64,000 nt of DNA from an uncultured Bacillota bacterium (GTDB lineage Bacteria > Bacillota > Clostridia > Lachnospirales > Lachnospiraceae): NCBI GenBank assembly GCA_958352855.1, contig CATWQE010000005.1, forward strand, positions 25,785-89,784, read 5' to 3'. The translations under genes were made by a program, and so were the position numbers. The number at the start of each line of letters is the position of its first letter. Position 1 is the first letter of the stretch. Below, in pieces: positions 1-64,000 of the stretch. The notes below the pieces were generated by a model. That model did not search any database. It was given only the letters and a program-made list of their open reading frames with translations, and had not been told where the DNA came from.

Positions 1-1217
1 GAGGAAACACATGGTATATGAATGTTTATTATCCGATTAACAATATGTATTCCCTGGAACAAATGGGAATTTTGGTAATTACAATAGATGAAAATAATAT
101 GAAACAGTTTATGGAAGGAGAAGTTGTTGGGGGCTATCTCTCATTAAAAGATGCAAAGGGAAATGTAATTATAGAGAATTTGCCAAAGGAGTTGCAAGAA
201 AATAAGATTGGGCACAGATATTCTATAAAAGAAGAAACAATTAAAATACAAAATGCCTCTCTTATCATGGAAATCGTAATGGATGAGGAAATGTTTCGTG
301 TGGATAATACAAATATCTGGATTGGATTTTGTATTGTATTAGTTGGTATGATGATTGTATTTGTGATTATAGGCACTATATTTTCTCACTATATTACAAC
401 ACCTATTATAAAATGCAAAGAGGCTCTTTTGCGGGTTAGGAATAATGAGGAAAATGTTTATTTGGATAATCCATATCATGATGAAATTGGAGATTTGCTG
501 AACGGTTTTAATGAAATGTCGGAATCTCTCCACGATTTGATTGAAAAAAACAGGATGATGAGTATCTTACAAAAAGAAACAGAATACCAAATGCTTTTGC
601 AGCAGATTAATCCTCATTTTTTGTATAACACATTAGAGATTATTAATGGATTAATTTTGGGAAATAAGAAAAGCGAGGCGGTAAAAGTGTGTGAAACTTT
701 AGGGAAGATTTTCCGCTACAATTTAAGTCAAAGTAAATGGATTACTATAGAGGAGGAAATGGTATATATTCGCCAATATTTATTGATTATGAAATATAAA
801 ATACCGGATCTAAATGTATATTACGATATAGAGAAGGAATTGCAGGAAAATAAAATTTTAAAATCCATTATGCAGCCATTGGTGGAAAATTCTATTAAGC
901 ATGGATTTTATGAGAAATCAGGAGAGTGTTGCCTTACCATTGCTATTACGAAAGAAAAGGAAAAAGTGCAATTATTGGTAATGGATAATGGAAATGGTAT
1001 TAATCAGGAAAAATATAGAGACCTTATGGAAGAATTTCAAGCCATTAGAAAGAATCCAAATCAAAGAAAAGAAGCATCCGTTCATGTAGGAATTTGGAAT
1101 GTGTTTCATCGTTTGTATTTGGAATACGGTGAAAGGATGGAGTTTAAAATTACTGCAAAAGAAGGAAAAGGAACCAGAATACAAATATACTTGCCGAAGG
1201 GAGACAACAATGTTTAA
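1..1217 (+). CDS. Sensor histidine kinase, YesM/LytS-type (5' end outside window)
   Basis: One TM helix, then a HAMP-like region and an H-box (QINPHFLYNTLEII). C-terminal HATPase motifs (MDNGNGI, GTRIQIY). The frame is open back to base 1, so the N-terminal sensing part is probably cut off. The stop overlaps the next gene start (ATGTTTAA). Confidence 0.85.
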   Translation, partial: GNTWYMNVYYPINNMYSLEQMGILVITIDENNMKQFMEGEVVGGYLSLKDAKGNVIIENLPKELQENKIGHRYSIKEETIKIQNASLIMEIVMDEEMFRVDNTNIWIGFCIVLVGMMIVFVIIGTIFSHYITTPIIKCKEALLRVRNNEENVYLDNPYHDEIGDLLNGFNEMSESLHDLIEKNRMMSILQKETEYQMLLQQINPHFLYNTLEIINGLILGNKKSEAVKVCETLGKIFRYNLSQSKWITIEEEMVYIRQYLLIMKYKIPDLNVYYDIEKELQENKILKSIMQPLVENSIKHGFYEKSGECCLTIAITKEKEKVQLLVMDNGNGINQEKYRDLMEEFQAIRKNPNQRKEASVHVGIWNVFHRLYLEYGERMEFKITAKEGKGTRIQIYLPKGDNNV

Positions 1218-2649
1218 AGTATGTATTGCAGATGATGAAAAGTGGGTCTTGGAGAGTATTACACAGCGTATTAAACAATGTAAATTACCTATTGAAATTT
1301 GTGGTACGGCACAAAATGGACTGGAAGCATATGAGGTTTATGAAAAAGTAAAACCTGACATTTTTTTTGTGGACATCAGTATGCCTATATGCAGTGGTTT
1401 GGAATTTGTGGAAAGAGTACGCCGGTTAGATAAAGAAAGTAGTACGAAATTTATTATTGTTAGTGGCTATGATGATTTTGAATATATGAAAAAGGCCATA
1501 AAGAGTGGCGTGGTAAACTATATTATGAAACCGATTGCGCAGAAAGAACTTTATGAAACCTTAGAAGAAGTGTGCCGGAACTTTGAGACGGAGAGAGAGA
1601 AAGAGTGGAAAGCAGGAGAAAATTGGAAAAATTTTAAAGACTACAGTAGTCTGCAAGAACTTTTTTCTGGAACTGTTTTGCTGATTTTCGGAGAAAAGAT
1701 AGCACAAATCTTGAGAGAAAATGTAGCTGCTATGGAAGTGTTAAGAAAAGTTGAAGAAAATTATGATACATGTAAAATTATTTATTTTCATGAATGTGAA
1801 AATATGTTGTTGTTGGCATTTTCCGAAACTTTTCTTTTTGAGCAGGAAATTTATTGCATTTGGGAAAGATTGAAAGTATTTCAAGAGATTTGGCTGGTAT
1901 ATAAAGGTGGAAGAGAATTTAGTTTGCCAGAGATAATGGAAGAAATTGAAGTTACTCTTAATACGAGGTTTTGGCAAGGAACTATGCATGTATTAAGCGC
2001 AGGACAAGGAGAAAGTACGTTAAGCATTGATTTAAGCAATTTAGAGCGGGCAATAGAAAATATTAGAGAAGAGGAATGGAAGAAAGAAATTACAGGATTA
2101 GTAACAGGGATTTTTGAAAAGAAAGAAAATAATGTGGTGCTAGATAACTTTTACCGGTCAGTTTTGATTTTGATTGCAAATAAATATCGTCAGCATAGTT
2201 ATGAAATACCTGAAAATCTGACAGAAGAGCTTTATCCATATGCTTTGGAACGCTGCATGACGAGGCAAGAAGTCCAAAAGAAATTATATGAATATACAAG
2301 ATTGATTCATGAAAAAATTCTTCAGGATTCTCAAAAGAGTGAAATGATAGAACAAGTTATAGAATATTTAGAATATCATTATGCAGAAGATGTTAATTTT
2401 AATGATGTGGCAAGTGAGTTTTTTATCACTCCTAACTATTTGTACAGAAGATTTAAAGAAAAGAAAAATAAGAGTGTAATGCAGTATTTGGAAGATATCA
2501 GAATGAAAAAAGCAAAAGAGCTTTTGAAAAATACAACACTAAGCGTAACGGAAGTCGCAGCTAGGACAGGATATGGAGATTCTAATTATTTTTCGCGAAT
2601 ATTCAAAAGAAATTGTGGAAAAACGCCAAGAGAATTTCGTAATCAATAG
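1210..2649 (+). CDS. Response regulator with C-terminal AraC-type HTH (YesN-like)
   Basis: N-terminal receiver domain (CIADDE, phospho-acceptor Asp in FFVDISMP). C-terminal AraC/XylS helix-turn-helix (TEVAARTGYGDSNYFSRIFKRNCGKTPREFR). ATG at 1210 overlaps the kinase stop by 8 nt, consistent with translational coupling. Confidence 0.85.
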   Translation: MFKVCIADDEKWVLESITQRIKQCKLPIEICGTAQNGLEAYEVYEKVKPDIFFVDISMPICSGLEFVERVRRLDKESSTKFIIVSGYDDFEYMKKAIKSGVVNYIMKPIAQKELYETLEEVCRNFETEREKEWKAGENWKNFKDYSSLQELFSGTVLLIFGEKIAQILRENVAAMEVLRKVEENYDTCKIIYFHECENMLLLAFSETFLFEQEIYCIWERLKVFQEIWLVYKGGREFSLPEIMEEIEVTLNTRFWQGTMHVLSAGQGESTLSIDLSNLERAIENIREEEWKKEITGLVTGIFEKKENNVVLDNFYRSVLILIANKYRQHSYEIPENLTEELYPYALERCMTRQEVQKKLYEYTRLIHEKILQDSQKSEMIEQVIEYLEYHYAEDVNFNDVASEFFITPNYLYRRFKEKKNKSVMQYLEDIRMKKAKELLKNTTLSVTEVAARTGYGDSNYFSRIFKRNCGKTPREFRNQ

Positions 2650-2763
2650 CATGAAATGTGCTAAATGCCAGAAAGAAATGTGCTAGTTTATCGTAAAACA
2701 ATCAAATATAATAAAAATATCAAAAGAAGGTACCTTAAATATAATAAGTAGGAGGAAGAAAAT

Positions 2764-4155
2764 ATGTTGAAAAAACAACTAGCACTTATAATGGCATTAT
2801 GCATGGCAATGTCAGTTGCAGGATGTGGTAGCTCAGAAAAAAATGCAGATAGTAAAGGGAACGATAGCAGCGAATCAGGAGATAAAAAGGTTGTAAGTTT
2901 TTATTCCTGGTCTGAAAACGCGGAACAAGATTTCGATAAAGCGGTAATTGCTCAATATGAGAAGGAAAATCCAGATGTAGATGTACAGGAAGTTTTTGTT
3001 CCTTATGCAGAATATTTAAGCAAAATGAATACTATGGCTGCGGCAGATAGCATGCCGGATGTATTTAAACTCCCGGAAGGAAGTGTGCTGGAATGGGGAA
3101 GTAAAGATGCCGTGCTGGATTTAGCGCCTCTTTATGAAAAGAAGGGGATTGATCTGGAAGAAACAACATTAAATTCCACAATTTTTAAGACTGGAGACAG
3201 CGTCTGGGGAGTAGGGTGTAATGTGGCGACACTGGCTTTATACTATAACAAGGATTTACTAAAAGAAGCGGGCATTGAGTTTCCCTCTACGGATGCAGAA
3301 AATCCATGGACGTGGGAAGAATTTGTAGAGAATGCAAGAAAGTTGACAAAAGATAGTTCAGGGAAAACATCAGAACAGTCAGGATTTGATGTAGATAATG
3401 TCAGCGTATATGGTACGATGATGCCTACCGATTGGAATGTGTTTATGCCACTGTTATATACCAATGGTGCAGCAATTGCCAGTGATGATGGGACAGAGTT
3501 AAAGATAAACAGTAAAGAGGGATTAGAAGTTATTCAGTCTATTGCGGACTTATCTACAAAAAACAAATGTGCACCATCTCTGGCAATGGCGAAAGGAGCT
3601 TTTGCAGATAAGACTACAATGTTGATGAATGGACAGGTGGCAATGCTGATTGACGGTTCCTGGGCTCTTGGAAATTACTCTAATGAGGCATTTGATGTGG
3701 GCGTTGCTCAGATTCCAATGTTTGACCATCCTGCTAATATGAGCTGGGGAGCGGGTATTTGTATGTCACCAAAGGATGCAGAAAATGAGGAAGCGTTTGA
3801 CTTTTTCTGCTATTATACAGATTTCAATAATGCAATTAAGGCATCAAAAGAAAATGAGGTAGCTCTTGGTGGACTTCCTCATACAGTAAATGTTTTTGAT
3901 GGTGGTGAAAATGAAAAAGCCTGGATGTCTACGTATACTACAGTTGATGAGACACAAAATTGTGAGGCATTTCGTAACATTTTACAACAGGAAAATACAT
4001 GTGTAGGAGAAAATGTAACATTGAAAAACTTCCCTGTTATTGTTGATAATACAATTGTACCGCTTTTAGATAACGTGTGGTTAGGAGAACAGAGTGCAGA
4101 GGAAGCGTTGAAAGATGTAGATGTATCTTCTGAATTGCAGGGAACCTGGGATTAA
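2764..4155 (+). CDS. Sugar ABC transporter substrate-binding lipoprotein (solute-binding family 1)
   Basis: Lipoprotein signal peptide with lipobox (SVAGC). About 460 aa, typical of carbohydrate-binding proteins. Strong RBS AGGAGGAAG upstream. Confidence 0.8.
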   Translation: MLKKQLALIMALCMAMSVAGCGSSEKNADSKGNDSSESGDKKVVSFYSWSENAEQDFDKAVIAQYEKENPDVDVQEVFVPYAEYLSKMNTMAAADSMPDVFKLPEGSVLEWGSKDAVLDLAPLYEKKGIDLEETTLNSTIFKTGDSVWGVGCNVATLALYYNKDLLKEAGIEFPSTDAENPWTWEEFVENARKLTKDSSGKTSEQSGFDVDNVSVYGTMMPTDWNVFMPLLYTNGAAIASDDGTELKINSKEGLEVIQSIADLSTKNKCAPSLAMAKGAFADKTTMLMNGQVAMLIDGSWALGNYSNEAFDVGVAQIPMFDHPANMSWGAGICMSPKDAENEEAFDFFCYYTDFNNAIKASKENEVALGGLPHTVNVFDGGENEKAWMSTYTTVDETQNCEAFRNILQQENTCVGENVTLKNFPVIVDNTIVPLLDNVWLGEQSAEEALKDVDVSSELQGTWD

Positions 4156-4191
4156 AACCAGGTTTCGTGCAAAGCAAGGAGGTGTCAGTAC

Positions 4192-5103
4192 ATGCATAAA
4201 ATTTTTCAGAAAAACAAAGTCAGTGTAAAAGAAAAAGCACAAATGAAATGGGGATATTTTTTTATCGCACCAGCTATTATAGGACTTATTTGTTTTAGTT
4301 TTGGACCTATGCTATTTAGTCTTGGAGTGAGTTTTACAAAATGGGATGTTATTAGTGAGAAGCAATTTATAGGACTTGAAAACTATATTATGTTATTTAA
4401 AGATCCGCTATTTTTACAATCCTTGAAGGTAACGTTGTATTATACATTACTAAGTGTTCCGCTTATAACGTGTATACCTCTCCTGGTGGCAATGCTTTTA
4501 AATACAAAAGTAAAGGGCATATCTGTATTTAGAGCAATTTTTTATATTCCTTCTATTGTACCGGTGGTTGCCAGTGCGGCAGTTTGGATGTATATCTATA
4601 ATCCTATGTATGGGCTTTTAAACAGTATTTTAAAAGCGTTGGGATTACCAGCACAGAATTTTATTTTTAGTGAAACTGGAGCAGTACCATCTCTGGCAAT
4701 TATGGCGCTTTGGGCAGCAGGAAACACGGTAGTTATTTATTTAGCGGGGCTTCAAGGTGTTTCAAGGCAGCTTTATGAAGCTGCGGAAATAGATGGAGCA
4801 GGAATGGTGGCGAGATTTGTACATATTACAATACCAATGATGACTCCTATTATTTTCTATAATTTTGTTATGGCTATTATTAATTCTATGCAGGTATTCA
4901 CTCAGGCATATATTATGACAGATGGAGGACCGGCAAATGCAACCTTGTTCTATTCTCTTATGGTGTATAGAACAGCCTTTAAGCAATCCAGAATGGGATA
5001 TTCAGCAGCTATGTCCTGGGTATTTTTTGTAATTATTGCAGTTTTGACATTAATTGTATTTAAATCACAAAAAAAATGGGTTGTTTATGAAAATGGGGAC
5101 TGA
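4192..5103 (+). CDS. Sugar ABC transporter permease (MalF/UgpA-type)
   Basis: Six predicted TM helices. EAA-like loop (YEAAEIDGAGMVARFVHITIP). RBS AAGGAGG upstream. Confidence 0.8.
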   Translation: MHKIFQKNKVSVKEKAQMKWGYFFIAPAIIGLICFSFGPMLFSLGVSFTKWDVISEKQFIGLENYIMLFKDPLFLQSLKVTLYYTLLSVPLITCIPLLVAMLLNTKVKGISVFRAIFYIPSIVPVVASAAVWMYIYNPMYGLLNSILKALGLPAQNFIFSETGAVPSLAIMALWAAGNTVVIYLAGLQGVSRQLYEAAEIDGAGMVARFVHITIPMMTPIIFYNFVMAIINSMQVFTQAYIMTDGGPANATLFYSLMVYRTAFKQSRMGYSAAMSWVFFVIIAVLTLIVFKSQKKWVVYENGD

Positions 5104-5113
5104 GGTGAGTAAG

Positions 5114-5941
5114 ATGAATAAAAAGAAGAAAATAAAAGTCATAAGTTATTTTTTACTGATTGTGCTTGCGATTATGATGTTGTTTCCGTTTTTCTGGATG
5201 GTGAGAAGTTCCTTTATGACTAATCGTGAAATTACAACAGTACCTATACAATGGATACCTTCACAATTTAATTTTGATAATTTTATAGAAGCATTTACGA
5301 AGGACTCTTTTGGAAGGTATTTTTTGAATTCTATTATCATTGTAGGAATTAATATGGTGGGAGCTGTGTTTAGTGCCAGTTTTATTGGATTTGGGTTTGC
5401 AAGACTGAAGTTTAAAGGCAGAAATTTGTGGTTTGCCCTTTTATTATCAACAATGATGATTCCATATACGGTTCTTATGATACCACAATTTTTAATCTGG
5501 CAGGCTATAGGTGGTTACAATACGTTTCTCCCCTTGACAATTCCATGCTTTTTTGGAACTGCATTTAACGTTTTTCTGGTGAAACAGTTTTACAGCGGAA
5601 TTCCCAAAGAGTATGATGAAGCAGCATTAGTGGACGGAGCAAATTATTTTGTGATTTATAGTAAGATTATTTTGCCAATGGCAAAACCAGTATTGTGTAC
5701 AGTGGGTGTATTTACTTTTATGAATACATGGAATGACTTTATGGGACCATTGCTTTATCTGGATAGACCAGAACTTAAAACAGTATCGCTTGCCCTTCAG
5801 AACTTTATGGGACAGCATACCAGTCAATGGAACCTTTTAATGGCAGTAGCAACGGTTATTACTATTCCTATGATTATTGTATATTTTGCGGCTCAGAGAT
5901 ATTTTATTGAAGGAATTACCTTTTCAGGATTGAAAGGATAG
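5114..5941 (+). CDS. Sugar ABC transporter permease (MalG/UgpE-type)
   Basis: EAA motif (YDEAALVDGANYFVIYSKIILP). Start placed at the ATG at 5114, which has a GGTGAG RBS. The longer frame from 5054 has no RBS and overlaps the upstream permease. Confidence 0.75.
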   Translation: MNKKKKIKVISYFLLIVLAIMMLFPFFWMVRSSFMTNREITTVPIQWIPSQFNFDNFIEAFTKDSFGRYFLNSIIIVGINMVGAVFSASFIGFGFARLKFKGRNLWFALLLSTMMIPYTVLMIPQFLIWQAIGGYNTFLPLTIPCFFGTAFNVFLVKQFYSGIPKEYDEAALVDGANYFVIYSKIILPMAKPVLCTVGVFTFMNTWNDFMGPLLYLDRPELKTVSLALQNFMGQHTSQWNLLMAVATVITIPMIIVYFAAQRYFIEGITFSGLKG

Positions 5942-5952
5942 GTGAGAAGAAT

Positions 5953-7650
5953 ATGAAATTTAATTTAGAAGAGATACCTTTTAGTACAAGAGGTTCCTAT
6001 ATGGTATTTTCGAAATTAGGAAAAAAATTTCAGGGAGAAGAGATACAAGAAGGAATTTATTTTCGAAATGTTCATGGTTCAGCTGTGAGTTCACTGGTAG
6101 CAAGAATTGTGCCACAGAAAAATGGACAGGAAATTCCTTATCAATACGAAGCATCTCCTCAAGAAGTAAAAATCTATGATGATGAACATTGTTGCAGGAT
6201 TACCTGGCAAGATGAGAAAACAGTTCTTTTGGAAGGAGATTTGCCATTTTATTTCGATTTTCTGGCAGAGGGCGGTTCTTATACATTTGCACAGCCATGG
6301 AAAGTTGGAAACAGAGATTTTTATCTGGTGAACTGTTTTCGGGGAAATTCAAGGTATATGATTCGAAGTCAAAAGGGAAGTTTGCAGCTAAAACAAAAAT
6401 GGAGAGAAGGAAATGCAGAGTATAGTTATTTATACGTAAATGGGGATGCTCCTTACATGTTGGTTTTGGAAGAAAACTTTGAGGATTGGAAAGACAGAGG
6501 AGAAGACTACGATTATACCTGTGCAGTGCAGAAACAAAAACAAATGTTTGAAGAATTTTATGTTTCGATGCCTTCTGTGCCAGATAAATATCAAGATGCG
6601 GCTAAAATTTCTGCATATGTGGATTGGACAGGTATGGTTTCACCCTGTGGCCTTCTAAAAAGAGAGGCCATGTTTATGTCAAAAAACTGGATGTGTAACG
6701 TGTGGAGTTGGGATCACTGTTTTAATGCCCTGGCATTAGCTTATCATTGTCCTAAGGAAGCATGGGATCAGTTTATGGTATTATTTGATTTCCAAAAAGA
6801 ATCTGGAAATATACCGGACAGTGTTAACGATACCAAAGTGATTCATAATTACTGTAAACCGCCTATTCATGGTTGGACCTTACGAAAGCTTATGAAAGTT
6901 ATGGACTTATCTGTAGAACAATTAAAAGAAGCCTATGAAAAACTAGGTAAATGGACCAGTTGGTGGCTTAATTATAGAGATGAAAATGGAGATGGATTAT
7001 GTGAATATAGCCATGGAAATGATTCTGGTTGGGATAATGCTACAGCATTTGACCATCTTCCGCCGGTCACATTGCCAGATTTAGCAGCCTTTCTTGTGTT
7101 ACAAATGGATGTTCTTAGTGAAGTTGCAGAAAAATTAAATGAACAAGCAGATGCTAAGATGTGGAAAAATCGCGCAAATGAAATGTTAAACAACATGTTG
7201 AATGTTTTGTTTGAAAATGGAAAACCCGTAGCAAGAGCTGGCTTTGATATGCACAAAGTAGAAAATGAAAGTCTGATTCTGTATTTACCTATTATTTTGG
7301 GAAAACAACTTCCAGAAGGAATTAGAAAAGAATTAATTCAGACGTTGGAAAGTGACAAATTTCAGACTTCATATGGATTAGCAACTGAAAGTTGGCATAG
7401 TAAAGAATACGAATCAGATGGTTATTGGAGAGGTCCTATTTGGGCGCCGAGTACGATGCTTATTCTGGATGGACTGAAAGAATGTGGGGAAGATGCATTT
7501 GTAAAAGATATGACAGAGAAGTTTTGTCAACTGATTCAAAAGAGTGGATGTGCTGAAAACTTTGATGCACTTACGGGAGAAGGGTTGAGGGATAGAGCTT
7601 ATACCTGGACGGCAAGTGTAATGCTTGTGATGGCGCATGAGTATTTATAA
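5953..7650 (+). CDS. (alpha/alpha)6-barrel glycoside hydrolase, GH63/MGH-like (putative alpha-glucosidase)
   Basis: 565 aa, no signal peptide. Motifs CNVWSWDHCFNALALA and GNDSGWDNATAF resemble the WxWD and DSGxDN signatures of the GH63 / glucosyl- and mannosylglycerate hydrolase clan. Sits directly downstream of the ABC importer. Confidence 0.45.
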   Translation: MKFNLEEIPFSTRGSYMVFSKLGKKFQGEEIQEGIYFRNVHGSAVSSLVARIVPQKNGQEIPYQYEASPQEVKIYDDEHCCRITWQDEKTVLLEGDLPFYFDFLAEGGSYTFAQPWKVGNRDFYLVNCFRGNSRYMIRSQKGSLQLKQKWREGNAEYSYLYVNGDAPYMLVLEENFEDWKDRGEDYDYTCAVQKQKQMFEEFYVSMPSVPDKYQDAAKISAYVDWTGMVSPCGLLKREAMFMSKNWMCNVWSWDHCFNALALAYHCPKEAWDQFMVLFDFQKESGNIPDSVNDTKVIHNYCKPPIHGWTLRKLMKVMDLSVEQLKEAYEKLGKWTSWWLNYRDENGDGLCEYSHGNDSGWDNATAFDHLPPVTLPDLAAFLVLQMDVLSEVAEKLNEQADAKMWKNRANEMLNNMLNVLFENGKPVARAGFDMHKVENESLILYLPIILGKQLPEGIRKELIQTLESDKFQTSYGLATESWHSKEYESDGYWRGPIWAPSTMLILDGLKECGEDAFVKDMTEKFCQLIQKSGCAENFDALTGEGLRDRAYTWTASVMLVMAHEYL

Positions 7651-7688
7651 CTGACAACACAACAAATAATAAGTAAATAAATTGTACA

Positions 7689-7730
7689 AATACCCCTTTT
7701 CTGATGAAAGAGAGGGGTATTAATTTGTTT
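7689..7730 (+). terminator. Putative terminator after the GH63-like gene
   Basis: AATACCCC (7689-7696) pairs with GGGGTATT (7714-7721), followed by a T-rich stretch. Confidence 0.4.
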
Positions 7731-7766
7731 ATGAATATTATAAGTTCCAATGCATAGAAACAAGAA

Positions 7767-7985
7767 GTGAAAACAATGGAACAATATGATGATATTGATA
7801 CCAGAAGTCCTGGAGATGTGACCTGGCTGATGATACATAGCTTTTCGGAGGAAGAACAGAGATTTGAGCATGAAAAAATACAGAGTGTAGAACAGGTGAT
7901 TTTATCTAATTATGATGAGGTGAAGATAGAGAATGGTCAGGCAAAATTAAGGGCATATGAGACGTTGATAGCCAGGATAGAGTAA
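7767..7985 (+). pseudogene. Remnant of a GH13 alpha-glucosidase (C-terminal fragment)
   Basis: The 72-aa ORF (EQYDDIDTR...DVTWLMIHSFSEEEQRFEH...YDEVKIENGQAKLRAYETLIARIE) aligns by eye to two separated C-terminal segments of the intact GH13 at 8890-10542 (IEKYDDIDTKNY and EVTWMAVHNFSEVEQVFEC...YEERKIEKGKIRLRAYETMILEMGN). Confidence 0.6.
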
Positions 7986-8182
7986 AAGGGGAAATTGTTG
8001 TTTCACAGAGTTTTGTTTTTGTAAAAAAGTACTTGAAAAATGGAAAAAAGCCAGGAAAAACTTTGGGCATATTACGAATTGTAGTATATGAGAAGACATG
8101 GTAAAATCCTATTAAAAGAACAATCGTGTTGCAGGGTGGCTTGACCTTCATTTTATTATACATAGAATGGGGGTGGTGCTGA

Positions 8183-8267
8183 TGAAACATTTTGATTTTA
8201 AAGATTTAATGTCTTTTGGAATGTTCATTTTGTCACTGCTGACATTCATTTATTTGATTTGTCATTA
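8183..8267 (+). CDS. Small hydrophobic peptide, holin-like toxin (Hol_Tox-like, type I toxin-like)
   Basis: 28 aa, MKHFDFKDLMSFGMFILSLLTFIYLICH. Strong RBS GGGGGTGG 5 nt upstream. The pattern (short polar N-terminus, LMSFG, then one TM helix) matches the roughly 30-aa putative holin-like toxin peptides of Firmicutes. Confidence 0.45.
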
Positions 8268-8342
8268 ATGACTTAGAGCATAGAAAAACCACCCGAAACT
8301 TGGCAAGTAGAGAGGTGGCATTTCTATGTTACACTTTATAGG

Positions 8343-8372
8343 TCAACCCCTTGTGGGCGGTTGTTCTTTTTA
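8343..8372 (+). terminator. Putative terminator downstream of the small peptide ORF
   Basis: CAACCCC TTGT GGGCGGTTG hairpin followed by TTCTTTTT. Confidence 0.35.
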
Positions 8373-8889
8373 CATTTATACTATAGCATAATTATAAAGA
8401 GGATTCAATAGAAACAAAAATACATTTTTCTGATTAGGTAAAAATAAAGATAAACAGCAAAAATAACAGAGAGGCGGCACAGCAAATATGAACTATAAAA
8501 TTGCCTTGCTTTAAAAAAAACATTATCGTGAATTTTGTGAGGAAAGAATCAAAGAAAAGATGCAGTGAGTCTCTCAAGGATTGGTATGGATTTTCTGAGA
8601 TTTGAAAGTGATTTGGAGGAAGTAATTCTCCAGGACAGGTTTGCACAAGTGGTTCATGGATATGAGGGAAGATGGAAAAACTTTAAGACCATTGAAGAAA
8701 TTGAAGCAGAGGCAGCAAGAACTTGATGATTTGGAATATGGGAAACAGATTAGCTTTCAAATGGCATTGTATGAATATTCCAGACGGGCAGTTGCAAGCG
8801 TAAAAAAATATTTTAGGGAAGAAATCAGGGAGTAGAAGGATGGTTGCCCGTTCCGCCTATCAATGCTAAAATAAAATAAAAACGGGGAA

Positions 8890-10542
8890 GTGAAAGCTAT
8901 GAAACACGAAAAAGACTGGTACAAGGAACTGGTGATTTATCAGATTTATCCCAGAAGCTTTAAAGACGGAAATGGGGATGGAATCGGTGATTTAAAGGGC
9001 ATGATTGAGAAACTGGATTACCTGCAGAAGCTGGGTGTCAATGCAGTGTGGATGTCTCCGGTTTACGCCTCTCCCAATGTGGATAATGGCTACGATATTT
9101 CGGACTATTTCTCTATTATGGAGGAATTCGGCACCATGGAAGACTGGGAAGACTTTCGGGACGGGGCTCACGCACGGGGGATTGCCATTATTATGGATTT
9201 GGTGCTGAATCATACTTCGGATCAGCACATCTGGTTTCAGGAGTCAAAGAAATCCAGAGAAAATTCATATAGTGATTTTTATATCTGGAAAGACCCGGCA
9301 CCGGACGGCGGCGCTCCCAATGGCTGGATGTCTGTGTTTGGGGGCAGCGCCTGGGAATATGTGCCGGAGCGGGGGCAGTATTATCTTCACTTTTTTGCCA
9401 AGGAGCAGCCGGACTTAAACTGGGACTGTGAAGAAGCCAGGGAGAAAATTTTCGATATAATCCGTTTTTGGAACGAAAAGGGTGTGGATGGCTACCGGGT
9501 TGATGCTATCAGCTATCTGGATAAGGGACTGGACGGAAGGGCTGATTTTCAGGAACCCATGGGAACCGTAGCCTGTGCGAATCTGGAAGGGACCCACCGC
9601 TATATACGGGAGATGGCAGCCAAGACCTTTGCCCCTGGAAACCTCATGAGTGTAGGAGAAGTCAATATAAATACAGAGCAGGATGCCAGGAATTATTCCA
9701 GTGCCGGAAGCGGGGAGTTTCACATGGCCATTCCTTTTGTGCCGCCTATTGTAGAGATAAAAACCTGGTCTCCGGAAAAACTGAAACGAGATTTGGAGAA
9801 GGATTATCAGGTGCTGCAGGAAGATGGCTGGTGGGCCAGATTCCTGAGCAATCACGACAAACCACGGCAGGTATCCCTCTATGGAAATGACGGCCCTTAC
9901 TGGAAGGAATCTGCCAAGATGCTGGCCTGTTATCTTCATACGCTGCCGGGAACACCTTTTGTCTATCAGGGAGAAGAACTGGGCATGACCAATGTGCGGT
10001 TTGAATCCATAGAAAAATATGATGACATTGACACAAAGAATTATTATAAGACCATGATAAGTGAGGGAGCTTCCAAAGAGGATGCACTGGCAGAATCCCA
10101 GATTATCAGCAGGGATAATGCCAGAACCCCTATGCAGTGGGATGATACGGTTTATGCAGGATTTTCCAGGCATAAGCCCTGGCTAGGCGTGAATCCCAAT
10201 TATATGGAAATCAATGTTGCCAGCCAAATGGAGGATGAAACGTCGGTGTTCCAGTTCTACCGGAAACTCATTGCCCTTCGCAAGGAAAATCCTGTGATGA
10301 TACATGGGGATTTTGCCCTGTGCTGCCCAAAGGAAGGCCCGGTGATTGCCTATACCAGAAGCCTGGGCGAGGTGACCTGGATGGCTGTTCACAATTTCTC
10401 AGAAGTAGAACAGGTATTTGAGTGCAACAGGGTTCAGGGAACAGAGAAAGTAGTTGTGTCCAATTATGAGGAAAGAAAGATAGAGAAAGGGAAGATTAGA
10501 CTGAGAGCATATGAAACAATGATATTGGAAATGGGGAATTAA
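8890..10542 (+). CDS. GH13 alpha-glucosidase / oligo-1,6-glucosidase family
   Basis: Canonical GH13 regions: YQIYPRSFKDGNGDGIGD, DLVLNHTS, GVDGYRVDAISY (nucleophile Asp), GEVN (acid/base Glu), FLSNHDKPR. 550 aa, cytoplasmic. Confidence 0.9.
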   Translation: MKAMKHEKDWYKELVIYQIYPRSFKDGNGDGIGDLKGMIEKLDYLQKLGVNAVWMSPVYASPNVDNGYDISDYFSIMEEFGTMEDWEDFRDGAHARGIAIIMDLVLNHTSDQHIWFQESKKSRENSYSDFYIWKDPAPDGGAPNGWMSVFGGSAWEYVPERGQYYLHFFAKEQPDLNWDCEEAREKIFDIIRFWNEKGVDGYRVDAISYLDKGLDGRADFQEPMGTVACANLEGTHRYIREMAAKTFAPGNLMSVGEVNINTEQDARNYSSAGSGEFHMAIPFVPPIVEIKTWSPEKLKRDLEKDYQVLQEDGWWARFLSNHDKPRQVSLYGNDGPYWKESAKMLACYLHTLPGTPFVYQGEELGMTNVRFESIEKYDDIDTKNYYKTMISEGASKEDALAESQIISRDNARTPMQWDDTVYAGFSRHKPWLGVNPNYMEINVASQMEDETSVFQFYRKLIALRKENPVMIHGDFALCCPKEGPVIAYTRSLGEVTWMAVHNFSEVEQVFECNRVQGTEKVVVSNYEERKIEKGKIRLRAYETMILEMGN

Positions 10543-10559
10543 AGGAGAAAGAAAGGCAT

Positions 10560-11408
10560 ATGAAAGATAGATATACGATATCCGAGATGGCCAGATTTTT
10601 TAATGTCTCCAGCCAGACCTTACGTTATTATGATAAAATTGGTCTTTATCGTCCGGCAGTGGTGAATCGGGAGAACGGATACCGCTACTATAGTTATGAG
10701 CAGTTTTTTACATTGTCTCTGATTATACAATTGAAAAAACTGAATTTTACACTGGATGACATTCAAAAATACATTCAGATTAAAGATGTAGGATATCTGG
10801 AAGAAATTTTGAAAAAAGAACAAAGGGTTATTGAGGAGGAACTGGTAGAATTACAGAAATTAAAAATAAAAAATCAGATGCTTTTGAAAAAGATTCAACT
10901 TTCCAGAGATGTGGAAGAACAGGAAACCATAGAATTACGTAGAGAGACAGAACGGTATACATATCGGATTCCGATAAATTTTGAAATACAGAATATTTAT
11001 CAGTATATTAAGCTGATGTATGATTCTTATTTACGGGAATTACCAGATGCAGCGGCGGCAGAGCACCGGGAAGTAGTGCTGCAAATTCGAAAGAATAATT
11101 TGCAGCAGAAAAAATTTAGAATTTATAACAGCATTGGATTTTTTATTGATCAGAATGACATTAAGCCAGGATTTGAAATCCATGTGATTCCAGAAGGGGA
11201 TTATGTCACAGGTTATCATATGGGGGCGTATGATACGATTCATCATACGTATGAGAAATTGTATGCATATATTGCAGAACACGCCTATAGTATCGTGGGG
11301 GATTCTTTAGAATTTTCCATCATTAGCATCGCATTAACAAATCAAAAAGAAGATTTTATTACAGAAATTCAGATTCCGGTGAAAATACAGGGAGACAGTA
11401 CACAGTAA
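10560..11408 (+). CDS. MerR family transcriptional regulator with C-terminal effector domain
   Basis: N-terminal MerR HTH (YTISEMARFFNVSSQTLRYYDKIGLYRP), then a coiled-coil region, then a C-terminal domain of about 150 aa. Confidence 0.8.
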   Translation: MKDRYTISEMARFFNVSSQTLRYYDKIGLYRPAVVNRENGYRYYSYEQFFTLSLIIQLKKLNFTLDDIQKYIQIKDVGYLEEILKKEQRVIEEELVELQKLKIKNQMLLKKIQLSRDVEEQETIELRRETERYTYRIPINFEIQNIYQYIKLMYDSYLRELPDAAAAEHREVVLQIRKNNLQQKKFRIYNSIGFFIDQNDIKPGFEIHVIPEGDYVTGYHMGAYDTIHHTYEKLYAYIAEHAYSIVGDSLEFSIISIALTNQKEDFITEIQIPVKIQGDSTQ

Positions 11409-11431
11409 AATTCTGTGTACTGTCTTTTTTT
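11395..11431 (+). terminator. Rho-independent terminator of the merR-family gene
   Basis: ACAGTACACAG pairs with CTGTGTACTGT (11-bp stem, loop contains the TAA stop), followed by CTTTTTTT. Confidence 0.7.
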
Positions 11432-11441
11432 GTGTGGCTAT

Positions 11442-11488
11442 TTGAAAATTGGAGTATAAACTTTATAGTAACTATAAAGTTTATACTC
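11442..11488 (+). promoter_or_regulatory. Perfect 18-1-18 palindrome (37 bp), candidate operator, with TTGAAA upstream
   Basis: GAGTATAAACTTTATAGT-A-ACTATAAAGTTTATACTC at 11452-11488. Every arm position is complementary, checked by hand. TTGAAA lies at 11442-11447. Confidence 0.5.
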
Positions 11489-11532
11489 TGTTAAAAAAAG
11501 ATAAAAAGTAGAAAATAAAAGAAGAAATATCA

Positions 11533-11563
11533 TTGACTTTATAGTTACTATATAGTTTATACT
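11533..11563 (+). promoter_or_regulatory. MerR-type promoter: -35 TTGACT, 19-bp spacer carrying a dyad, -10 TATACT
   Basis: TTGACT at 11533-11538. The spacer contains CTTTATAGT-T-ACTATATAG, a degenerate copy of the upstream palindrome. TATACT at 11558-11563. A 19-bp spacer with an internal dyad is the hallmark of MerR-controlled promoters. About 37 nt upstream of the hydrolase ATG. Confidence 0.5.
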
Positions 11564-11599
11564 TTATTGTAGTAAATAAGTAAACGGAGGAAACGAAGT

Positions 11600-12490
11600 A
11601 TGAAGAGAACATTGAACGTAAGCATCATTCAATCGCCAATGAATCCGGATACAACGGAAAGTCTGCAGTATTTAAAAGAGCAGGTAGCACGATTAATGAG
11701 TGGCTATGTGAAACCAGAATTGATTATTGGTGTGGAACATGGACTTGGCAGAGATTTGCATCGGATTCCTGGGAAAACCATTGAATTTTTAGGAGAAATT
11801 GCCAGGAAATATGGGATTTATTTTATTCCGGGAACTATGTCAGAAATGGCTGGGGAGGAGGAAAAAGACGGTTTTTATAATACGTGTCCTGTCTTTGGAC
11901 CGGACGGCAGTCTGTTGAGAGCATATCGAAAAAAAGTGCCTTTTCGTCCGGGAGAACCTTCTCGGCCAAGTGAAGATGATGAATATTGTATTTTTGAAAT
12001 TCCAGAAAAACATATTAAAGTGGGGGTTCTCATTTGTTATGATCAGTTTTTTCCGGAAATTGCAAGAACATTGGCATTAGAAGGCGCAGAACTTTTGGTA
12101 TGTCCTGCACTGGATCCTATGGAATATGACTACATTTGTGACATCCTGCCAAGAGCAAGAGCACTGGAAAATGAGCTGTTTTACATTTGGACTTGTGGAA
12201 CTGGAAATACCCCGTCTGGAACCTGCTGTGGACATTCTACCATTGTAAATCCAGAGGGAGGGGTGGTATATAAGTGTGGAAGTCTGCCTATGGTATATAC
12301 AGCAGTGTTAGATTTTGATGAGGTTATCAGAAAACGGATTTATGGACGAGATCAGCATTTGAATTCTCTAAGAGAATTTAAAGTGAAATATCCATACAGT
12401 GGAAGACTGGAAGAAGCGCCGGTATATGAGAATATGCCGGGGCTTACCAAAAATCCGCAGGAATATCTGGAGAGAATCTCTGAGGATTAG
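11600..12490 (+). CDS. Carbon-nitrogen hydrolase family protein (nitrilase/amidase superfamily)
   Basis: CN-hydrolase signatures including the catalytic-Cys region KVGVLICYDQFFPE. RBS GGAGGAAACGAAG. Confidence 0.8.
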   Translation: MKRTLNVSIIQSPMNPDTTESLQYLKEQVARLMSGYVKPELIIGVEHGLGRDLHRIPGKTIEFLGEIARKYGIYFIPGTMSEMAGEEEKDGFYNTCPVFGPDGSLLRAYRKKVPFRPGEPSRPSEDDEYCIFEIPEKHIKVGVLICYDQFFPEIARTLALEGAELLVCPALDPMEYDYICDILPRARALENELFYIWTCGTGNTPSGTCCGHSTIVNPEGGVVYKCGSLPMVYTAVLDFDEVIRKRIYGRDQHLNSLREFKVKYPYSGRLEEAPVYENMPGLTKNPQEYLERISED

Positions 12491-12518
12491 TAGGGAAGAT
12501 AAGTGGGAGGTAAAAAAC

Positions 12519-13823
12519 ATGGAGAAAAAGTGTAGTAGAAATATGGCAATTTTTAAATTCCTGGTGTTCTCAGGGGTAGGCGTATTTATGTTTTTTGTAA
12601 ACATAGAAATAAATGGAGTCAGTGTAATTCCTATTCAGCATATGATAAATTTTGTAAAAGCTACATGCGGACCCATTATTCCGTACTATACACTGATTAT
12701 GGTTACTTTTGGCGTAGTGGCGCCGATTGTTACAAAAGCTTATAAGAAATCGAAATTCGATTTGGTTTTTACGATCACGAAGGCTTTTGGTGTGGTAATT
12801 TCCATTATGGCCATCTTTAATATTGGACCGGCACCGTTAATGAAAGATGATATGATTCCGTTCCTGTTTAACAGTTTGGTTGTTCCTATTGCATTGATGA
12901 TTCCGCTGACTGGAATTGCTTACGTACTGATGCTGAATTTTGGTTTGGTAGAATTTATTGGTATGTTTATGCGTCCGATTATGAAAAAGATTTGGAAAAC
13001 ACCAGGAGAAAGTGCAGTAGATGCTATCGTTTCCTTTGCAGGTGGATATTCTCTGGCAGTTTTGTTGACTAGTGATTTTTATAAAAAGGGTATTTATACC
13101 AGAAAACAGAGTATCATTATTTCTACTGGATTTTCAACGGTAGCAACCTCCTTTTTGATTGTTATTGCAAATACACTGGGAATTATGGAACATTGGACCT
13201 TGTATTTCTTTACCTGCTTGTTCGTAACATTTGCAGTAACAGCAATTTGTGCCAGAATTTATCCAATTAGCAAGGAACCGGAAGATTATTACGATAAACC
13301 GGCAGAAATCGTGGAAAATAAGGGAGGAAATCTTTTCAAAAATGCTTTTGAGAGTGGTGTAGAAGTTGCTCAGAATGCAGAACCTCTCTGGGTGCATTTA
13401 AAACGATATTATGTAGGAGATGCTATGAAAATGGCCTCTTCTGTGACTGCCAGCATTTTAACCATTGGTTTGATTGGTCTGATTGTGGCAAACTTTACGC
13501 TAGTATTTGATTGGGTAGGTTATATTTTTTATCCGTTTACCAGAATTTTGCAGCTTCCAGAGCCTATGATTGCAGCAAAAGCAGCGGCTATTGAAATAGC
13601 AGAAATGTTTCTTCCGTCCTTACTGGTAGTAGCAACGCCAATGGTGACAAAATTTACCATTGCGGTTACCAGTGTATCGGCGGTGCTGTTCTTTTCAGCG
13701 TCGATTCCGAGTTTACTGTCCACAGATATTCCCATCAAAATGAGAAATATTCTCTTAATTTGGGTGGAGAGAACGATTTTTTCTTTAATCTTGGCAGCAG
13801 GAATTGCACATCTGTTTTTCTGA
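12519..13823 (+). CDS. Polytopic membrane protein, YjiH / nucleoside-recognition (Gate) family-like putative transporter
   Basis: About 10 predicted TM helices. Start placed at the ATG at 12519 behind GGGAGG. The longer frame from 12399 overlaps the hydrolase and lacks an RBS. Family assignment is by overall resemblance only. Confidence 0.45.
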   Translation: MEKKCSRNMAIFKFLVFSGVGVFMFFVNIEINGVSVIPIQHMINFVKATCGPIIPYYTLIMVTFGVVAPIVTKAYKKSKFDLVFTITKAFGVVISIMAIFNIGPAPLMKDDMIPFLFNSLVVPIALMIPLTGIAYVLMLNFGLVEFIGMFMRPIMKKIWKTPGESAVDAIVSFAGGYSLAVLLTSDFYKKGIYTRKQSIIISTGFSTVATSFLIVIANTLGIMEHWTLYFFTCLFVTFAVTAICARIYPISKEPEDYYDKPAEIVENKGGNLFKNAFESGVEVAQNAEPLWVHLKRYYVGDAMKMASSVTASILTIGLIGLIVANFTLVFDWVGYIFYPFTRILQLPEPMIAAKAAAIEIAEMFLPSLLVVATPMVTKFTIAVTSVSAVLFFSASIPSLLSTDIPIKMRNILLIWVERTIFSLILAAGIAHLFF

Positions 13824-13949
13824 AAGGAAAAAATATTTTCAAAAGTAAAAGGATTGAAAAACGCTCTCCTTTCGTTTATAATACAAGTTAGACTGTGATA
13901 TTTATTGCAGACAAGAAAATGGAAAAAATACAAAAGGCAGGTAAGATAC

Positions 13950-14453
13950 ATGGCATTATTACAGGAATGGAGAGAGATTGCATATTCTCAGCAGACAGAC
14001 AGAGCACAGCTTCAGAAATTCTGGACAGACTACTTTATGATTGAGAAAGGAATTTATGAGAAGCTTCTCAGCAATCCAAAGGAAGTAGTAAAAGGAACTG
14101 TAAAAGAACTGGCAGAGAAATACGAAGTAGAAGTATTGACTATGGTAGGTTTCCTGGATGGTATCAATGACAGCTTAAAAGTTCCAAACCCAATCGAGGA
14201 AATGGATGAAAATACAGAAGTAAATCTGGGCTATGACCTGGAAACTCTGTACAAGAACATGGTAGATGCAAAGGCAGACTGGCTCTATGAACTGCCACAG
14301 TGGAACAGCATTTTCTCTGAAGAAAAGAGAAAAGAACTGTACAAGGAGCAGAAAAAATCAGGAACAGTTGTAAAAGGACCTAAGATCGGACGTAATGATC
14401 CTTGTCCATGCGGAAGCGGCAAAAAGTACAAACACTGCTGTGGAAGAAAATAA
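13950..14453 (+). CDS. SEC-C metal-binding domain protein (YecA-like)
   Basis: C-terminal [18 protein letters not shown] zinc motif. Start at the internal ATG, about 168 aa. Confidence 0.7.
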
Positions 14454-14480
14454 TTTTCAGAACAAAACAGAATCTGACAG

Positions 14481-14526
14481 AACCTTCTCATAAGACATGA
14501 ACTGTACTGTGAGAAGGTTTTTTGTA
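14481..14526 (+). terminator. Rho-independent terminator
   Basis: AACCTTCTCA pairs with TGAGAAGGTT, followed by TTTTG. Confidence 0.6.
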
Positions 14527-14561
14527 CTTTTGTTTCTGGCGGTTTTTAGACAGGAGGAATT

Positions 14562-15323
14562 ATGGCAGAGAAAATAATGATTTTTTTAGGGCTTTTAAGC
14601 CTTGGGTATTTTGCGGGAATTGTTGCCTATGCAGGTTGGTCATCTAAATTTCCGGTATTCTGGGCAGCGCTTGGATTTTGCTTCCTGGCAGCAGCCTGGG
14701 CATTTCACAGACATATTCAGCTTCCAAAAGGGCTGAAAATTACAGGGATGATATGCATAGGCTGTGGGGTGGCGCTGTTTCTTCTGGTAGAAGGGCTGAT
14801 TGTAAGCGCTATGCTTCAGAAGCCAGAGAGGGGGCTTGATTACATAGTAGTTCTTGGGGCGCAGGTAAAAGGAAACCGCCCAAGTCTGGCACTTTCGCAC
14901 CGGATTCAGAAGGCAGCCGAATATTTGAAGGAAAATCCGGAAACAAAAGCTATTCTTTCAGGCGGAAAAGGTACAGGGGAGGACATATCAGAAGCCCGAT
15001 GCATGAGACAGGAGCTGGAAAAACTGGGCATTGCCAGAGAACGGCTTATAGAAGAAAACCGTTCCACCAGTACCCAGGAGAATGTTGCCTATTCCTATGC
15101 ATTGCTGCAGGCGGACAGCCGAAAAGAAGCAGAGCAAAAGAAAATAAAGACAGGGATTGTTACGAACAATTTTCATATTTACCGCAGCACAGCTATTGCC
15201 AGAAAGAAGATGGACTGTCAGATTCAGGGAATTCCGGCAAAGAGTAACAAGTTCCTTCAAATGAACTATCTGATACGGGAATTCTTCGGTGTGGTGAAGG
15301 ATAAACTGGCGGGAAATCTGTAA
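14562..15323 (+). CDS. DUF218 / YdcF-SanA family protein
   Basis: N-terminal TM helices plus a DUF218 core (ILSGGKGTGEDISEA...HIYRS). RBS AGGAGG. Confidence 0.7.
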   Translation: MAEKIMIFLGLLSLGYFAGIVAYAGWSSKFPVFWAALGFCFLAAAWAFHRHIQLPKGLKITGMICIGCGVALFLLVEGLIVSAMLQKPERGLDYIVVLGAQVKGNRPSLALSHRIQKAAEYLKENPETKAILSGGKGTGEDISEARCMRQELEKLGIARERLIEENRSTSTQENVAYSYALLQADSRKEAEQKKIKTGIVTNNFHIYRSTAIARKKMDCQIQGIPAKSNKFLQMNYLIREFFGVVKDKLAGNL

Positions 15324-15332
15324 AGTTAGTGG

Positions 15333-15360
15333 TTGACAAATCCTTTTAACAAGCTATAAT
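15333..15360 (+). promoter_or_regulatory. Sigma-A-type promoter of the thrS leader
   Basis: TTGACA (15333-15338), 16-bp spacer, TATAAT (15355-15360). Confidence 0.6.
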
Positions 15361-15622
15361 ATGGACATATAGAAAACACGTTGAAGAGAAGAGTAGGATG
15401 TGGAAGGTCCCAGAGAGGAGCGCAGATGCTGGAAGCGTTCTGTCACAGAAGCATTTGAAAACTACCTCTGAGTGGCCCCAATCCGGTCCGGTGATTCCGT
15501 TATCATCAAATGAAGTGGTTACCAAAGCAATAGCTTTGAACAAAAAGGGTGGAACCGCGGGTAAAATGTAAATATGCCCGTCCCTTGCAGTCTGGAAATG
15601 ACTGCAGGGGACGGGTTTTTTG
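15361..15622 (+). ncRNA. T-box riboswitch leader (threonine specifier) with intrinsic terminator
   Basis: Conserved T-box sequence AAAGGGTGGAACCGCGG at 15544-15560. Candidate specifier GAAAACUACC with Thr codon ACU/ACC. Terminator hairpin GCCCGTCCCTTGCAGTC...GACTGCAGGGGACGGG followed by TTTTTTG at 15576-15622. Confidence 0.85.
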
Positions 15623-15674
15623 TTTTATAAAAAAGTATGCGTACCTCTGCAGTATCTAAGAAAGGAGAAGAAAC

Positions 15675-17651
15675 ATGATCATTACTTTAAAAGACGGATC
15701 AAAAAAAGAATATGCAGAAGCAAAATCTGTATATGAGATTGCCCTGGATATCAGCGAAGGGCTGGCACGCGCAGCATGTGCAGGAGAAATTAACGGAGAA
15801 GTGGTAGATTTAAGAACCGTAGTGGACAAGGATTGTGAATTGAACATTCTCACAGCCAATGATGAAAAAGGTCTGGCAGCTCTTCGCCATACTACTTCCC
15901 ATGTACTGGCAGAAGCTGTGAAGAATCTGTATCCAGATGCAAAACTGGCTATTGGACCGTCTATTGACAATGGCTTTTACTATGATTTTGACCATGAATC
16001 CTTTAGCCAGGAAGAGTTAGACGCACTGGAAAAAGAGATGAAAAAAATCATCAAAAAAGGCGCAAAAATTGAACGCTATACACTGCCAAGAGCAGAAGCT
16101 ATTAAATTTATGGAAGAAAAAGGGGAGTCTTACAAGGTAGAGCTGATTCAGGATTTACCGGAAGACGCAGAGATTTCTTTCTATTCTCAGGGAGATTTCG
16201 TGGACTTATGTGCAGGACCTCACTTAATGAGCACCAAAAATATCAAAGCCTTTAAACTGATTTCTTCTTCAGGAGCATATTGGAGAGGAAATGAGAAAAA
16301 CAAGATGCTTTCCCGTATTTACGGAACTGCTTTTGGAAAAAAGGATGAGTTAAACGCTTATCTGGAGCAGTTAGAAGAAGCAAAAAAACGCGACCACAAC
16401 AAGCTGGGAAGAGAGATGGAACTCTTTACAACCGTAGATGTTATTGGTCAGGGTCTTCCGCTTCTCATGCCAAAAGGTGTGATTATGCTGAAAGAACTCC
16501 AGAGATGGATTGAAGATCTGGAGGATAATGAGTGGGGCTATGTTCGCACCAAAACACCTCTTATGGCGAAGAGTGACTTATATAAAATCTCAGGACACTG
16601 GGATCACTATAAAGAAGGAATGTTTGTTCTGGGGGATGAAGAGAAGGACAAGGAAGTGTTTGCACTGCGTCCTATGACCTGTCCATTCCAGTATTATGTA
16701 TACAAAGCAAGCCAGCATTCCTATAGAGAACTTCCAATCCGCTATGGTGAGACTTCTACTTTATTTAGAAATGAAGATTCCGGTGAAATGCATGGCCTGA
16801 CACGTGTACGCCAGTTTACTATTTCAGAGGGACATCTGGTAGTACGTCCTGACCAGATGGTAGAAGAGTTTAAGGGCTGTCTGGCGCTGGCAAAGCATTG
16901 TCTGGAAACGCTGGGTGTTGAGGAGGATGTTACTTACCATTTGTCAAAATGGGATCCTGAAAACAAAGAAAAATATATCGGAGAGCCGGAAGTCTGGGAA
17001 GAAACAGAAGGACATATCAGAAACGTTCTGACAGAACTTGGTATTCCTTTTGTGGAAGATGTGGGAGAAGCTGCGTTCTACGGACCAAAGGTTGATATTA
17101 ATGCCAAGAATGTATATGGAAAAGAAGATACCATGATTACCATTCAGTGGGATGCGCTTTTGGCAGAGCAGTTTGATATGTACTATATCGATGAAAATGG
17201 TGATAAGAAGCGTCCATGTATTATTCATAGAACTGCAATGGGATGCTACGAAAGAACACTGGCATGGTTAATCGAAAAATATGCAGGTTTATTCCCAACC
17301 TGGCTGTGTCCGGAACAGGTACGTGTACTTCCGATTTCTGAAAAATACGTAGATTATGCGGAAAAAGTGCAGAAAGAATTAAAAGCAAATGGCATTCGTT
17401 CCAGCGTGGATGGACGTTCTGAGAAAATCGGCTACAAGATTCGTGAAGCGCGTCTGGCAAAAGTTCCTTATATGTTAGTAGTGGGAGCAAAAGAGGAAGA
17501 AGATCAGGTGGTTTCTGTAAGAAGCCGCTACTTAGGTGATGAAGGCCAGAAACCATTAGACGAATTTGTAAATGCTATCTGCAAGGAAATTCGTACAAAG
17601 GAAATCCGTAAGATTGAAGTGGATGCGCAGGGGAAGAAAATAGAAAATTAA
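15675..17651 (+). CDS. thrS: Threonine--tRNA ligase
   Basis: 658 aa with TGS, second-additional domain, class II core and anticodon-binding domain. Preceded by a Thr T-box. Confidence 0.97.
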   Translation: MIITLKDGSKKEYAEAKSVYEIALDISEGLARAACAGEINGEVVDLRTVVDKDCELNILTANDEKGLAALRHTTSHVLAEAVKNLYPDAKLAIGPSIDNGFYYDFDHESFSQEELDALEKEMKKIIKKGAKIERYTLPRAEAIKFMEEKGESYKVELIQDLPEDAEISFYSQGDFVDLCAGPHLMSTKNIKAFKLISSSGAYWRGNEKNKMLSRIYGTAFGKKDELNAYLEQLEEAKKRDHNKLGREMELFTTVDVIGQGLPLLMPKGVIMLKELQRWIEDLEDNEWGYVRTKTPLMAKSDLYKISGHWDHYKEGMFVLGDEEKDKEVFALRPMTCPFQYYVYKASQHSYRELPIRYGETSTLFRNEDSGEMHGLTRVRQFTISEGHLVVRPDQMVEEFKGCLALAKHCLETLGVEEDVTYHLSKWDPENKEKYIGEPEVWEETEGHIRNVLTELGIPFVEDVGEAAFYGPKVDINAKNVYGKEDTMITIQWDALLAEQFDMYYIDENGDKKRPCIIHRTAMGCYERTLAWLIEKYAGLFPTWLCPEQVRVLPISEKYVDYAEKVQKELKANGIRSSVDGRSEKIGYKIREARLAKVPYMLVVGAKEEEDQVVSVRSRYLGDEGQKPLDEFVNAICKEIRTKEIRKIEVDAQGKKIEN

Positions 17652-17731
17652 AAAAATAAGAACTTTGGAATAAACTCAGAAAATGGAGAGATACTATCAC
17701 TGATAAAAAAATGAATTCAGGAGGTAGAAGG

Positions 17732-18049
17732 ATGCCAGCATTAAGTTGTACAGCAAAAACATGTGTGTATAATAAAAATGAGTATTGTTCCAAAGGTGAT
17801 ATTCTGGTGGACGGAGATACCGCCCAGACAGCAGATGAAACCTGCTGCAGAAGTTTCGTAGAGAAAAAAGGAAGTGCAAAAAACAGCGTAGATACAGGAT
17901 GCGGATGTAAGACCATTGCCGTAGACTGCAAAGCCTGTGAATGTACCTTTAACAAGCAGGAAAAATGTAATGCGGACAAAATTACCATTACAGGTACAAG
18001 CGCCTGCAAGTGTGACGAAACCTGCTGCGGCAGCTTTAGAAGACAGTAA
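17732..18049 (+). CDS. DUF1540 domain protein (tandem Cys-rich repeats)
   Basis: Two copies of the CxxxxCxxNxxxxCxA...I.V DUF1540-type repeat. Start placed at MPALSC behind GGAGG. Confidence 0.6.
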   Translation: MPALSCTAKTCVYNKNEYCSKGDILVDGDTAQTADETCCRSFVEKKGSAKNSVDTGCGCKTIAVDCKACECTFNKQEKCNADKITITGTSACKCDETCCGSFRRQ

Positions 18050-18100
18050 AAAAGAACAACAGGAGCGGGAGAAAATCCCGGCTTCTGTTGTTCTTTTTTT
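18050..18100. terminator. Bidirectional terminator between convergent genes
   Basis: AGAACAACAGG...CTGTTGTTCT stem with an A-tract upstream and a T-tract downstream. Confidence 0.65.
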
Positions 18101-18105
18101 ACTGC

Positions 18106-19461
18106 TTAAACACTAATCCATCCCATAGCTTCTGATACTGCAAAAATCAGAACCAGTACCAGACATACAGGAGCAATCCATTTTAACATAATGGTGTAGA
18201 ATTTTTTCATCTTAAAGGAACCATTCAATTCTACCTCGTCAGAAACAGTCTTAGGACCGACAAAGTGACCAATGCAGATGCAGGTCAGGATTGCCACAAC
18301 AGGCATCAGAACACTGTTGCTGATAAAGTCGAAGAAATCCAGAAGCCCCAGTCCCAGAATCTTGATAAAGCTCAGTGGTCCAAAACCAAGAGAAACAATA
18401 GCTCCCAGAATCAAAACATAAATTGTAATGATTACGGTTGCTTTTTTGCGGCTCCAGCCCAGCTTATCCCGGATAATTGAAACATTAGTTTCCATCAGGG
18501 AAATAGAAGAGGTCAGGGCTGCGAATAATACTAATAAGAAGAATACAGCGCCAATTACACCGCCAAGAGTCATATCGTTAAATACTTTTGGAAGGGTAAT
18601 AAACATTAAGGAAGGTCCTTTTCCAAGGGCTGCTTCGTCTCCGCCGGAGAATACGAATACAGAGGGAACAATCAGAAGACCAGCCAGGAAAGCAATAGCA
18701 GTATCGAAAATCTCAATCTGGCGTACAGAAGTTTCCAGATGACTGTCTTTCTTCATATAAGAACCATATGTAATCATAATACCCATGGCAAGGGACATGG
18801 AGTAGAACAACTGTCCCATGGCAGCCAATACGGTTGTGGCAGAAAATTTAGAAAAATCAGGAAGCAGATAATACTTCACGCCTTCAGCAGCTCCCGGTCT
18901 GGTAACGCAGAAGATGCAGATTCCCACGATTAATACTACCAGCAGCGGCATCATGAAACGGCTTGCCCGTTCAATCCCTTTTTCCACACCAAAGATTACA
19001 ATGACGGAAGTCAGCAGAATGAAAACTGTAAACCAGATTACAGGGGAAACAGATTCACTGGTAAATCCTGTGAAAAAATCGTCTCCGGCTGCAGCGCTTA
19101 CCTGTCCGGTTACAAATGTGACCAGGTATTTGATGACCCATCCGCCGATGACACAGTAGTAAGGGGTAATAATAAATGGAACCACACAAGCCAGAACGCC
19201 TACAAACCCAAAACGTTTATCCAGCTTTTTAAATGCGCCGATAGCGCTGACGCCGGTTTTTCGTCCAATAGCGATTTCTGTAATCATCAAAGTAAAACCA
19301 AAAGTAACGGCCAGTATTAAGTACACCAGCAGAAAAATGCCCCCGCCATATTTTGCTGCCAGATATGGAAATCTCCAGAGATTTCCAAGACCTACTGCAG
19401 AGCCGGCAGCAGCAAGGACAAAGCCCATTTTGCTTGAAAATGTTCCTCGTTTTTTGTCCAT
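18106..19461 (-). CDS. Sodium-dependent transporter, NSS (SNF) family
   Basis: N-terminal GLGNLWRFPY NSS signature. 12 TM helices, 451 aa. Confidence 0.9.
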   Translation of the reverse strand: MDKKRGTFSSKMGFVLAAAGSAVGLGNLWRFPYLAAKYGGGIFLLVYLILAVTFGFTLMITEIAIGRKTGVSAIGAFKKLDKRFGFVGVLACVVPFIITPYYCVIGGWVIKYLVTFVTGQVSAAAGDDFFTGFTSESVSPVIWFTVFILLTSVIVIFGVEKGIERASRFMMPLLVVLIVGICIFCVTRPGAAEGVKYYLLPDFSKFSATTVLAAMGQLFYSMSLAMGIMITYGSYMKKDSHLETSVRQIEIFDTAIAFLAGLLIVPSVFVFSGGDEAALGKGPSLMFITLPKVFNDMTLGGVIGAVFFLLVLFAALTSSISLMETNVSIIRDKLGWSRKKATVIITIYVLILGAIVSLGFGPLSFIKILGLGLLDFFDFISNSVLMPVVAILTCICIGHFVGPKTVSDEVELNGSFKMKKFYTIMLKWIAPVCLVLVLIFAVSEAMGWISV

Positions 19462-19622
19462 AACAATCTCCTTCTATGATGAATTTATTAGTTTCCCGTT
19501 TTGGAGTGGTATAATATTAACGCCCCAAATAGGATGCTTAGGATTCATTATGCCATTGAATATAAGAAAAAACAAGATTTTTCTTCATAAAAATAAAGAA
19601 AATATAAAAATTCTTAAATTAC

Positions 19623-19651
19623 TTGACGTGAGAAAGGGAATATGCTATAGT
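19623..19651 (+). promoter_or_regulatory. Promoter of the infC-rpmI-rplT operon
   Basis: TTGACG (19623-19628), 17-bp spacer ending in TGC (extended -10), TATAGT (19646-19651). Confidence 0.6.
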
Positions 19652-19887
19652 ATCAAGGTCTGAAGAAAAAGAAAGCAGAGTATCCACTCTCACCTTAGCA
19701 CAAGAGCGTGACTAATGGTTTATACGTAAATAATGAGGCGCACAGCGTTTTTTTATGGGATAACAGGTGGATAGTATTGCAGATTCTGCACAGACTATTC
19801 ACTTTTTTCTTTCTTTCTTCTTTAAACGATTGGGATGGCTTGAGGGCTTGGAACAAGTGGTTATCAATATTATGGAGGTGCACTACT

Positions 19888-20394
19888 ATTAGCGATTTAA
19901 TGATCAACGAACAAATCAGAGACAGAGAAGTACGTCTTATTGGCGCAAACGGGGAACAGCTTGGAATCATGTCCGCCAGAGATGCGCAGAAACATGCAAT
20001 GGAAGCAGGCTTGGATCTTGTAAAGATTGCTCCTACAGCAAAGCCGCCGGTTTGTAAAATAATTGACTATGGCAAGTATAAGTACGAATTAGCCAGAAAA
20101 GAAAAAGAAGCTAAAAAGAAACAGAAAACCATAGAAATTAAAGAAGTGCGTTTATCCCCGAATATTGAGGAAAACGATTTGAACACAAAGGTCAACAATG
20201 CCAGAAAGTTCCTTACCAAAGGAAATAAAGTCAAAGTCACCCTGCGTTTCAGGGGCAGAGAAATGGCACATATGCAGAGCAGCAAACATATCCTGGATAA
20301 GTTCGCTGAGATTCTGTCCGACATTGCGGTTGTGGAAAAAGCACCGAAGGTAGAAGGCAGAAGCATGACTATGTTTTTGACAGAAAAACGTTAA
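19888..20394 (+). CDS. infC: Translation initiation factor IF-3 (probable ATT start)
   Basis: IF-3 N- and C-terminal domains (EVRLIGANGEQLGIMS, KVKVTLRFRGREMAH). In-frame ATT at 19888 lies 7 nt after GGAGGTG. The first ATG (19900) is 19 nt from the RBS. A non-AUG start is the conserved autoregulatory feature of infC. Confidence 0.8.
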   Translation: MSDLMINEQIRDREVRLIGANGEQLGIMSARDAQKHAMEAGLDLVKIAPTAKPPVCKIIDYGKYKYELARKEKEAKKKQKTIEIKEVRLSPNIEENDLNTKVNNARKFLTKGNKVKVTLRFRGREMAHMQSSKHILDKFAEILSDIAVVEKAPKVEGRSMTMFLTEKR

Positions 20395-20424
20395 TAAGAA
20401 AAAGAGTTTAAGGAGGACATAAAC

Positions 20425-20622
20425 ATGCCAAAAATGAAAACAACAAAAGCCGCTGCAAAGCGCTTCAAAACAACAGGAACAGGTAAATTAAAAAGAAATA
20501 AAGCCTACAAAAGCCATATCTTAACAAAGAAATCTCAGAAGAGAAAGAGAAATCTTAGAAAAGCAGCTATGACAGACGCAACAAATGTAAAGAGCATCAA
20601 GAAAATTTTACCTTACATGTAA
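20425..20622 (+). CDS. rpmI: 50S ribosomal protein L35
   Basis: 65 aa, [25 protein letters not shown]. Confidence 0.95.
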
Positions 20623-20679
20623 TTTGCTTGTAGGTAAAGGTGAAAGTCACAGAATTGTAATTATAGGAGGAAATTAAGA

Positions 20680-21036
20680 ATGGCAAGAATTAAAGGCGGT
20701 TTAAACGCTAAGAAAAAACACAATAGAGTATTAAAAATGGCAAAGGGCTACAGAGGCGCTCGTTCTAAACAGTACAGAGTAGCAAAACAGTCTGTAATGA
20801 GAGCTCTTACCAGCCAGTATGCAGGCAGAAAACAGAGAAAACGTCAGTTCAGACAGTTATGGATTGCTCGTATCAACGCTGCAGCAAGAATGAACGGTTT
20901 ATCCTACAGCAAATTTATGTACGGATTAAAACTGGCTAACGTTGACCTGAACAGAAAAGTATTAGCTGACATGGCAATCAACGATGCACAGGGATTCGCT
21001 ACATTAGCAGAGCTGGCAAAATCTAAATTAGCTTAA
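20680..21036 (+). CDS. rplT: 50S ribosomal protein L20
   Basis: 118 aa, [26 protein letters not shown]. Confidence 0.95.
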
Positions 21037-21046
21037 TGAAGTTTTG

Positions 21047-21084
21047 AAAAGAGACTATCGAATTATAAGATAGTCTCTTTTTTG
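21047..21084 (+). terminator. Rho-independent terminator after rplT
   Basis: AAGAGACTATC...GATAGTCTCTT followed by TTTTGG. Confidence 0.75.
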
Positions 21085-21088
21085 GTAG

Positions 21089-21117
21089 TTGAAATTTCCA
21101 TCAAAACCCAGTATAAT
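21089..21117 (+). promoter_or_regulatory. Promoter upstream of the flavodoxin/ferredoxin gene
   Basis: TTGAAA (21089-21094), 17-bp spacer, TATAAT (21112-21117). Confidence 0.55.
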
Positions 21118-21154
21118 TGTTTATTTATAAACAACAGAAAGGGGTAGCGTTATT

Positions 21155-21916
21155 ATGAGTGTATATGCCATTTATTTTAGCCCTACAAGAAGCACAGAAA
21201 AGATTGTAAAGATACTGGCCAGAGAATTTGGTAATTATGGGGAAATTGATTTAAGCAAACAAAGCTCAGGGGAAAACGTCAGAGCTTTTAAAGAAGAGGA
21301 TATTTGTATCTTTGGTGTGCCATCCTATGGCGGAAGAGTTCCGGCGCCAGCACTGGAGCGGATGAAGAAAATGAAGGGAAACCAAGCAACAGCAATTTTA
21401 GTTGCTGTGTATGGAAACCGGGCATATGAAGATACACTTTTAGAATTAAAGGAACAGGTAGAAGCCTGTGATTTCTTTGTGACAGGTGCAGTCTCCGCAG
21501 TGGCAGAGCATTCCATTATGCACCAGTTTGCAACAAAAAGGCCGGATAAAAAGGATAGACAGGAATTAAAAGAGTTTGCCATTAAGCTTGTAGAAAAAAT
21601 CAAAACAGGCCATGGAAAAGAAGAAATTACGGTACCTGGCAAGAAGCCATACCGCACCTATAAAGGAGTGCCTTTAAAGCCAAAGGCAAGTAAGCAATGT
21701 ACAGCATGTGGACTTTGCGCCCGCCTTTGTCCGGTAGGAGCTATCTCAGCAAAGGAGCTTCGAAAAACAGATAAGAGCAAATGTATTTCCTGTATGCGGT
21801 GTGTAGAGAATTGTCCGGTAAAGGCAAGAAAGGTCAGCAAATTAAAGGTAAAACTGACTTCTCTGAAAATGAAAAAAGCGTGTGCTGATCGAAAATCAAA
21901 CCAGTTATTTTTATAA
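21155..21916 (+). CDS. Flavodoxin-like domain fused to a 2x[4Fe-4S] ferredoxin domain (EFR1-family ferredoxin)
   Basis: N-terminal flavodoxin-like fold (VYAIYFSPTRSTEKI). C-terminal CTACGLCARLCP and CISCMRCVENCP cluster motifs. Confidence 0.7.
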   Translation: MSVYAIYFSPTRSTEKIVKILAREFGNYGEIDLSKQSSGENVRAFKEEDICIFGVPSYGGRVPAPALERMKKMKGNQATAILVAVYGNRAYEDTLLELKEQVEACDFFVTGAVSAVAEHSIMHQFATKRPDKKDRQELKEFAIKLVEKIKTGHGKEEITVPGKKPYRTYKGVPLKPKASKQCTACGLCARLCPVGAISAKELRKTDKSKCISCMRCVENCPVKARKVSKLKVKLTSLKMKKACADRKSNQLFL

Positions 21917-21934
21917 GAAAACGGAAATCAGAAC

Positions 21935-21985
21935 AGTCATGGTAGAAAAGGATGCCCTATCCAGAAAATACCATGACTTTTTCTT
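21935..21985 (+). terminator. Hairpin plus T-tract between the ferredoxin gene and rnfC (terminator or attenuator)
   Basis: AGTCATGGTA (21935-21944) pairs with TACCATGACT (21969-21978) around a 24-nt loop, then TTTTCTT. Confidence 0.4.
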
Positions 21986-22083
21986 ATATCTATGGAAAAA
22001 TAAACTTGCCAAAATAAGTACAATATGTTATTTTATTAAGGCATGTCAATTATTTAACGAAGAAAAGTGGAGGAAGACAGGGT

Positions 22084-23469
22084 ATGTGGAAAAAGAAAAC
22101 AAGTAAATTTCCCGGCGGAATTCATCCCACAGATGGTTATGATAAACTCATGACCATGAACCTGCCTGTTCAGGAATATTGGCCAAAGACTGTAACCATT
22201 TTGTCAGAACAGTCTTTTGGAGGAAGATGCAGACTTTTGGTCAAACCCAAGGATAAGGTAAAAGCAGGGGATTTGATTGGAACTGCAGAAGCCTTTATGG
22301 CAGCGCCTCTTCACGCAAGTGTAACAGGAGAAGTCCTGGAGGTGAAGGAAGTGATGAATCAGGGAAGAAAGATTCTGGCCTGTATTGTAGAGCGGGATGA
22401 AAACCAGGAATCTGCTGATACTAAGAAGGCCTATGAAACAGAGCTTGCGAACCTGGATGAGATTTCCAGAGAAGAGATTCTGGCAGGCATCCGGGATGGC
22501 GGTCTTACCGGTATGGGGGGCGCTGGATTTCCGACTCATAAGAAATATGAGACAGATAAGGAAATTACTACACTGCTGATTAATGGTGTGGAATGCGAAC
22601 CGTTTCTTACCTGTGATTACAGATTAATGATGGAGCAGAGCTTTGCATTGTTAAACGGTGCGGCCTTGTTATTTAAGGCATCTGGCGCAAAAGAAGCTGT
22701 CATTTGTATTGAAGATAATAAACCGGAGGCTATCCGTACCTTGAAGGAATTGCTGGCACAGTCAGGAAATATGCCGGATAAAAAAGGGTTTGCAAATATC
22801 CGGGTGGAAGAACTGCCTACCCAATATCCTCAGGGAGGAGAGCGCCAGCTTATTCAGGCAGTTGTGAAAAAAGAAGTACCGGCAGGGGGACTTCCGGCTG
22901 ACGTAGGAGTGATTGTTTCCAATATTGGAACAGCTAAAGCCGCTGCGGATATGATTCTGGGAGGAATTCCTCTGATACGGAGAAATGTCACAGTAACAGG
23001 CTGTGTAAAACAACCTGGCAACTATCTGGTTCCCATTGGGACTTCTGCAAAAGAATTAGTAGAGCTTTGCGGTGGCGTTACTGTAAAAGAGAACAGAATT
23101 ATTGCAGGGGGACCTATGACAGGACCTTGTGTGGCTTCTGACTGGAATGGAGAAGAAGAGTTATTTTATGTGACAAAAAACACTTCCGGCATTCTGGTGC
23201 TGCCAGACAGCAAGGAGGAGGAACAGCCTTGTATTCGCTGCTCAGGCTGCGCAAATGTGTGTCCGGCAGGATTGGTGCCTTATCAGATTGAATACGCCTT
23301 TTTAGAGGAAGATTATGATTTGTGCGAACAGCTTCATGCCAGTGAATGTATTGCCTGTGGATGCTGCTCTTATATCTGTCCGGCAAAAAGAGAACTTTCT
23401 GTGCGGACCAGAATGGCAAGAGACATGGTGAAACAGAGAATGCGTGAAAGGGCGGTGAAGAAAGCATGA
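22084..23469 (+). CDS. rnfC: Rnf/Nqr-type electron transport complex subunit C
   Basis: GGAGFPTHKKY NADH/FMN-binding motif. Two C-terminal 4Fe-4S motifs (CIRCSGCANVCP, CIACGCCSYICP). Confidence 0.85.
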   Translation: MWKKKTSKFPGGIHPTDGYDKLMTMNLPVQEYWPKTVTILSEQSFGGRCRLLVKPKDKVKAGDLIGTAEAFMAAPLHASVTGEVLEVKEVMNQGRKILACIVERDENQESADTKKAYETELANLDEISREEILAGIRDGGLTGMGGAGFPTHKKYETDKEITTLLINGVECEPFLTCDYRLMMEQSFALLNGAALLFKASGAKEAVICIEDNKPEAIRTLKELLAQSGNMPDKKGFANIRVEELPTQYPQGGERQLIQAVVKKEVPAGGLPADVGVIVSNIGTAKAAADMILGGIPLIRRNVTVTGCVKQPGNYLVPIGTSAKELVELCGGVTVKENRIIAGGPMTGPCVASDWNGEEELFYVTKNTSGILVLPDSKEEEQPCIRCSGCANVCPAGLVPYQIEYAFLEEDYDLCEQLHASECIACGCCSYICPAKRELSVRTRMARDMVKQRMRERAVKKA

Positions 23470-24434
23470 GTCAGACAAGAGTGATTAACGGACCTCATAT
23501 CCGTACAGAGCGCACAACCAGAAGCGTTATGATGAATGTGTCTATTTCCCTGGTTCCTGCCCTTCTTGGCGCGATTTACTTTTTTGGCATCAGGGCATTA
23601 TATCTGGCAGGGCTTTCCATTACGGTGTGTGTTCTTACAGAATTTTTCTGGCAGAAATTAACGAAAAAACAGGTAACAGCAGGAGATTTCAGCGCTGTGG
23701 TTACCGGACTTTTGCTGGTACTGAACATGCCGGTTACAGTTCCCATATGGACCCTGGTGGCAGCAGATGTATTCAGTATTCTGGTTGTAAAGCAGATGTT
23801 TGGTGGAATCGGAAATAACTTTGTCAATCCGGCATTGATGGGAAGACTTTTGACCATGGTTGCCTGGCCGGGGGCGGTGATGCAGTATGTGGCTCCAAGA
23901 ACCTTAGAAACAGATGCGGTGTCTGCGGCAACGGTTTTAGGCGCTGTGAAAACCGGTGGAGAGCAGGGCTACAGCTACCTGCAGATGTTTTTAGGAGAGA
24001 CACCGGGAGCTATGGGAGAGACCAGCAAACTGTTGTTGCTGGCAGGCTTTGCATATATGTGTTACAAGGGAATTGTCAATGCAGAAGCATGTCTTACCTA
24101 TATTGGAACTGTGGTAGTGCTGACCTTTGTTTTTGGCCCGGAAGGGCTTTTTACTGGAGATATTCTCCTGAATCTTTTCGGAGGCGGACTGATTATGGGC
24201 GGATGCTATATGTTATCTGACTATGCCTTTGTGTCCAGAAGAGGAAAGCTGCTTTATGCAGTGACAGCAGGTGTGATTACTGCGGCAATCCGAATTTTCA
24301 GTGTTTATCCGGAGGGAATCTGCTTTGGTATTTTAACAGCAAACTGTATGGCAGGAATGCTGTCCTTAGTGTATCAAAAGCATGTATACGGAGTTTCAGA
24401 AAAAAGAGGCTTAAATTGGAGGAAGAATCGATGA
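23466..24434 (+). CDS. rnfD: Rnf/Nqr-type electron transport complex subunit D
   Basis: Polytopic membrane protein with NqrB/RnfD-like N-terminus and flavinylation-type motif TDAVSAATVLG. ATGA start/stop overlap with rnfC. Confidence 0.85.
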   Translation: MSQTRVINGPHIRTERTTRSVMMNVSISLVPALLGAIYFFGIRALYLAGLSITVCVLTEFFWQKLTKKQVTAGDFSAVVTGLLLVLNMPVTVPIWTLVAADVFSILVVKQMFGGIGNNFVNPALMGRLLTMVAWPGAVMQYVAPRTLETDAVSAATVLGAVKTGGEQGYSYLQMFLGETPGAMGETSKLLLLAGFAYMCYKGIVNAEACLTYIGTVVVLTFVFGPEGLFTGDILLNLFGGGLIMGGCYMLSDYAFVSRRGKLLYAVTAGVITAAIRIFSVYPEGICFGILTANCMAGMLSLVYQKHVYGVSEKRGLNWRKNR

Positions 24435-25735
24435 AAAATAAAAATGTAAGAGGGCTTCTTGCCCTGGTTGTGGTGACAGCTCTTTCTTTTGGAGTGATTT
24501 TAGGCTCAAAGGCACTGGCGCAGGATACAGGAGCCGGAAATGGGTCAGGGGAAGCAAAGGTTCTGGAAGAACTGGATACCAAGGGCGCTGAAAATATTCA
24601 GAAAGCAGTAAAAACAGACAAGGGTTATGTGGTTACTGTAAAGAAAAAAGGCTATGCCAGCGATATTGTGATGAATGTTTCCTTTGATGAAAAAGGAGAA
24701 ACTGTGACAAAAGTAGAAGTCACAGAGCAGAATGAAACCGAAGGTCTGGGCGCTAAGATTGCAGATGCAGAGTTTTTAAGCCAGTTTGAAGGGGTAAAAG
24801 CTCCGGTGGTTCTGCCAGGCATGAAGCTGGAGGGAGACAGCCAGGAAGAAAACAGCACAGAGGAATTAAAGGATGCTGTTTTTGCAGACGGAACTTATGA
24901 AGCAAAAGGCGAACCAATGGATGGTTATACAGACCAGGTGAACATGACTGTAAAAGACGGAAAGATTACCGAAGTGGTATGGGAATCCGTAGGAGAAGAT
25001 GGAAGCAAGAAAAGCGTGCTGTCTGAAAGCGGAGAATATGTGATGACAGAAGACGGTCCAACCTGGAAGGAACAGGCAGAAGCCATGGCAGCAGCCTTAG
25101 TAGAGAACCAGTCACTGGATTTTGCAAAGCTGGATGAGCAGGGAAAAACCGATGCAGTATCAGGTGTGAGCATTTCCGTAGGCGGATTTGTAGATTTGGC
25201 CCAGCAGTGTATGAAAGAAGCTGCCGGCATTACAGAAACACCGGTTTTACAGGATGGAACCTATGAGGCAAAAGGTGAGCCGGCAGATGGTTATACAGAC
25301 CAGGTGAACATGACTGTAAAAGACGGAAAGATTACCGAAGTAGTATGGGAATCTGTAGGAGAAGACGGAAGCAAGAAAAGCGTACTGTCTGAAAATGGAG
25401 AGTATGTGATGACAGAAAACGGTCCAACCTGGAAGGAACAGGCAGAAGCCATGGCAGCAACTCTGGTAGAGAACCAGTCCTTAGATTTTGCGAAGCTCAA
25501 TGAACAGGGAAAAACCGATGCAGTATCAGGCGTTAGTATTTCTGTAGGTGGATTTGTAGATTTAGCGCAGCAGTGTCTGAATCAGGCTGCCGGAATCGAA
25601 GAAACAGAAGAAGAGGAAGCAGAAACACCGGCACAGGGAACACAGGTAGATGCAGTGTCCGGCGCTACCGTTTCTTCCACAGCAGCAGTAACAGGAATTA
25701 ATGATGCTTATGCATTTTTGCAGACAGTGAAATAA
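24431..25735 (+). CDS. rnfG: RnfG/NqrC-like FMN-binding subunit expanded by two nested FMN_bind-like domains
   Basis: Signal/anchor helix, then ETEGLGAKI (start of an FMN_bind domain). Two tandem repeats of about 120 aa each end in KTDAVSGVSISVGG. Canonical flavinylation motif VDAVSGATVSS appears only at the C-terminus. Start at 24431 behind GGAGGAAG, overlapping the rnfD stop (ATGA). Confidence 0.8.
   Translation: MKNKNVRGLLALVVVTALSFGVILGSKALAQDTGAGNGSGEAKVLEELDTKGAENIQKAVKTDKGYVVTVKKKGYASDIVMNVSFDEKGETVTKVEVTEQNETEGLGAKIADAEFLSQFEGVKAPVVLPGMKLEGDSQEENSTEELKDAVFADGTYEAKGEPMDGYTDQVNMTVKDGKITEVVWESVGEDGSKKSVLSESGEYVMTEDGPTWKEQAEAMAAALVENQSLDFAKLDEQGKTDAVSGVSISVGGFVDLAQQCMKEAAGITETPVLQDGTYEAKGEPADGYTDQVNMTVKDGKITEVVWESVGEDGSKKSVLSENGEYVMTENGPTWKEQAEAMAATLVENQSLDFAKLNEQGKTDAVSGVSISVGGFVDLAQQCLNQAAGIEETEEEEAETPAQGTQVDAVSGATVSSTAAVTGINDAYAFLQTVK
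24887..25610 (+). repeat. Tandem direct repeat, about 2 x 366 bp, inside rnfG
   Basis: Unit 1 begins GACGGAACTTATGAAGCAAAAGG at 24887 and unit 2 begins GATGGAACCTATGAGGCAAAAGG at 25253. The units are near-identical by eye, and the encoded 122-aa units differ at fewer than about ten residues. Confidence 0.9.
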
Positions 25736-25754
25736 GAAAAGCGGAGGATACGAT

Positions 25755-26525
25755 ATGAAGTTAAAATATCCGGCAGAAGCATTTGCTTTTGGGATCGTAC
25801 TGTTTTCTGCGGGAATGAAAGAGGCCTTTGCAGCAGGAATTCTGGTAATCCTGGCGACTGTTTTTGCAGAAGTTCTAAGAAATCTGTTAAAAGACTGGGT
25901 TCCTGAGTGGAGTCTGTATTTATGTGTTTGCATAGGGACCGTAGCTGTGTGTTCTTCTGTATTCCTGCTTGGATTTACTACTCTTGGAATTCCGGTTGAC
26001 AATACAGGAATGTGGATTATGACCTGTATTTTGGGACTTTTTGTGGTGAAACATGTGCTTACAGGAGCCATTGACGGAGAATATGGAGAGCTTTTCTGGG
26101 AATGTGCCATTGCCTGGGGATTCTGGGTTCTTCTGGCAGTTGCAAGAGAATTTTTCGGCGCGGGAACCATTTTCGGCAACAGCATTTATCAGGGCGAATT
26201 CCAGTCTAAGATTTTCCAGGATACCATGTTTGGTTTCCTTACCGCAGGTATGACCCTTGCCTTTACCAACGGAGTTCTGAAGAAAAAAAGTACCAATACA
26301 CACAGTCTCCTGTTGGTAATTCCTCTGGCAGTGTTTATGCGGCCCTTTACCATGGAAAGCTTCGGAGCCCTTTTAGGACAGATTTGGACCATTGCAGTTC
26401 CGGTTATCTTGTTTTTGTCCGTGAAAGTAACTTTGAAATTTGCTCGGACCAGCAGGGCGTATAAAGGCCTTCCGGTGGAAATGCTGGCAATGGGATTCAT
26501 TTATATGATTTTGAGTATTTATTAA
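25755..26525 (+). CDS. Divergent RnfA/RnfE/NqrDE-family-like membrane subunit (only one copy present)
   Basis: Six or more TM helices. Motif AREFFGAGTIFG resembles the REx(I/L)GxGTLFG motif of RnfE/NqrD. Lacks the GLCP and TNC motifs of typical RnfA/E, so the assignment is tentative. Confidence 0.45.
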   Translation: MKLKYPAEAFAFGIVLFSAGMKEAFAAGILVILATVFAEVLRNLLKDWVPEWSLYLCVCIGTVAVCSSVFLLGFTTLGIPVDNTGMWIMTCILGLFVVKHVLTGAIDGEYGELFWECAIAWGFWVLLAVAREFFGAGTIFGNSIYQGEFQSKIFQDTMFGFLTAGMTLAFTNGVLKKKSTNTHSLLLVIPLAVFMRPFTMESFGALLGQIWTIAVPVILFLSVKVTLKFARTSRAYKGLPVEMLAMGFIYMILSIY

Positions 26526-26530
26526 AAAAT

Positions 26531-26576
26531 ACCCCTGGCAAACCAGATGTAAAAAGGTTTGTCTGGGGTGTTTTTA
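26531..26576. terminator. Terminator between the Rnf-like cluster and the convergent reductase gene
   Basis: ACCCCTGGCAAACC...GGTTTGTCTGGGGTG then TTTTT. Confidence 0.55.
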
Positions 26577-26590
26577 TAAAGAGGGAGGAA

Positions 26591-28549
26591 TCAAATTGTC
26601 ACACCGGCACAGTATCCAGTACGCATTGCTTCCTGAATTTTGGAAGGCTTTCGACAGTCCCCTACAAAGATGACTTCTTCTGCCAGTTCATGCCAGTTTA
26701 CGAAATTAGGAAGAGTTCCTCTCATACCGGCAGCTATCAGAACAGTATCAGCTTCTAACAACATTTCTTTACCGCTTTCATCTACCATTTTTACACCGTT
26801 ATCTTCTATGGACAATACTTTTGCATTGCAGTAAGAGGTCACTGCATCCTCCAGTTTTTCAAGAAGATGACGCCAGTGGATATAAGGTGCATCTTTTGCC
26901 AGACCGTCCCGCATTTCAATAATAGAAACGTCATGACCTTTCCAGGCCAGCTCCAGACCTTCTTCACAGCCGGCCAATCCGCCGCCGATAATCACAACTT
27001 TTTTTCCTACAGACAAATGTTTCTTATACAAGTCTGTGATATGGTGGGAAATGGGTTTATCAATACCTGGAATTGGTGGAATGACAGGTTCGGAACCACA
27101 TGCCACAATTAAAGTATCGGGTTTTTCCTGTGCAATGAGTTTTTCTGTTACTTCCGTATTAAGACGAAGCTCCAGATTAGGGGTTCTCTGCACATTGATT
27201 ACCATGGACTTTAAAAACTGCACAATATCTTTTTTGAAGGAAATCTGTTTTGCGTAATCAAGACTGCTTGCCAGATGGTCATTTTTTTCACAGAGAATTA
27301 CATGGTGTCCTCTTTTTGCAGCAGTAATAGCTGCTTCCATGCCACCAGGACCGCCACCTGCAACCAGCACTTTTTTTGCATAAGGTACAGGTTCTTCTTT
27401 GCGGGTGTTTTCGTATTCTCTTCCCCAGGTAGGATTTACGCTACAGCGAAGGACACCGGAAGAAAATGGAACATGAGGGATAAATCCTGCGCTGATGCAG
27501 GTTTCACAACGAATACATTTGGTAATTTCTTCTGGTTTACCCTGACGTGCTTTTCTTGGCCAGTTAGGGTCTGCAATAAACTGACGTCCAACTACAACAA
27601 AATCAGCCTTTTTTTCTTCCAGTACATTTTCCATAAAATCAGGATCATTAATGCCGCCTACCACAGAAACAAGGGATTTGTGAACTACTGCTTTGATTTT
27701 AGAAGCATTTCCTACATTACATCCTCTTGGATAGAATACAGTAGGGAACATTCTGGCAGAACTACTGGTATCATGGAAAGTAGCCGCTGATACATGAATA
27801 ATATCTACTTTTCCATCCAGCATTTTTGCAAATTCAATGGTTTCTTCAATAGGAATACCGCCTTCTGTTTCCTCTTCTCCACTTAGGCGGAACTCAATAA
27901 TCAGATTCGGACATTTCTGACGAATGCGATCTACAATCATTAATGGAAAACGTGCCTTGTTTTCAATGGAACCCCCATATTTATCTGTTCTGTGATTATT
28001 CAAATCAGAAAGAAACTGGCTGATAAGCCATCCATGGCCACCATGAATATTTACAATATCACATCCGGCAAATTCCGCCATATAAGCAGCCTGAGCATAA
28101 GCATCAGCAATCATATCCATCATATTTTCATCCATTTCAATGACCTTATCACCATACAAATTGGCTTCCATAGGACTTGGACCGATCACATAGCCTCCTT
28201 CAGCGAGAAAAGCACCTTTGGCACGACAGCCGGAATGAGTTAGTTCAATGGAAGCCAAAGCTCCCCACTTATGAACTGTATCAACTGTCTGAATCAGAGA
28301 TGGAAGAAGGGTTTCGTCATCCAGATGCGGCATGGTAGGATGGGCATGGTCAGTAAGACTATGTACGCCTGCTTCTCCAAGTGTGACAATACCAGCGCCA
28401 CCTTTAGCAATGGAGTTATACATTTCGTAGGCTTCACGAGTATAAAACGGTACATCTCCACTAGGTGACATGGGTGCAGATTCAATACGGTTTTTAATAT
28501 AACTATTTCTAATTCGAATAGGTTCAAACAAATGTGGATAATGGAACAT
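26591..28549 (-). CDS. OYE-like FMN oxidoreductase fused to an FAD/NAD(P)-binding domain (2-enoate reductase / 2,4-dienoyl-CoA reductase FadH-like)
   Basis: N-terminal Old Yellow Enzyme TIM-barrel (LFEPIRIRNSYIKNRIESAPMS). Fe-S motif CIRCETCISAG...C. C-terminal GAGPGGMEAA Rossmann FAD-binding domain. 652 aa. Confidence 0.8.
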   Translation of the reverse strand: MFHYPHLFEPIRIRNSYIKNRIESAPMSPSGDVPFYTREAYEMYNSIAKGGAGIVTLGEAGVHSLTDHAHPTMPHLDDETLLPSLIQTVDTVHKWGALASIELTHSGCRAKGAFLAEGGYVIGPSPMEANLYGDKVIEMDENMMDMIADAYAQAAYMAEFAGCDIVNIHGGHGWLISQFLSDLNNHRTDKYGGSIENKARFPLMIVDRIRQKCPNLIIEFRLSGEEETEGGIPIEETIEFAKMLDGKVDIIHVSAATFHDTSSSARMFPTVFYPRGCNVGNASKIKAVVHKSLVSVVGGINDPDFMENVLEEKKADFVVVGRQFIADPNWPRKARQGKPEEITKCIRCETCISAGFIPHVPFSSGVLRCSVNPTWGREYENTRKEEPVPYAKKVLVAGGGPGGMEAAITAAKRGHHVILCEKNDHLASSLDYAKQISFKKDIVQFLKSMVINVQRTPNLELRLNTEVTEKLIAQEKPDTLIVACGSEPVIPPIPGIDKPISHHITDLYKKHLSVGKKVVIIGGGLAGCEEGLELAWKGHDVSIIEMRDGLAKDAPYIHWRHLLEKLEDAVTSYCNAKVLSIEDNGVKMVDESGKEMLLEADTVLIAAGMRGTLPNFVNWHELAEEVIFVGDCRKPSKIQEAMRTGYCAGVTI

Positions 28550-28655
28550 AATGACCCTCCCTATAAAAAAATACGATTTTTTTGTTTAAAACAACAGTTT
28601 TCTTTCGCTTTTTCTATGCCTTTATGTTCATATTAACAGTTTGACCTTGGGAATG

Positions 28656-29948
28656 TTATTCAATATTTTGATGCTCTGTTTCAATATTTTGATATTTTAG
28701 AGCATGGTTTTTTCTGTATTCCCCAGGAGAGATGCTGCAAAGGCGTTTAAAACAAGTGCAGAAATAGCTGTAGCTGTTAATTCCTACACGATAAGCAATC
28801 TGTTCAATAGGGATGGAGGTTTGTGCCAGGAGTTCTTTGCTGTGGTCAATGCGGCATGCAGTAAGATACTGAACAAAGGTCATACCAAATTCTTCGCGGA
28901 ATACACGAGTAAAATGACCTTCACTGAAACCTATCAGGCTGGACAAGGTTCCAAGACGGATATTTTCCATGTAATGGGTTTCAATATATTCACTTACAGG
29001 AACTTTAAACAGATATTCTGTACCTGTATTCGCTTCATTCAAACTATGTGTGAATGAGTAGAAAAACTCCATAAAATATTTTCTGGCATCAGCAATAAAA
29101 CTACATGATAGAATCTGTGCAATCGCTGTGTTGCTGCATTCCGTCATTTGCTGTTTGGGAATGCCGCAGCGTACACCATAATCACTGATTTTATGAAGAA
29201 GACGTATAAGCTCCATTTTTGCTTCTTCTGGTTTTAACTGTCCATCTAATAATACCTGCATAATAGATTGCAGCACGCATTCCATTCGCGAAGTGCTGGA
29301 ACGGGAAAAAGCTGTCATGAGTTCTGGATAGAAATGATTCAGGCTGGTTTCTTTTGTAGGGCTATGTTGTTCTACATCAGCCAGAAAAATGCTGAATTCT
29401 TTTCCGGAGAAATAGCTTTTATTTAGCGCCAGATTCATATTGGGCTGCATTTGAGAATATTGCCAGATTCGGCTACAGCGCTGGCTGATACAGATGGAGA
29501 TGGTATAATCACTCTTGCTGCGGATAGCTTCCTTGAATGAGTCTGCAATTTTTGAGAGATAATTGCGGATATCGTTTTTTTCTTCTTTTTCACAGCATAA
29601 AAAGCAGATTAGTTTGTCAATACCTACCAGATTTGCCATAAATCCTTTTAAGCCCAACTCTTGCATACGTCCTCTTAACAGATTGATAAGGAGAGTTTTT
29701 TGATAAAATTCCTGAGTTATCTGCATTTTGCTGCTGTAATTATAATAATCATCCACCTGAATTAAAAAGAAACGATTTGGCAGTGTATCCAGATTAACGG
29801 TTGCCAGAGCTTCTTTTACTTTTTCAGGACGTATATTATTGTAAATCAGACTATAGGAAAGTTCGCAAGCCAGTACATTGTGCATTGTAATATAATCTTT
29901 CCAATAATCCAGGTCTTTATATGTTAAAACTTTTTCGTTATCTTTCAT
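28656..29948 (-). CDS. AraC family transcriptional regulator
   Basis: C-terminal AraC HTH (IEQIAYRVGINSYSYFCTCFKRLCSISPGEYRK). N-terminal domain of about 300 aa with unknown ligand specificity. Confidence 0.8.
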   Translation of the reverse strand: MKDNEKVLTYKDLDYWKDYITMHNVLACELSYSLIYNNIRPEKVKEALATVNLDTLPNRFFLIQVDDYYNYSSKMQITQEFYQKTLLINLLRGRMQELGLKGFMANLVGIDKLICFLCCEKEEKNDIRNYLSKIADSFKEAIRSKSDYTISICISQRCSRIWQYSQMQPNMNLALNKSYFSGKEFSIFLADVEQHSPTKETSLNHFYPELMTAFSRSSTSRMECVLQSIMQVLLDGQLKPEEAKMELIRLLHKISDYGVRCGIPKQQMTECSNTAIAQILSCSFIADARKYFMEFFYSFTHSLNEANTGTEYLFKVPVSEYIETHYMENIRLGTLSSLIGFSEGHFTRVFREEFGMTFVQYLTACRIDHSKELLAQTSIPIEQIAYRVGINSYSYFCTCFKRLCSISPGEYRKNHALKYQNIETEHQNIE

Positions 29949-30169
29949 AATACTGGTCAGTCCTTTCTCTTTTGCTGAAATTATTTTAATTCTATTCTAT
30001 CAAAAATGGTAAAAGCATACAATATATTAAAATTTTTAAATAATACATCAATATTATAGAATTACTTTCTTGCTTTAGCAGAGTATAATTCAATCAAACT
30101 TTTTTCTATGCCGGAGAAAAAATAAAAGAACCATGTTGACAGTAGGGCATGGTGGGAAGGGAGATTTTT

Positions 30170-31582
30170 ATGAGTAATGGAATGATTCCAACAATTATCG
30201 TTGTATTGGTACTTTATTTTGCTGCAATGGTGGTCATTGGATGGATGGGGCGAAGTAAGGCAAGTAACTTTGAGGGATATTTAAGTATGGGACGTTCTGC
30301 TGGCGTACTGCTTTTAATGGGAGGCGCTATTGGAGGGCAGATTGGAAATGGATTTGTAGTAGGAGGTGCTGCTGAAGGTTCTCTATCCGGTCTGGCAGGT
30401 TCTGCTTATGGTATTGCCTGTGCGTTGTCCACAGTTATGGTTGCCCTGTTTTTGAATAATTTCATTTACAATCATGGTTATATGTCTATGGCAGACTATA
30501 CCAGAGAACGCTATCACAATGAAATACCAGGAACAATTTATGATTTAAGTACTGCAATCTCTTCCATTGGATTGATTGCAGGACAGATTATGGCAGGTAA
30601 AGCTTTATTTGAAGCTCTGGACCTTCCGGGAAATGTAGGTGCCATTGCCATTGCTGTAGTTGTATTGCTGTATTCTCAGCTTTCCGGACTTTGGGGAGCA
30701 TTTGCAACCTCTGTGGTTCAGACAGGAGTCATCCTTGTTGGTCTTGTAGCTACTACGGTTGTTCTTTTCGCAAGAGGTGCAGTAGGGGATATGAGTGCTG
30801 CTATTGAAGCAGGAACTATTGCAAGCTCTTCACTGGATATGAGTGGACTTTCAGTAGCAGGTTTTGCAGGTATGATGCTTCCTCTGTTATTTGGAATGGT
30901 AACAGACCAGCCTACCTATCAGCGTGTCAATTCAGCGAAAAGTGCAAAGATTTCACGTATTGCCTGTTATCTTTCCTGTCTGGTTATGATTCCTCTGGCA
31001 TTAATGCCGGCATTCATTGGTTCTTATGGTGCGTATAAATATGGAGCCAGTGGAAACAGTGCATTTTTTGATGTGATTTTAAATGAACTTCCGGCAATTG
31101 TGTGTGCTTTAATTATTGCAGCAGTTCTGGCAGCCGTTATGTCTACTATTGACTGCGGTTTGATTACCATGTCAACGGTTCTTACAAGAGATATCTGGCA
31201 GGGAGCATTAAAGAAGAACCCATCAGAAGCACAGTTAAAGAAAATTACCCTGGTAGTAAACATTGGATTTATGTTTACCTCTACAGCTTTGGCACTGTCT
31301 GCAAGCAGCATTTTGGGATTATTAAATTCTGTATATTCTTTCCTGGCAGCGGCATGTTTTGTTCCGTTTGTAGGAGGGATTGTATGGAAAAAGGGAAATG
31401 CAAGAAGTGCAGTAGCATCCTCTATTGTAGGTGTTCTGACCGTCTTGATTAGTTGGATTCCAGGCGTGGTATTTCCACTTGGAAATATTATTCCAGCCAG
31501 CCTGTTCCCAATTATTCCTTCTGCAATCGCTTACTTCCTGGTAAGTCTGATTCCGTCTTCAGAAGGTACAGTGAAGGCATAG
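30170..31582 (+). CDS. Sodium:solute symporter (SSS) family transporter
   Basis: 13 predicted TM helices with an SSS-type fold. ATG at 30170 follows GGGAAGGGAGA. Divergently transcribed from the AraC gene. Confidence 0.75.
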   Translation: MSNGMIPTIIVVLVLYFAAMVVIGWMGRSKASNFEGYLSMGRSAGVLLLMGGAIGGQIGNGFVVGGAAEGSLSGLAGSAYGIACALSTVMVALFLNNFIYNHGYMSMADYTRERYHNEIPGTIYDLSTAISSIGLIAGQIMAGKALFEALDLPGNVGAIAIAVVVLLYSQLSGLWGAFATSVVQTGVILVGLVATTVVLFARGAVGDMSAAIEAGTIASSSLDMSGLSVAGFAGMMLPLLFGMVTDQPTYQRVNSAKSAKISRIACYLSCLVMIPLALMPAFIGSYGAYKYGASGNSAFFDVILNELPAIVCALIIAAVLAAVMSTIDCGLITMSTVLTRDIWQGALKKNPSEAQLKKITLVVNIGFMFTSTALALSASSILGLLNSVYSFLAAACFVPFVGGIVWKKGNARSAVASSIVGVLTVLISWIPGVVFPLGNIIPASLFPIIPSAIAYFLVSLIPSSEGTVKA

Positions 31583-31697
31583 ATATTAAAGGACTGTTGT
31601 ATGAAACAACTATCAAGATAGGTGTTGATACAACAGTCTTTTGTAATATGAGGAAACAAATAATCCTATAAAATCAAAGAAATGCAACTCATGGATA

Positions 31698-32741
31698 CTA
31701 TGAATCAGAAACTGCCTGCATCTCAATCTCTTCTTCAAACCCATCGCTATAATGCATCTTATAATCATCCGTAATAAACACAGCCTGGACATCAGGCAGA
31801 CTGTTTACCAGCTCCATCCCTTTCTCAAGTCCCAGGGCAAAACAGGAGGTAGAAAGCCCGTCTCCATCCACAGATTTGTCTGAAATAATGGTAACAGAGA
31901 CTAAGTGATTGTCATAGGGCATCCCGGTATCAGGATTTAAAATATGGTGATAAAAGGTTCCGTCCTGCTCAAAATACCGCTCATAAATCCCGGAAGAGAC
32001 TACAGATTTATCCGTAATATCCATGACTGCAATGGTTTCGCTGCGGTCAGCAAAGGGCTTCTGGATACCAATGCGAAAGGGACTGCCATCTGGTTTATTT
32101 CCCACGCAAAGCACGTTTCCCCCCAGGTTAATAGTGGCGCTTTTTACTCCATGTTCCAGAAGAAAGTCTTTGATTCTGTCAGCAATATAGCCCTTGGCAA
32201 TGGCGCCAAGATCCAGCATCATGCCTTCTTTGGCAAAGGTAATCTCTTCTTTGGAAACCTGTACATCCTGGTAGTTTACCAGGGGAAGGGCTGCGTCCAG
32301 TTCCTCTTTTGAGGGTACTTTTTTCTGCTCAGAAGTGAAATCCCACAGAGAGGATACAGGGCCTATGGTAATGTCAAAGGCGCCTTTAGAAAGCTTACCG
32401 TATTCCAGCCCTTTGGAAATAAGTTCTGCGGTTTCCGAAGAGACGGTGTAGGCATGATTCTGTAGGGGAAGGGTGCCATGATTAAGCTGATAAAGCTCAC
32501 TGGTTTTTAAGGTGCGGCTGAAAAGCTGTTCATAATCATCACACAGGTTCATCGCTTCCTGAAGGAGTTTTTCGTCTGTGGAATCATACAGGGTCAGGGT
32601 AACTACGGTATTTAATTTAAAAGCAGTAGAAGAAAGTGGCTCCTGCTTTTTTTCTTTTTTCTCATACAGGGCTGCAAATACCAGAAGCACGATTACGCCC
32701 AGAAAACAGCAGATGCCAATAAATTTTTTTCTCTGTGTCAT
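31698..32741 (-). CDS. apbE: FAD:protein FMN transferase (ApbE family), membrane-anchored
   Basis: N-terminal anchor helix. ApbE signatures LDLGAIAKGYIADRI and HHILNPDTGMP. Confidence 0.85.
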   Translation of the reverse strand: MTQRKKFIGICCFLGVIVLLVFAALYEKKEKKQEPLSSTAFKLNTVVTLTLYDSTDEKLLQEAMNLCDDYEQLFSRTLKTSELYQLNHGTLPLQNHAYTVSSETAELISKGLEYGKLSKGAFDITIGPVSSLWDFTSEQKKVPSKEELDAALPLVNYQDVQVSKEEITFAKEGMMLDLGAIAKGYIADRIKDFLLEHGVKSATINLGGNVLCVGNKPDGSPFRIGIQKPFADRSETIAVMDITDKSVVSSGIYERYFEQDGTFYHHILNPDTGMPYDNHLVSVTIISDKSVDGDGLSTSCFALGLEKGMELVNSLPDVQAVFITDDYKMHYSDGFEEEIEMQAVSDS

Positions 32742-32847
32742 AAAATCTCCTTATGAAATCAATCTTTTTATCTTTCCCATTGTAAAATGACAATATCCAT
32801 GTGTCAAGATTCATATGATAGAATCAACGAAGAAAACGAGGCGCAAA

Positions 32848-33516
32848 ATGAAAAAAGGAATTTTGATATTGGGAGTCATCATTGCCCTTGCAGGGATGTT
32901 TTTTCAGGGAAAGGGAATGGAACGGGCAGTTGAAACAGTGGGGGAATTGTCCCACAAGGAGCATCCCAGGGTAGCTCTGACTTTTGATGATGGCCCGCAC
33001 ATGGTGTATACAGAAATGCTGCTGGATGGATTGAAGGAGAGGGGAATCTGCGCTACCTTTTTTCTCATAGGAAAGAATATTGAAGGCAATGAAGAACTGG
33101 TGCAGAGAATGCAAAAGGAGGGGCATCTCATTGGCAACCATACTTATCATCATGTGAATTTAAAGGAGCTTTCCCGAAAAGAAGCAGAACAGGAAATCCA
33201 AAAGACCGGGAATAAGATTTATGAAAGCGCCGGCATCTGCACTGCCTTTGTCCGCCCGCCTTTTGGGGAATGGAGGAAAAATCTGGATTTAGATATGACT
33301 ATGATTCCAGTGTCCTGGAATATTGATTCTCTGGACTGGACCACAGAAAATACGGAAAAAATTATAAAAAGGGTAGTGAAAGATGTGGAAGAAGATGATA
33401 TTATTTTAATGCATGATGTTTATAAAACCTCCGTAGAAGCAGCGCTTCAGATTGTGGATATTCTGAAGGAACGGGGGTATGAATTTGTCACAGTGGATAA
33501 ATTGCTGCTGGAATAG
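32848..33516 (+). CDS. Polysaccharide deacetylase family protein (NodB homology domain), secreted
   Basis: Signal peptide followed by RVALTFDDGPH. His-His pair near the C-terminus. Start at 32848 (RBS GAGG). The longer frame from 32815 has no RBS. Confidence 0.8.
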   Translation: MKKGILILGVIIALAGMFFQGKGMERAVETVGELSHKEHPRVALTFDDGPHMVYTEMLLDGLKERGICATFFLIGKNIEGNEELVQRMQKEGHLIGNHTYHHVNLKELSRKEAEQEIQKTGNKIYESAGICTAFVRPPFGEWRKNLDLDMTMIPVSWNIDSLDWTTENTEKIIKRVVKDVEEDDIILMHDVYKTSVEAALQIVDILKERGYEFVTVDKLLLE

Positions 33517-33525
33517 GAGATACAT

Positions 33526-34863
33526 ATGGATTTATTTGATTATATGAAAGAACAGACCCTGGAGAATGAGTCGCCGCTGGCCTCCAGAATGCGTCCTGTA
33601 ACCCTGGAAGAGGTGGCAGGGCAGCAGCACATTATTGGAAAGGATAAATTGCTTTATCGTGCCATTAAGGCGGATAAACTGGGAAGCGTGATTTTCTATG
33701 GCCCTCCGGGAACCGGGAAGACCACTCTGGCAAAGGTCATTGCCAATACCACCAGCGCCAGATTTAAACAGTTAAATGCAACGGTTGCAGGGAAAAAGGA
33801 TATGGAAGAAGTGGTAAAAGAGGCCCAGGAATATCTTGGCATGTATGGAAAGAAAACCATTTTATTTATTGACGAGATTCACCGTTTTAATAAGGGACAG
33901 CAGGATTATCTGCTTCCTTTTGTGGAGGATGGAACTTTGATTCTTATTGGAGCCACCACAGAGAACCCCTATTTTGAGGTAAATGGGGCTTTGATTTCCA
34001 GGTCTATTGTGTTTGAGTTAAAGCCTCTTGGAAAAGAGGATATCTGCAAATTACTGGACCGGGCGGTGACAGATGTGGAAAAAGGAATGGGAAGCTATCA
34101 GGCAGTACTTCATGAAGATGCCAGGGATTTTCTGGCGGATATTTCCGGCGGGGATGCCAGGGCTGCCCTAAATGCTCTGGAGCTTGGGATTCTTACTACA
34201 GAGAAAAGCCCGGACGGGAAGATTCATATTGATTTGGAGACTGCTTCCCAGTGTATTCAGAAGCGGGTGGTGCGGTACGACAAGACTGGGGATAATCACT
34301 ATGATACCATTTCTGCTTTTATTAAGAGTATGAGAGGGTCAGACCCGGATGCAGCGGTGTTTTATCTGGCAAAGATGCTTTATGCAGGGGAAGATATTAA
34401 ATTTATTGCCCGAAGGATTATGATTTGTGCCGCAGAGGATGTGGGAAATGCAGACCCTCAGGCATTGCAGGTGGCAGTGGCGGCAGCCCAGGCAGTGGAG
34501 CGGCTTGGCATGCCGGAGGCGCGGATTCCGCTGGCTCAGGCAGTGACCTATGTAGCCAGCGCGCCAAAGAGCAACGCTGCTTACCTGGCTGTGGATGAAG
34601 CTCTGGAAGCGGTAAGAAGTACCAAAACCACAGTGCCGGTACATCTTCAGGATTCTCATTATAAAGGAGCCGGGAAGCTGGGACATGGTATTGGTTATCA
34701 GTATGCTCATGATTATCCAAACCATTATGTGAAGCAGCAGTATCTGCCCTCAGAGCTTGCAGACAGGGTATTCTATCGGCCAACAGAAAATGGTTATGAG
34801 AAGAACATACAGGAATATTTTGCGAAAATTCATGGAAGTAAGGAACAGGAAGAAGAAAAATGA
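33526..34863 (+). CDS. rarA: Replication-associated recombination protein A (AAA+ ATPase MgsA/RarA)
   Basis: Walker A GPPGTGKTT, Walker B ILFIDEIHRFNK, and an MgsA C-terminal domain. Confidence 0.9.
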   Translation: MDLFDYMKEQTLENESPLASRMRPVTLEEVAGQQHIIGKDKLLYRAIKADKLGSVIFYGPPGTGKTTLAKVIANTTSARFKQLNATVAGKKDMEEVVKEAQEYLGMYGKKTILFIDEIHRFNKGQQDYLLPFVEDGTLILIGATTENPYFEVNGALISRSIVFELKPLGKEDICKLLDRAVTDVEKGMGSYQAVLHEDARDFLADISGGDARAALNALELGILTTEKSPDGKIHIDLETASQCIQKRVVRYDKTGDNHYDTISAFIKSMRGSDPDAAVFYLAKMLYAGEDIKFIARRIMICAAEDVGNADPQALQVAVAAAQAVERLGMPEARIPLAQAVTYVASAPKSNAAYLAVDEALEAVRSTKTTVPVHLQDSHYKGAGKLGHGIGYQYAHDYPNHYVKQQYLPSELADRVFYRPTENGYEKNIQEYFAKIHGSKEQEEEK

Positions 34864-36218
34864 AAGAAGAGCAGCATGATTTTTCCAGGGGAAGTATGCT
34901 GGGGAACATTCTCCGGCTGTCCCTTCCTCTGATTGTGGCGCAGTTTATTAATGTTTTATATAATATTGTGGACAGAATGTACATTGGAAGAATTCCGGGA
35001 GCAGAGTCAGCAGCTCTTACAGGAGTGGGAGTTGCCTTCCCTATCATTACAGGTATTACCGCGTTTTCATTACTGGTGGGAACAGGAGGAGCGCCCCTTT
35101 GTTCCATTGCCAGAGGAAAAGGAGACGAGAAGAGAGCAGAGCACATTATGGGAAATTCCTTCCTTATGACTCTGGTTATGGGGGTGGCGCTTCTTGGAAT
35201 GGGACTTTTGGTGAAGGAGCCTCTGTTATATGCCCTGGGAGCCAGTCCTGCAACCTTTGGCTATGCCAATGACTATATCAGCATTTATCTTTTGGGTACA
35301 GTGTTTGTTATGATTAGTCTTTCTATGAATGGATTTATTAATTGTCAGGGATTTGCCAAAATGGGAATGCTTACGGTACTCATTGGAGCAGTTTTGAACC
35401 TGATTCTGGACCCGGTGTTTATTTTTGTATTTCATATGGGTGTGAAAGGGGCTGCCGTTGCAACGGTCCTTTCCCAGATGGTATCAGCTTTTTGGGTGGT
35501 GGGGTTTCTCACAGGAAAGAAGACCTTGCTTCACCTTCGGATATCTTCTATGAAGCCGGATTTTCCCTGTATGGGAGAGATTTTAAGCCTGGGACTTTCG
35601 GGATTTATTATGGCGGCAACCAACTGTGGCGTCCAGGTGGTTTGTAATGTAACCCTTCAATCCTATGGCGGGGATGTGTATGTGGGAATTATGACCATTG
35701 TGAATTCGGTAAGAGAGGTGCTAAGTGTTCCGGCCAGTGGGCTGACCCAGGGAACACAGCCGATTTTAGGCTTTAATTACGGAGCCGGGGAATATGCAAG
35801 GGTGAAATCAGGGATTAAGATTATGTCTGTGATTTGTATGGTATACACCACCATTGCCTGGGGGATTACCCTGTTAATTCCCCAGGTATTTATCCGCCTG
35901 TTCAATGGAGGAGAAGAGCTTATGGAGCTTGGTGTACCAGCCATGCGGATTTATTTCTTTGGCTTTTGCTTCATGTCTTTGCAGTTTGCAGGACAGAGTG
36001 TCTTTACCGGGCTTGGAAAAGCAAAGCAGGCCATTTTCTTCTCCCTGCTTCGGAAAGCTGTGATTGTGATTCCACTGACATTGTGGCTGCCAAAGGTGGC
36101 AGGCCTTGGGGCAACCGGAGTATTCTTAGCAGAACCTGTTTCCAATTTTATTGGAGGAACTGCCTGCTTTGTAACCATGCTTTGGGTTATCTGGCCTGCT
36201 CTTTCAAGAAAGTTGTAG
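34860..36218 (+). CDS. MATE family efflux transporter
   Basis: 12 TM helices with a MATE-type duplicated fold. 452 aa. ATGA overlap with the rarA stop. Confidence 0.85.
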   Translation: MKEEQHDFSRGSMLGNILRLSLPLIVAQFINVLYNIVDRMYIGRIPGAESAALTGVGVAFPIITGITAFSLLVGTGGAPLCSIARGKGDEKRAEHIMGNSFLMTLVMGVALLGMGLLVKEPLLYALGASPATFGYANDYISIYLLGTVFVMISLSMNGFINCQGFAKMGMLTVLIGAVLNLILDPVFIFVFHMGVKGAAVATVLSQMVSAFWVVGFLTGKKTLLHLRISSMKPDFPCMGEILSLGLSGFIMAATNCGVQVVCNVTLQSYGGDVYVGIMTIVNSVREVLSVPASGLTQGTQPILGFNYGAGEYARVKSGIKIMSVICMVYTTIAWGITLLIPQVFIRLFNGGEELMELGVPAMRIYFFGFCFMSLQFAGQSVFTGLGKAKQAIFFSLLRKAVIVIPLTLWLPKVAGLGATGVFLAEPVSNFIGGTACFVTMLWVIWPALSRKL

Positions 36219-36710
36219 TTCTTTTGCAATTTCCTCACAGATTTCAGCCACAGACTTGCGGTCTGTGGAGATAACAATATCAGCGGCAGCCAGGTATTTT
36301 TCCTGTCGCTGCTGCATAAGACTGGCAATGCTTTCCGGCGTTTTGCGATCTTTTAAAAGAGGACGGGAGGTGTCTGTTTTTGTCCGGTCAAGGATGGTCT
36401 CAGGGCTGGCGGTTAACAGGACAACCTTACCGTTCTTTTTCATTTCTGTTACATTTTCTTCTCTCAGGGCAGCGCCGCCCCCACAGGAAATGATTTTGTT
36501 CTGGCAATTCTGCAGGTTCCTTAAAAGCTCTGTTTCCAGTCTGCGAAAATAAGATTCACCATGTACCTGAAAAATTTCCGGGATGGACATGCCCTCCTGT
36601 CTGGCAAGAACTTCATCCATTTCTACGATTTCCATATGATACTGGCGGCTTAAGGAAGCTGCCACTGTGCTTTTTCCGGTTCCCATAAATCCGATTAAAA
36701 CAAGATTCAT
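36204..36710 (-). CDS. aroK: Shikimate kinase
   Basis: MNLVLIGFMGTGKST P-loop, about 168 aa. ATG at 36710 follows AAAGGTGG. The longer frame in the ORF track begins at a GTG. Confidence 0.85.
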   Translation of the reverse strand: MNLVLIGFMGTGKSTVAASLSRQYHMEIVEMDEVLARQEGMSIPEIFQVHGESYFRRLETELLRNLQNCQNKIISCGGGAALREENVTEMKKNGKVVLLTASPETILDRTKTDTSRPLLKDRKTPESIASLMQQRQEKYLAAADIVISTDRKSVAEICEEIAKELQLS

Positions 36711-36921
36711 AAAATTTTCCACCTTTTCGATTTAAAGTATGAAAATATTATAACAGCAGAAAAGGTCCGGTTCAAGTGGGAAAAGATATCATTAGCCGAC
36801 TAATTATATTTTTGTGAGATATTTCTAAAAAAAATGTAAAATATGGAAGTTTAACTTGATTTTTTTACAGAATGGACATAATATATGTTAATCGACTAAT
36901 GAAAAGAAAGGAGTAGCGAAG

Positions 36922-37389
36922 ATGCAAATCGGAAATAAGGATGACAGCTTGCGAAGACGATTGGTGCAGCTTACTCATTTGTATTTCAGAGAAACTTTTC
37001 ATGAATTGAAAAAAATCGGGATTCATCCAAAACAGGTTCCCTTCATGATTCTTTTAAGTGACCATGAGGGACTCAGCCAGCGGGAAATTTCAGAGGAACT
37101 GGGTATCAGTGCGCCTACAGTAGCAGTATCTGTGAAGCGGTTAGAAAAATCCGGACTGGTAGAGCGTCAGGAGGATGAAAAGGACCTGAGAAGATGCAGG
37201 ATTTATCTCACAACTCAGGGGAAAGCAGTAATCTGTAATGTGAAGAAATGTGTGGAGGAAAAGGAAGCCCTGGTATTTCAGGGATTTACAGAAGGTGAGC
37301 AGTGCTTAATGAAACGTTTCTTTGACCAGATGATAGAGAACCTGACAGAGAAAAAAGAAGAAACAGGAAAGGAGAAAACAGATGTTTAA
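36922..37389 (+). CDS. MarR family transcriptional regulator
   Basis: Winged-helix MarR core (LSQREISEELGISAPTVAVSVKRLEKSGLVERQ). Confidence 0.8.
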   Translation: MQIGNKDDSLRRRLVQLTHLYFRETFHELKKIGIHPKQVPFMILLSDHEGLSQREISEELGISAPTVAVSVKRLEKSGLVERQEDEKDLRRCRIYLTTQGKAVICNVKKCVEEKEALVFQGFTEGEQCLMKRFFDQMIENLTEKKEETGKEKTDV

Positions 37390-39550
37390 AATGTTTCATT
37401 ATATGAAAGAGCGTTGGTATTATATTGTGATGATTGTGGCGCTCTTGTTTGTTCAGGCATTTTGTGACCTGTCTTTGCCGGATTATACATCTAAGATTAT
37501 TAATGTGGGAATCCAGCAAAAAGGTGTGGAAGATGGAGTGCCGGAAACCATAAGAGAGGAATCCATGGATAAATTATTGCTTTTTCTGGAACAGGAAGAA
37601 GCAGAAGAAGTGCTGGATGCTTACAAGAATAAGGATGGAATTTATGAGCTTCAGTCTGTGACGGAGGAAGAACGGCAAGAACTGAATCAGATTTTGGGAA
37701 TCCCGGAGCTGGTTGTGACAGGGCTTTCGGATGAAGAATCAGAAGAAACAAAGAAAATCAAAGAGCAGATGGAACTTCCCAAGGAAGCAGATTTGTTCCA
37801 GGTTTTTCAGAGTATGCCAAAGGAACAGCTACAGACCATGACAGAGGAAATGAAAAAGAAACTGGAAGAAATGCCGGATTCCATTGTAACCCAGAGCGCA
37901 GTGCTTTTTGTGGAGCAGGAGTATGAGGCTCAGGATATTGATATGGATAAGTTGCAAATGGAGTATATCCTCATGAGCGGCGTAAAAATGCTTGGGCTGG
38001 CCTTTCTGGCTATGGCAGCAGCCATTGCAGTGACCTTCCTGTCAGCAAGAGTAGCGGCAGTGCTGGGACGGAATCTGAGAAACAGTATTTACAGAAAGGT
38101 GATTTCTTTTTCGGGCAGGGAACTGAACCAGTTTTCCACAGCGTCTTTGATTACCAGAAGCACTAATGACGTACAGCAGGTACAGATGCTGTTTACTCTT
38201 TTGTTCCGTATTGTTCTGTATGCGCCAATTCTGGGAATCGGCGGCGTTTATAAGGTGTTCCAGACCGATGCGTCCATGACCTGGATTCTGGCCCTGGCGG
38301 TAGTGGTAATCACGCTGTTTGTGGTACTGCTGTTTCGGATTGCCATGCCGAAATTTACCAGGCTGCAGTTTTTAATTGATGAATTAAACCTGGTTTCCAG
38401 GGAGATTCTTACCGGTGTGCCGGTTGTACGGGCATTTAGCAGGGAGAAACATGAGGAAGAGCGTTTTGAAGAAGCCAATGCCAGACTTACCAAAACCAAT
38501 CTTTTTGTAAACCGTTGTATGACCTTTATGATGCCGGTTATGATGCTGTTGATGAATGGCGTTACGGTTCTTATTGTGTGGAACGGAGCCCATGCAGTAA
38601 ATGAAGGTTCCATGCAGGTGGGAAATATGATGGCATTTATGCAGTATGCAATGCAGATTATTATGGCATTTTTAATGATTACCATGATGTCTATTATGAT
38701 TCCAAGAGCCAATGTGGCGGCAAAACGTATTAATGAGGTGATGGAAACCCAGGTAAGTATTCAGGACAGCCAGGAAGTACAGTCTGTGCAGGAAGATAAG
38801 AAAGGACAGATTGTGTTTGACCATGTAAGCTTTGCTTATCCGGGAGCGGATGAAAAAACGCTGCATGACATTGACTTTACTGCCAGAAAAGGGGAAACCG
38901 TAGCCTTTATTGGAAGTACAGGAAGCGGCAAGAGTACCCTGGTAAATCTGATTCCACGTTTCTTTGACGTGACAGAGGGACGTATTCTGGTAGATGGAGT
39001 GGATATCAGAAATCTGAAACTCCATGATTTGCGGGAACGGATTGGTTATGTGCCCCAGAAGGCAGTGCTGTTCTCAGGTACCATTGATTCTAATATTCGC
39101 TACGGAAAAGAGGAAGCAACAGAGGCAGAAGTGAAAAAGGCTGCCAAGATTGCTCAGGCATGGGAATTTATTGAAGAAAAAGAAGAGGGTGTAGATTCTG
39201 CTATTGCCCAGGGAGGAACCAATGTTTCCGGCGGACAGAAACAGCGGCTTTCCATTGCAAGAGCCATTGCCAAAGAGCCGGAAATCTATATTTTTGACGA
39301 TAGTTTTTCCGCTCTGGATTATAAGACAGATGTAGTTTTGCGCCGGGCATTGAAACAGGAAACCAAAGATGCTACTACATTGATTGTTGCTCAGAGAATC
39401 AGTACCATTCTCCATGCAGATAAGATTCTGGTTCTGGATGAGGGACGTGTGGTTGGACAGGGAACGCACAGAGAGCTTTTGAATTCCTGTGAGGTTTACC
39501 GTCAGATTGCCATGTCACAGCTATCAGAGGAGGAATTAGCCAATGAGTAA
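37382..39550 (+). CDS. ABC transporter permease/ATPase (exporter half-transporter) with a large acidic insertion after TM1
   Basis: Type I exporter TMD plus NBD (Walker A GSTGSGKST, signature VSGGQKQR, Walker B IYIFDDSFS). About 170 acidic, helical residues separate TM1 from TM2. Starts 8 nt inside the marR end. Confidence 0.85.
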   Translation: MFKMFHYMKERWYYIVMIVALLFVQAFCDLSLPDYTSKIINVGIQQKGVEDGVPETIREESMDKLLLFLEQEEAEEVLDAYKNKDGIYELQSVTEEERQELNQILGIPELVVTGLSDEESEETKKIKEQMELPKEADLFQVFQSMPKEQLQTMTEEMKKKLEEMPDSIVTQSAVLFVEQEYEAQDIDMDKLQMEYILMSGVKMLGLAFLAMAAAIAVTFLSARVAAVLGRNLRNSIYRKVISFSGRELNQFSTASLITRSTNDVQQVQMLFTLLFRIVLYAPILGIGGVYKVFQTDASMTWILALAVVVITLFVVLLFRIAMPKFTRLQFLIDELNLVSREILTGVPVVRAFSREKHEEERFEEANARLTKTNLFVNRCMTFMMPVMMLLMNGVTVLIVWNGAHAVNEGSMQVGNMMAFMQYAMQIIMAFLMITMMSIMIPRANVAAKRINEVMETQVSIQDSQEVQSVQEDKKGQIVFDHVSFAYPGADEKTLHDIDFTARKGETVAFIGSTGSGKSTLVNLIPRFFDVTEGRILVDGVDIRNLKLHDLRERIGYVPQKAVLFSGTIDSNIRYGKEEATEAEVKKAAKIAQAWEFIEEKEEGVDSAIAQGGTNVSGGQKQRLSIARAIAKEPEIYIFDDSFSALDYKTDVVLRRALKQETKDATTLIVAQRISTILHADKILVLDEGRVVGQGTHRELLNSCEVYRQIAMSQLSEEELANE

Positions 39551-41378
39551 AGCAAGAGGACCAATGGGTCATGGCCATGGACATGGAATGTCCGGTGAAA
39601 AGGCCAAGGATTTTAAAAGTGCTATGAAACGGTTGTTTCAGTATATGAAACGTTATCGTATCCAGCTTGGAATCATGATGATTTTTGCAGTTGGCAGTAC
39701 TATATTTAATATTATCGGACCAAAGATTTTAGGAAAAGCGACCACAGAACTTTTTAATGGTCTGGTGTCAAAAATCAGTGGAGGCAGCGGAATTAATTTC
39801 GGAAAAATCGGTGAAATTCTGCTGTGGACTCTGGGACTTTATCTGGTAAGCTCTGCCTTTTCCTTTATTCAGGGCTGGATTATGACCGGTATTTCAAATC
39901 AGGTGACGTATAGTCTGAGAAAGGATATTTCCAAAAAGATTAACCGCCTGCCCATGAAATATTTTGAAAGCAGAACACATGGAGAGATTTTGTCCAGGAT
40001 TACTAATGATGTGGATACCCTGCAAACCAGTATTAACCAGAGTTTTACACAGTTGATTACTTCTGTGACCATGTTGATTGGTGTCTTTCTTATGATGCTT
40101 TCCATTAATGTATGGATGACTCTGGCGGCTGTTCTGATTCTGCCGATTTCCATGCTGATTATTTCCAGGGTTATGAAACGCTCCCAGAAATATTTCCAGG
40201 CGCAACAGAAATATCTGGGGGAAGTAAACGGTCAGATTGAGGAAATCTACAGTGGACAGAATGTGGTAAAAGCCTTTAACAAAGAGGAAGACGTAGTAAA
40301 AGAATTTGAAGCAACCAACGAAAAGCTTTATACTTCTGCATGGCGTTCACAGTTTTTCTCTGGCATGATGATGCCTATTATGCAGTTTGTGGGAAATCTG
40401 GGTTATGTTATGGTCGCCCTTCTTGGCGGTGTTATGGTGATTAAAGGAAAAGTTGCAGTGGGTGATATCCAGGCGTTTTTCCAGTATATCAGAAACTTTA
40501 CCCAGCCTATCCAGCAGATTGCTCAGGTTACGAACCTTCTCCAGTCTTCTGCCGCTGCTGCAGAGCGTGTGTTTGAATTTTTGGATGAGGAAGAAGAAGA
40601 TCAGATAGCAGAGCATCCGGTGGACATCAGGGAGATTCAGGGAAATGTGGAAGCGCGCCATGTGGCCTTTGGATATAATCCAGACCGTCTGATTATCCAC
40701 GATTTCAGCGGTGTGGTAAAGGCTGGACAGAAGGTAGCCATTGTAGGTCCCACAGGAGCCGGAAAAACTACCATGATTAAACTGTTGATGCGGTTCTATG
40801 ATGTAAATTCAGGGGAAATTCTCATAGACGGTCACAATGTAAAGGACTTTAACAGAAGCCAGCTTCGTGAAATGTTTGGAATGGTGCTTCAGGATACCTG
40901 GCTGTTCCATGGAACCATTATGGAAAATATCCGTTACGGAAGACTGGATGCAACAGACGAGGAAGTTATAGCAGCGGCAAAAGCAGCCCATGCTCATCAT
41001 TTCATTATGTCCCAGCCGGGAGGCTACCAAATGATGCTTAATGAGGAAACCAGCAACATTTCCCAGGGACAGAAGCAGCTTCTTACTATTGCAAGAGCGA
41101 TTCTGGCAGATAATAAGATTCTGATTTTAGACGAAGCAACTTCTTCGGTAGATACCAGAACAGAAGAGCAGATTCAGGGCGCTATGGATAATCTCATGCG
41201 TGGAAGAACCAGCTTTGTCATTGCACACAGACTTTCTACCATTCGTGATGCAGATTTGATTCTGGTTATGAAAGACGGAGATATTATTGAACAGGGAACT
41301 CACGATTCCCTGCTGGCAGAAGGCGGCTTCTATGCAAACCTCTATAACAGCCAGTTTGAAAAAGCAGAGGCAATTTAA
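39543..41378 (+). CDS. ABC transporter permease/ATPase (partner half-transporter)
   Basis: Walker A GPTGAGKTT, signature ISQGQKQL, Walker B ILILDEATSS. His/Gly-rich N-terminus (GPMGHGHGHGMSG). 8-nt overlap with the upstream partner. Confidence 0.85.
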   Translation: MSKARGPMGHGHGHGMSGEKAKDFKSAMKRLFQYMKRYRIQLGIMMIFAVGSTIFNIIGPKILGKATTELFNGLVSKISGGSGINFGKIGEILLWTLGLYLVSSAFSFIQGWIMTGISNQVTYSLRKDISKKINRLPMKYFESRTHGEILSRITNDVDTLQTSINQSFTQLITSVTMLIGVFLMMLSINVWMTLAAVLILPISMLIISRVMKRSQKYFQAQQKYLGEVNGQIEEIYSGQNVVKAFNKEEDVVKEFEATNEKLYTSAWRSQFFSGMMMPIMQFVGNLGYVMVALLGGVMVIKGKVAVGDIQAFFQYIRNFTQPIQQIAQVTNLLQSSAAAAERVFEFLDEEEEDQIAEHPVDIREIQGNVEARHVAFGYNPDRLIIHDFSGVVKAGQKVAIVGPTGAGKTTMIKLLMRFYDVNSGEILIDGHNVKDFNRSQLREMFGMVLQDTWLFHGTIMENIRYGRLDATDEEVIAAAKAAHAHHFIMSQPGGYQMMLNEETSNISQGQKQLLTIARAILADNKILILDEATSSVDTRTEEQIQGAMDNLMRGRTSFVIAHRLSTIRDADLILVMKDGDIIEQGTHDSLLAEGGFYANLYNSQFEKAEAI

Positions 41379-41514
41379 AAATAAGTAAAAGACAGAGCCA
41401 TCCAGTATTTGACAGAAGCAATTACTGAGGTGGCTCTGTTTTTTTCATTGAGAGGAAAGGGAGTGGGTGGTATAATGATTGCATGTAAAAAAAGGTTTAT
41501 GGGAGAAAGATATA

Positions 41515-42395
41515 TGAGTATATTAAAGATTGCGTTGCTGCAAGTCGCGCCTGGTAAGACGATTGATGAGAATCGGGAAAAGGGGATTGAGGCTTGTAAA
41601 AAAGCAAAAGAAATGGGAGCGGACATTGCTCTGTTTCCGGAAATGTGGAGCAATGGTTACCGGATTTATGACAGACCGGCAAAAGAATGGCAGGCAGAAG
41701 CCATTCCTGTTGAGAGTGATTTTGTGAATGCTTTTGGTAGTCTGGCAAAGGAATTGGGTCTTGCAATCGGAATTACTTTGCTGGAGAAATTTGAACCTTT
41801 TCCCCGTAATTCACTGGTTTTATTTGACCGATATGGAGTGAAAAAATTAGTATATGCGAAGGTGCATACCTGCGATTTTTCAGTGGAGGCAAATCTTACA
41901 CCGGGAGAGGATTTTTATGTCACAACACTAGATACAGCAGCAGGTGAAGTGCAGGTGGGAGCCATGATTTGTTATGACAGAGAGTTTCCGGAAAGCGCGA
42001 GAATTCTTATGTTAAAAGGAGCAGAATTAATCCTGGTTCCCAATGCCTGCCCTATGGAAATCAACCGTCTCTCCCAGCTTCGGGGCAGAGCCTTTGAGAA
42101 CATGACAGCCATTGCTACCTGCAATTATCCGGAGACAGTGCCGGACTGCAATGGGGGCTCCAGTGTTTTGGATGGAGTAGTTTACTTACCGGAATTAGAA
42201 GGATCCAGGGACACCTGTATTTTGCAGGCAGGTGAAGAAGAAGGGATTTATCTTGCAGAGCTGGATTTACAGCAGTTGCGGAAATACCGGGAAACAGAGG
42301 TTCATGGAAATGCATACCGCCATCCGAAAAAATATGGAAAATTAGTGGAAACCAGGATTGAAAAACCATTTGTCAGGACAGATTACAGGGAATAG
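41515..42395 (+). CDS. Carbon-nitrogen hydrolase family protein (second paralogue)
   Basis: CN-hydrolase fold with QVGAMICYDREFPE. Start at MSILKIALLQ behind GGGAGAAAG. The longer frame from 41409 is unlikely. Confidence 0.75.
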
Positions 42396-42432
42396 AGAAA
42401 AGCAGTGAGTTTAAGCGCATAAGGAGGAAGCA

Positions 42433-42882
42433 ATGGGAAAAATCAGAATTATGAAAAAGAATGATGAATATTCGACAGAATATGAGGTAGGAGACATTTT
42501 TGAAACAACCGGAACCTGGTATGGCGGCGTTCATATTGTAGGAAAAACAGGAGTGCCGGTATCTCTGGATAAAGAAGAATACGTGGAACTTAATACAGAA
42601 CCGGAGAGCAAGGAAGAGATTTCCACCAGAGATATTCAGGAAGGAGATATTGTACAGCATTTTAAAAGAGAGTGGGTTTCAGAAAAAACTTCAGAATATC
42701 TCTATAAGATACTGGCATTTGCACAACATACAGAAACAGGAGAACATCTGGTAATTTATCAGGCACTCTATACACCATTTAAAGTTTCTGCCAGACCTTT
42801 GTCTATGTTTATGAGTGAAGTAGACAGGGAAAAATATCCGGATATCAGACAGAAATATAGATTTGAGAAAGTGCAGTTGTGA
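42433..42882 (+). CDS. DUF1653 domain protein
   Basis: C-terminal [23 protein letters not shown]...ARPLSMF matches the DUF1653 pattern. Confidence 0.55.
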
Positions 42883-43553
42883 TGGACTTGCAGAGGAGGA
42901 AAACATTGATAAAAGCAGTGATTTTTGATATGTATGAGACCCTGATTACTCATTATGAATGTCCTTTATATTTTAGCGCGGAGATGGCGAAAGATGCAGG
43001 GATTTCAGAAGAAAACTTCAGAAAAATATGGAGAGAAACCGAAACCAAAAGAACCATTGGAAAGCTTTCTTTTGAAGAAGTATTAGAGCGGATTTTGAAA
43101 GAAAATAACAGCTATTCAGAAGAAAAATTAAGATATATAGCTGCTAAACGTATTCATACAAAGGAAGAATTATTTTGCCATTTACACAAGGAAATTATAC
43201 CACTGCTGAATGCGTTGAAGGAAAGGAAAATTCAGATTGGATTAATCAGCAATTGTTTTTCCGAAGAGGCAAAGGTTATTAAAAAGAGTATTTTATATCC
43301 ATATTTTGATGTTCCGCTTCTGTCCTATGATGAGGGATTACAGAAACCAGACTTGGAAATTTTTCAGAGATGTCTGGAAAGACTGCAAGTGTTTCCACAG
43401 GAATGTTTGTATGTAGGAGATGGTGGAAGTTTTGAACTGGAAGCAGCAGAAAAAATAGGAATGAAGGCAGTGCAGGCAGTTTGGTATGTATCCCAGAGAA
43501 AGGCAGAGTTTCGGCAGCTAGAGAGTCCCCTGGAGCTTTTAAGATTACTTTAG
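42879..43553 (+). CDS. HAD superfamily hydrolase
   Basis: Motif I FDMYETL (DxYxT) and motif [13 protein letters not shown]. Confidence 0.75.
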
Positions 43554-43588
43554 TATTGGAACTCCATGCTGCCATGGAGTTCCAATAC
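43554..43588. terminator. Perfect 15-bp-stem hairpin between convergent genes
   Basis: TATTGGAACTCCATG CTGC CATGGAGTTCCAATA. Confidence 0.5.
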
Positions 43589-43590
43589 AC

Positions 43591-43827
43591 TTAAAAATTA
43601 CTGTATTTTTCTATATATTCTTCTGCCTCTTTTGCAGAAAGAGAAAAACTGTTCATTAATTTTTCCAGAAGCTGTTCTTTGGGAAGCTGCAGCTCTGAGA
43701 AGGTACGGATTATCTCACGAATGCCAGTTTTGATACCGTCTTTCATTCCTGCTTCGTGTCCTTTTTTCCAGGAATCTTCTTTTAAGAATTCCCGAAATTC
43801 ATTTTCGTCATATTCTGTTAAGATCAT
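43591..43827 (-). CDS. Hypothetical 78-aa helical protein
   Basis: ATG at 43827 follows AGGTGA. The KKGHEAGMKDGIKTGIREII pattern loosely resembles C-terminal helper domains of Rpn-type proteins. The upstream extension of the ORF track looks non-coding. Confidence 0.35.
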   Translation of the reverse strand: MILTEYDENEFREFLKEDSWKKGHEAGMKDGIKTGIREIIRTFSELQLPKEQLLEKLMNSFSLSAKEAEEYIEKYSNF

Positions 43828-43992
43828 ATCTATCACCTCAGCCTTGTTTTTACGTAGTATCTTTATTTTAACAAAGATATGATTTTGTAGCAACACAAAG
43901 AAAATCAAGAGGAAAAGTTCTTGTTCAGGGAATTGTTTTTCCGTATAATAAATTTCATATAAAATGTCTATAAAAGAAACCGGAGGTGAGCC

Positions 43993-44706
43993 ATGAATAC
44001 GCAATTTATCAAAGGGCTTTCCATTGACTGGAACAGGATTGCCCCCTATAGTTATCTGAGGGAAATCGAGGCTTTACATGATTTGAAAAGTCTGGAATTT
44101 ACCAGTCCCATCACTTTTTTTGTGGGGGAGAATGGCAGCGGCAAGTCCACTTTGCTGGAAGCCATTGCCATAGCGGCTGGATTTAATCCGGAAGGGGGAA
44201 GCAGAAATTATCACTTTTCTACGTTTGATTCCCATTCAGAGCTCTGTGAGGCTATTCGGATTGTGCGAGGTTATAATCGACCTGGATTGGGATATTTTCT
44301 GAGAGCAGAGAGCTTTTATAATGTGGCAACCAAGGAGATGGATTATGCGGATGAAGACCATCCGTCTCAAAAATATCATGAAAAGTCTCATGGAGAAAGT
44401 TTTCTGACTCTGGCTCAAAATCAGTTTCGTCCTCATGGGCTGTATTTGCTGGATGAGCCGGAGGCAGCTTTGTCACCCCAGAGACAACTGACACTTTTAA
44501 TAAATATTCACGAATGTGCAAAAGCAGGCGCACAATTTTTTATCGTGACTCATTCCCCGATTTTGCTGGGGATGCCGGGAGCGGAAATTTTGACCTTTGA
44601 TGAAGGGAAGCTGCATGCCTGCTCCTATGAGGAGACAAGCAGCTATCAGATTACGGAGCTATATATTAATAACCGCAAACAACTGCTGGAGAGATTATTA
44701 GATTAA
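43993..44706 (+). CDS. Stand-alone minimal ABC-type ATPase (AAA family ATPase, COG3910-like)
   Basis: Walker A GENGSGKST, signature-like SHGESF, Walker B LYLLDEPEAALSP, H-loop THSP. 237 aa with no transmembrane or other fused domain. Confidence 0.65.
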   Translation: MNTQFIKGLSIDWNRIAPYSYLREIEALHDLKSLEFTSPITFFVGENGSGKSTLLEAIAIAAGFNPEGGSRNYHFSTFDSHSELCEAIRIVRGYNRPGLGYFLRAESFYNVATKEMDYADEDHPSQKYHEKSHGESFLTLAQNQFRPHGLYLLDEPEAALSPQRQLTLLINIHECAKAGAQFFIVTHSPILLGMPGAEILTFDEGKLHACSYEETSSYQITELYINNRKQLLERLLD

Positions 44707-44719
44707 AGAGGAAAGGCGG

Positions 44720-45415
44720 ATGGTAAACATGACAAACATAGGGATTTTATGTGCCAGCGATACAGAACTGGAACCATTTCTGGATTACATAGAAGTAGAG
44801 AAAACCGTAGAAAAAGCGATGCTGAAGTTTTACAAAGGCAGTATAGGTGAGCATCCTGTAGTTGCTGTGTATAGTGGTGTCTGCAAAGTAAACGCAGCCA
44901 TTGCGGCGCAGATTTTAATTGATGAATTTCAGGTGACACACATGATAAATGCGGGAACAGCAGGGGGAATGGATGAAGGCGTACAATTATTTGATACTGT
45001 GGTATCCCGGCAGATGATGTATCATGATGTGGCGGAGGATATCCTGACAGAATTTCATCCATGGCTGAAAGAGAATTATTTTTGTGCAGATAAGAACCTT
45101 CTTCTGGCCGCCAGACAATATAGCCGCCAGACCTCTTTTCCCATGCTTTTTGGCAGAATGGTAACAGGGGAACAGTTTATTGAGGATGATAAAAGGGCAG
45201 AAATTAATGCAGCCTGTGCGCCCCTTTCTGTAGATATGGAAACCGCCAGCGCAGCCCATGTATGCTATGTCAATGAGATTCCCTTTTTAAGCGTAAGAAC
45301 CATTACCGATACAGCAGATCATAAAGGGGCAGAAAATTTTGAAAAGAACTGTGAGGCTGCTTCCAGACAATGCGCAAAGATTGTGACTGGTATTCTGGGA
45401 CAGTTACCATCCTAA
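44720..45415 (+). CDS. mtnN: 5'-methylthioadenosine/S-adenosylhomocysteine nucleosidase
   Basis: PNP_UDP_1 fold (IGILCASDTELEPF...GVCKVNAAIAAQ...ETASAAHVC). About 230 aa. Confidence 0.8.
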   Translation: MVNMTNIGILCASDTELEPFLDYIEVEKTVEKAMLKFYKGSIGEHPVVAVYSGVCKVNAAIAAQILIDEFQVTHMINAGTAGGMDEGVQLFDTVVSRQMMYHDVAEDILTEFHPWLKENYFCADKNLLLAARQYSRQTSFPMLFGRMVTGEQFIEDDKRAEINAACAPLSVDMETASAAHVCYVNEIPFLSVRTITDTADHKGAENFEKNCEAASRQCAKIVTGILGQLPS

Positions 45416-47788
45416 TATATAACAAATATAAAACCGCCTGAAAGGACTGCTGTTTTTCAGCAGTTTTTTTCTGTAAATCCCATAAACCGTCCGCAAATCC
45501 CGCAGTTGTTTCCTCTCCGGTTTCGCCTGTCCAAAGGTGAAGCCTTCCGCCATCTGGTAGAATTCCAGAAAGATTTTTTGCTCTTTTTCCGGAAGTTTTT
45601 CTGTAAATATGCGGAAAAGTTCCTGGTCTGACAGTCCCTCAGAAGAGAAGCTATAGAGACGTTCCCAGAGCTTTAAGAGGCTTCTGAAAACAGTTTGAAA
45701 ACAATCATAAGAAGAAACTGCAAAGTAGCCAAGATGCTTCCGAAAACAAAGGGTGCGCCAAAGAAGAAGTGCTGCAAAAAGCAGTGTCACTGCTACAAAA
45801 AGGAGGAACAAGAGGCGCAGTATGGACAAAAGGGCTGTTACAATAGAAGGTGTTTTTTGCCCTTTGCTTTCTTCTTTTTGGGAGAGAGTGGCATCCCCCT
45901 TTTCGGGATTTTTTTCAGGTGTTTCAGGGGAAACTTCGGTTTTTTTTTCTACTGGTTTTGGTGGCTGAACCTGGTTTTGAGAATCCTCTTCCTGATTCTG
46001 GGGAATGGAAGCTGCTGTATCAGAAGCAGCAGGGGTCACTTCCACAGGAATCCATCCACCTTTTCCAACATAGATTTCCGTCCAGGCATGGGCGGAAGCA
46101 TCTGTAATCTGACAGGTATAGGAACCACTGTCCGTTGCCTGCAAATCCTGTGGGTGAATGACATAACCACTGACATAACGGGCAGGAATTCCATACATAC
46201 GGAATAAAAGAGTACCTGCAGTAGCGAAATGAATACAGAATCCCTGGTGCTGGCGAAACAGAAAATCCTCCACAAACTCATTGCCAAAGGGAAGAGGTTC
46301 TAAATTCAGGCTGTAAGAAGCATGCTCCCAGAGAAAAGTCTGGATTTCCCGGGCTGCATCCTGAATCTGAGAAACAGAGGGTTGTTCCAGCATGGATTGG
46401 AACACTGGAAGCTTCTGGATTTCTTCTGAGAGGGCAGAAAGCCTGTTTTTTGGAACCTCCAGATAATGCTTTGTTACATAAGAGCGGTATAGCTTCTCTA
46501 TTGCAGCCTTTCGCGAAGAAAGAGCAGGGGATTCCAGGATTTGGGCATCAGATAAGGCAAGGGGAATGCCAGAGAAGCTTACGGATTTCGAAAAAGGCTT
46601 TTTTAACTCATTAGATTCTCCGGTTTCAAGGTTATCAGGAATCTGCACACCCCAGGGAAGATAACTGTAAGAGGCAGAAAAAGCAGGAGAAAGCGTCATT
46701 TCATAAAGGCTGCTGTTCTGCTTTTTTACAACATCAAAGGGAATGTTGTGTAATAATGAAATATTGTCTTGAGAATCACGTTTATTAGAGCGCAGGAAAT
46801 CCTCCAGGAGTTGGTCTTCGCAAGATTTCCACTGGGAACCTGTATAAGTTTTTCCCACGAACCCTCTTAAATAAATGGACTCTGAGGGACGGGAATCTGA
46901 GGAAAAGTAGAACATCGTTTCATTGTTATGAACAGGAGCGGTATTGCTGAGAGATTCCCTGGAACGTACCTGTTCTTTTGTGCGTGAAGAGGCAGAAGTA
47001 TCAGAAGCAGAAGATGGTTCAAACAAGGCTGTACAGAGTTCATTTACCTTTGTATAAAGAGGCTTTCTCCACTGGAAGAGATTCTGTGAAACTGTTGGAA
47101 CCAATATCTGGGCGCACAAAAAATAGAGAAAAAGTGTGCAGCAGGGAACTGCCAGCGCAGAAATTCCGGGAGACTGGTTTTGCTTTAAAACATTCCAAAA
47201 CAAGAAGGCAGTCAGAAAACAACCAAGGGAAACAAAAGTGGGACTGACGTTAAGGAAAAAATCCAGGGATGGAGGAAGAAGCAGCAAAAGAAGAAGGAAA
47301 AAGGTCTTTTTTCCTGTAGCAGCAAGGTAGAAAAGCAGCAAAAATACACCTGTAGCTGCAGGCAGGAACAGATGGTAGTCATCTCCTTTTAAAACATAGG
47401 ATGGAAATAAGGATATCCCATAGCCATCCTCTAAAATATGATTCAGATTTCCAAGAAAAGCCCGGGTTTCCAGAAGGAAATTTTCACGTTTCAGGCAGAG
47501 AAGAAAAACTTCCAAAATACAGAAGCCAAGCAAAAGCATTCTTTGATATTTTGGTTTGGGAATACTTTGCACTATGGTAAAAAAGAGTGAGAATACAAGA
47601 AGCCATGGAGCAAAAGCTTCTGCATCCCAGGGCTTGGAGAGGATTAATAAGAAAGAAAGCAGAAAGCCCAAAGAAGCAGAAGCGTACAGAATAAAGCGGC
47701 ATAAAAACAAAACTGCATGTTGCCAGGCAGTGGCAGGTTGTGCTGTTTTAGACTGTATGGAAACCAGGGGTGTTTTTTCTTTTCTCAT
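45404..47788 (-). CDS. Transglutaminase-like domain membrane protein (TgpA-like)
   Basis: N-terminal multi-TM region and Pro/Ser/Glu-rich linker. Transglutaminase core with Cys (GFCIHFATAG) and His (AHAWTEIY). A further TM helix near the C-terminus. Confidence 0.8.
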   Translation of the reverse strand: MRKEKTPLVSIQSKTAQPATAWQHAVLFLCRFILYASASLGFLLSFLLILSKPWDAEAFAPWLLVFSLFFTIVQSIPKPKYQRMLLLGFCILEVFLLCLKRENFLLETRAFLGNLNHILEDGYGISLFPSYVLKGDDYHLFLPAATGVFLLLFYLAATGKKTFFLLLLLLLPPSLDFFLNVSPTFVSLGCFLTAFLFWNVLKQNQSPGISALAVPCCTLFLYFLCAQILVPTVSQNLFQWRKPLYTKVNELCTALFEPSSASDTSASSRTKEQVRSRESLSNTAPVHNNETMFYFSSDSRPSESIYLRGFVGKTYTGSQWKSCEDQLLEDFLRSNKRDSQDNISLLHNIPFDVVKKQNSSLYEMTLSPAFSASYSYLPWGVQIPDNLETGESNELKKPFSKSVSFSGIPLALSDAQILESPALSSRKAAIEKLYRSYVTKHYLEVPKNRLSALSEEIQKLPVFQSMLEQPSVSQIQDAAREIQTFLWEHASYSLNLEPLPFGNEFVEDFLFRQHQGFCIHFATAGTLLFRMYGIPARYVSGYVIHPQDLQATDSGSYTCQITDASAHAWTEIYVGKGGWIPVEVTPAASDTAASIPQNQEEDSQNQVQPPKPVEKKTEVSPETPEKNPEKGDATLSQKEESKGQKTPSIVTALLSILRLLFLLFVAVTLLFAALLLWRTLCFRKHLGYFAVSSYDCFQTVFRSLLKLWERLYSFSSEGLSDQELFRIFTEKLPEKEQKIFLEFYQMAEGFTFGQAKPERKQLRDLRTVYGIYRKKLLKNSSPFRRFYICYILGW

Positions 47789-47804
47789 GAGGCATCCTCC
47801 CTTT

Positions 47805-48881
47805 TTATACAGGAATAGTCATGTCATTTGTAAAGGGACAAGGGCTTTGGGCGTCAAAGCCAAGGGTTAAATCGGTACACAAAAGAAGGCGGGTACAGTA
47901 AGTATCACAGGGATATTCTTCGGCATAAAAGTCGTATAAATCTTTTTTGTCTTCATATAAAGTTTCATGAAGCAGGGCATAAATACACAAAGTATGCTCC
48001 TCCTCTGTCCGCACAGGATAGCGCACCAGACTCTGATTTTTTGCGTCAAACCAGACAACCAGATGGTTGCACCTGGCTTCCAAAAGTGAGAAGCTAAGAG
48101 ATACTGTAAATTCCAGAAAACGACTAAACTGTCGGGCAGAATCCTTCGTGTGAAGAGCTTGAAGCTGGAGAAACACAAGAACCGGAAAGCCTTCTGGTCG
48201 TCCAGGGTCGCGGACTAAAAGGCTTCCTGTTCTGGCGCTTAGCTTCCAGTGGATTTGACGCATCTTGTCTCCGGGAAGAAATTCGCGAATTTCATTGGAA
48301 GGAAGAAGAGCGCCTCCTGGAAGGATTTCTTCAAATCCCTGGCTCTCAGCAGCAAAATACCGGGTAGTTTCTTTTACCTGAACATCCAGAGGAAGAGCGG
48401 TTGGATAGAAGAACACCTGGCAACTGAATTCGCCGGGGAGCGGGAACTGTAACAAGGAAAAAGGACTGTGTAAACGCAGATGCTTTCCTGCTATCTGAAA
48501 TTTTCCATAGAGTTCACTGGTGATTATTCCGGAAACAGGAGTTATCTTTTTTCCAGATGCGCAAAAGCGCAAAACACTGGATTGCACCAGATTTTTCTGA
48601 GCATCCAGAAGGTATAAATCCATAGAAAGTCCGGAAACAGGAAAAAAACCTGTATTTTTTACCAGAATGGTAAAGGGACAGGTATCTTTTTGAAAGGTTT
48701 TGGCAAGCGCTGTGGGAAAACGGAATTTCAGACAAAAAACAGCATAGAGAAATTTTCCAAGTCCCAGAACCATACAAAGAAGCAGGAGAAGCATCAGGGC
48801 ACAGGCAGCGGAACTCTTATAGAGAATTGTCACATAAAGCAAAACCATCAAAAAGCAGACGGAAAGTATATTAGAAATCAT
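47805..48881 (-). CDS. DUF58 domain protein
   Basis: DUF58 motif REFLPGDKMRQIHWKLSARTGSLLVRD. ATG at 48881 follows AAAGGAG and overlaps the MoxR stop. The longer frame from 49037 would overlap MoxR by 150 nt. Confidence 0.75.
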   Translation of the reverse strand: MISNILSVCFLMVLLYVTILYKSSAACALMLLLLLCMVLGLGKFLYAVFCLKFRFPTALAKTFQKDTCPFTILVKNTGFFPVSGLSMDLYLLDAQKNLVQSSVLRFCASGKKITPVSGIITSELYGKFQIAGKHLRLHSPFSLLQFPLPGEFSCQVFFYPTALPLDVQVKETTRYFAAESQGFEEILPGGALLPSNEIREFLPGDKMRQIHWKLSARTGSLLVRDPGRPEGFPVLVFLQLQALHTKDSARQFSRFLEFTVSLSFSLLEARCNHLVVWFDAKNQSLVRYPVRTEEEHTLCIYALLHETLYEDKKDLYDFYAEEYPCDTYCTRLLLCTDLTLGFDAQSPCPFTNDMTIPV

Positions 48882-48882
48882 A

Positions 48883-49845
48883 TCAGGAGTCTCCTTTGTA
48901 ATGCTTGCGAACAGAAGGAACAGGGGTGCTTTTAGAAATTTCTTCCAGTACATCGCGGCTGTCCACATGGCTGATTCTGGCTTTGGCATTGAGACAGAGG
49001 CGGTGAAGACAGACATCCTGGAAAACCCGCTGCACATCCTCTGGCGTCACATAGCTTCTTCCCGCAAGGTAGGCGCCTGCCTGAGCCATATGAGTAAGGG
49101 CAAGCGTGCCTCTTGGACTGATGCCAAGTTCCACCATGGGGTGAACTCTGGTTGCCTGTATGAGACTGCAAATATAGTGGTAGATGCGGTCATGGATAAA
49201 AATCTGGCGGCATTCTTCCTGGAGAAGCAAAAGCTCCCTGGTCTCTAAGACTGGATGTAGGTTTTCCAGAGGATTGCTGGTGATTCTTCCTTTTAAAATG
49301 GCAATTTCTTCTTCCATATCGGGATAGCCCAGACTGAGACAAATGGTAAAGCGGTCTAGCTGAGACTGAGGAAGTAACTGCGTTCCTGCAGAACCGGCAG
49401 GGTTCTGGGTTGCAAGGACAGTAAATGGTTTTGGCAGAGCATGAGTGACACCGTCTACACTTACCTGACCCTCTTCCATAACCTCCAGAAGCGCTGACTG
49501 GGTTTTGGGAGAAGTGCGGTTGATTTCATCACCAAGAAAGAGGTTGCACATCAAAGCCCCAGGCTGGTAATAAAATTTATTGGTTTCTTTCCGATACATG
49601 GTAAATCCGGTTAAATCTGCGGGTAATACGTCAGGAGTAAAGGTAAGCCTTTTTTCTTTTAAATTCAAAACTCTGGAAAAAGCGAGAGCCAAGGTTGTTT
49701 TTCCCACACCTGGAATATCTTCCAGAAGGATATGACCAGAGCTTAAAATAGCCATCATAACCTTTTCAATACAATCCTGCTTTCCAATCACTGCTTTTTG
49801 AACTTCTTCGATCACCTGGTGGGCAAGCTGACTGTGATGATTCAT
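48883..49845 (-). CDS. MoxR family AAA+ ATPase
   Basis: GVGKTTLA Walker A, MoxR-type AAA_3 core, 320 aa. Confidence 0.9.
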   Translation of the reverse strand: MNHHSQLAHQVIEEVQKAVIGKQDCIEKVMMAILSSGHILLEDIPGVGKTTLALAFSRVLNLKEKRLTFTPDVLPADLTGFTMYRKETNKFYYQPGALMCNLFLGDEINRTSPKTQSALLEVMEEGQVSVDGVTHALPKPFTVLATQNPAGSAGTQLLPQSQLDRFTICLSLGYPDMEEEIAILKGRITSNPLENLHPVLETRELLLLQEECRQIFIHDRIYHYICSLIQATRVHPMVELGISPRGTLALTHMAQAGAYLAGRSYVTPEDVQRVFQDVCLHRLCLNAKARISHVDSRDVLEEISKSTPVPSVRKHYKGDS

Positions 49846-50044
49846 AAGTTCCTCCTAAGATGAATAAAAATGCGAAAACAAAAGTAACTATAAGAAATAT
49901 TCTGAAATTATTATAATATAAAAAGAAAAAACATGTCAACGTAAAGATATACTTTTCTTGAGATTGTGATAAAGAGGCGGACATGGTACAATATCATGGC
50001 GAAAGAAACAGACAGATTTCATAAAAGCAGTAAGGAGAATAGAG

Positions 50045-50425
50045 ATGGCGAGTGAATATTATAAACCTTGTAAAGAATTGGAACAATGTGAAGCATTGGA
50101 TCAATATTGGGAAAAGAAGCAGTTTGATAAATTTTTTGAAGAGTATTTGAAAATTGCAGAAGAGACCAGTTACCCTTTGGCACAATGCCAGGTAGGATTC
50201 TGCTATTTAGAGGGAATCGGAGTTGAAAGAAATTTTGAGAAAGCATTCTATTGGTGTTTGCTGGCAGCAGAACAGGGAGACTGGGATGCACAGTACAATT
50301 TGGCAAGTATGTATGAAGAAGGTTTGTACGTAGAAAAAGATTTAGAAAAAGCGAAGCATTGGTATTTGTGTGCAGCGAATCAGGGGCATAAGTTGGCTAT
50401 GAAAAAGATTGTTGACAAATTATGA
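50045..50425 (+). CDS. Sel1-like / tetratricopeptide repeat protein
   Basis: Repeating Sel1 units (AQCQVGFCYLEGIGVERNFEKAFYWCLLAAEQGDWDAQYNLASMYEEG...). Confidence 0.7.
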   Translation: MASEYYKPCKELEQCEALDQYWEKKQFDKFFEEYLKIAEETSYPLAQCQVGFCYLEGIGVERNFEKAFYWCLLAAEQGDWDAQYNLASMYEEGLYVEKDLEKAKHWYLCAANQGHKLAMKKIVDKL

Positions 50426-50466
50426 CACGCAAGATATGATTACCCTAACTTAAGGAGGAAGAAACC

Positions 50467-51477
50467 ATGATTTTAGTATTAAAGCAAGGCGCAGACGAGA
50501 GAAAAGTAGAAGAATTAAAACAGCAGCTTATAGGACAGGGACTGAAATTACATTTATCAGAAGGTCTGAATACGTCTCTTATTGGCCTGATTGGAGATAC
50601 AACAGAAGTAAGCGAAGACTGGCTCAATGCCCTGGATGTGATTGAGTCTGTGAAACGTATTAAAGAACCTTATAAAAAGGCCAGCAAAAATATGCATCCA
50701 TTACCCTCTGTTTTTGATATTCAGGGGAGAAAGATTGGCGGAGAGAATTTTCAGGTGATTGCAGGCCCCTGCTCCATAGAGACCAGAGAGCAGATGACAG
50801 AGGTTGCAGAGCGGGTGAAACAGGCAGGAGCCGGATTTTTAAGAGGAGGAGCCTTCAAACCCAGAACTTCCCCCTATGCTTTTCAGGGACTTGGAGATGA
50901 AGGGCTGAAAATGCTTCTGGAGGCAAAAAAAGCTACAGGCCTGCCTATTGTAACTGAGATTATGAGTGCAGAACATCTGCCTTTGTTTGAAGATGTGGAT
51001 GTAATTCAGGTAGGAACCAGAAATATGCAGAACTTCCAGTTGTTAAAGGAACTTGGAAAAATCAGAAAGCCCATTCTTCTGAAACGCGGTATGGCAAACA
51101 CCCTGGAAGAGTTGTTGATGAGTGCAGAGTACATTATGGCAGGGGGAAATGAACAGGTTATTCTCTGTGAGCGGGGAATCCGTACCTTTGAGACTTCTAT
51201 GAGAAATACCCTGGACATTTCAGCAATTCCCATGCTGAAATCCAAGACTCACCTTCCGGTTATTGTAGATCCAAGCCATGCAGCGGGAATCCGTTTTATG
51301 GTGGAGCCACTTACCATGGCAGCTATTGCGGCAGGGGCAGACGGTGTTATGATTGAGGTACACAACAATCCTGAAAAAGCCTTATGTGATGGAAAACAGT
51401 CCCTGACACCAGACGCTTTTCAAGAAGTTATGGAAAAAGTTAAGAAAACAACAGAATTTTTTGGGAAGAAAATGTAG
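50467..51477 (+). CDS. aroF: 3-deoxy-7-phosphoheptulonate (DAHP) synthase, type I-beta with N-terminal regulatory domain
   Basis: AroAI/KdsA TIM-barrel core (CSIE...KPRTSPY...DPSHAAG) preceded by a ferredoxin-like domain of about 70 aa. Confidence 0.85.
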   Translation: MILVLKQGADERKVEELKQQLIGQGLKLHLSEGLNTSLIGLIGDTTEVSEDWLNALDVIESVKRIKEPYKKASKNMHPLPSVFDIQGRKIGGENFQVIAGPCSIETREQMTEVAERVKQAGAGFLRGGAFKPRTSPYAFQGLGDEGLKMLLEAKKATGLPIVTEIMSAEHLPLFEDVDVIQVGTRNMQNFQLLKELGKIRKPILLKRGMANTLEELLMSAEYIMAGGNEQVILCERGIRTFETSMRNTLDISAIPMLKSKTHLPVIVDPSHAAGIRFMVEPLTMAAIAAGADGVMIEVHNNPEKALCDGKQSLTPDAFQEVMEKVKKTTEFFGKKM

Positions 51478-51497
51478 ACAGAAATGGAGATAATTGT

Positions 51498-53678
51498 ATG
51501 AAATCTCTTGTTTTAGCAGAAAAACCTTCTGTGGCCAGAGACATTGCCAGAGTACTGCATTGCAGCAAAAAGATAAACGGCGCCCTGGAGGGAGAGAAGT
51601 ATATTGTTACCTGGGCATTGGGGCATCTGGTCACACTGGCAGACCCGGAGGAATATGATCAGAAGTATAAAGAATGGAAGATGGAATATCTGCCCATGCT
51701 GCCAAAACGGATGGATCTGGTGGTCATCCGCCAGACTAACAAGCAGTATCAGGCAGTGAAAACTCAGCTTTACAGAAAAGATGTAGGGGAGATTATTATT
51801 GCTACAGATGCAGGACGTGAGGGAGAATTAGTGGCACGCTGGATTTTGGAAAAATCCAACTGCAGAAAGCCCATAAAACGTCTTTGGATTTCTTCCGTAA
51901 CTGATAAGGCAATCAGAGAGGGATTTTCTCATTTAAAAGACGGAAGAGATTACAATCCGCTGTATGACGCGGCAGTATCTCGCGCAGAAGCAGACTGGCT
52001 GGTAGGAATCAATGCGACCAGAGCGCTGACCTGTAAGTATAATGCCCAGTTGTCCTGTGGAAGGGTGCAGACGCCCACCTTGGCCATGATTGCAGCCAGA
52101 GAAGAGGAAATACGGAATTTTAAACCAGAGGAATATTATGGTTTTACCATCAGTGCCGGAGGAAACCGTTGGACCTGGCAGGATAAAAAAAGCGGAAGTA
52201 CCCGTTCTTTTCATAAGGACCGTATGGAGGCTGTAAAGGCAGCGGCGGGAAACGGTGTTCTGACGGTGACATCTGTGGAAAAAAGCAGGAAAGCAACTGC
52301 TTCCCCGGGACTTTATGACTTGACAGAGCTTCAAAGAGATGCCAACCAGAGATTTGGATTTTCTGCAAAGGAAACACTGAATATTATGCAGCGGTTGTAT
52401 GAGAATCATAAGGTGCTTACTTATCCAAGAACAGATTCCAGATTTATAGGAACCGATGTGGTTCCCACCATAAAAGAGCGTTTAAAAGCCTGTGCAGTGG
52501 GGCCTTATCGAAAGATGGCAGGCGCATTGTCCATGAAACCGGTAAAGGTGAATAAATCTTTTGTGGATGATAAAAAAGTCAGTGACCATCATGCCATTAT
52601 TCCTACAGAGCAATTTGTACAGTTGGAACATATGACCAATGAAGAGCGGAAAATTTACGATTTAGTGGTAAGGAGATTCTTTAGTGTGTTATACCCTCCC
52701 TTTGAATACGAACAGATTCTTATGAAAGGCGAAGCGGGGGGAGAAGTCTTTACCGCAAAGGGAAAAATTGTAAAGAGCCAGGGCTGGAAAGCGGTTTACG
52801 CGGAAGAGGCAGGAGAGCAGGAGGAAGAGTTCCAGAAGCTTACTGAGGCGGAAAAGGGGGCTCATCTGAAAATTGAAAGGGCAGAGCTGACCCAGGGGAA
52901 AACAAAACCTCCGGCTCCATTTTGCGAAGCAACCCTGCTGTCTGCTATGGAAAATCCGGTAAAATATATGCAGACCAAAGATACAAAGGCGGCAAAGACC
53001 CTCGGGGAAACAGGGGGTCTGGGAACCGTAGCTACCAGAGCAGATATTATTGAGAAGCTGTTTGGCACCTTTTTGATGGAAAAGCGGGGACAGGAGATTC
53101 ATATTACATCAAAGGCAAAGCAGCTTCTGGAGCTGGTACCGGAAGATTTGAAGAAACCGGAGCTTACTGCGGATTGGGAAATGAAGCTGTCTAAAATAGC
53201 AGAAGGAAAACTGAAAAAAGATGTATTTTTAAGTGAAATTCGTGGTTATACCCAGGAACTGATTCAGGAAATTAAAGAAGGAGAGGGAACTTTCCGCCAT
53301 GAGAATCTCACCAATACCAAATGTCCGGTATGTGGGAAGAGAATGCTGGCAGTGAATGGGAAAAACAGTAAAATGCTGGTGTGCCAGGACAGAGAGTGCG
53401 GACACAGGGAGACTGTTTCAAGAGTAACCAATGCCAGATGTCCTAATTGTCATAGAAAGATGGAACTGTATGTAAAGGGGAAGGAAGATACCTTTATCTG
53501 CCAGACCTGCGGATACAAGGAGAAACTTTCCAGCTTCCAGCAAAGACGGGCAAAGGAAGGCGCAGGAGTCAGTAAAAAGGATGTTCAGCGTTACCTTAAC
53601 AAGCAGAAAAAGGAAGCCAGTCAGCCGGTAAACAATGCTTTCGCAGATGCATTGGCAAGACTGAATTTAAAAGAATAG
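51498..53678 (+). CDS. topB: DNA topoisomerase III
   Basis: Toprim (LVLAEKPS), topoisomerase IA core with catalytic Tyr region, and C-terminal Cys4 zinc ribbons. Confidence 0.92.
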   Translation: MKSLVLAEKPSVARDIARVLHCSKKINGALEGEKYIVTWALGHLVTLADPEEYDQKYKEWKMEYLPMLPKRMDLVVIRQTNKQYQAVKTQLYRKDVGEIIIATDAGREGELVARWILEKSNCRKPIKRLWISSVTDKAIREGFSHLKDGRDYNPLYDAAVSRAEADWLVGINATRALTCKYNAQLSCGRVQTPTLAMIAAREEEIRNFKPEEYYGFTISAGGNRWTWQDKKSGSTRSFHKDRMEAVKAAAGNGVLTVTSVEKSRKATASPGLYDLTELQRDANQRFGFSAKETLNIMQRLYENHKVLTYPRTDSRFIGTDVVPTIKERLKACAVGPYRKMAGALSMKPVKVNKSFVDDKKVSDHHAIIPTEQFVQLEHMTNEERKIYDLVVRRFFSVLYPPFEYEQILMKGEAGGEVFTAKGKIVKSQGWKAVYAEEAGEQEEEFQKLTEAEKGAHLKIERAELTQGKTKPPAPFCEATLLSAMENPVKYMQTKDTKAAKTLGETGGLGTVATRADIIEKLFGTFLMEKRGQEIHITSKAKQLLELVPEDLKKPELTADWEMKLSKIAEGKLKKDVFLSEIRGYTQELIQEIKEGEGTFRHENLTNTKCPVCGKRMLAVNGKNSKMLVCQDRECGHRETVSRVTNARCPNCHRKMELYVKGKEDTFICQTCGYKEKLSSFQQRRAKEGAGVSKKDVQRYLNKQKKEASQPVNNAFADALARLNLKE

Positions 53679-53828
53679 CATGAGAGAAAGAGATTGTCGC
53701 AGGATGGATGGCAGTCTCTTTTTTATACGTGTTTATAAATTTTTTAGGAAAAAAATCTTGCTATAAAAAGGTTTCTTGTGTTACTATAGTATAGTGCTAA
53801 AGCAATAAGAGAAAAGGGGGAATTCAAA

Positions 53829-55190
53829 ATGTCCGAATTTAATATGAATGTTACTCCGGAAATCGAAAATCTTACAGAAGTGTGTAAGGAACATAGTAAG
53901 ATAGACCCGTCCCTGTATGGAAAATATGATGTGAAACGTGGACTGAGAGATTTAAACGGAAAAGGCGTCCTGGCAGGTCTTACACAGATTTCCAATATTG
54001 TATCCAAAAAAGTGGTGGACGGCAAGGAAATCCCCTGTGAAGGCGAGTTATATTATCGTGGAATTAATATTGAAGATTTAACAGAGGGATTTTTAAAGGA
54101 ACAGAGGTTTGGATTTGAAGAAGCAACGTATCTGTTACTGTTTGGAACTTTGCCAACACCGGAGGAATTAAAGGAATTTTCTGCTATTCTGGCTTCCCAG
54201 CGGCAGCTTCCTACAAACTTTGTACGGGATGTTATTATGAAAGCGCCCAGCAGAGATATGATGAATACCCTCTCCAGAAGTGTTCTGACTCTCTATTCTT
54301 ATGATGATAATCCAGAAGATATTTCACTTCCTAATGTACTTCGCCAGTGTATTAATCTGATTAGTGTATTTCCGCTGTTATCTGTATATGGATATCAGGC
54401 CCATAAGCATTACAATCTGGATGACAGTCTGTATATCCACAATCCGGAAAGCAATCTTTCTACAGCAGAAAATATTTTGCTGCTTTTGCGTCCGGATAAG
54501 GTTTACACACCTTTAGAAGCTAAGATTCTGGATTTGGCTCTTGTGCTTCACATGGAGCATGGAGGTGGTAATAATTCTACCTTTACCACCCATGTGGTTT
54601 CCTCTTCCGGAACGGATACGTATTCTGCCATTGCAGCGGCTCTTGGCTCTTTAAAAGGTCCGAAGCATGGAGGCGCCAATATTAAAGTGGTCAGCATGTT
54701 CCAGGATATGAAGGAACAGCTACAGGATTGGGCAGATGAGGAAGAAATCAAAGATTATCTTGTGAAGCTTTTGCATAAAGAAGCTTTTGACAAGAGAGGG
54801 CTGATTTACGGAATGGGTCATGCAGTGTATTCTATTTCAGACCCAAGGGCACAGATTTTTAAGCGGTTTGTGAAACAGCTTGCAGCAGAAAAAGGCAGGA
54901 TGGCAGATTATGAACTGTATGCCAGGGTAGAGCGCCTGGCTCCTGAAGTTATTGCGCAGGAACGCCGTATTTACAAGGGCGTCAGTGCAAATGTGGATTT
55001 TTACAGTGGTTTTGTATACAGTATGTTAGGATTGCCGCTTGAATTATACACGCCAATGTTTGCCATTGCCCGTATTGTAGGATGGTCTGCACACCGCATG
55101 GAAGAATTAATTAATACAGATAAGATTATTCGTCCGGCTTATAAAAATGTTTTGGAAGAGCAGCCTTACAAAGCGTTAAATCAGCGATGA
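53829..55190 (+). CDS. Citrate synthase
   Basis: Citrate synthase fold with catalytic His signatures (GMGHAVY, HGGAN) and D-terminal ARIVGWSAH. Confidence 0.85.
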   Translation: MSEFNMNVTPEIENLTEVCKEHSKIDPSLYGKYDVKRGLRDLNGKGVLAGLTQISNIVSKKVVDGKEIPCEGELYYRGINIEDLTEGFLKEQRFGFEEATYLLLFGTLPTPEELKEFSAILASQRQLPTNFVRDVIMKAPSRDMMNTLSRSVLTLYSYDDNPEDISLPNVLRQCINLISVFPLLSVYGYQAHKHYNLDDSLYIHNPESNLSTAENILLLLRPDKVYTPLEAKILDLALVLHMEHGGGNNSTFTTHVVSSSGTDTYSAIAAALGSLKGPKHGGANIKVVSMFQDMKEQLQDWADEEEIKDYLVKLLHKEAFDKRGLIYGMGHAVYSISDPRAQIFKRFVKQLAAEKGRMADYELYARVERLAPEVIAQERRIYKGVSANVDFYSGFVYSMLGLPLELYTPMFAIARIVGWSAHRMEELINTDKIIRPAYKNVLEEQPYKALNQR

Positions 55191-55248
55191 AGGTTTGACA
55201 AAACCTGCCTGTACCTGTTACCATAAGAAAAACAGGTACAAGGAGAAG

Positions 55249-55770
55249 ATGGATACTATGTTTAAAAAATTTTTTCCAGATGAATATCTGGAGTCCACAT
55301 ATAAAATAGACTTTGAGGAACAATACCGTAAGGGATACAGGGGAATTATTTTTGATATTGATAATACCCTGGTTCCTCATGGGGCTCCTTCAGATAAAAG
55401 AGCAGAAAAGCTTTTTGAAGGTTTGAAGAAAATGGGATTTCAATGCTGCCTCTTATCCAATAATCAATATCAGAGAGTCAGCTCTTTTAATGAAAAAATC
55501 CAGGTTCATTTTATTGAAAATGCGCATAAGCCTTCCAGAAAAAATTATCTGAAGGCCATGGAGCTTATGGGGACAAAGATTGAAAATACTTTGTTTGTGG
55601 GAGATCAGTTATTTACTGATGTGTACGGAGCCAAAAGAGTGGGAATCCACAACATTTTGGTAAAGCCTATTCATCCAAAAGAGGAGATTCAGATTGTCTT
55701 GAAACGGAAACTGGAGAAAATTGTTTTGTTTTTTTACGCAAAAGAGCAAAGAAAGAGAAAAAAGAGTTGA
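55249..55770 (+). CDS. yqeG: YqeG-family HAD phosphatase (subfamily IIIA)
   Basis: GIIFDIDNTLVPHG motif I. ATG at 55249 follows GGAGAAG. Confidence 0.75.
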   Translation: MDTMFKKFFPDEYLESTYKIDFEEQYRKGYRGIIFDIDNTLVPHGAPSDKRAEKLFEGLKKMGFQCCLLSNNQYQRVSSFNEKIQVHFIENAHKPSRKNYLKAMELMGTKIENTLFVGDQLFTDVYGAKRVGIHNILVKPIHPKEEIQIVLKRKLEKIVLFFYAKEQRKRKKS

Positions 55771-55853
55771 AAATTGCTCCCAGATATTATAGAATGAAGT
55801 ATAGCGGAAAATAACAGGTTTTCCCAACGGACGAAATAAGGAGGAATATCATT

Positions 55854-56411
55854 ATGATATCAGCAGGAGATTTTAAAAACGGTCTCACACTGGAAATTGA
55901 TGGTAACGTAGTACAGATTATGGAATTCCAGCACGTTAAACCAGGTAAAGGTGCTGCATTCGTTAGAACAAAATTAAAAAATGTAATCAGTGGTGGAATT
56001 ATTGAAAAAACATTCAGACCAACTGAAAAATTCCCACAGGCAAGAATTGAGCGTGTGGATATGCAGTATTTATACAATGATGGTGATTTGTATAACTTCA
56101 TGAACAATGAAACATACGATCAGATTGCCATTGCACAGGATACTGTAGGAGATTCTTTAAAATTTGTAAAAGAAAACGAAACAGTAAAAGTATGTTCTTA
56201 CAATGGAAATGTATTCGCTATTGAAGCACCATTGTTCGTAGAACTGGAAATCACAGATACAGAGCCAGGCTTTGCAGGAAATACTGCACAGGGCGCTACA
56301 AAACCGGCTGTTGTAGAAACAGGCGCTACTGTATACGTACCTCTGTTTGTAAACCAGGGTGATGTGATTAAAATTGATACAAGAACTGGAGAATACTTAT
56401 CCAGAGTTTAA
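55854..56411 (+). CDS. efp: Elongation factor P
   Basis: 185 aa. KPGKG loop with the modification-site Lys ([17 protein letters not shown]). Confidence 0.95.
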
Positions 56412-56448
56412 TCTGCACTTGGAAAATATTCAGAAAGTGCTGTATTCA

Positions 56449-56484
56449 AGCCTACCCTTTGAGACTACAGGCTCAAAGGGTGGC
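56449..56484 (+). terminator. Hairpin downstream of efp (no clear U-tract)
   Basis: GCCTACCCTTTGAG ACTACAGG CTCAAAGGGTGGC. Confidence 0.3.
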
Positions 56485-56680
56485 AGACTGAGAGTAAAAT
56501 ATATCAATATTCGAAAATGACTGTTTCGTACAGGCATCTCATTTTATCAAATCTTTTTATCAGATATATCTATCAGAAATTCCTATGAATTTTTAAGGTC
56601 AATGTGGTATTTTGCAGTAACAGGGAAGGTATCTGTCCGGTTTCTGTGTCTGCTTAATATAAATAAAAAAGAAAGGACGA

Positions 56681-57571
56681 ATGGATTGTATGGAATATCA
56701 GACATTCAAAGAAGAGTTATGCAGGATTTTACAAAAGAGGACAGAAGGTAAGAAAAAGGTAATTTTGCAGCAGGTGGAGAAGAACAATGGAGTTGTTCTG
56801 GACGCAGTGGTCTTACAAGGAGAAAGGGAACAGGTGCTTCCTACGATTTATCTGGAGGAACTGTATGAGATTTATGAAGAAGGAGCAACACTGGAACAGA
56901 TTGCCGGGCGTATTCTGTGCGAAGAGGAAAAATGGAAGGAGGAAGTGGAGTTCTCACTGGAAGAATTTGAGGATTATACCAGGGCAAGAACCAGTATCTT
57001 TTATAAGCTGGTGAATTATCAGATGAATGAGAAGATGTTAAAAAGAGTACCTCATATCCGGTATCTGGATCTGGCAGTGGTTTTTTATTATCGTGTGGAA
57101 CAGGGGCATTTTCCAGGTGGTTCTGTATTAATACATAATAACAATCTGGTGACCTGGGGAATTACCAAAAGCCAGCTAATGAAGGACGCAGCCTTTAATA
57201 CCAGCAGAAAACTTCCATATAGCTTTGTGGGGATGGAATCTCTCATAGCAGAATTATCAGGAGAGGAACTGATGGATTTTCCAACAGAAGAACTAATGTA
57301 TGTTCTTACGAATGAAGAAAAATATTATGGCGCGGCAGTTTTGCTGTATCCCCATGTTCTGTCTCATATTGGCGCACTTCTAAAAAGAAATTTCTTTGTA
57401 CTTCCAAGCAGTGTTCATGAATGCATTTTAGTTCCGGATCTGGGACATTATACCCGCTTTGAATTAATGAAAATGGTAAGAGAGGTGAATCAGAATCAGG
57501 TAGAGGAAGAGGAAATTCTCTCTTATCAGGTCTATTATTATGACCGGAAGAGAGAGGCTCTGGTAATGTAG
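56681..57571 (+). CDS. Hypothetical protein (possibly DUF5688-like)
   Basis: 296 aa, no TM helices, no recognisable catalytic motifs. Family name is from memory only and is low-confidence. Confidence 0.4.
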   Translation: MDCMEYQTFKEELCRILQKRTEGKKKVILQQVEKNNGVVLDAVVLQGEREQVLPTIYLEELYEIYEEGATLEQIAGRILCEEEKWKEEVEFSLEEFEDYTRARTSIFYKLVNYQMNEKMLKRVPHIRYLDLAVVFYYRVEQGHFPGGSVLIHNNNLVTWGITKSQLMKDAAFNTSRKLPYSFVGMESLIAELSGEELMDFPTEELMYVLTNEEKYYGAAVLLYPHVLSHIGALLKRNFFVLPSSVHECILVPDLGHYTRFELMKMVREVNQNQVEEEEILSYQVYYYDRKREALVM

Positions 57572-57721
57572 TTAAGTGGGGAATACTGCTCAGTTTTTTG
57601 AGAAAATTGGGTAGTATTTCCCAAATTTATAAGGAAATTCATGGAGAAACTGCCGGAAAATTTTCAAAGGCTTTACAAGTGAGAAGATTTGTGGTATGAT
57701 GACTGAGATGTAGAGATACAT

Positions 57722-57794
57722 GCACTCGTAGCTCAGGGGATAGAGCAGTGGTTTCCGGTACCACGTGTCGGGGGTTCGAATCCCTCCGGGTGTG
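57722..57794 (+). tRNA. tRNA-Arg (anticodon CCG)
   Basis: Cloverleaf by hand: acceptor GCACTCG/CGGGTGT, D-arm GCTC-AGGGGATA-GAGC, anticodon stem GTGGT/ACCAC with loop TTCCGGT, T-arm GGGGG-TTCGAAT-CCCTC. Discriminator G. CCA is not encoded. Confidence 0.8.
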
Positions 57795-57845
57795 TTATAT
57801 GCTTTGGGGAGAGCATGAGGATAAGGGAATATAAGGAGGACAGGT

Positions 57846-58751
57846 ATGTTAGACAATTTCAGAGAATGGCTCTCAGACAATCTGAGGTATATTCTTCTGG
57901 GTCTGGCAATTCTGATTGTTCTGGTTATCTTATTTTTTGGAATCAAAGCAATTACAGGTGGATTTTCTGATAAGGAAGGAAAAGAACCTGCGCAAAAAAC
58001 AGAACAAGAGAAAGAGTCTGAGAAAACCGGAGAATCAGAAGGAGATACTTCTGATAAAGATTCCGGAAATGCTCTTGCAAAGGATGCCCACCCTGAAGTG
58101 ACCACCTTGGTAGAAGCGTTCTATACTGCTTGGGGACAGAAAGATGTTGCCAAAATGAAAGAATTAACGGATGCTTTTAGCAAGACAGATGAGACCAAGG
58201 TTACCAACGTAGACTATATTGAAGAATATAGAAATGTAGAGGTATACACAAAACCAGGACTGGAAAAGAACAGTTATGTGGTTTTCGCTTCCTATGATTT
58301 AAAGTTTAAGGATGTGGAAACGCCAGCTCCGGGGCTTTCTGTAATATATGTTTATCAAAATGCAGATGGAAAGTATCTGATTCATAATGATGAAAGTGAT
58401 GCGGAGATTCAGGAATGCATTGAGAAAACAAGACAGGAAGAGGATGTAAAAGAACTGATTGCCCAGGTTGAGAAAGCGCTCAATGATGCGATAGAAGGGG
58501 ATGAAGCCCTGAAGAAGTTTGAAGAAGAGCTGGGAAGTAAGGTAAATACAGCTATCATGGCTGACAATGGGGAAACGCTTACAACCACAGATATCTGTAA
58601 CATGCGTTTGAAACCTGATTCAGATTCAGATATTATCGCAATCCTTAGCAAAGGAGAGCAGGTAAAGAAGCTGGAAAATGCAGATGAAAACTGGATTAAA
58701 GTAGAGTATCAGGGAAATGAAGGATATGTCCACAGTGACTTGCTTCAGTAA
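57846..58751 (+). CDS. Membrane-anchored SH3b domain protein
   Basis: N-terminal TM helix, acidic linker, and C-terminal bacterial SH3 (ICNMRLKPDSDSDIIAILSKGEQVKKLENADENWIKVEYQGNEGYVHSDLL). Confidence 0.7.
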   Translation: MLDNFREWLSDNLRYILLGLAILIVLVILFFGIKAITGGFSDKEGKEPAQKTEQEKESEKTGESEGDTSDKDSGNALAKDAHPEVTTLVEAFYTAWGQKDVAKMKELTDAFSKTDETKVTNVDYIEEYRNVEVYTKPGLEKNSYVVFASYDLKFKDVETPAPGLSVIYVYQNADGKYLIHNDESDAEIQECIEKTRQEEDVKELIAQVEKALNDAIEGDEALKKFEEELGSKVNTAIMADNGETLTTTDICNMRLKPDSDSDIIAILSKGEQVKKLENADENWIKVEYQGNEGYVHSDLLQ

Positions 58752-58806
58752 TGAAAATTAAAAACAGGTAAAAAAGTAGCTGCTAGTTTAGCAGCTATCT
58801 TTTTGC

Positions 58807-59934
58807 CTATTTTTCGGCTGTACTGTCCAGGCTTCCATCCTCACGAAGAAAATAAGATTTTCCGTCCAGAGTAATCCATCCGGTAGCCATGGTGCCATCT
58901 TCGTTGAAATAATATTGCTTATCTGCGATTTGTCTCCAACCGGTCATAAGCTGTCCATTTGCCAGATAGTATTTTTTTCCATTGTCTTCTACCCAGCCCT
59001 CCTGCAATTTGCCTTCAGAGGTGAGATAATACCATTTGCTGTTATCCTGGAAAAGACCGGTTCTGGCGCTTCCGTCAGAATTGATGTAGTACCATTTATC
59101 TTCCTGCTTCAGCCATCCGGCCTGCGCCAGGATGCCCTCTTCTGTAATGAAGTATTTTTTGCCGCTTACAGTAATCCAGCCCTTTTGTTCCTTTCCATCT
59201 GCGCCCACAAAATGCTTCTGACCGCCTTCGTCAATCCAGGCGTTGGTTACTTTGGCTCCGTTTTCATCCATGTAATAGCGGTCACCCCCATTGGAAATCC
59301 ATCCGGTAGCCATGGCGCCATCCTCCCGGAAGAAATAGGTTTTTCCATCAATATCCAGAAAACCTGTGGCAATGGTTCCTGTTTCATCCAGATGGTACTT
59401 TTTGCCATCCAATTCTGCCCATCCGGCTGTGGCAGAACCGTCTTCGCGGAAAAGGTGAGGGACACCGTCAATTTCTGTGATGCCGGTGGCCATAACACCG
59501 GAAGAAGAGAAATAATATTTTTTGCCATCTAAATCCGCCCATCCTGTTGTGGGAGAACCATCTTCATTTAAGTAATATTTTCCATTTTCATCCTCAAACC
59601 ACCCTGTAGTAGCGGAACCGTCCGAATTGCGGTGATAAAGCTTTCCCTGTTCCTGCAGCCATCCGGTCTGCACATAGCCCCTGGAATCAAAATAATAAGT
59701 AACACCGTCAATTTCCTGGCTGGTGTCATGAACAAAAGAACCCTTTCCGGAAACATAACGCCGCCCCTGGTCATCATACACCCAGAAATTTTCCTTTTGA
59801 ACCTCTTTGGCATTTTCTCTGGAAACCATGTAATTCTTCGCAAGCACACATACATATTGGGGAGCAATCAAAAGAAAAACACCCAAAAGCAAAATAAAAG
59901 TCCAGAAAAAAACATTTTTTATTATGGTTTTCAT
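58807..59934 (-). CDS. Cell-wall-binding repeat protein (choline-binding / glucan-binding type repeats), secreted
   Basis: Signal peptide plus about 14 tandem 20-aa repeats of the TGW...DGKKYYF(x)DGS type. Confidence 0.8.
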   Translation of the reverse strand: MKTIIKNVFFWTFILLLGVFLLIAPQYVCVLAKNYMVSRENAKEVQKENFWVYDDQGRRYVSGKGSFVHDTSQEIDGVTYYFDSRGYVQTGWLQEQGKLYHRNSDGSATTGWFEDENGKYYLNEDGSPTTGWADLDGKKYYFSSSGVMATGITEIDGVPHLFREDGSATAGWAELDGKKYHLDETGTIATGFLDIDGKTYFFREDGAMATGWISNGGDRYYMDENGAKVTNAWIDEGGQKHFVGADGKEQKGWITVSGKKYFITEEGILAQAGWLKQEDKWYYINSDGSARTGLFQDNSKWYYLTSEGKLQEGWVEDNGKKYYLANGQLMTGWRQIADKQYYFNEDGTMATGWITLDGKSYFLREDGSLDSTAEK

Positions 59935-60090
59935 AAATTATCCTCACTGTACTCTCTAAAAATCATTTGCAAATTATATATATTATACCACGAACGCAGA
60001 AAAAGAAGAAGAGAAAGTTTCCCCAGGGCGTATAAGTATGTTATAATAATTGCACGCCGTAAATCGTTGAGGAACGAAAAGGAGAACACC

Positions 60091-60882
60091 ATGCGTTTAA
60101 ATAAATTTTTAAGTGAAGCCGGACTTTGTTCCAGGAGAGAGGCAGACCGTCTGATTGAGGCCGGACGTGTTACGGTTAATGGAAAACCTGCATCTTCTGG
60201 AATGCAGGTGGAGGATTCGGACCAGGTCTGTCTGGATGGAAATCAGGTAAAGCTTCAGGAAAGAAAAGTGCTGCTTCTTTTTTATAAACCAAAAGGAATT
60301 GAATGTACCGCCAACCCGCAGGTGAAAAAAAATGTAATTTCTTATATTCAGTATCCAATTCGGGTATATTATGCAGGAAGGCTTGATAAAGATTCAGAGG
60401 GGCTGTTATTACTGACCAATCAGGGAGATTTAGTCAATGAGATTATGAAGGCAGGCAATTTCCATGAAAAAGAATATCTGGTGACAGTGGACAGACCTGT
60501 GACAGAAGAATTTCTTCAGAAAATGAGAACCGGAGTGCCTGTTCTGGGAACCATCACCAGACCATGTGTGGCAGAGAAGCGGGGAGAATATGAGTTTCAG
60601 ATTGTGCTGACTCAGGGATTAAACCGACAAATCAGGAGAATGTGCAGCCATCTTGGATATGAAGTGAAAAAACTGAAGCGAACCCGCATTATGAATCTTA
60701 CTTTGGGAAGCTTAAAAGCAGGAGAATACAGGGAAGCTTCAAAAGCAGAAGTACAGGAATTGAAACGACAGATTGAAGAAGAAAAAACAGTCGGAAGAAA
60801 AGAGGTTTACCGGGGAGGAAAGCCTGTAAAAAACCCCGGAAAATATAGAAATCCGGAAAAGAAATTCAGAAAAAAACAGTAG
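60091..60882 (+). CDS. rRNA pseudouridine synthase (RsuA/RluB/RluF family) with Lys/Arg-rich C-terminal tail
   Basis: S4 domain (MRLNKFLSEAGLCSRREADRLI) and catalytic Asp in YYAGRLDKDSEGLLLLTNQG. ATG at 60091 follows AAGGAGAACACC. The much longer frame from 59632 is upstream read-through. Confidence 0.85.
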   Translation: MRLNKFLSEAGLCSRREADRLIEAGRVTVNGKPASSGMQVEDSDQVCLDGNQVKLQERKVLLLFYKPKGIECTANPQVKKNVISYIQYPIRVYYAGRLDKDSEGLLLLTNQGDLVNEIMKAGNFHEKEYLVTVDRPVTEEFLQKMRTGVPVLGTITRPCVAEKRGEYEFQIVLTQGLNRQIRRMCSHLGYEVKKLKRTRIMNLTLGSLKAGEYREASKAEVQELKRQIEEEKTVGRKEVYRGGKPVKNPGKYRNPEKKFRKKQ

Positions 60883-60896
60883 GAGGGTTGCATTTC

Positions 60897-62849
60897 ATGG
60901 ATGCTAGAAAAAGAATGAAGGAGCTCATTCCCATACTGACGCAGGCGGCAAAGGCGTATTATCAGGAAGATCGGGAAATCATGAGCAACTTTGAATACGA
61001 TAAATTGTATGATGAACTGGTAAAATTAGAAGAAGAGACAGGGATTACCCTGGCTGGAAGTCCTACCATGCTGGTTGGATATGAAGCGCTGGAAGAGCTG
61101 CCAAAAGAGGCTCATGAGACACCCATGCTTTCTCTGGATAAGACCAAAGACAGAGAAGCCTTGCGAAGCTTCATTGGAACACATAAGACCTTATTATCCT
61201 GGAAACTGGACGGGCTTACCATTGTATTGACTTACCGGGAAGGAAAGCTGGAAAAGGCAGTTACCAGAGGAAACGGTGTTATCGGGGAAGTGATTACCAA
61301 CAATGCCAGAGTATTCCAGAATATTCCCCTTCAAATTCAGCATAAGGGAACGTTGGTTCTTCGGGGGGAAGCAATTATTACGTATTCGGATTTTGAAAAA
61401 ATTAATGCTCAGATTGAGGATGTGGACGCCAGATACAAAAATCCAAGAAATTTGTGCAGCGGTTCGGTACGTCAGTTAAACAATGAGATTACAGCCAAAA
61501 GGAATGTCAACTTTTATGCCTTTTCTCTGGTTCAGGCAGAGGGCGTGGATTTTAACAATTCTGTGGAGCAACAATTTTTATGGCTGCAGAATCAGGGCTT
61601 TGATGTGGTGGAATACAGGGCAGTGACTGCCGAAAATCTGGACGAAGCCATGGATTATTTTGAACACCAGGTAGCCAGAAACGATTTTCCCTCAGATGGT
61701 CTGGTAGCTTTGTATGATGATATTGCTTATGGCGCCTCTCTTGGAAGCACAGCAAAATTTCCAAGAAATGCCTTTGCCTTTAAATGGAAGGATGAAATTC
61801 GGGAAAGCATTTTAAGAGAGATTGAATGGAGTCCGTCCAGAACAGGTTTGATTAATCCGGTGGCGATTTTTGACCCGGTGGAGCTGGAAGGCACTACGGT
61901 AAGTCGGGCAAGTGTGCATAACATCAGTATTTTAAAGGAGTTACAGCTTGGCATTGGAGATAAGATTCAGGTGTACAAAGCCAATATGATTATTCCGCAA
62001 ATTGCAGAAAACCTTACCAGAAGCGGAAATTTGGAGATTCCTCACATCTGCCCTGTGTGCAAAGAAGAGGCAAGAGTTCTGAAAACCAATGAGGTGGAGG
62101 CACTGTACTGCATGAACCCAGATTGTCAGGCAAAGAAAATTAAATCCTTTACTTTGTTTGTCAGCAGGGATGCCATGAATATTGACGGACTTTCTGAGGC
62201 AACCCTGGAGAAGTTTATTTTGAAGGGATTTATTCGGGATTTCGGGGATATTTTTGAAATTCAGCGTTATAGAGAACAGATTGTAGAGATGGAAGGCTTT
62301 GGAGAGAAGTCTTATGAAAACCTGATTTCCAGTATTGAAAAGGCAAGACATACCACATTGCCGCGAGTGATTTACAGTCTTGGTATTGCCAACATTGGTC
62401 TGGCAAATGCCAAGGTAATCTGCAGAGAATTTGAATACGATGTGGAAAGCATGATTCATGCAACAGCAGAAGAAATCAGCGCCATTGAAGGAATTGGACC
62501 TGTAATTGCCAAGACCTTTACTGAATATTTCAGTGAAGAGGAAAATCTGAAAAAGTTCCGTCATCTGATGTCACATCTGGAATTAGAGGAAGTGAAAAAA
62601 GAAGAAAAGCAGTCCTTGGCAGGAAAACAGTTTGTTATTACCGGAAGTGTAGAACATTTTGCCAACAGGGCCCAGTTAAAAGAATTTATTGAACAAAGAG
62701 GAGGAAAAGTAACAGGAAGTGTGACCTCCAAAACCAATTATTTAATTAATAATGATACAACCTCCAACTCTTCCAAAAATAAAAAAGCGAAGGAACTTGG
62801 GGTACCAATTTTATCAGAAGAAGATTTTATAGAAATGGCAGGTGTATAA
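60897..62849 (+). CDS. ligA: NAD-dependent DNA ligase
   Basis: Adenylation motif KLDG, OB fold, Cys4 zinc finger (CPVCKEEA...C..C), HhH domains and C-terminal BRCT. Confidence 0.95.
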   Translation: MDARKRMKELIPILTQAAKAYYQEDREIMSNFEYDKLYDELVKLEEETGITLAGSPTMLVGYEALEELPKEAHETPMLSLDKTKDREALRSFIGTHKTLLSWKLDGLTIVLTYREGKLEKAVTRGNGVIGEVITNNARVFQNIPLQIQHKGTLVLRGEAIITYSDFEKINAQIEDVDARYKNPRNLCSGSVRQLNNEITAKRNVNFYAFSLVQAEGVDFNNSVEQQFLWLQNQGFDVVEYRAVTAENLDEAMDYFEHQVARNDFPSDGLVALYDDIAYGASLGSTAKFPRNAFAFKWKDEIRESILREIEWSPSRTGLINPVAIFDPVELEGTTVSRASVHNISILKELQLGIGDKIQVYKANMIIPQIAENLTRSGNLEIPHICPVCKEEARVLKTNEVEALYCMNPDCQAKKIKSFTLFVSRDAMNIDGLSEATLEKFILKGFIRDFGDIFEIQRYREQIVEMEGFGEKSYENLISSIEKARHTTLPRVIYSLGIANIGLANAKVICREFEYDVESMIHATAEEISAIEGIGPVIAKTFTEYFSEEENLKKFRHLMSHLELEEVKKEEKQSLAGKQFVITGSVEHFANRAQLKEFIEQRGGKVTGSVTSKTNYLINNDTTSNSSKNKKAKELGVPILSEEDFIEMAGV

Positions 62850-62856
62850 AGCTGTT

Positions 62857-64000
62857 ATGGTAAATACAAAAGAAATAAAGAAGAAGGGCTTAAAAGGTGT
62901 GAAAACCATTATTTTTGGCAGAACCCTTATGGTGGTTCTGGCATTTGTGATTCAGTTTTTATTACTGACATCCATTTATGTCTGGCTGCGAGACTATAGT
63001 TATATTTTTTATCTTGTTTTTATCCTGCTTAGTGTGACCGTAGTATTGCATTTATTTAACAGCAGCGGCAGTCCCGAATTTAAGCTGGTGTGGATGCTGC
63101 CGCTGATTATTTTTCCTGTATTTGGGGCTTTGTTTTATATTTACATTAATAATCAGTGGGGAACCAAGATACTCTTTCGACGCCTGGAAACCTTTTCTGT
63201 ACAGACCAGAAAATATGCGCCTCAGAATGTGGCGGTAAAAGCAAGACTGAAAGAGAAAAATCCACAGATGGGGCATTTTGCGGATTATATGGAAGTCTAT
63301 GGAAATTCGCCGGTCTATGATCACACGCAGGTCACATATTATCCGCTGGGAGATGATCAGTTTCAGGATATGCTGGAGGAACTGAAAAAAGCAGAGAAAT
63401 TTATCTTTTTGGAATTTTTCATTGTAGAAGAAGGCGTTATGTGGAACAGCATTCTGGAAATTTTGAAGGAAAAAGCAAAGCAGGGCGTAGAGGTCAGAGT
63501 AATGTATGATGGAATGTGCGTACTGGCATTGCTGCCCTATTTTTACCCGAAAGTTCTGGAGGCAGAGGGAATTAAGTGTAAGATGTTTGCTCCTATCCGT
63601 CCTGTGTTTTCCAGCTATTATAATAACCGGGACCACAGAAAAATCATGGTGATTGACGGAAAAGTTGCTTTTACAGGGGGAACAAACCTGGCGGATGAAT
63701 ATATTAACCAGAAGGTGCGTTTTGGACATTGGAAGGATACTGCAGTGCGTCTTACCGGAAAGGCAGTAGAACGCTTTACCTATATGTTCCTGGAAATGTG
63801 GGATGTAACAGAGGTTGAAGAGGAAGCCTATGCAAAATATAAGACTCCAGAAGAATTTTCCATGCCAAATGACGGTTATATTATGCCTTATGAAGTCAGT
63901 CCTTATGGAAAGGAAAGGGTAGGGAAAAAAGTATATCTGGATATTTTAAATACTGCCAGGGAATATGTACATATTATGACGCCATATTTGATTCTGGACT
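62857..64000 (+). CDS. cls: Cardiolipin synthase (3' end outside window)
   Basis: Two N-terminal TM helices and a PLD domain with the first HKD motif (HRKIMVIDGKVAFTGGTNLADEY). The frame is open to the window end. Confidence 0.8.
   Translation, partial: MVNTKEIKKKGLKGVKTIIFGRTLMVVLAFVIQFLLLTSIYVWLRDYSYIFYLVFILLSVTVVLHLFNSSGSPEFKLVWMLPLIIFPVFGALFYIYINNQWGTKILFRRLETFSVQTRKYAPQNVAVKARLKEKNPQMGHFADYMEVYGNSPVYDHTQVTYYPLGDDQFQDMLEELKKAEKFIFLEFFIVEEGVMWNSILEILKEKAKQGVEVRVMYDGMCVLALLPYFYPKVLEAEGIKCKMFAPIRPVFSSYYNNRDHRKIMVIDGKVAFTGGTNLADEYINQKVRFGHWKDTAVRLTGKAVERFTYMFLEMWDVTEVEEEAYAKYKTPEEFSMPNDGYIMPYEVSPYGKERVGKKVYLDILNTAREYVHIMTPYLILD

Follow-up and report, generated by a model that had tools for sequence, protein, structure and literature searches.

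The locus studied here raises a simple question: what, if anything, is held in the 1239-nt gap at 7651-8889? This gap is the longest uncovered stretch of the window, that is, of the whole 64,000-nt piece of Lachnospiraceae DNA analysed. The runner-up measures 351 nt, in a ranking based on open reading frames (ORFs) of at least 110 aa, which together cover 91% of the window. A preliminary description had called the region a low-coding island of 1.2 kb between two glycosidase genes, and these lengths bear that out. In the gene calls of public contigs, the downstream GH13 gene starts at ATG 8899, compared to GTG 8890 here, so that the gap may even extend 9 nt further.

The gap was found to contain two decayed gene fragments and one 330-nt module of the toxin/antisense-RNA type, which is intact in sequence (~8079-8410). 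In our assessment, 8079-8410 is probably an intact type I toxin-antitoxin module of the same kind as TxpA/RatA and BsrG/SR4. Judging from its sequence relatives, it belongs to a family that occurs widely in gut Lachnospiraceae and has largely escaped annotation. All sequence elements of the module are present and intact, both promoters are conserved, and the helix between the 5' and 3' ends of the predicted toxin mRNA covaries.

Composition of the gap outside the module

Outside the module, the island is debris of two genes. One is a GH13 pseudogene reduced to C-terminal pieces, the other the 5' remainder of a gene that encoded a 447-aa protein. At its left border, a terminator scan detected an intrinsic-terminator-like hairpin on the plus strand (7694..7717; 9-bp stem, then a T-rich tail). 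It starts 44 nt past the stop of the gene at 5953-7650 and would close the upstream ABC-transporter/MGH1-like glycosidase operon. At the right border, a promoter scan picked up a promoter-like site on the plus strand before the intact GH13 gene (8844..8872; TTGCCC-17-TAAAAT with TG), which is a consensus match only.

The plus-strand ORF at 7767-7985 encodes 72 aa, compared to 547-550 aa for the intact GH13 neighbour (8890-10542). BLASTP against this neighbour aligned the ORF with residues 489-545 (58% identity over 57 aa, E = 6e-22), and a second short piece is identical to residues 371-384 at 7 of 14 positions (E = 0.003). At the DNA level, 7798-7970 and 10352-10524 match at 67%. The sole Pfam match is the C-terminal SusG_C domain (E = 1e-7), the catalytic Alpha-amylase domain (PF00128) being absent; by its sequence, the ORF is a remnant and not an enzyme. 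From the two GH13 pieces, it follows that the catalytic domain was lost and that ~100 codons were deleted internally. The collage of two C-terminal GH13 segments described earlier is real, with its first piece weakly supported, and the remnant is indeed similar to, yet diverged from, the adjacent gene.

At these identities, the remnant is not a recent duplicate of its neighbour. Short homologous remnants of 50-81 aa are present in other assemblies, the homologue in L134 being split across two frames, and in two other genomes the remnant is already fused to the module, at 90% nucleotide identity and in different contexts. These fusions favour an origin from an older, different GH13 copy through recombination and deletion. 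The earlier proposal of an old duplication or recombination followed by deletion is qualified to this extent. GH13 genes located beside two module copies elsewhere were considered as relatives of the remnant and rejected, since they are unrelated to it.

The second fragment lies at 8488-8711 on the plus strand and derives from a gene for a 447-aa protein without a Pfam family. In a tblastn search, the product of 3948-5291 in L134 matched the window with 73% and 84% identity over two pieces, one (8488-8565) covering residues 1-26 and the other (8559-8711) residues 100-150; neither the middle nor the last two-thirds of the gene is left. For the short ORFs in 8488-8711, no Pfam, NCBIfam, or PHROG family was found, and just two short hypothetical homologues were retrieved. 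Both types of debris are linked to module copies in other genomes. A search with the exact GH13 protein did not find a module-free allele of the locus; its single return was a 2.7-kb contig beginning inside the island.

The putative toxin ORF

A peptide ORF had been placed at 8183-8267. While the encoded sequence, MKHFDFKDLMSFGMFILSLLTFIYLICH, was correct, both ends of the ORF had been misplaced by one base: on the plus strand, it spans 8182-8268, with 28 codons (8182-8265) followed by the stop codon (8266-8268). The strong ribosome-binding site noted at that time is present as well (GGGGGTGG, 8169-8176) and ends 5 nt ahead of the ATG. The N-terminus of the 28-aa peptide is charged, and a stretch at about residues 10-26 corresponds to its single hydrophobic helix. 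Being hydrophobic, shorter than 60 aa, and equipped with a single predicted transmembrane helix as well as a dedicated ribosome-binding site, it has the general features of a type I toxin. Across the module family, peptide lengths range from 27 to 33 aa, and the C-terminal end carries a single H, K, or R without a cluster of charged residues. Such a C-terminal cluster is common among type I toxins.

The toxin ORF evolves as a protein-coding sequence under purifying selection. Pairwise comparison of 75 unique homologous coding sequences gave differences of 0.22, 0.06, and 0.41 at the three codon positions, the third being the most variable. The corresponding pN/pS was 0.20 in the toxin frame versus 0.80 and 4.0 in the other frames, in a set filtered with a permissive peptide motif, which introduces some bias towards conservation. 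The exact peptide of the window is also encoded, with synonymous differences, in other contexts (L006-L009, L077).

In an exact-sequence cluster look-up, 7 of 10 family peptides, including the one studied here, were absent from the collection, most being shorter than 30 aa. A full-text literature search with the peptide motifs found no paper. A 'type I toxin' in a C. clostridioforme prophage paper was rejected as a mention of the family, since the term refers to the unrelated SymE. A second weak profile match in the window (20180-20239, minus strand, 'LALLTFVF') is located on the strand opposite infC and is due to chance.

The predicted toxin mRNA

A sigma-A-type promoter is predicted on the plus strand at 8079..8107, with the −35 element TTGTAG (8079-8084), a 17-nt spacer, and the extended −10 element TGgTAAAAT (8099-8107). 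TTG and TGnTAnAAT are kept across 128 copies of the module, and conservation begins at the −35. This element is poor, matching the consensus at 3 of 6 positions, which is why a simple promoter scan missed the site. The scan reported a sigma-70 site at 8141-8168, which we rejected as the toxin promoter because transcription would start inside the ribosome-binding site and because it overlaps the conserved 5'UTR structure. The predicted transcription start is at ~8114, where the full-length alignment to the Rfam BsrG model also begins.

The predicted toxin mRNA (8114..8372, plus strand, ~259 nt) has a minimum free energy of −87.4 kcal/mol (z = −6.47). In the predicted fold, a helix of ~30 bp joins the 5'UTR (8114-8147) to the 3' end (8340-8370), a small hairpin forms upstream of the ribosome-binding site at 8169-8176, and both this site and the AUG are base-paired to ORF codons. 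Across 72 diverse copies, 80% of alignment cells were paired compared to 39-50% with the partners slid, and the covariation score of the structure was above 500 of 500 shuffles; the copies had been gathered with a pattern inside the 3'UTR, and those columns are invariant by design and unable to show covariation. In the 5'-3' helix, 8 of 14 pairs show compensatory changes, and there are in addition G·U pairs that are valid only on the plus strand.

The terminator hairpin that had been expected about 75 nt downstream of the ORF was recovered at 8344-8363, followed by TTCTTTTT, beginning 76 nt past the stop codon. By sequence and conservation, the complete intrinsic terminator on the plus strand (8344..8371) reads CAACCCC-TTGT-GGGCGGTTG, then TTCTTTTT. 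The same bases can alternatively pair with the 5'UTR, and this long-range option is backed by the covariation.

A predicted convergent antisense RNA

The promoter scan also predicted a promoter on the minus strand at 8380..8408, with the −35 element TTGAAT (8408..8403), a 17-nt spacer, and TGc TATAGT (8388..8380; 9/12 + TG). At least 10 of 13 positions match in 87 of 129 copies, compared to 3 of 129 shuffled controls, and conservation of the module ceases just beyond the antisense −35. A hairpin in the 3'UTR (CATAGAAAAACCACCC / GGTGGCATTTCTATG, 8279..8328) occurs in the folds of both strands. It was retrieved by the minus-strand terminator scan, on which strand it would act as the antisense terminator, with its stem at 8318..8289 and the U-run at 8288..8284. 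Its two arms hardly vary, if at all, among the copies, the 5' arm having belonged to the search pattern.

This conserved convergent promoter and the minus-strand terminator delimit a predicted antisense (antitoxin) RNA of ~93 nt (8281..8373, minus strand), in line with the earlier expectation that the peptide gene is paired with such an RNA. Two hairpins make up its predicted fold (−29.6 kcal/mol, z = −3.4). With full complementarity to the 3'UTR and terminator of the toxin, it would cover the last ~90 nt of the predicted mRNA. Its end is predicted ~13 nt past the stop codon of the toxin, leaving the ORF free of overlap. Read-through past the antisense terminator at ~8281-8284 would overlap the toxin ORF, but such a transcript is not predicted.

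Distribution and genomic context of the module

At least 120 genome stretches, nearly all of them from Lachnospiraceae, carry the 330-nt module at ~80% identity. Among the carriers are the cultured strains E. bolteae ATCC BAA-613 (plasmid copy), Hungatella hathewayi DSM 13479, and [Clostridium] symbiosum ATCC 14940, as well as Blautia luti. Since the ORF and its RNA context recur together in more than 120 other genome stretches, a chance occurrence of the ORF is excluded. What the locus shares with the others is limited to 8096/8118-8390/8414. The neighbours of the module are heterogeneous (156 Pfam families among 148 flanking ORFs); no enrichment of transposases or integrases was seen among these 148 ORFs, nor any conserved flanks or target duplications around the copies. 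Most copies sit among ordinary chromosomal genes. Others are located on three mobilizable Enterocloster bolteae plasmids and on 19 IMG/VR viral contigs, with the ORF intact in 19 of 19, and a search of INPHARED phages gave no module match. Tandem arrays with a period of ~330 nt also occur, with seven copies in L057. The module is a discrete, context-independent, conserved unit.

Of the copies, gathered as they were by a 3'UTR pattern, about one quarter are without the toxin 5' part, yet retain the antisense unit with an equally good promoter. The homologous blocks of remnant plus module in L133 and L134 have likewise lost the toxin start. The suggestion that the element may have stabilised this segment of the carbohydrate locus found no support here: module copies adjoin unrelated genes, and these two blocks have no toxin start. 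As a separate observation, copies of the module break metagenome assemblies.

Comparison with known type I systems

The peptide had been assigned to the Hol_Tox type. In the Pfam search, Hol_Tox (PF16935) was its only match, suggestive with E = 7e-4, but with 19.8 bits below the gathering score of 23.3. At E ≤ 0.01, the model matched 28 of 40 family peptides. When five family peptides, the window's included, were scored singly, four gave 13.5-21.2 bits, and one subtype, which is named 'putative holin-like toxin' in nr, passed at 25.1 bits. By these scores, the family sits on the edge of the Hol_Tox model, on which BsrG and TxpA reached 34.5 and 31.3 bits. Comparison of the module family with BsrG alone by hhalign gave a probability of 4.5%, too weak to use. 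The only recurrent Rfam match of the module was likewise BsrG (RF01412), full-length and in register in three independent copies (20.7, 28.2, and 26.7 bits), far below the gathering score of 55. The sole NCBIfam match was ComI (NF052249; 18.6 bits, cut-off 55).

As predicted for the module, the genes of bsrG/SR4 from the B. subtilis prophage SPbeta are convergent, and the antisense RNA can pair with the 3' portion of a toxin mRNA that measures ~260-290 nt and keeps its ribosome-binding site sequestered. Both peptides are short single helices with an ...LM.F(G)... N-terminal motif and match the Hol_Tox model, the module peptide below threshold. Unlike the 38-aa BsrG, the module peptide (27-33 aa) has no lysine-rich C-terminus, and its host range is Lachnospiraceae, whereas bsrG belongs to Bacillus. 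For bsrG, we know of no description of a helix of ~30 bp between 5'UTR and 3' end as in the module. The txpA/RatA system of the B. subtilis skin element shares the 3'-overlapping antisense layout predicted here and the Hol_Tox neighbourhood, but RatA (~220 nt) is much longer than the predicted antisense RNA, and TxpA, with 59 aa, is a longer peptide. As predicted for the module, an antisense RNA without ORF overlap is found in Fst/RNAII (par) and SprA1, and a 5'-3' closed full-length mRNA with an occluded ribosome-binding site in hok/Sok and aapA1/IsoA1. The hok and aapA1 mRNAs are activated by a 3' processing step. The module peptide is without similarity to Fst, Hok, or AapA1, and the Fst-type direct repeats complementary to the translation start are absent from the module.

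In bsrG/SR4, pairing of SR4 at the 3' end leads to RNase III decay and tighter sequestration of the ribosome-binding site (PMC8309996), and silencing of txpA by RatA depends on RNase III (PMC3531473). The full-length aapA1 mRNA is closed by a long-distance 5'-3' interaction (PMC5416894). As in the T1TAdb layout of TxpA/RatA and BsrE-G-H, the predicted antisense RNA lies on the 3' side and partly overlaps the mRNA. T1TAdb also describes overlap of the antisense RNA with the toxin ORF in these systems (PMC8594479); this is not found here, the predicted terminator lying at ~8281-8284 and the stop codon at 8266-8268. Fozo et al. (2010) collected 118 members of the TxpA family, a few of them labelled 'holin-like toxins', and reported TxpA-like sequences in Clostridiales (PMC2887945). 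A review names Clostridium bolteae for such sequences (PMC6563280), the same species whose plasmids carry the module.

Alternative explanations

Alternatively, the conserved product of the locus could be a small membrane protein whose role is regulatory or otherwise non-toxic, as with ComI-like modulators, and whose expression is tuned by a cis-antisense RNA; the two would then not form a toxin-antitoxin pair. According to Fozo et al., some TxpA family members are non-toxic on overexpression, and TxpA toxicity is species-specific (PMC2887945). Ordinary chromosomal genes surround most copies, and the sole NCBIfam match is to ComI, albeit far below threshold. Toxin-less antisense copies, arrays, mobile copies, and mRNA locking, however, are hallmarks of type I loci as opposed to housekeeping small proteins. 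All of them occur here: about a quarter of the copies lost the toxin 5' part but kept the antisense unit and its promoter, tandem arrays as well as plasmid and viral-contig copies exist, and the toxin mRNA is heavily locked. As the Pfam and Rfam similarities are moreover solely to the TxpA/BsrG toxins, we consider a small regulatory protein unlikely. Another reading concerns only the copy in the window, which might be a silent relic that, despite its intact sequence, has lost expression or function, as have the two pseudogenes on either side. Its position amid gene debris, the weak toxin −35, a 7-nt insertion in the 5'UTR relative to the family consensus, and the already toxin-deleted homologous blocks in L133 and L134 would fit. 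But its −10 element, 5'-3' helix, ribosome-binding site, ORF, both terminators, and antisense promoter all match the family consensus, and the exact peptide persists with synonymous differences in L006-L009 and L077, making a relic very unlikely.

We give hardly any credence to a repeat acting at the DNA level, that is, a miniature mobile element whose ~30-bp imperfect inverted repeats (8114-8147/8340-8370) serve as transposase sites, with the ORF and promoters being incidental. The unit does have inverted repeats at its ends, is multi-copy, dispersed, and at times tandem, and metagenome assemblies break at it. Yet the conserved G·U pairs and compensatory changes fit only a plus-strand RNA, the ORF shows a protein-coding substitution pattern, and conservation reaches beyond the repeats to two promoters. 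The flanking ORFs, in addition, show no transposase or integrase enrichment, and conserved flanks or target duplications were not seen. The type I module of the TxpA/RatA-BsrG/SR4 kind remains our preferred explanation.

Proposed mechanism and implications

In the mechanism that we infer for this type I module, sense and antisense RNA would both be produced, and the antisense RNA would neutralise a toxic peptide. The extended −10 promoter would drive a toxin mRNA of ~260 nt (~8114-8372) encoding the 28-aa single-helix membrane peptide (8182-8268). This mRNA is predicted to fold tightly, its 5'UTR with its own 3' end and its ribosome-binding site and start with ORF codons, so that the full-length transcript should be poorly translated. 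The convergent downstream promoter would drive the ~93-nt antisense RNA (~8373 to 8281), a perfect complement of the 3'UTR and terminator. The bsrG/SR4 and txpA/RatA systems suggest that this RNA pairs with the 3'UTR and displaces the 5'UTR from the 3' end, which would yield a substrate for RNase III and keep translation off. Upon loss of the unstable antisense RNA, the peptide would be made and may damage the membrane or cell envelope.

A further, more tentative proposal is that the modules form a distinct, so far uncharacterised type I family, confined to the Lachnospiraceae and gut Clostridia related to them, with a logic of its own, namely a 5'-3'-circularised mRNA, a strand-displacing antitoxin, and orphan copies that protect in trans. 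We regard this as possible but rather doubtful. If it were true, the ~30-bp helix between 5'UTR and 3' end would circularise the toxin mRNA, its 5' strand being a wobble-rich mimic of the 5' segment of the antitoxin. The antitoxin would then displace the mRNA's own 5' end and expose the mRNA to decay, as opposed to simple duplex formation. The toxin-less copies with a good antisense promoter would be trans-protecting 'anti-addiction' antitoxins against incoming plasmids or prophages that bear the module.

The practical consequences are modest, as the kind of system is well known and the sequences do not imply a function beyond the generic one. The module accounts for the otherwise 'empty' 1.2-kb gap, as well as for the breaks in metagenome assemblies of the source species at this point. 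The family has mostly been missed by annotation because its peptides are shorter than 30 aa, mostly absent from protein collections, and below threshold in Pfam and Rfam. To our knowledge, nearly all work on type I systems concerns Enterobacteria, Bacillus, Staphylococcus, Enterococcus, Helicobacter, and C. difficile. With the modules, a clearly delimited family would become available in common gut commensals of humans and animals (Blautia, Dorea, Enterocloster, Mediterraneibacter, and Hungatella), comprising ~130 natural sequence variants for research into mRNA locking and antisense control.

Gene organization of the intergenic gap

Of the window, 91% is covered by ORFs of 110 aa or more, and the largest uncovered gap (7651-8889) spans 1239 nt compared to 351 nt for the next one, in agreement with the low-coding island of the preliminary description. 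The gap lies between an MGH1-like glycoside hydrolase gene (5953-7650), whose operon is closed by a terminator-like hairpin at 7694-7717 (terminator scan), and genes for a GH13 enzyme and a MerR/GyrI-like regulator. The GH13 gene starts with GTG at 8890 in our mechanical ORF list and with ATG at 8899 in public gene calls (547 aa).

Reading both strands, together with promoter and terminator scans, revealed a compact, convergent gene pair in this gap. On the plus strand, a ribosome-binding site (GGGGGTGG, 8169-8176) precedes the ORF of a 28-aa peptide. The peptide sequence reported earlier was confirmed in the DNA, and the ORF itself, previously placed at 8183-8267, was off by one base at each side and extends from 8182 to 8268 including the stop codon. 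Its putative promoter consists of a -35 box (TTGTAG, 8079-8084), a 17-nt spacer, and an extended -10 box (TGgTAAAAT, 8099-8107), with a predicted mRNA start at ~8114 and a 68-nt 5'UTR. Downstream, a long 3'UTR hairpin (8279-8294 pairing with 8314-8328) is followed by an intrinsic terminator (8344-8363 plus TTCTTTTT, to 8371), which begins 76 nt past the stop codon and corresponds to the hairpin already noticed about 75 nt downstream of the toxin. The minus strand carries a -35 box (TTGAAT, 8408..8403), also with a 17-nt spacer, a -10 box (TGcTATAGT, 8388..8380), and a predicted start at ~8373; on this strand, the scan calls a terminator where the 3'UTR hairpin, read in reverse complement, runs into UUUUU (8288..8284). 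The predicted antisense RNA of ~93 nt would be complementary to the toxin 3'UTR and end ~13 nt past the stop codon. Folding of the predicted toxin mRNA gave -87.4 kcal/mol, far more stable than its shuffled versions (z = -6.47), and for the antisense RNA two hairpins are predicted (z = -3.4).

Distribution and boundaries of the module

We searched genomes, one for each species, with a pattern derived from the 3'UTR and terminator and detected this ~330-nt toxin/antisense RNA module in at least 120 genome stretches, nearly all from Lachnospiraceae. This recurrence excludes a chance ORF. Among the matches listed are Blautia, Dorea, Enterocloster, Mediterraneibacter, Hungatella, Acetatifactor, Faecalicatena, and [Clostridium] symbiosum. 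A tblastn search, as suggested in the preliminary description, together with blastn located the module on three mobilizable Enterocloster bolteae plasmids; on E. bolteae pCbo51 (L010:4613-5218), two tandem copies differ in the C-termini of their peptides. The exact 33-aa extended ORF was also found on metagenome contigs, with different downstream genes. IMG/VR contributed 19 further copies, all 19 with intact ORFs, and a search of GenBank phages yielded none.

Only 8096/8118-8390/8414 of the window is common to other loci. Across 128 copies, conservation starts at the toxin -35 box and stops at the antisense -35 box, and the flanks are unrelated: the nearest flanking ORFs represent 156 different Pfam families, and no enrichment of integrase, transposase, or phage genes was seen among them. 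Some copies are arranged head to tail in tandem arrays that repeat every ~330 nt. An E. aldenensis stretch (L057:1045-3136) contains seven copies with three peptide variants, one of these frameshifted, and in another stretch (L094) three copies matched the pattern and seven the family profile. Same-species contigs with the upstream glycosidase (L001-L005) break off within the module, at 8146, 8204, 8371, and 8440, and other contigs encoding the same peptide (L006-L009) begin at window equivalents 8165-8167. Such breaks in independent assemblies fit a multi-copy repeat, and because of them the full island is rarely assembled. The module is a discrete, widespread unit, and the family-profile search found one copy in the window. 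A weak match at 20180-20239 (minus strand, E = 0.006, string LALLTFVF) was rejected as a chance match antisense to infC and not a second module.

Conservation of the peptide and of RNA structure

The peptides (27-33 aa) share the consensus M-x(1-6)-FDFKDLM-x-FG-x-F-(I/L)-LALLTF-(V/I)-F-x-F-x-(K/R/H). For 75 distinct toxin coding sequences, mean pairwise differences were 0.22, 0.06, and 0.41 at the three codon positions; pN/pS was 0.20 in the toxin frame compared to 0.80 and 4.0 in the two alternative frames, in a set chosen with a permissive peptide motif.

RNA structure was analyzed in an alignment of 72 module copies with pairwise identities below 90%. According to RNAalifold, the 5'UTR and the very 3' end form a helix (8118-8127 with 8357-8366 in the window), in which five pairs are changed on both sides in 13, 10, 3, 11, and 3 sequences. 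When the MFE structure of the window copy was projected onto the alignment, 80.3% of cells could pair, compared to 39-50% with partners slid by 1-3 columns. The covariation score was 0.136 versus 0.115 ± 0.002 for shuffles (reached by 0 of 500), for a structure derived from one member and with search-pattern columns that are invariant by design. In the 5'-3' helix, 8 of 14 pairs show compensatory changes. The helix continues through UGCAGGG/CCCUUGU (97% paired) and UGACC/GGUCA (89% paired) and includes conserved G·U pairs, which are possible only in the plus-strand RNA. The segment with the ribosome-binding site and AUG pairs with ORF codons ~14-18 (88% paired, three double-change pairs).

An antisense promoter scoring at least 10/13 was present at the expected site in 87 of 129 copies, compared to 3 of 129 shuffled controls. 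The earlier assumption of a paired antisense RNA fits this conserved minus-strand promoter and the terminator, which delimit the predicted RNA. The toxin gene is intact in ~95 of the 129 copies, and ~34 lack the toxin promoter, ribosome-binding site, and N-terminus but retain the antisense unit, whose promoter is just as good; since copy detection was anchored in the antisense region, no asymmetry of toxin versus antisense loss can be claimed.

Proposed mechanism and alternative explanations

By its anatomy and by analogy, the module is most likely a type I toxin-antitoxin system. The initial reading as a Hol_Tox-like type I toxin with an antisense RNA is supported and sharpened, with elements that are present and conserved and RNAs that are predicted. 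For bsrG/SR4, pairing of the overlapping 3' ends leads to RNase III cleavage and tighter sequestration of the ribosome-binding site (PMC8309996), and txpA and yonT are silenced by RNase III (PMC3531473). In our model, the full-length toxin mRNA would be translationally closed, with its ribosome-binding site and AUG paired, and also circularised by the helix between the 5'UTR and the 3' end, similar to hok and aapA1 (PMC5416894). The antisense RNA, perfectly complementary to the same 3' segment, would outcompete the wobble-rich 5'UTR strand, and the resulting duplex of ~90 bp would trigger decay. Beyond the existence and conservation of the elements, we infer all of these steps.

Instead of a toxin, the module might encode a small membrane protein that is not toxic and is controlled by the antisense RNA, but this is unlikely. 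That the window copy is a silent relic seems very improbable, because every one of its elements agrees with the family consensus. A miniature mobile element acting at the DNA level is highly improbable: the G·U pairing is strand-specific, the ORF has a coding signature, and the conserved promoters lie outside the inverted repeats at the ends of the unit, all of which speaks against it. For the idea that the toxin-antitoxin module stabilises the carbohydrate locus, we found no support.

Gene remnants flanking the module

The ORF at 7767-7985 was described as a collage of two C-terminal GH13 segments. Indeed, it aligns to residues 489-545 of the neighbouring GH13 enzyme (58% identity over 57 aa) and, with a second piece, to residues 371-384 (7/14 identity); Pfam detects only a SusG_C domain. 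By similarity, it is a GH13 C-terminal fragment. Its age and divergence from the neighbour were upheld, but at 58% aa and 67% nt identity it is no fresh duplicate of that gene and probably stems from a different, older GH13 lineage. Homologues of the remnant in other assemblies are short (50-81 aa).

The remnant-plus-module block (window 7800-8460 equivalent) is ~90% identical in two other genomes, where its context differs: it is located after a dlt-like operon (L133:6009-6603) and directly before the MerR/GyrI regulator (L134:68-551); the first collage piece (7767-7800) is shared with neither. This suggests that the GH13 3' end was already fused to the module before these lineages arose and that the block moved or recombined as a unit. 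The remnant in L134 is split over two frames, indicating that the GH13 fragment is decaying. In both blocks, separate deletions have removed the N-terminal half of the toxin together with its start and ribosome-binding site, while the antisense unit with promoter and terminator is kept, so that they look like orphan antitoxin loci.

A second pseudogene at 8488-8711 corresponds to residues 1-26 and 100-150 of a protein of 447 aa without Pfam family, and short ORFs at 8565-8835 include fragments of its N-terminal part. The full gene is found in L134 (3948-5291), where it closely follows another partial 3' end of the module; by eye, the C-terminus of its product looks like a DNA-binding helix-turn-helix. 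The regulator and a CN_hydrolase gene are syntenic between the window (10560-12469) and L134:583-2488 (79% identity). In L134, the module remnant directly abuts the regulator without an intervening GH13 gene; the intact GH13 gene (8890-10542) is therefore a presence/absence difference between relatives. A 94-aa minus-strand ORF (7906-8190), antisense to the region that separates the GH13 remnant from the start of the toxin, is probably spurious; it overlaps the conserved promoter of the toxin as well as its 5'UTR.

Relationship to known type I toxin families

Hol_Tox (PF16935), the family named in the preliminary description, is the only Pfam match of the window peptide, but with 19.8 bits membership stays below the 23.3-bit cut-off. 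At E ≤ 0.01, 28 of 40 family peptides match Hol_Tox. Of the five scored individually, the window peptide included, four reach only 13.5-21.2 bits. One subtype clears the cut-off with 25.1 bits and is the sole peptide for which a name turned up in the databases ('putative holin-like toxin'). BsrG and TxpA reach 34.5 and 31.3 bits with the Hol_Tox model, and we therefore equate Hol_Tox with the TxpA/BsrG family. The Rfam BsrG model is the only recurrent RNA match, always full-length and in register with the module, with 20.7-28.2 bits compared to a threshold of 55. The peptide also matches NCBIfam ComI (18.6 versus 55 bits) and a PHROG of unknown function, both of them weakly and owing to the same hydrophobic core.

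Fozo et al. (2010; PMC2887945) enlarged the TxpA family to 118 members, Clostridiales included, a few of them annotated as 'holin-like toxins', and C. bolteae is named in the review by Soutourina (PMC6563280). The peptide motif was not found in any paper in a full-text literature search. Compared to its TxpA/BsrG relatives, the module peptide is shorter and ends with a single basic or histidine residue. The predicted antisense RNA does not overlap the ORF, in contrast to TxpA/RatA and BsrE-G-H, for which T1TAdb (PMC8594479) gives an overlap. A further difference is the covarying 5'-3' helix found here, which is not known to be described for bsrG. Systems of this kind are well known; the module belongs to a widespread subfamily of gut Lachnospiraceae that mostly lacks annotation and falls short of the current Pfam and Rfam cut-offs.

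Follow-up and report, generated by a model that had tools for sequence, protein, structure and literature searches.

A second MerR box at a near-constant distance upstream of a MerR-type promoter: a putative auxiliary operator in Bacillota

The 64,000-nucleotide stretch from an uncultured Bacillota bacterium analyzed here (hereafter the window) carries a MerR-type promoter in front of an amidase and membrane protein operon, and upstream of it lies a second copy of the promoter's operator box. The centre-to-centre distance between the two boxes is held at 76-79 bp in all 15 loci of the regulator subfamily that we compared. This invariant spacing, absent from the preliminary description of the region, is the strongest feature of the arrangement. 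Comparison of the sequences suggests that one and the same adjacent MerR protein binds both boxes and that the distal one serves as a distance-dependent auxiliary operator, a reading to which we assign a probability of roughly 60%. The promoter itself is routine; the novelty lies in the two-box architecture.

The control region and its genes

The intergenic region between the regulator gene and the operon, together with its flanking genes, contains the following features (window coordinates).

10560-11408, plus strand: merR-family regulator gene, 282 aa, with an N-terminal MerR wHTH and a C-terminal GyrI-like effector domain
11406-11408, plus strand: merR stop codon
11393-11431, plus strand: merR intrinsic terminator, 13-bp stem (11393-11405 / 11413-11425), 7-nt loop, T run to 11431
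11442-11469, plus strand: sigma-70-like TTGAAA-16-TATAGT (10/12 match) overlapping the left arm of the palindrome; lineage-specific, function uncertain
11452-11488: perfect 18-1-18 palindrome GAGTATAAACTTTATAGT-A-ACTATAAAGTTTATACTC, comprising the distal box and the outer arms GAGTATAA / TTATACTC
11460-11480: core of the distal MerR box, ACTTTATAGT-A-ACTATAAAGT, centre 11470, about -100 from the predicted start; PWM score 29.3 bits
11481-11532: linker between the boxes, 82% A+T
11533-11538, plus strand: -35 hexamer TTGACT, read directly from the sequence
11536-11556: proximal MerR box ACTTTATAGT-T-ACTATATAGT, centre 11546; PWM score 27.3 bits
11539-11557: promoter spacer, 19 nt
11558-11563, plus strand: -10 hexamer TATACT, 19 bp after the -35
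11586-11590, plus strand: ribosome-binding site GGAGG, 9 nt ahead of the CN-hydrolase ATG
11600-12490, plus strand: operon gene 1, carbon-nitrogen hydrolase (nitrilase-superfamily amidase); Pfam CN_hydrolase 7e-29
12516-13823, plus strand: operon gene 2, Gate-domain (YjiH-like) membrane protein; Pfam Gate 6.5e-11

Pfam places PF13411 (MerR_1, 4e-17) and PF00376 (MerR, 2e-13) at residues 5-73 of the regulator and PF06445 (GyrI-like, 3e-13) at its C-terminus. In a phmmer search its residues 3-272 align over the full length with residues 4-274 of BmrR (E 2e-15); EcmrR, BrlR and others align as well, at the N-terminal domain. No specific name could be given to the regulator, the CN hydrolase or the Gate protein from NCBIfam, where all matches fell far under the cut-offs. 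Operons of an amidase with a YjiH-like membrane protein occur in gut Clostridia.

The merR terminator that had been reported just upstream of the palindrome was recovered by both inverted-repeat and terminator scans. The terminator scan assigned the hairpin at 11393-11425 to the minus strand; the run TTTTTT follows the repeat on the plus strand.

The proximal box lies in a MerR-type promoter

Direct reading reproduced the promoter hexamers of the preliminary description and the 19-bp spacer between them at exactly the coordinates given there. The dyad, which had been placed inside the spacer, is present, although its first bases coincide with the final 3 nt of the -35 hexamer and it therefore does not lie wholly within the spacer. 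For comparison, the operators of mer and bmr are centred about 13.5-14.5 from the start of the -35, and the bmr promoter likewise combines a TTGACT -35, a 19-bp spacer and a dyad of about 21 bp centred about 14 nt from the -35 start.

The classification as a MerR-type promoter is borne out across the subfamily, where all 15 loci have retained a -35, a 19-bp (12 loci) or 20-bp (three loci) spacer, a -10 and the embedded dyad. The dyad centre falls on position 14 from the first base of the -35 in an identical register throughout. The -35 begins with TTGAC in 14 of the 15 (L012 has TTGAGC) and scores at least 5/6 at 14 of the 15 boxes. A long spacer of 19-20 bp holding a palindromic operator is what defines MerR-regulated promoters (PMC9909328), and the same spacer rule is stated in cryo-EM papers on BmrR and EcmrR (PMC7722741 and PMC8113463). 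Judged by its sequence, the downstream site is thus an ordinary MerR-type promoter and a new but routine member of its class. The operon would start near 11570, and the CN-hydrolase ATG at 11600 lies 36 nt past the -10. By analogy with its relatives, the regulator would activate this promoter by distorting the DNA when it binds its ligand.

The distal palindrome is built around a core of single-dimer size

The upstream element had been described as a perfect 18-1-18 inverted repeat, and an inverted-repeat search returned it at 11452-11488 with arms 100% complementary. The two sites belong to a direct repeat of 33 nt, with 88% identity and 76 nt from start to start, which reaches past the box into the -10 region. 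A 21-mer search allowing up to three mismatches found only the two sites in 64 kb, with 0.00 expected from 100 shuffles, and in 100 first-order Markov simulations of the window perfect inverted-repeat arms were never longer than 13 nt; these two comparisons exclude chance. With a position weight matrix (PWM) the distal box has the top score in the window, and the sites at 29.3 and 27.3 bits are the only matches in 64 kb.

The weight that was originally laid on the 37-bp length is not warranted, as conservation is limited to a 21-25 bp core, AAAC-N-TTATAG-N3-CTATAA-N-GTTT, which in size matches a site for one dimer. The outer 8-bp arms are neither palindromic nor conserved in any orthologue and are unique to the window lineage, and among the 15 loci compared only the window has TATACT flanking the distal box. 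The 37-bp perfection therefore appears to be a recent lineage-specific feature and not a longer operator. Quasi-palindrome 'correction' by template switching is a known mutational process, and the perfect symmetry plausibly arose in this way.

Other roles for the palindrome were considered from its sequence. As an intrinsic terminator it was rejected: it is A+T-rich and is followed by CTGTTAAAAAAA, with no U tract, and the terminator scan flags 11393-11425 only. An Rfam search of 11300-11700 gave only sub-threshold hairpin noise, with E-values of at least 0.14 and far under the gathering scores. The distal box was also rejected as a conserved MerR-type promoter, as no TTGAC -35 is found on either strand in any of the 15 loci, the equivalent hexamers scoring 1-5/6 on both strands and mostly 1-3. 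Likewise, TTGAAA-16-TATAGT is not a conserved promoter, its equivalent -35 scoring 1-4/6 in the 14 orthologous loci. Because only the proximal box is combined with a TTGAC -35 and a -10, the distal box is best regarded as an operator without a promoter.

Two boxes at a constrained distance

To place the two sites in their family, a PWM was built from the two-box sites and scanned over 80 homologue loci from reference genomes. The homologues come from GTDB representatives, from which the window's species is absent; the best MerR match is 84% identical (L038). Both sites match ACCTTATAGT-W-ACTATAAGGT, the operator consensus of MerR regulators with a GyrI-like domain. More than 55 relatives with 25-35% MerR identity have, in the PWM scan, a single box with a ACCTTATAGTTACTATAAGGT-like consensus just past merR, and in the one single-box locus that was read (L017) this box sits within a TTGACA-19-TAAAAT promoter. 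The occurrence of the motif in so many distant relatives identifies it as the operator of the whole MerR/GyrI branch.

In the subfamily tied to a CN-hydrolase/Gate or Gate/M20 operon, two boxes are present in 15 of 15 distinct loci, the window included, over a range of 41-100% MerR identity to the window. They are grouped below by the centre-to-centre distance of the boxes, with MerR identity to the window in brackets.

76 bp: window; L004 (70%); L214 (45%); L014, = L042 (41%)
77 bp: L005 (62%); L216 (42%)
78 bp: L001 (84%); L219 (65%); L006 (60%); L007 (53%); L008 (50%); L011 (48%)
79 bp: L038 (84%); L012, = L212 (47%); L030, Flintibacter faecis (47%)

Over 14 loci the box spacing is 77.5 +/- 1.16 bp (range 76-79), with L219 standing separately at 78 bp. 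The distance from the proximal box to the ATG is 56.9 +/- 6.9 bp, and that from the merR stop to the distal box 64.7 +/- 41 bp (range 2-150; both for the same number of loci), reaching 169 in L219. Pairwise identity of the 14 linkers is 0.58, compared with 0.55 +/- 0.06 for shuffles. Steady spacing combined with linker identity at random level indicates that selection acts on the length of the linker, not on its sequence.

The spacing is also kept irrespective of gene order. merR is co-directional with the operon in 13 loci and divergent in L014 and L216, where the distal box lies 46-51 nt ahead of the merR start codon and 76-77 bp from the operon promoter box. A further divergent locus, L218 (38% identity), has the proximal box only and no distal box. 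Synteny of the CN hydrolase with merR is kept in 12 loci, and the Gate gene is linked to merR in every case, even where the CN hydrolase has given way to an M20 peptidase. The latter holds for L006 and L007, with a Gate-M20 peptidase operon; in the other two-box loci merR adjoins CN_hydrolase-Gate. The wider gene neighbourhood varies from one two-box locus to another.

The distal dyad is maintained by symmetric changes, such as ACATTAT..ATAATGT in L001 and TATAC..GTATA in L007. In the clade of 47-50% identity its left half has become too degenerate for pairing and runs into the merR terminator, and its right half (ACTATAAGGT) stays near the operator consensus. Metagenomes were scanned with ACTATAA-N40-70-TTGACNTTATAGT; among the 80 loci listed nearly all are chance matches with a flat gap distribution, and the only genuine locus among the matches listed is L104, which is Flintibacter-like.

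In L050, L062 and L085, which belong to a second subfamily, a similar box is found at a remote position, 187-208 bp upstream. This hints that a remote box is not unique to the CN-hydrolase/Gate-linked subfamily.

Alternative readings of the distal box

The position of the distal box after a co-directional merR in 13 of the 15 loci could suggest an insulator or roadblock, with MerR on the box stopping read-through from merR and the genes upstream of it, or an AT-rich hairpin aiding termination. In the clade of 47-50% identity the box indeed abuts the T tract of the terminator; in L006 and L007 it either overlaps the merR stop or comes right after it and may be the sole hairpin there, succeeded by a T-rich run; and in another MerR subfamily (L062, L085) a near-perfect box is found 30-45 nt past an upstream terminator. 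Such a role would leave unexplained why the distance to the promoter is fixed at 76-79 bp while that from the stop codon to the box ranges from 2 to 169 nt, and why the spacing is the same in the divergent loci, in which the operon has no gene upstream that is transcribed towards it. A MerR protein on the proximal box would already be a roadblock, and the palindrome of the window, which has no following U tract, is neither called as a terminator nor matched to an Rfam family. We consider this function unlikely. The window palindrome might instead be a promoter itself, either a second MerR-type one (TAAACT-19-TATACT) or the operator of TTGAAA-16-TATAGT, giving tandem or antisense transcription. 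A TATACT does follow TAAACT at 19 bp on both strands, and the 10/12 sigma-70-like site overlaps the left arm. The generally poor -35 equivalents of the distal boxes speak against it, however, as does the absence of the flanking -10-like hexamers and of the upstream TTGAAA from the other 14 loci. A promoter function of the box is accordingly very improbable, and any promoter at the palindrome could at most be a lineage-specific add-on.

A different question is which protein binds. The preliminary description left the choice between dual binding by one regulator and two paralogous regulators. Since the consensus is common to many paralogous regulators, a different member of the family might bind at the distal box. 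A MerR/GyrI-like paralogue encoded elsewhere in the genome would then integrate a second signal; cross-recognition among the GyrI-like MerR subfamilies is chemically plausible, and in the far clade the distal right half is closer to the family consensus than is the proximal box of the same locus. The 64-kb window contains no second MerR gene, however, and the two-box layout tracks one MerR subfamily and its operon through very different neighbourhoods, which makes the linked regulator the simplest explanation and a paralogue quite unlikely. Scarcely credible is a non-functional relic, that is, a duplicated promoter box made symmetrical by quasi-palindrome correction. The extension of the 33-nt, 88% identical direct repeat beyond the box into the -10 region would fit such an origin, and so would the lineage-specific perfection and outer arms, but the box is still present at 76-79 bp in 15 loci, with regulators as little as 41% identical, amid DNA that has otherwise been randomised. 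Binding of the linked regulator to both dyads is the best reading, given an upstream dyad that is kept in 15 loci and matches the family consensus.

A two-operator model

If the linked regulator binds both boxes, the intergenic region would be a two-part control region of the CN-hydrolase/Gate operon, read by the MerR/GyrI-like protein encoded upstream. A MerR dimer on the proximal box, within a sigma-A promoter, would keep the promoter off without ligand. Binding of a small molecule to the GyrI-like domain would let the dimer kink and untwist the DNA and so realign the hexamers. The distal core, centred 76 bp upstream, would offer a second site to the same dimer; the sequence of the proximal box would be constrained by the promoter. 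As the distance has been held while the linker sequence drifted, the distal box would have to act through a physical link with the promoter complex. This coupling would most likely be a dimer-dimer contact across a short AT-rich loop, which would keep the proximal box occupied more fully and make the uninduced state tighter. In the loci with divergent merR the distal box may also autoregulate merR.

Coupling is supported indirectly by the single motif in both boxes, the constrained distance and a layout independent of gene order. What form it takes is more tentative. That the regulators of this subfamily form a higher-order complex over two operators about 77 bp apart, whether as a dimer of dimers that closes a loop of about 55 bp or as a wrapped complex upstream, we regard as possible at clearly less than even odds. 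MerR regulators are normally dimers, which counts against bridging, and a loop of about 55 bp would be very tight, which counts against looping. No spacing variants at +/-10-11 bp occur among the 15 loci, and the spread of 76-79 bp corresponds to about 100 degrees of helical rotation; with this spread and no whole-turn variants, the classic phase signature of looping is not apparent in these loci. In a wedge model checked on phased A-tracts only, predicted curvature is above the shuffle mean for 10 of 14 linkers, clearly so for one, and below it for the window, which gives no uniform sign of a built-in bend. BrlR of Pseudomonas aeruginosa, with the same MerR and GyrI-like domains, is tetrameric in solution as a dimer of dimers, and the tetramer occludes its own DNA-binding surfaces (PMC6028453). 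The tetrameric state of BrlR makes dimer-dimer contacts conceivable in the GyrI-like branch of the MerR family.

Relation to known regulatory systems

The closest known system is BmrR/bmr of Bacillus subtilis, which shares the MerR and GyrI-like architecture and is similar over its full length; EcmrR, like BmrR a MerR-family multidrug sensor with a GyrI-like domain, has the same architecture. BmrR acts via a single operator, whereas here a second box lies at a fixed distance of about 77 bp upstream, and the BmrR-type target is an efflux pump rather than an amidase with a Gate-domain membrane protein. In the mer systems of Tn21 and Tn501 (MerR/merOP) the regulator is, as proposed here, a repressor-activator on a dyad within a 19-bp spacer, and regulator and operon are divergent as in L014 and L216. 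One mer operator serves both overlapping divergent promoters. In contrast, two separate boxes lie 76-77 bp apart in the divergent loci of our set, and merR is mostly co-directional, with a terminator between it and the boxes.

Auxiliary operators that act through looping are well known from other families, for example lac O1-O3 at 92 bp, gal OE-OI and ara O2-I1. These systems resemble the present one in having a promoter-proximal operator and a promoterless remote copy at a constrained distance. Their regulators are proven tetramers or bridging dimers that depend on helical phase, whereas the spacing here is shorter and has no demonstrable 10.5-bp periodicity.

Within the MerR family, GlnR and TnrA use two operators at one promoter (glnRAo1 and glnRAo2), but these sites are adjacent, a few bp apart, with no fixed separation of about 77 bp, and repression or activation is of the classical kind and not exerted from within a 19-bp spacer. 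Other paired MerR-family sites form direct-repeat arrays (BldC, PMC5859096; CarH), and we know of no paired operators described for BrlR. In the open-access literature we found no MerR-family precedent for an auxiliary operator that lies remote from the promoter at a set distance, nor for looping.

Implications for MerR regulation

The textbook view of MerR regulation is that of one dimer on one operator in a long spacer, activating by DNA distortion. A conserved second operator at a fixed distance would give some members an extra architectural layer of control over leakiness or sensitivity, through cooperativity, looping or upstream wrapping. If a higher-order complex over two operators does form, the MerR family would have its first case of an auxiliary operator or of looping, in which a remote box would set the basal repression and the induction threshold of a promoter activated by distortion. 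Such a layer would bear on how MerR promoters reach their tight off-states and on the design of MerR-based biosensors.

Remote boxes beyond the two-box group

A second, distant operator dyad may be more widespread among MerR/GyrI-like regulators, as such a box also occurs in another subfamily of MerR/GyrI regulators (27-30% identity) represented by three loci, L050, L062 and L085, from [Clostridium] symbiosum and other Lachnospiraceae. Here a gene for a 443-aa protein is preceded by a MerR-type promoter, TTGACT-19-TATCAT or TACCAT, and upstream of this promoter lies a second, near-perfect box.

Box pairs in the second subfamily
L050, boxes at 5769 and 5956, distance 187 bp
L062, boxes at 5769 and 5977, distance 208 bp
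L085, boxes at 5770 and 5977, distance 207 bp

The two distance classes, 187 and 207-208 bp, differ by about two helical turns, and in two of the three loci an upstream terminator directly precedes the remote box. Unlike the 77-bp linker of the two-box group, the linker of this subfamily contains conserved blocks. The edge of the two-box group itself may be marked by L218 (2729-3005), a divergent merR / CN_hydrolase-Gate locus with 38% identity; its promoter box is present (TTGACA-19-TATAAT), and no distal box is recognisable at 76-79 bp.

Operon composition and expression of merR

At two orthologous loci, L006 (1157-3678) and L007 (3983-6492), the regulated operon consists of Gate and an M20 peptidase/amidohydrolase in place of CN_hydrolase and Gate. 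The membrane protein and the two-box control region are unchanged and the amidase partner comes from another family, which suggests that an amide-type substrate is taken up and hydrolysed. Mechanical ORF calling starts the window's Gate protein at a GTG at 12399, overlapping the CN-hydrolase gene; orthologue lengths of 434-438 aa favour the ATG at 12516 as the true start.

In the window (10542-10560) merR starts only 17 nt after the end of an alpha-amylase-family gene, in L005 (3999-4001) 1 nt past an acetyltransferase gene, and in neither is a promoter or box of its own visible. In co-directional loci merR thus seems to depend for its expression on transcription running on from unrelated genes upstream, and not on autoregulation.

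The second-longest perfect inverted repeat of the window, a probable terminator, lies in what looks like an intergenic region.

43553-43588, TATTGGAACTCCATGG-CTGC-CCATGGAGTTCCAATA, perfect inverted repeat, 16-nt arms, 4-nt loop

A common operator consensus

GyrI-like MerR homologues from Clostridia, Bacilli and Paenibacillus (L017-L091, over 55 loci) have one operator consensus in common, ACC(T/C)TATAG-N3-CTATA(A/G)GGT, with the box 15-60 nt 3' of the merR stop codon. An operator motif so broadly shared raises the question of cross-talk among paralogues within one genome.

Follow-up and report, generated by a model that had tools for sequence, protein, structure and literature searches.

An rnf-like operon with an EFR1 gene as its neighbour

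What does an Rnf-like gene cluster do when it has no gene for the RnfB polyferredoxin and encodes a single protein resembling the RnfA/RnfE pair? Such a cluster lies at positions 21089-26576 of the window, a 64,000-nt stretch of the genome of an uncultured Bacillota bacterium (GCA_958352855.1 CATWQE010000005.1:25785-89784). The initial annotation described a five-gene cluster, namely an EFR1-family ferredoxin gene, rnfC, rnfD, an enlarged rnfG (rnfG*) and a gene for a 256-aa membrane protein (X256). All five ORFs were recovered where that annotation had placed them, and the antisense shadow ORFs were without any family match. The promoter, the hairpin after the EFR1 gene and the terminator before the convergent gene were likewise recovered computationally, by consensus match and folding z-scores. 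A promoter-like site (TTGAAA-17-TATAAT, 21089-21117, + strand, 11/12 consensus matches) precedes the EFR1 gene and a second, TG-extended site (TTGCCA-17-TATTTT, 22006-22034, + strand, 9/12 consensus matches) precedes rnfC; both are consensus matches only, and their number in the region is not above shuffled expectation. A terminator-like hairpin followed by a U-run (21930-21986, + strand, -19.6 kcal/mol, z -4.5) occupies the gap between the EFR1 gene and rnfC, and 0/200 shuffles folded equally well. The gap between X256 and the convergent gene that follows it (26591-28549) holds a bidirectional terminator-like hairpin (26525-26576), with folding energies of -26.5 kcal/mol (z -4.7) on the + strand and -17.3 kcal/mol (z -2.6) on the - strand.

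The EFR1 gene (21155-21916, + strand) encodes a flavodoxin-like N-terminal part and two [4Fe-4S] motifs, matching NF038196 at 82.3 bits (cut-off 75) as well as Fer4 families. As an RnfB it scored 30 bits with TIGR01944, against a cut-off of 68.7. In this genome and in those most closely related to it, the gene lies directly 5' of the module. A comparison across Lachnospiraceae upheld only part of the proposed arrangement: the four-gene order rnfC-rnfD-rnfG-X256 is a conserved unit found in 47/48 informative loci, whereas the EFR1 gene adjoins rnfC in only 6/48. Because it has its own promoter-like site and terminator-like hairpin and is so seldom adjoining, we regard the EFR1 gene as a neighbour and not as a conserved part of the system. 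The hairpin and the second promoter-like site ahead of rnfC suggest that the EFR1 gene is monocistronic and stands beside an operon of four genes, rather than being part of a five-gene cluster.

The NADH half of the complex is predicted to be intact

The product of rnfC (22084-23469, + strand) matched TIGR01945 at 411 bits (cut-off 246) and the Pfam families RnfC_N, Complex1_51K and SLBB. It carries the motif GMGGAGFP and two CxxCxxCxxxCP motifs, which are kept in 55/56 orthologues, and it is, as in a canonical Rnf complex, the NADH/FMN-binding subunit with two [4Fe-4S] motifs. The product of rnfD (23466-24434, + strand) matched PF03116 at 301 bits and TIGR01946 at 229 bits (cut-off 207), and aligned with the solved RnfD chains at E 1e-65 (7zc6_D) and 6e-60 (9eri_D). 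Its flavinylation threonine is kept in the sequence DAVSAAT (nt 23913-23933, residues 150-156), which aligns with the A. woodii sequence 'TDTVTTAT', and the motif DAVS[SAG]AT was found in 54/59 orthologue ORFs. RnfD is therefore predicted from this motif to be flavinylated. Together with the SGAT site of RnfG described below, the FMN/NADH and [4Fe-4S] motifs of RnfC and the RnfD threonine indicate, at the level of sequence, that the NADH half of the complex is intact.

RnfG has gained FMN-binding domains

The likely start of rnfG* (24431-25735, + strand) is ATG 24431, giving 434 aa as called in the related locus L074; the ORF lister started at TTG 24416. The protein has an N-terminal membrane anchor, with no lipobox cysteine in the N-terminal segment, followed by an RnfG FMN-binding domain interrupted by two inserted PplA/2KZX-like FMN-binding domains. 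Both halves of the interrupted domain could be aligned, C. tetanomorphum RnfG residues 79-139 corresponding to residues 66-127 and residues 155-183 to residues 409-437. RnfG* matched FMN_bind, 2kzx_A at E 4e-20 and the PplA model NF041941 at E 5e-25 (88 bits; family cut-off 325). Its match to TIGR01947 (E 7e-17, 62 bits) is under the cut-off of 102 because the FMN domain is split. Both inserted domains are encoded by an internal tandem duplication (24878-25543, + strand; copies 24878-25177 and 25244-25543) with 88% nucleotide identity and 366-nt spacing. The initial description of an expanded, multi-FMN RnfG is borne out by three flavinylation motifs, at nt 25151-25171, 25517-25537 (DAVSGVS) and 25649-25669 (DAVSGAT), the last supplying, with the anchor, the SGAT site expected of an Rnf complex. 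Orthologues have one, two or three such motifs. These alignments indicate that RnfG gained one or two extra domains predicted to be flavinylated, placed in the FMN-domain loop on the outer membrane face.

X256 resembles a fusion of RnfE with half of RnfA

X256 (25755-26525, + strand) had been described as a divergent RnfA/E-like membrane protein. It had no match in Pfam or NCBIfam even at E<=10, and neither X256 nor any of seven divergent relatives scanned reached the PF02508 (Rnf-Nqr) gathering threshold. Its homology is visible by profile-profile and fold comparison and not by family models. In a phmmer search of the PDB, 7zc6_E was the sole match (E 1.5e-4), and RnfE was the best match by both sequence and fold. 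The structure model has moderate confidence (pLDDT 74; 50-55 for the other four models). With hhalign, X256 aligned to RnfE with 89% probability (E 2e-6), and its N-terminal part to RnfE/NqrD with 88% (E 3e-6) and to RnfA with just 10%. The last ~80 residues behaved differently, aligning to TM4-6 of RnfA/NqrE with 94.6% probability (E 7e-8) and to RnfE at E 0.5, with low per-column confidence at the front of this alignment (TM4). Reversed and column-shuffled controls reached at most 15.4, compared to 43-45 for the real X256 alignments (44.7 for the tail). Searched library-wide, the X256 profile had its weakest matches among PF02508 (Rnf-Nqr) members. The family comprises 118 clusters among 1.84 billion representatives.

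Collectively, these comparisons indicate that X256 consists of a six-helix core resembling RnfE (about residues 15-180) and a tail resembling RnfA TM4-6 (about residues 176-256). RnfA TM1-3 appears to have been deleted and RnfA TM4-6 joined to the RnfE-like C-terminus. The remote homology and RnfE fold thus agree with the original description, except that X256 is not a simple A/E paralogue. Collapse of the E/A junction and loss of B would turn clostridial rnfCDGEAB into the gene order seen here, and the fused make-up of X256 fits a deletion within such an ancestral operon. A homodimer of X256, or a partner encoded elsewhere, had been invoked to complete the RnfA/E pair; neither is needed, since X256 already holds an RnfA TM4-6 remnant.

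In the canonical complex, RnfA and RnfE form an inverted heterodimer whose four cysteines hold a [2Fe-2S] cluster, and electrons pass in the order RnfB, RnfA/E, RnfG, RnfD, RnfC (PMC12174285). The present module has one fused protein in place of this heterodimer, and none of the four ligand cysteines is kept. Residues 1-56 of X256 contain no cysteine, the RnfE 'VTNC' motif is aligned to 'GLFVVKH', the RnfA 'TTNC' motif lies opposite a gap in the alignment, and none of the cysteines is invariant across orthologues. Since X256 has no cysteine at any ligand position, the membrane [2Fe-2S] centre fed by RnfB cannot form, indicating that the ferredoxin-side electron path was lost rather than replaced. 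X256 is nevertheless under purifying selection, with a dN/dS of about 0.08, equal to that of rnfC, and has 40 invariant positions among sequences with 56-89% identity.

Conservation of the module and its link to ApbE

The operon contains no RnfB-type gene, and 70 related loci contain no conserved extra gene. A tblastn search found no second RnfA/E-like sequence in the 64-kb window or in these 70 loci, and in about 70 related species the flanking ±10 kb are free of rnfB, rnfA and rnfE, in agreement with the initial observation that RnfB and a second A/E paralogue are missing. Intact ORFs of the cluster occur in more than 60 species, with dN/dS values of 0.02-0.13 for rnfC, rnfD and X256. Relatives at 25-33% identity keep the order rnfC-rnfD-(FMN protein)-X, one distant relative having a tandem FMN_bind protein in place of rnfG. 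No terminal reductase or acceptor gene is conserved beside the operon in the related loci, a point against the outward route proposed below.

The sole other widely conserved neighbour is apbE (46 loci), which encodes an FAD:protein FMN transferase (31698-32741, - strand; PF02424, 310 bits). It is convergent and less than 400 bp from X256 in 24/63 loci and within 5 kb in 35/63. In the present genome the two are separated by an island (26591-31582), outside the module, that carries genes for an OYE/2,4-dienoyl-CoA-reductase-type Fe-S flavoenzyme (26591-28549, - strand), an AraC regulator (28656-29948, - strand) and an SSF transporter (30149-31582, + strand). Contigs L071 and L074 have the island, L072 and L073 do not, and all four encode the identical X256 protein. 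The 5-kb gap is therefore a strain-variable insertion and, as had been suspected, the distant ApbE belongs with the system, apbE lying directly downstream and convergent in most species. Its product would be the enzyme that flavinylates RnfD and RnfG*. By sequence, the locus falls into the broad class of extracytoplasmic ApbE-dependent flavinylated electron-transfer systems, whose mark is an apbE gene beside genes for proteins with Dxx[ST]G[AV][ST] motifs plus an anchor or signal sequence; RnfG* has three such motifs and an N-terminal hydrophobic anchor.

A proposed one-way route from NADH to the outside

With RnfB, half of RnfA and the [2Fe-2S] cysteines lost, the module cannot run the leg that links ferredoxin, RnfA/E and RnfG. 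We propose, with somewhat better than even confidence and from sequence comparison, that rnfC-rnfD-rnfG*-X256 and apbE represent a reduced clostridial RnfCDGEAB that would carry electrons one way, from NADH through RnfC, RnfD-FMN and the three FMNs of RnfG* to an acceptor outside the membrane. NADH would be oxidised at RnfC, and electrons would pass from the RnfC Fe-S centres to RnfD (riboflavin/FMN) and on to the RnfG FMN, opposite to the normal Rnf direction. As the chain no longer reaches RnfA/E and RnfB, they would leave via the added FMN domains. Candidate acceptors are a flavinylated reductase, free flavin, a metal or oxygen. X256 may serve as a scaffold without cofactor, keeping the RnfG anchor and RnfD arranged much as in the native complex. 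The loss of the ferredoxin-side parts, the iron-sulfur-free fusion and the extra outer flavin domains together suggest that NADH probably reduces acceptors outside the cell. Transfer to an extracytoplasmic flavinylated carrier, rather than ferredoxin:NAD+ oxidoreduction, had been suggested from the start and is still the most economical reading of an Rnf-derived module with a multi-flavin RnfG and ApbE and without RnfB or an A/E pair.

More tentatively, Rnf may have been turned, in many human-gut Lachnospiraceae, into a quinone-free, cytochrome-free NADH:extracellular-acceptor oxidoreductase, through an internal deletion in which RnfE became joined to the second half of RnfA while RnfB and the [2Fe-2S] cluster disappeared, followed by extension of RnfG into a short covalent-flavin chain. 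If true, fermenters lacking quinones would gain a direct respiratory-type way of disposing of NADH, and ion movement through RnfD might still be coupled to it. In the literature searched, we found no description of a cut-down Rnf with a fused E–A subunit.

Canonical Rnf is common in Lachnospiraceae, and the operon could instead supply alternative C, D and G subunits that join RnfA, RnfE and RnfB of a canonical operon elsewhere, forming a second isoform with an extra outward branch via the multi-FMN RnfG. Complete RNF clusters with multi-flavinylated RnfG are known and have been read as carrying out branched (bifurcated) transfer (PMC8238504). We consider this unlikely: X256, with its RnfE fold and purifying selection, sits in the RnfE slot of the operon and would compete with a true RnfE/RnfA pair for the same site, and rnfA, rnfE and rnfB are missing from the ±10 kb around the operon in the roughly 70 species compared. 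It is also improbable that RnfC, RnfD and X256 form the functional core with RnfG* as an accessory, for example in NADH-driven ion pumping via RnfD or in reduction of a substrate in the membrane or at its cytoplasmic face. Two divergent relatives (L079, L081) have rnfC-rnfD-X without an FMN-binding gene between or nearby, so the core trio may act without an outer flavin carrier. These are two short contigs, however, and against them stand the near-universal retention of rnfG* in the Lachnospiraceae clade, the singular conservation of apbE, and the FMN-binding protein, once a tandem replacement, that other distant relatives hold in the rnfG slot.

Considerably less probable is a surviving ferredoxin:NAD+ oxidoreductase as initially envisaged, in which the EFR1 protein or another soluble ferredoxin would substitute for RnfB and an X256 homodimer for RnfA/E. 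The EFR1 gene next to rnfC and the RnfE fold of X256 would suit it, but the rarity of that adjacency and the hairpin and promoter-like site argue against a shared function, and an X256 without ligand or invariant cysteine leaves no membrane redox centre linking cytoplasmic ferredoxin to RnfG; the RnfA remnant makes the homodimer superfluous as well. A decaying, functionless rnf remnant, which the missing cofactor site and the loss of two and a half subunits out of the canonical six might suggest, can be dismissed given the intact ORFs, the low dN/dS values, the invariant X256 positions and a gene partnership that persists down to 25% identity.

Comparison with known systems

The proposed NADH-to-outside module shares with canonical RnfCDGEAB (C. 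tetanomorphum, 7ZC6; A. woodii, 9ERI) clear RnfC, RnfD and RnfG homologues in the order C-D-G-(E...) and covalent-FMN sites in RnfD and RnfG, for which the adjacent apbE implies ApbE-dependent maturation. It differs in having no RnfB, in an RnfA cut to TM4-6 and fused to an RnfE-like protein, in the loss of the four [2Fe-2S] cysteines, and in one or two extra FMN domains within the RnfG FMN domain.

One-way Nqr/Rnf-like export and multi-flavinylated RnfG both have precedents (PMC8238504, PMC10979944). In the two-subunit NQR/RNF-like systems, RnfD carries a fused NqrF-type NAD-binding domain (PF00175) and is accompanied by an RnfG-like protein (Méheust et al. 2021; Huang et al. 2024). These are also partial Rnf/Nqr complexes that keep one of two transmembrane legs, with a proposed one-way transfer in which NAD(P)H donates the electrons and an FMN-binding domain beyond the membrane receives them. 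In the present module, by contrast, NADH enters at a separate, complete RnfC; RnfD (322 aa) has PF03116 (residues 7-309) as its sole match and is not a PF00175 fusion; the RnfD flavinylation threonine, reported lost there, is kept; and an RnfE/A-derived subunit is retained. The hosts differ too: Lachnospiraceae carry the present module, whereas those systems occur mainly in Actinobacteria and CPR.

Listeria-type flavin-based EET (Ndh2, EetA/B, PplA, FmnB/ApbE) likewise involves a Gram-positive host and an ApbE-flavinylated multi-FMN surface protein fed from NADH, and the inserted RnfG* domains match its PplA model. The PplA-like domains lie here within RnfG and not in a separate lipoprotein, however, at a score far under the family cut-off. 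Neither Ndh2, EetA/B nor a quinone step is found in the operon, and no Ndh2- or Eet-like protein occurs among the window ORFs scanned; the membrane would be crossed via RnfD/RnfG. An outer-face subunit extended with redox cofactors, interpreted as a branch to acceptors outside, is also found in the Methanosarcina Rnf with MmcA and in complete RNF clusters whose RnfG is multi-flavinylated or fused to a cytochrome (Méheust et al. 2021). Having RnfB was what defined those clusters, and their complex is complete, whereas the present module would have no exit other than the outward branch.

X256 is predicted to be a fusion of RnfE with the second repeat of RnfA

The last gene of the four-gene unit rnfC-rnfD-rnfG-X256 (25755-26525, plus strand) encodes a 256-aa membrane protein, X256, that is at present annotated as 'hypothetical protein' with no family model, and we obtained no Pfam or NCBIfam match to it even at E<=10. 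When X256 was compared with all PDB chains using phmmer, the sole match was C. tetanomorphum RnfE (E 1.5e-4), and a 25-sequence X256 profile matched the same protein at E 6.8e-5. An AlphaFold model of moderate confidence (pLDDT 74, pTM 0.72) had nine helices, and its only structurally coherent Foldseek matches were RnfE and NqrD. The X256 profile retrieved only 118 clusters from 1.84 billion representatives, the weakest being bona fide PF02508 (Rnf-Nqr) proteins.

A 74-sequence X256 alignment was compared by hhalign with small RnfE/NqrD and RnfA/NqrE alignments built from E. coli RsxE, RsxA and solved chains. The full-length query aligned over residues 15-185 with RsxE 29-220 (89%, E 2e-6). 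As separate segments, residues 1-180 matched RnfE at 88% (E 3e-6) and RnfA at 10%, and residues 181-256 matched TM5-6 of RnfA at 94.6% (E 7e-8) and RnfE at E 0.5. With more permissive settings the tail alignment grew to X256 176-256 against RsxA 93-190, corresponding to TM4-6. Reversed and column-shuffled controls scored <=15.4, compared to 43-45 for the real alignments. The probabilities were 30-36% with a narrow 23-sequence X256 alignment and 88-95% once divergent representatives had been added. Collectively, these segment matches and controls indicate that X256 is a six-helix RnfE to which the second three-helix repeat of RnfA has been joined. Within the membrane RnfE has the opposite orientation to RnfA (PMC12174285), so that the C-terminus of RnfE and the start of RnfA TM4 should both be on one membrane side, and the fusion would therefore be topologically natural. 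From the clostridial order rnfCDGEAB, one deletion running from the end of rnfE to mid-rnfA, together with loss of rnfB, would give exactly this operon.

The initial annotation had noted the lack of a second A/E gene, and tblastn with C. tetanomorphum RnfE and E. coli RsxA indeed matched X256 alone, both in the window and in the 70 loci described below. Antisense ORFs, considered as a hidden A/E gene, had no family match. The accompanying proposal that an X256 homodimer replaces the A/E pair is not supported, since the X256 tail already aligns to RnfA TM4-6.

Loss of the [2Fe-2S] site and of the ferredoxin-side leg

RnfA and RnfE each supply two of the four cysteines that bind a mid-membrane [2Fe-2S] cluster in Rnf and Nqr; this cluster passes electrons from RnfB to RnfG (PMC12174285). 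Residues 1-56 of X256 contain no cysteine, and the 'LGLCP' site is therefore lost. RnfE 'VTNC' lies opposite 'GLFVVKH' in the X256 alignment, RnfA TM1-3 is missing, RnfA 'TTNC' falls at a gap position, and the number of invariant cysteines across the X256 family is 0. Judged from these alignments, the ferredoxin-side leg appears to have been removed and not replaced. This counts against the earlier suggestion that the ferredoxin encoded upstream of rnfC (EFR1) acts in place of RnfB, as the cluster ligands through which it would have to work are gone from X256. Two divergent family members, P0146 and P0148, carry a cysteine beside the conserved N-terminal 'LFS' position ('IFCS' and 'IFCT'), which might be left over from the RnfE 'LGLCP' ligand or be there by chance.

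Genes and transcription signals

An ORF listing of the window confirmed the coordinates of the five initially annotated genes, all on the plus strand. In addition to X256, Pfam and NCBIfam family scans identified an EFR1-family ferredoxin (21155-21916; NF038196, 82 bits, cut-off 75) with two Fer4 motifs and a weak flavodoxin match, RnfC (22084-23469; TIGR01945, 411 bits; RnfC_N, Complex1_51K and SLBB), RnfD (23466-24434; TIGR01946, 229 bits) and an enlarged RnfG (24416/24431-25735). The five had been read as one unit. A promoter-like site precedes the EFR1 gene (21089-21117, 11/12 consensus matches) and a second consensus match precedes rnfC (22006-22034); in between, the EFR1-rnfC gap is predicted to fold into a hairpin (-19.6 kcal/mol, z -4.5) with a U-run on its 3' side. 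On these consensus matches and folding predictions, the EFR1 gene therefore reads as a single gene adjoining a four-gene operon. A stronger, bidirectional hairpin was predicted 3' of X256.

No Rfam family match was found in 19000-33000 for a regulatory RNA 5' of rnfC. Two sub-threshold matches were recorded in this interval. One, to RF00558 (ribosomal protein L20 leader; 19667-19816, 33 bits, gathering score 58.7), is directly 5' of infC-rpmI-rplT, the expected site for this leader. The other, to the eukaryotic miRNA family mir-1010 (19020-19114, minus strand, 35 bits against 70), lies inside an SNF-family transporter gene and is almost certainly due to chance.

The NADH-side leg is predicted to be intact and extended

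RnfC retains GMGGAGFP and both CxxCxxCxxxCP motifs in 55/56 orthologues. The flavinylated threonine of RnfD is kept, with DAVS[SAG]AT aligning with the A. woodii site. RnfG has a hydrophobic anchor at its N-terminus and an FMN domain in two parts, of which residues 66-127 align to C. tetanomorphum RnfG 79-139 and residues 409-437 to 155-183. Two inserted PplA/2KZX-like FMN-binding domains, which are copies of one another and each carry DAVSGVS, cause the split and precede the native DAVSGAT. The protein has three motifs in all, in line with the multi-FMN RnfG of the initial annotation. At the DNA level the two inserted domains (24878-25543) form a tandem repeat that is 88% identical. RnfG orthologues have one, two or three flavinylation motifs. 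Together, these features suggest that the NADH-side leg is both intact and extended. The lengths of RnfG orthologues group around 310-330 aa and around 430-490 aa. Several public contigs start or break within rnfG (L071-L073) and the gene call is split in another (L076), probably because of the 88% tandem repeat.

A candidate one-way route from NADH to the outside

Without the RnfB to RnfA/E input, and with RnfC to RnfD to RnfG intact, the flavin of RnfG would become the end of the chain. Outward flow from NADH would be thermodynamically easy, whereas inward flow to NAD+ would require a very low-potential donor outside. We therefore favour a one-way route from NADH through RnfC, RnfD, the RnfG FMN and the added FMN domains to an outside acceptor, in which X256 would be a cofactor-less scaffold. 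The electron export proposed in the initial annotation is thus retained, without EFR1 in place of RnfB and without the homodimer. 'NQR/RNF-like' systems (Méheust et al. PMC8238504; Huang et al. PMC10979944) are likewise proposed to be one-way, and the multi-flavinylated RnfG proteins described in the same papers parallel the enlarged RnfG, although in both cases the architecture differs from that of the present operon.

Rnf is the main energy-coupling site in many gut anaerobes. The operon is a concrete candidate route (RnfC to RnfD to RnfG-FMNn) by which NADH electrons might reach outside acceptors in Gram-positive fermenters without quinones and cytochromes, its hosts being Blautia, Mediterraneibacter and related genera that are abundant in the gut. 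It may also be a natural experiment: by keeping RnfC, RnfD and RnfG with a cofactor-less RnfE/A shell, it would separate the leg formed by RnfD from that formed by RnfA/E, and is therefore relevant to the open question (PMC12174285) of which Rnf leg moves the ion. The literature searched, with incomplete coverage, described complete operons only and no partial or truncated Rnf arrangement, and the part of the PMC8238504 supplement available to us had no Blautia entries. That survey defined RNF by the presence of RnfB, a definition that rnfC-rnfD-rnfG-X256 clusters escape. The arrangement thus appears to be an undescribed relative of known Rnf-type systems.

Conservation and wider family

Taking one genome per GTDB species, X256 relatives were encoded at 70 loci, nearly all in Lachnospiraceae (Blautia, including B. 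hansenii, B. caecimuris and B. glucerasea, Mediterraneibacter, Merdimonas, Marvinbryantia and Lachnoclostridium). Where there was sufficient upstream sequence, rnfC, rnfD and rnfG lay 5' of X256 in 47/48 loci, and the EFR1 gene adjoined rnfC in only six of the 48, all nearest relatives; the annotated arrangement is thus conserved across Lachnospiraceae for the four genes and not for EFR1. The sole exception was a MAG (L063:8874-10327) that lacks rnfD and rnfG and in which a partial rnfC runs straight into the C-terminal half of X256; this looks like an assembly collapse, or else may be a real deletion. A convergent apbE was located <=400 bp from X256 in 24/63 loci, and an apbE <=5 kb away in 35/63. 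Clustering of all ORFs in the loci showed that only X256, RnfG, RnfD, RnfC and ApbE are broadly shared, and revealed no conserved terminal reductase near the operon. The dN/dS of X256 against two relatives was ~0.08, the same value as for rnfC.

A metagenome scan for divergent relatives with a narrower alignment gave 9 loci. Relatives at 25-33% identity keep rnfC-rnfD-rnfG-X with one insert in rnfG (L084, L085, L087-L089). In a metagenomic locus (L086:~7330-8000), the rnfG slot between rnfD and the X gene holds a membrane-anchored protein of ~230 aa, in which two FMN_bind-type repeats, almost identical, stand in tandem and DGVSGAS occurs twice. The main caveat to an outer flavin chain comes from two short contigs (L079:5561-8766 and L081:1-2517), in which X members of ~30% identity occur as rnfC-rnfD-X with nothing between, the rnfD stop overlapping the X start, and no rnfG or other FMN-binding gene was present in these clusters. 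The L079 RnfD motif is GALNSAT, with the aspartate lost.

An island between X256 and apbE

Family scans of the 5-kb block at 26591-31582 identified, from 26591 and convergent to X256, a gene for an OYE/2,4-dienoyl-CoA-reductase-type Fe-S flavoenzyme and, at higher coordinates, an AraC regulator and an SSF transporter; apbE lies beyond it (31698-32741, minus strand). BilR or BaiCD identity of the flavoenzyme was rejected, as it scored ~400 bits on BaiCD/bilirubin-reductase models with cut-offs of 750-825. Among contigs encoding an identical X256 protein, the block is present in L071 and L074 and absent from L072 and L073, indicating that the 5-kb gap between X256 and apbE is a strain-level insertion.
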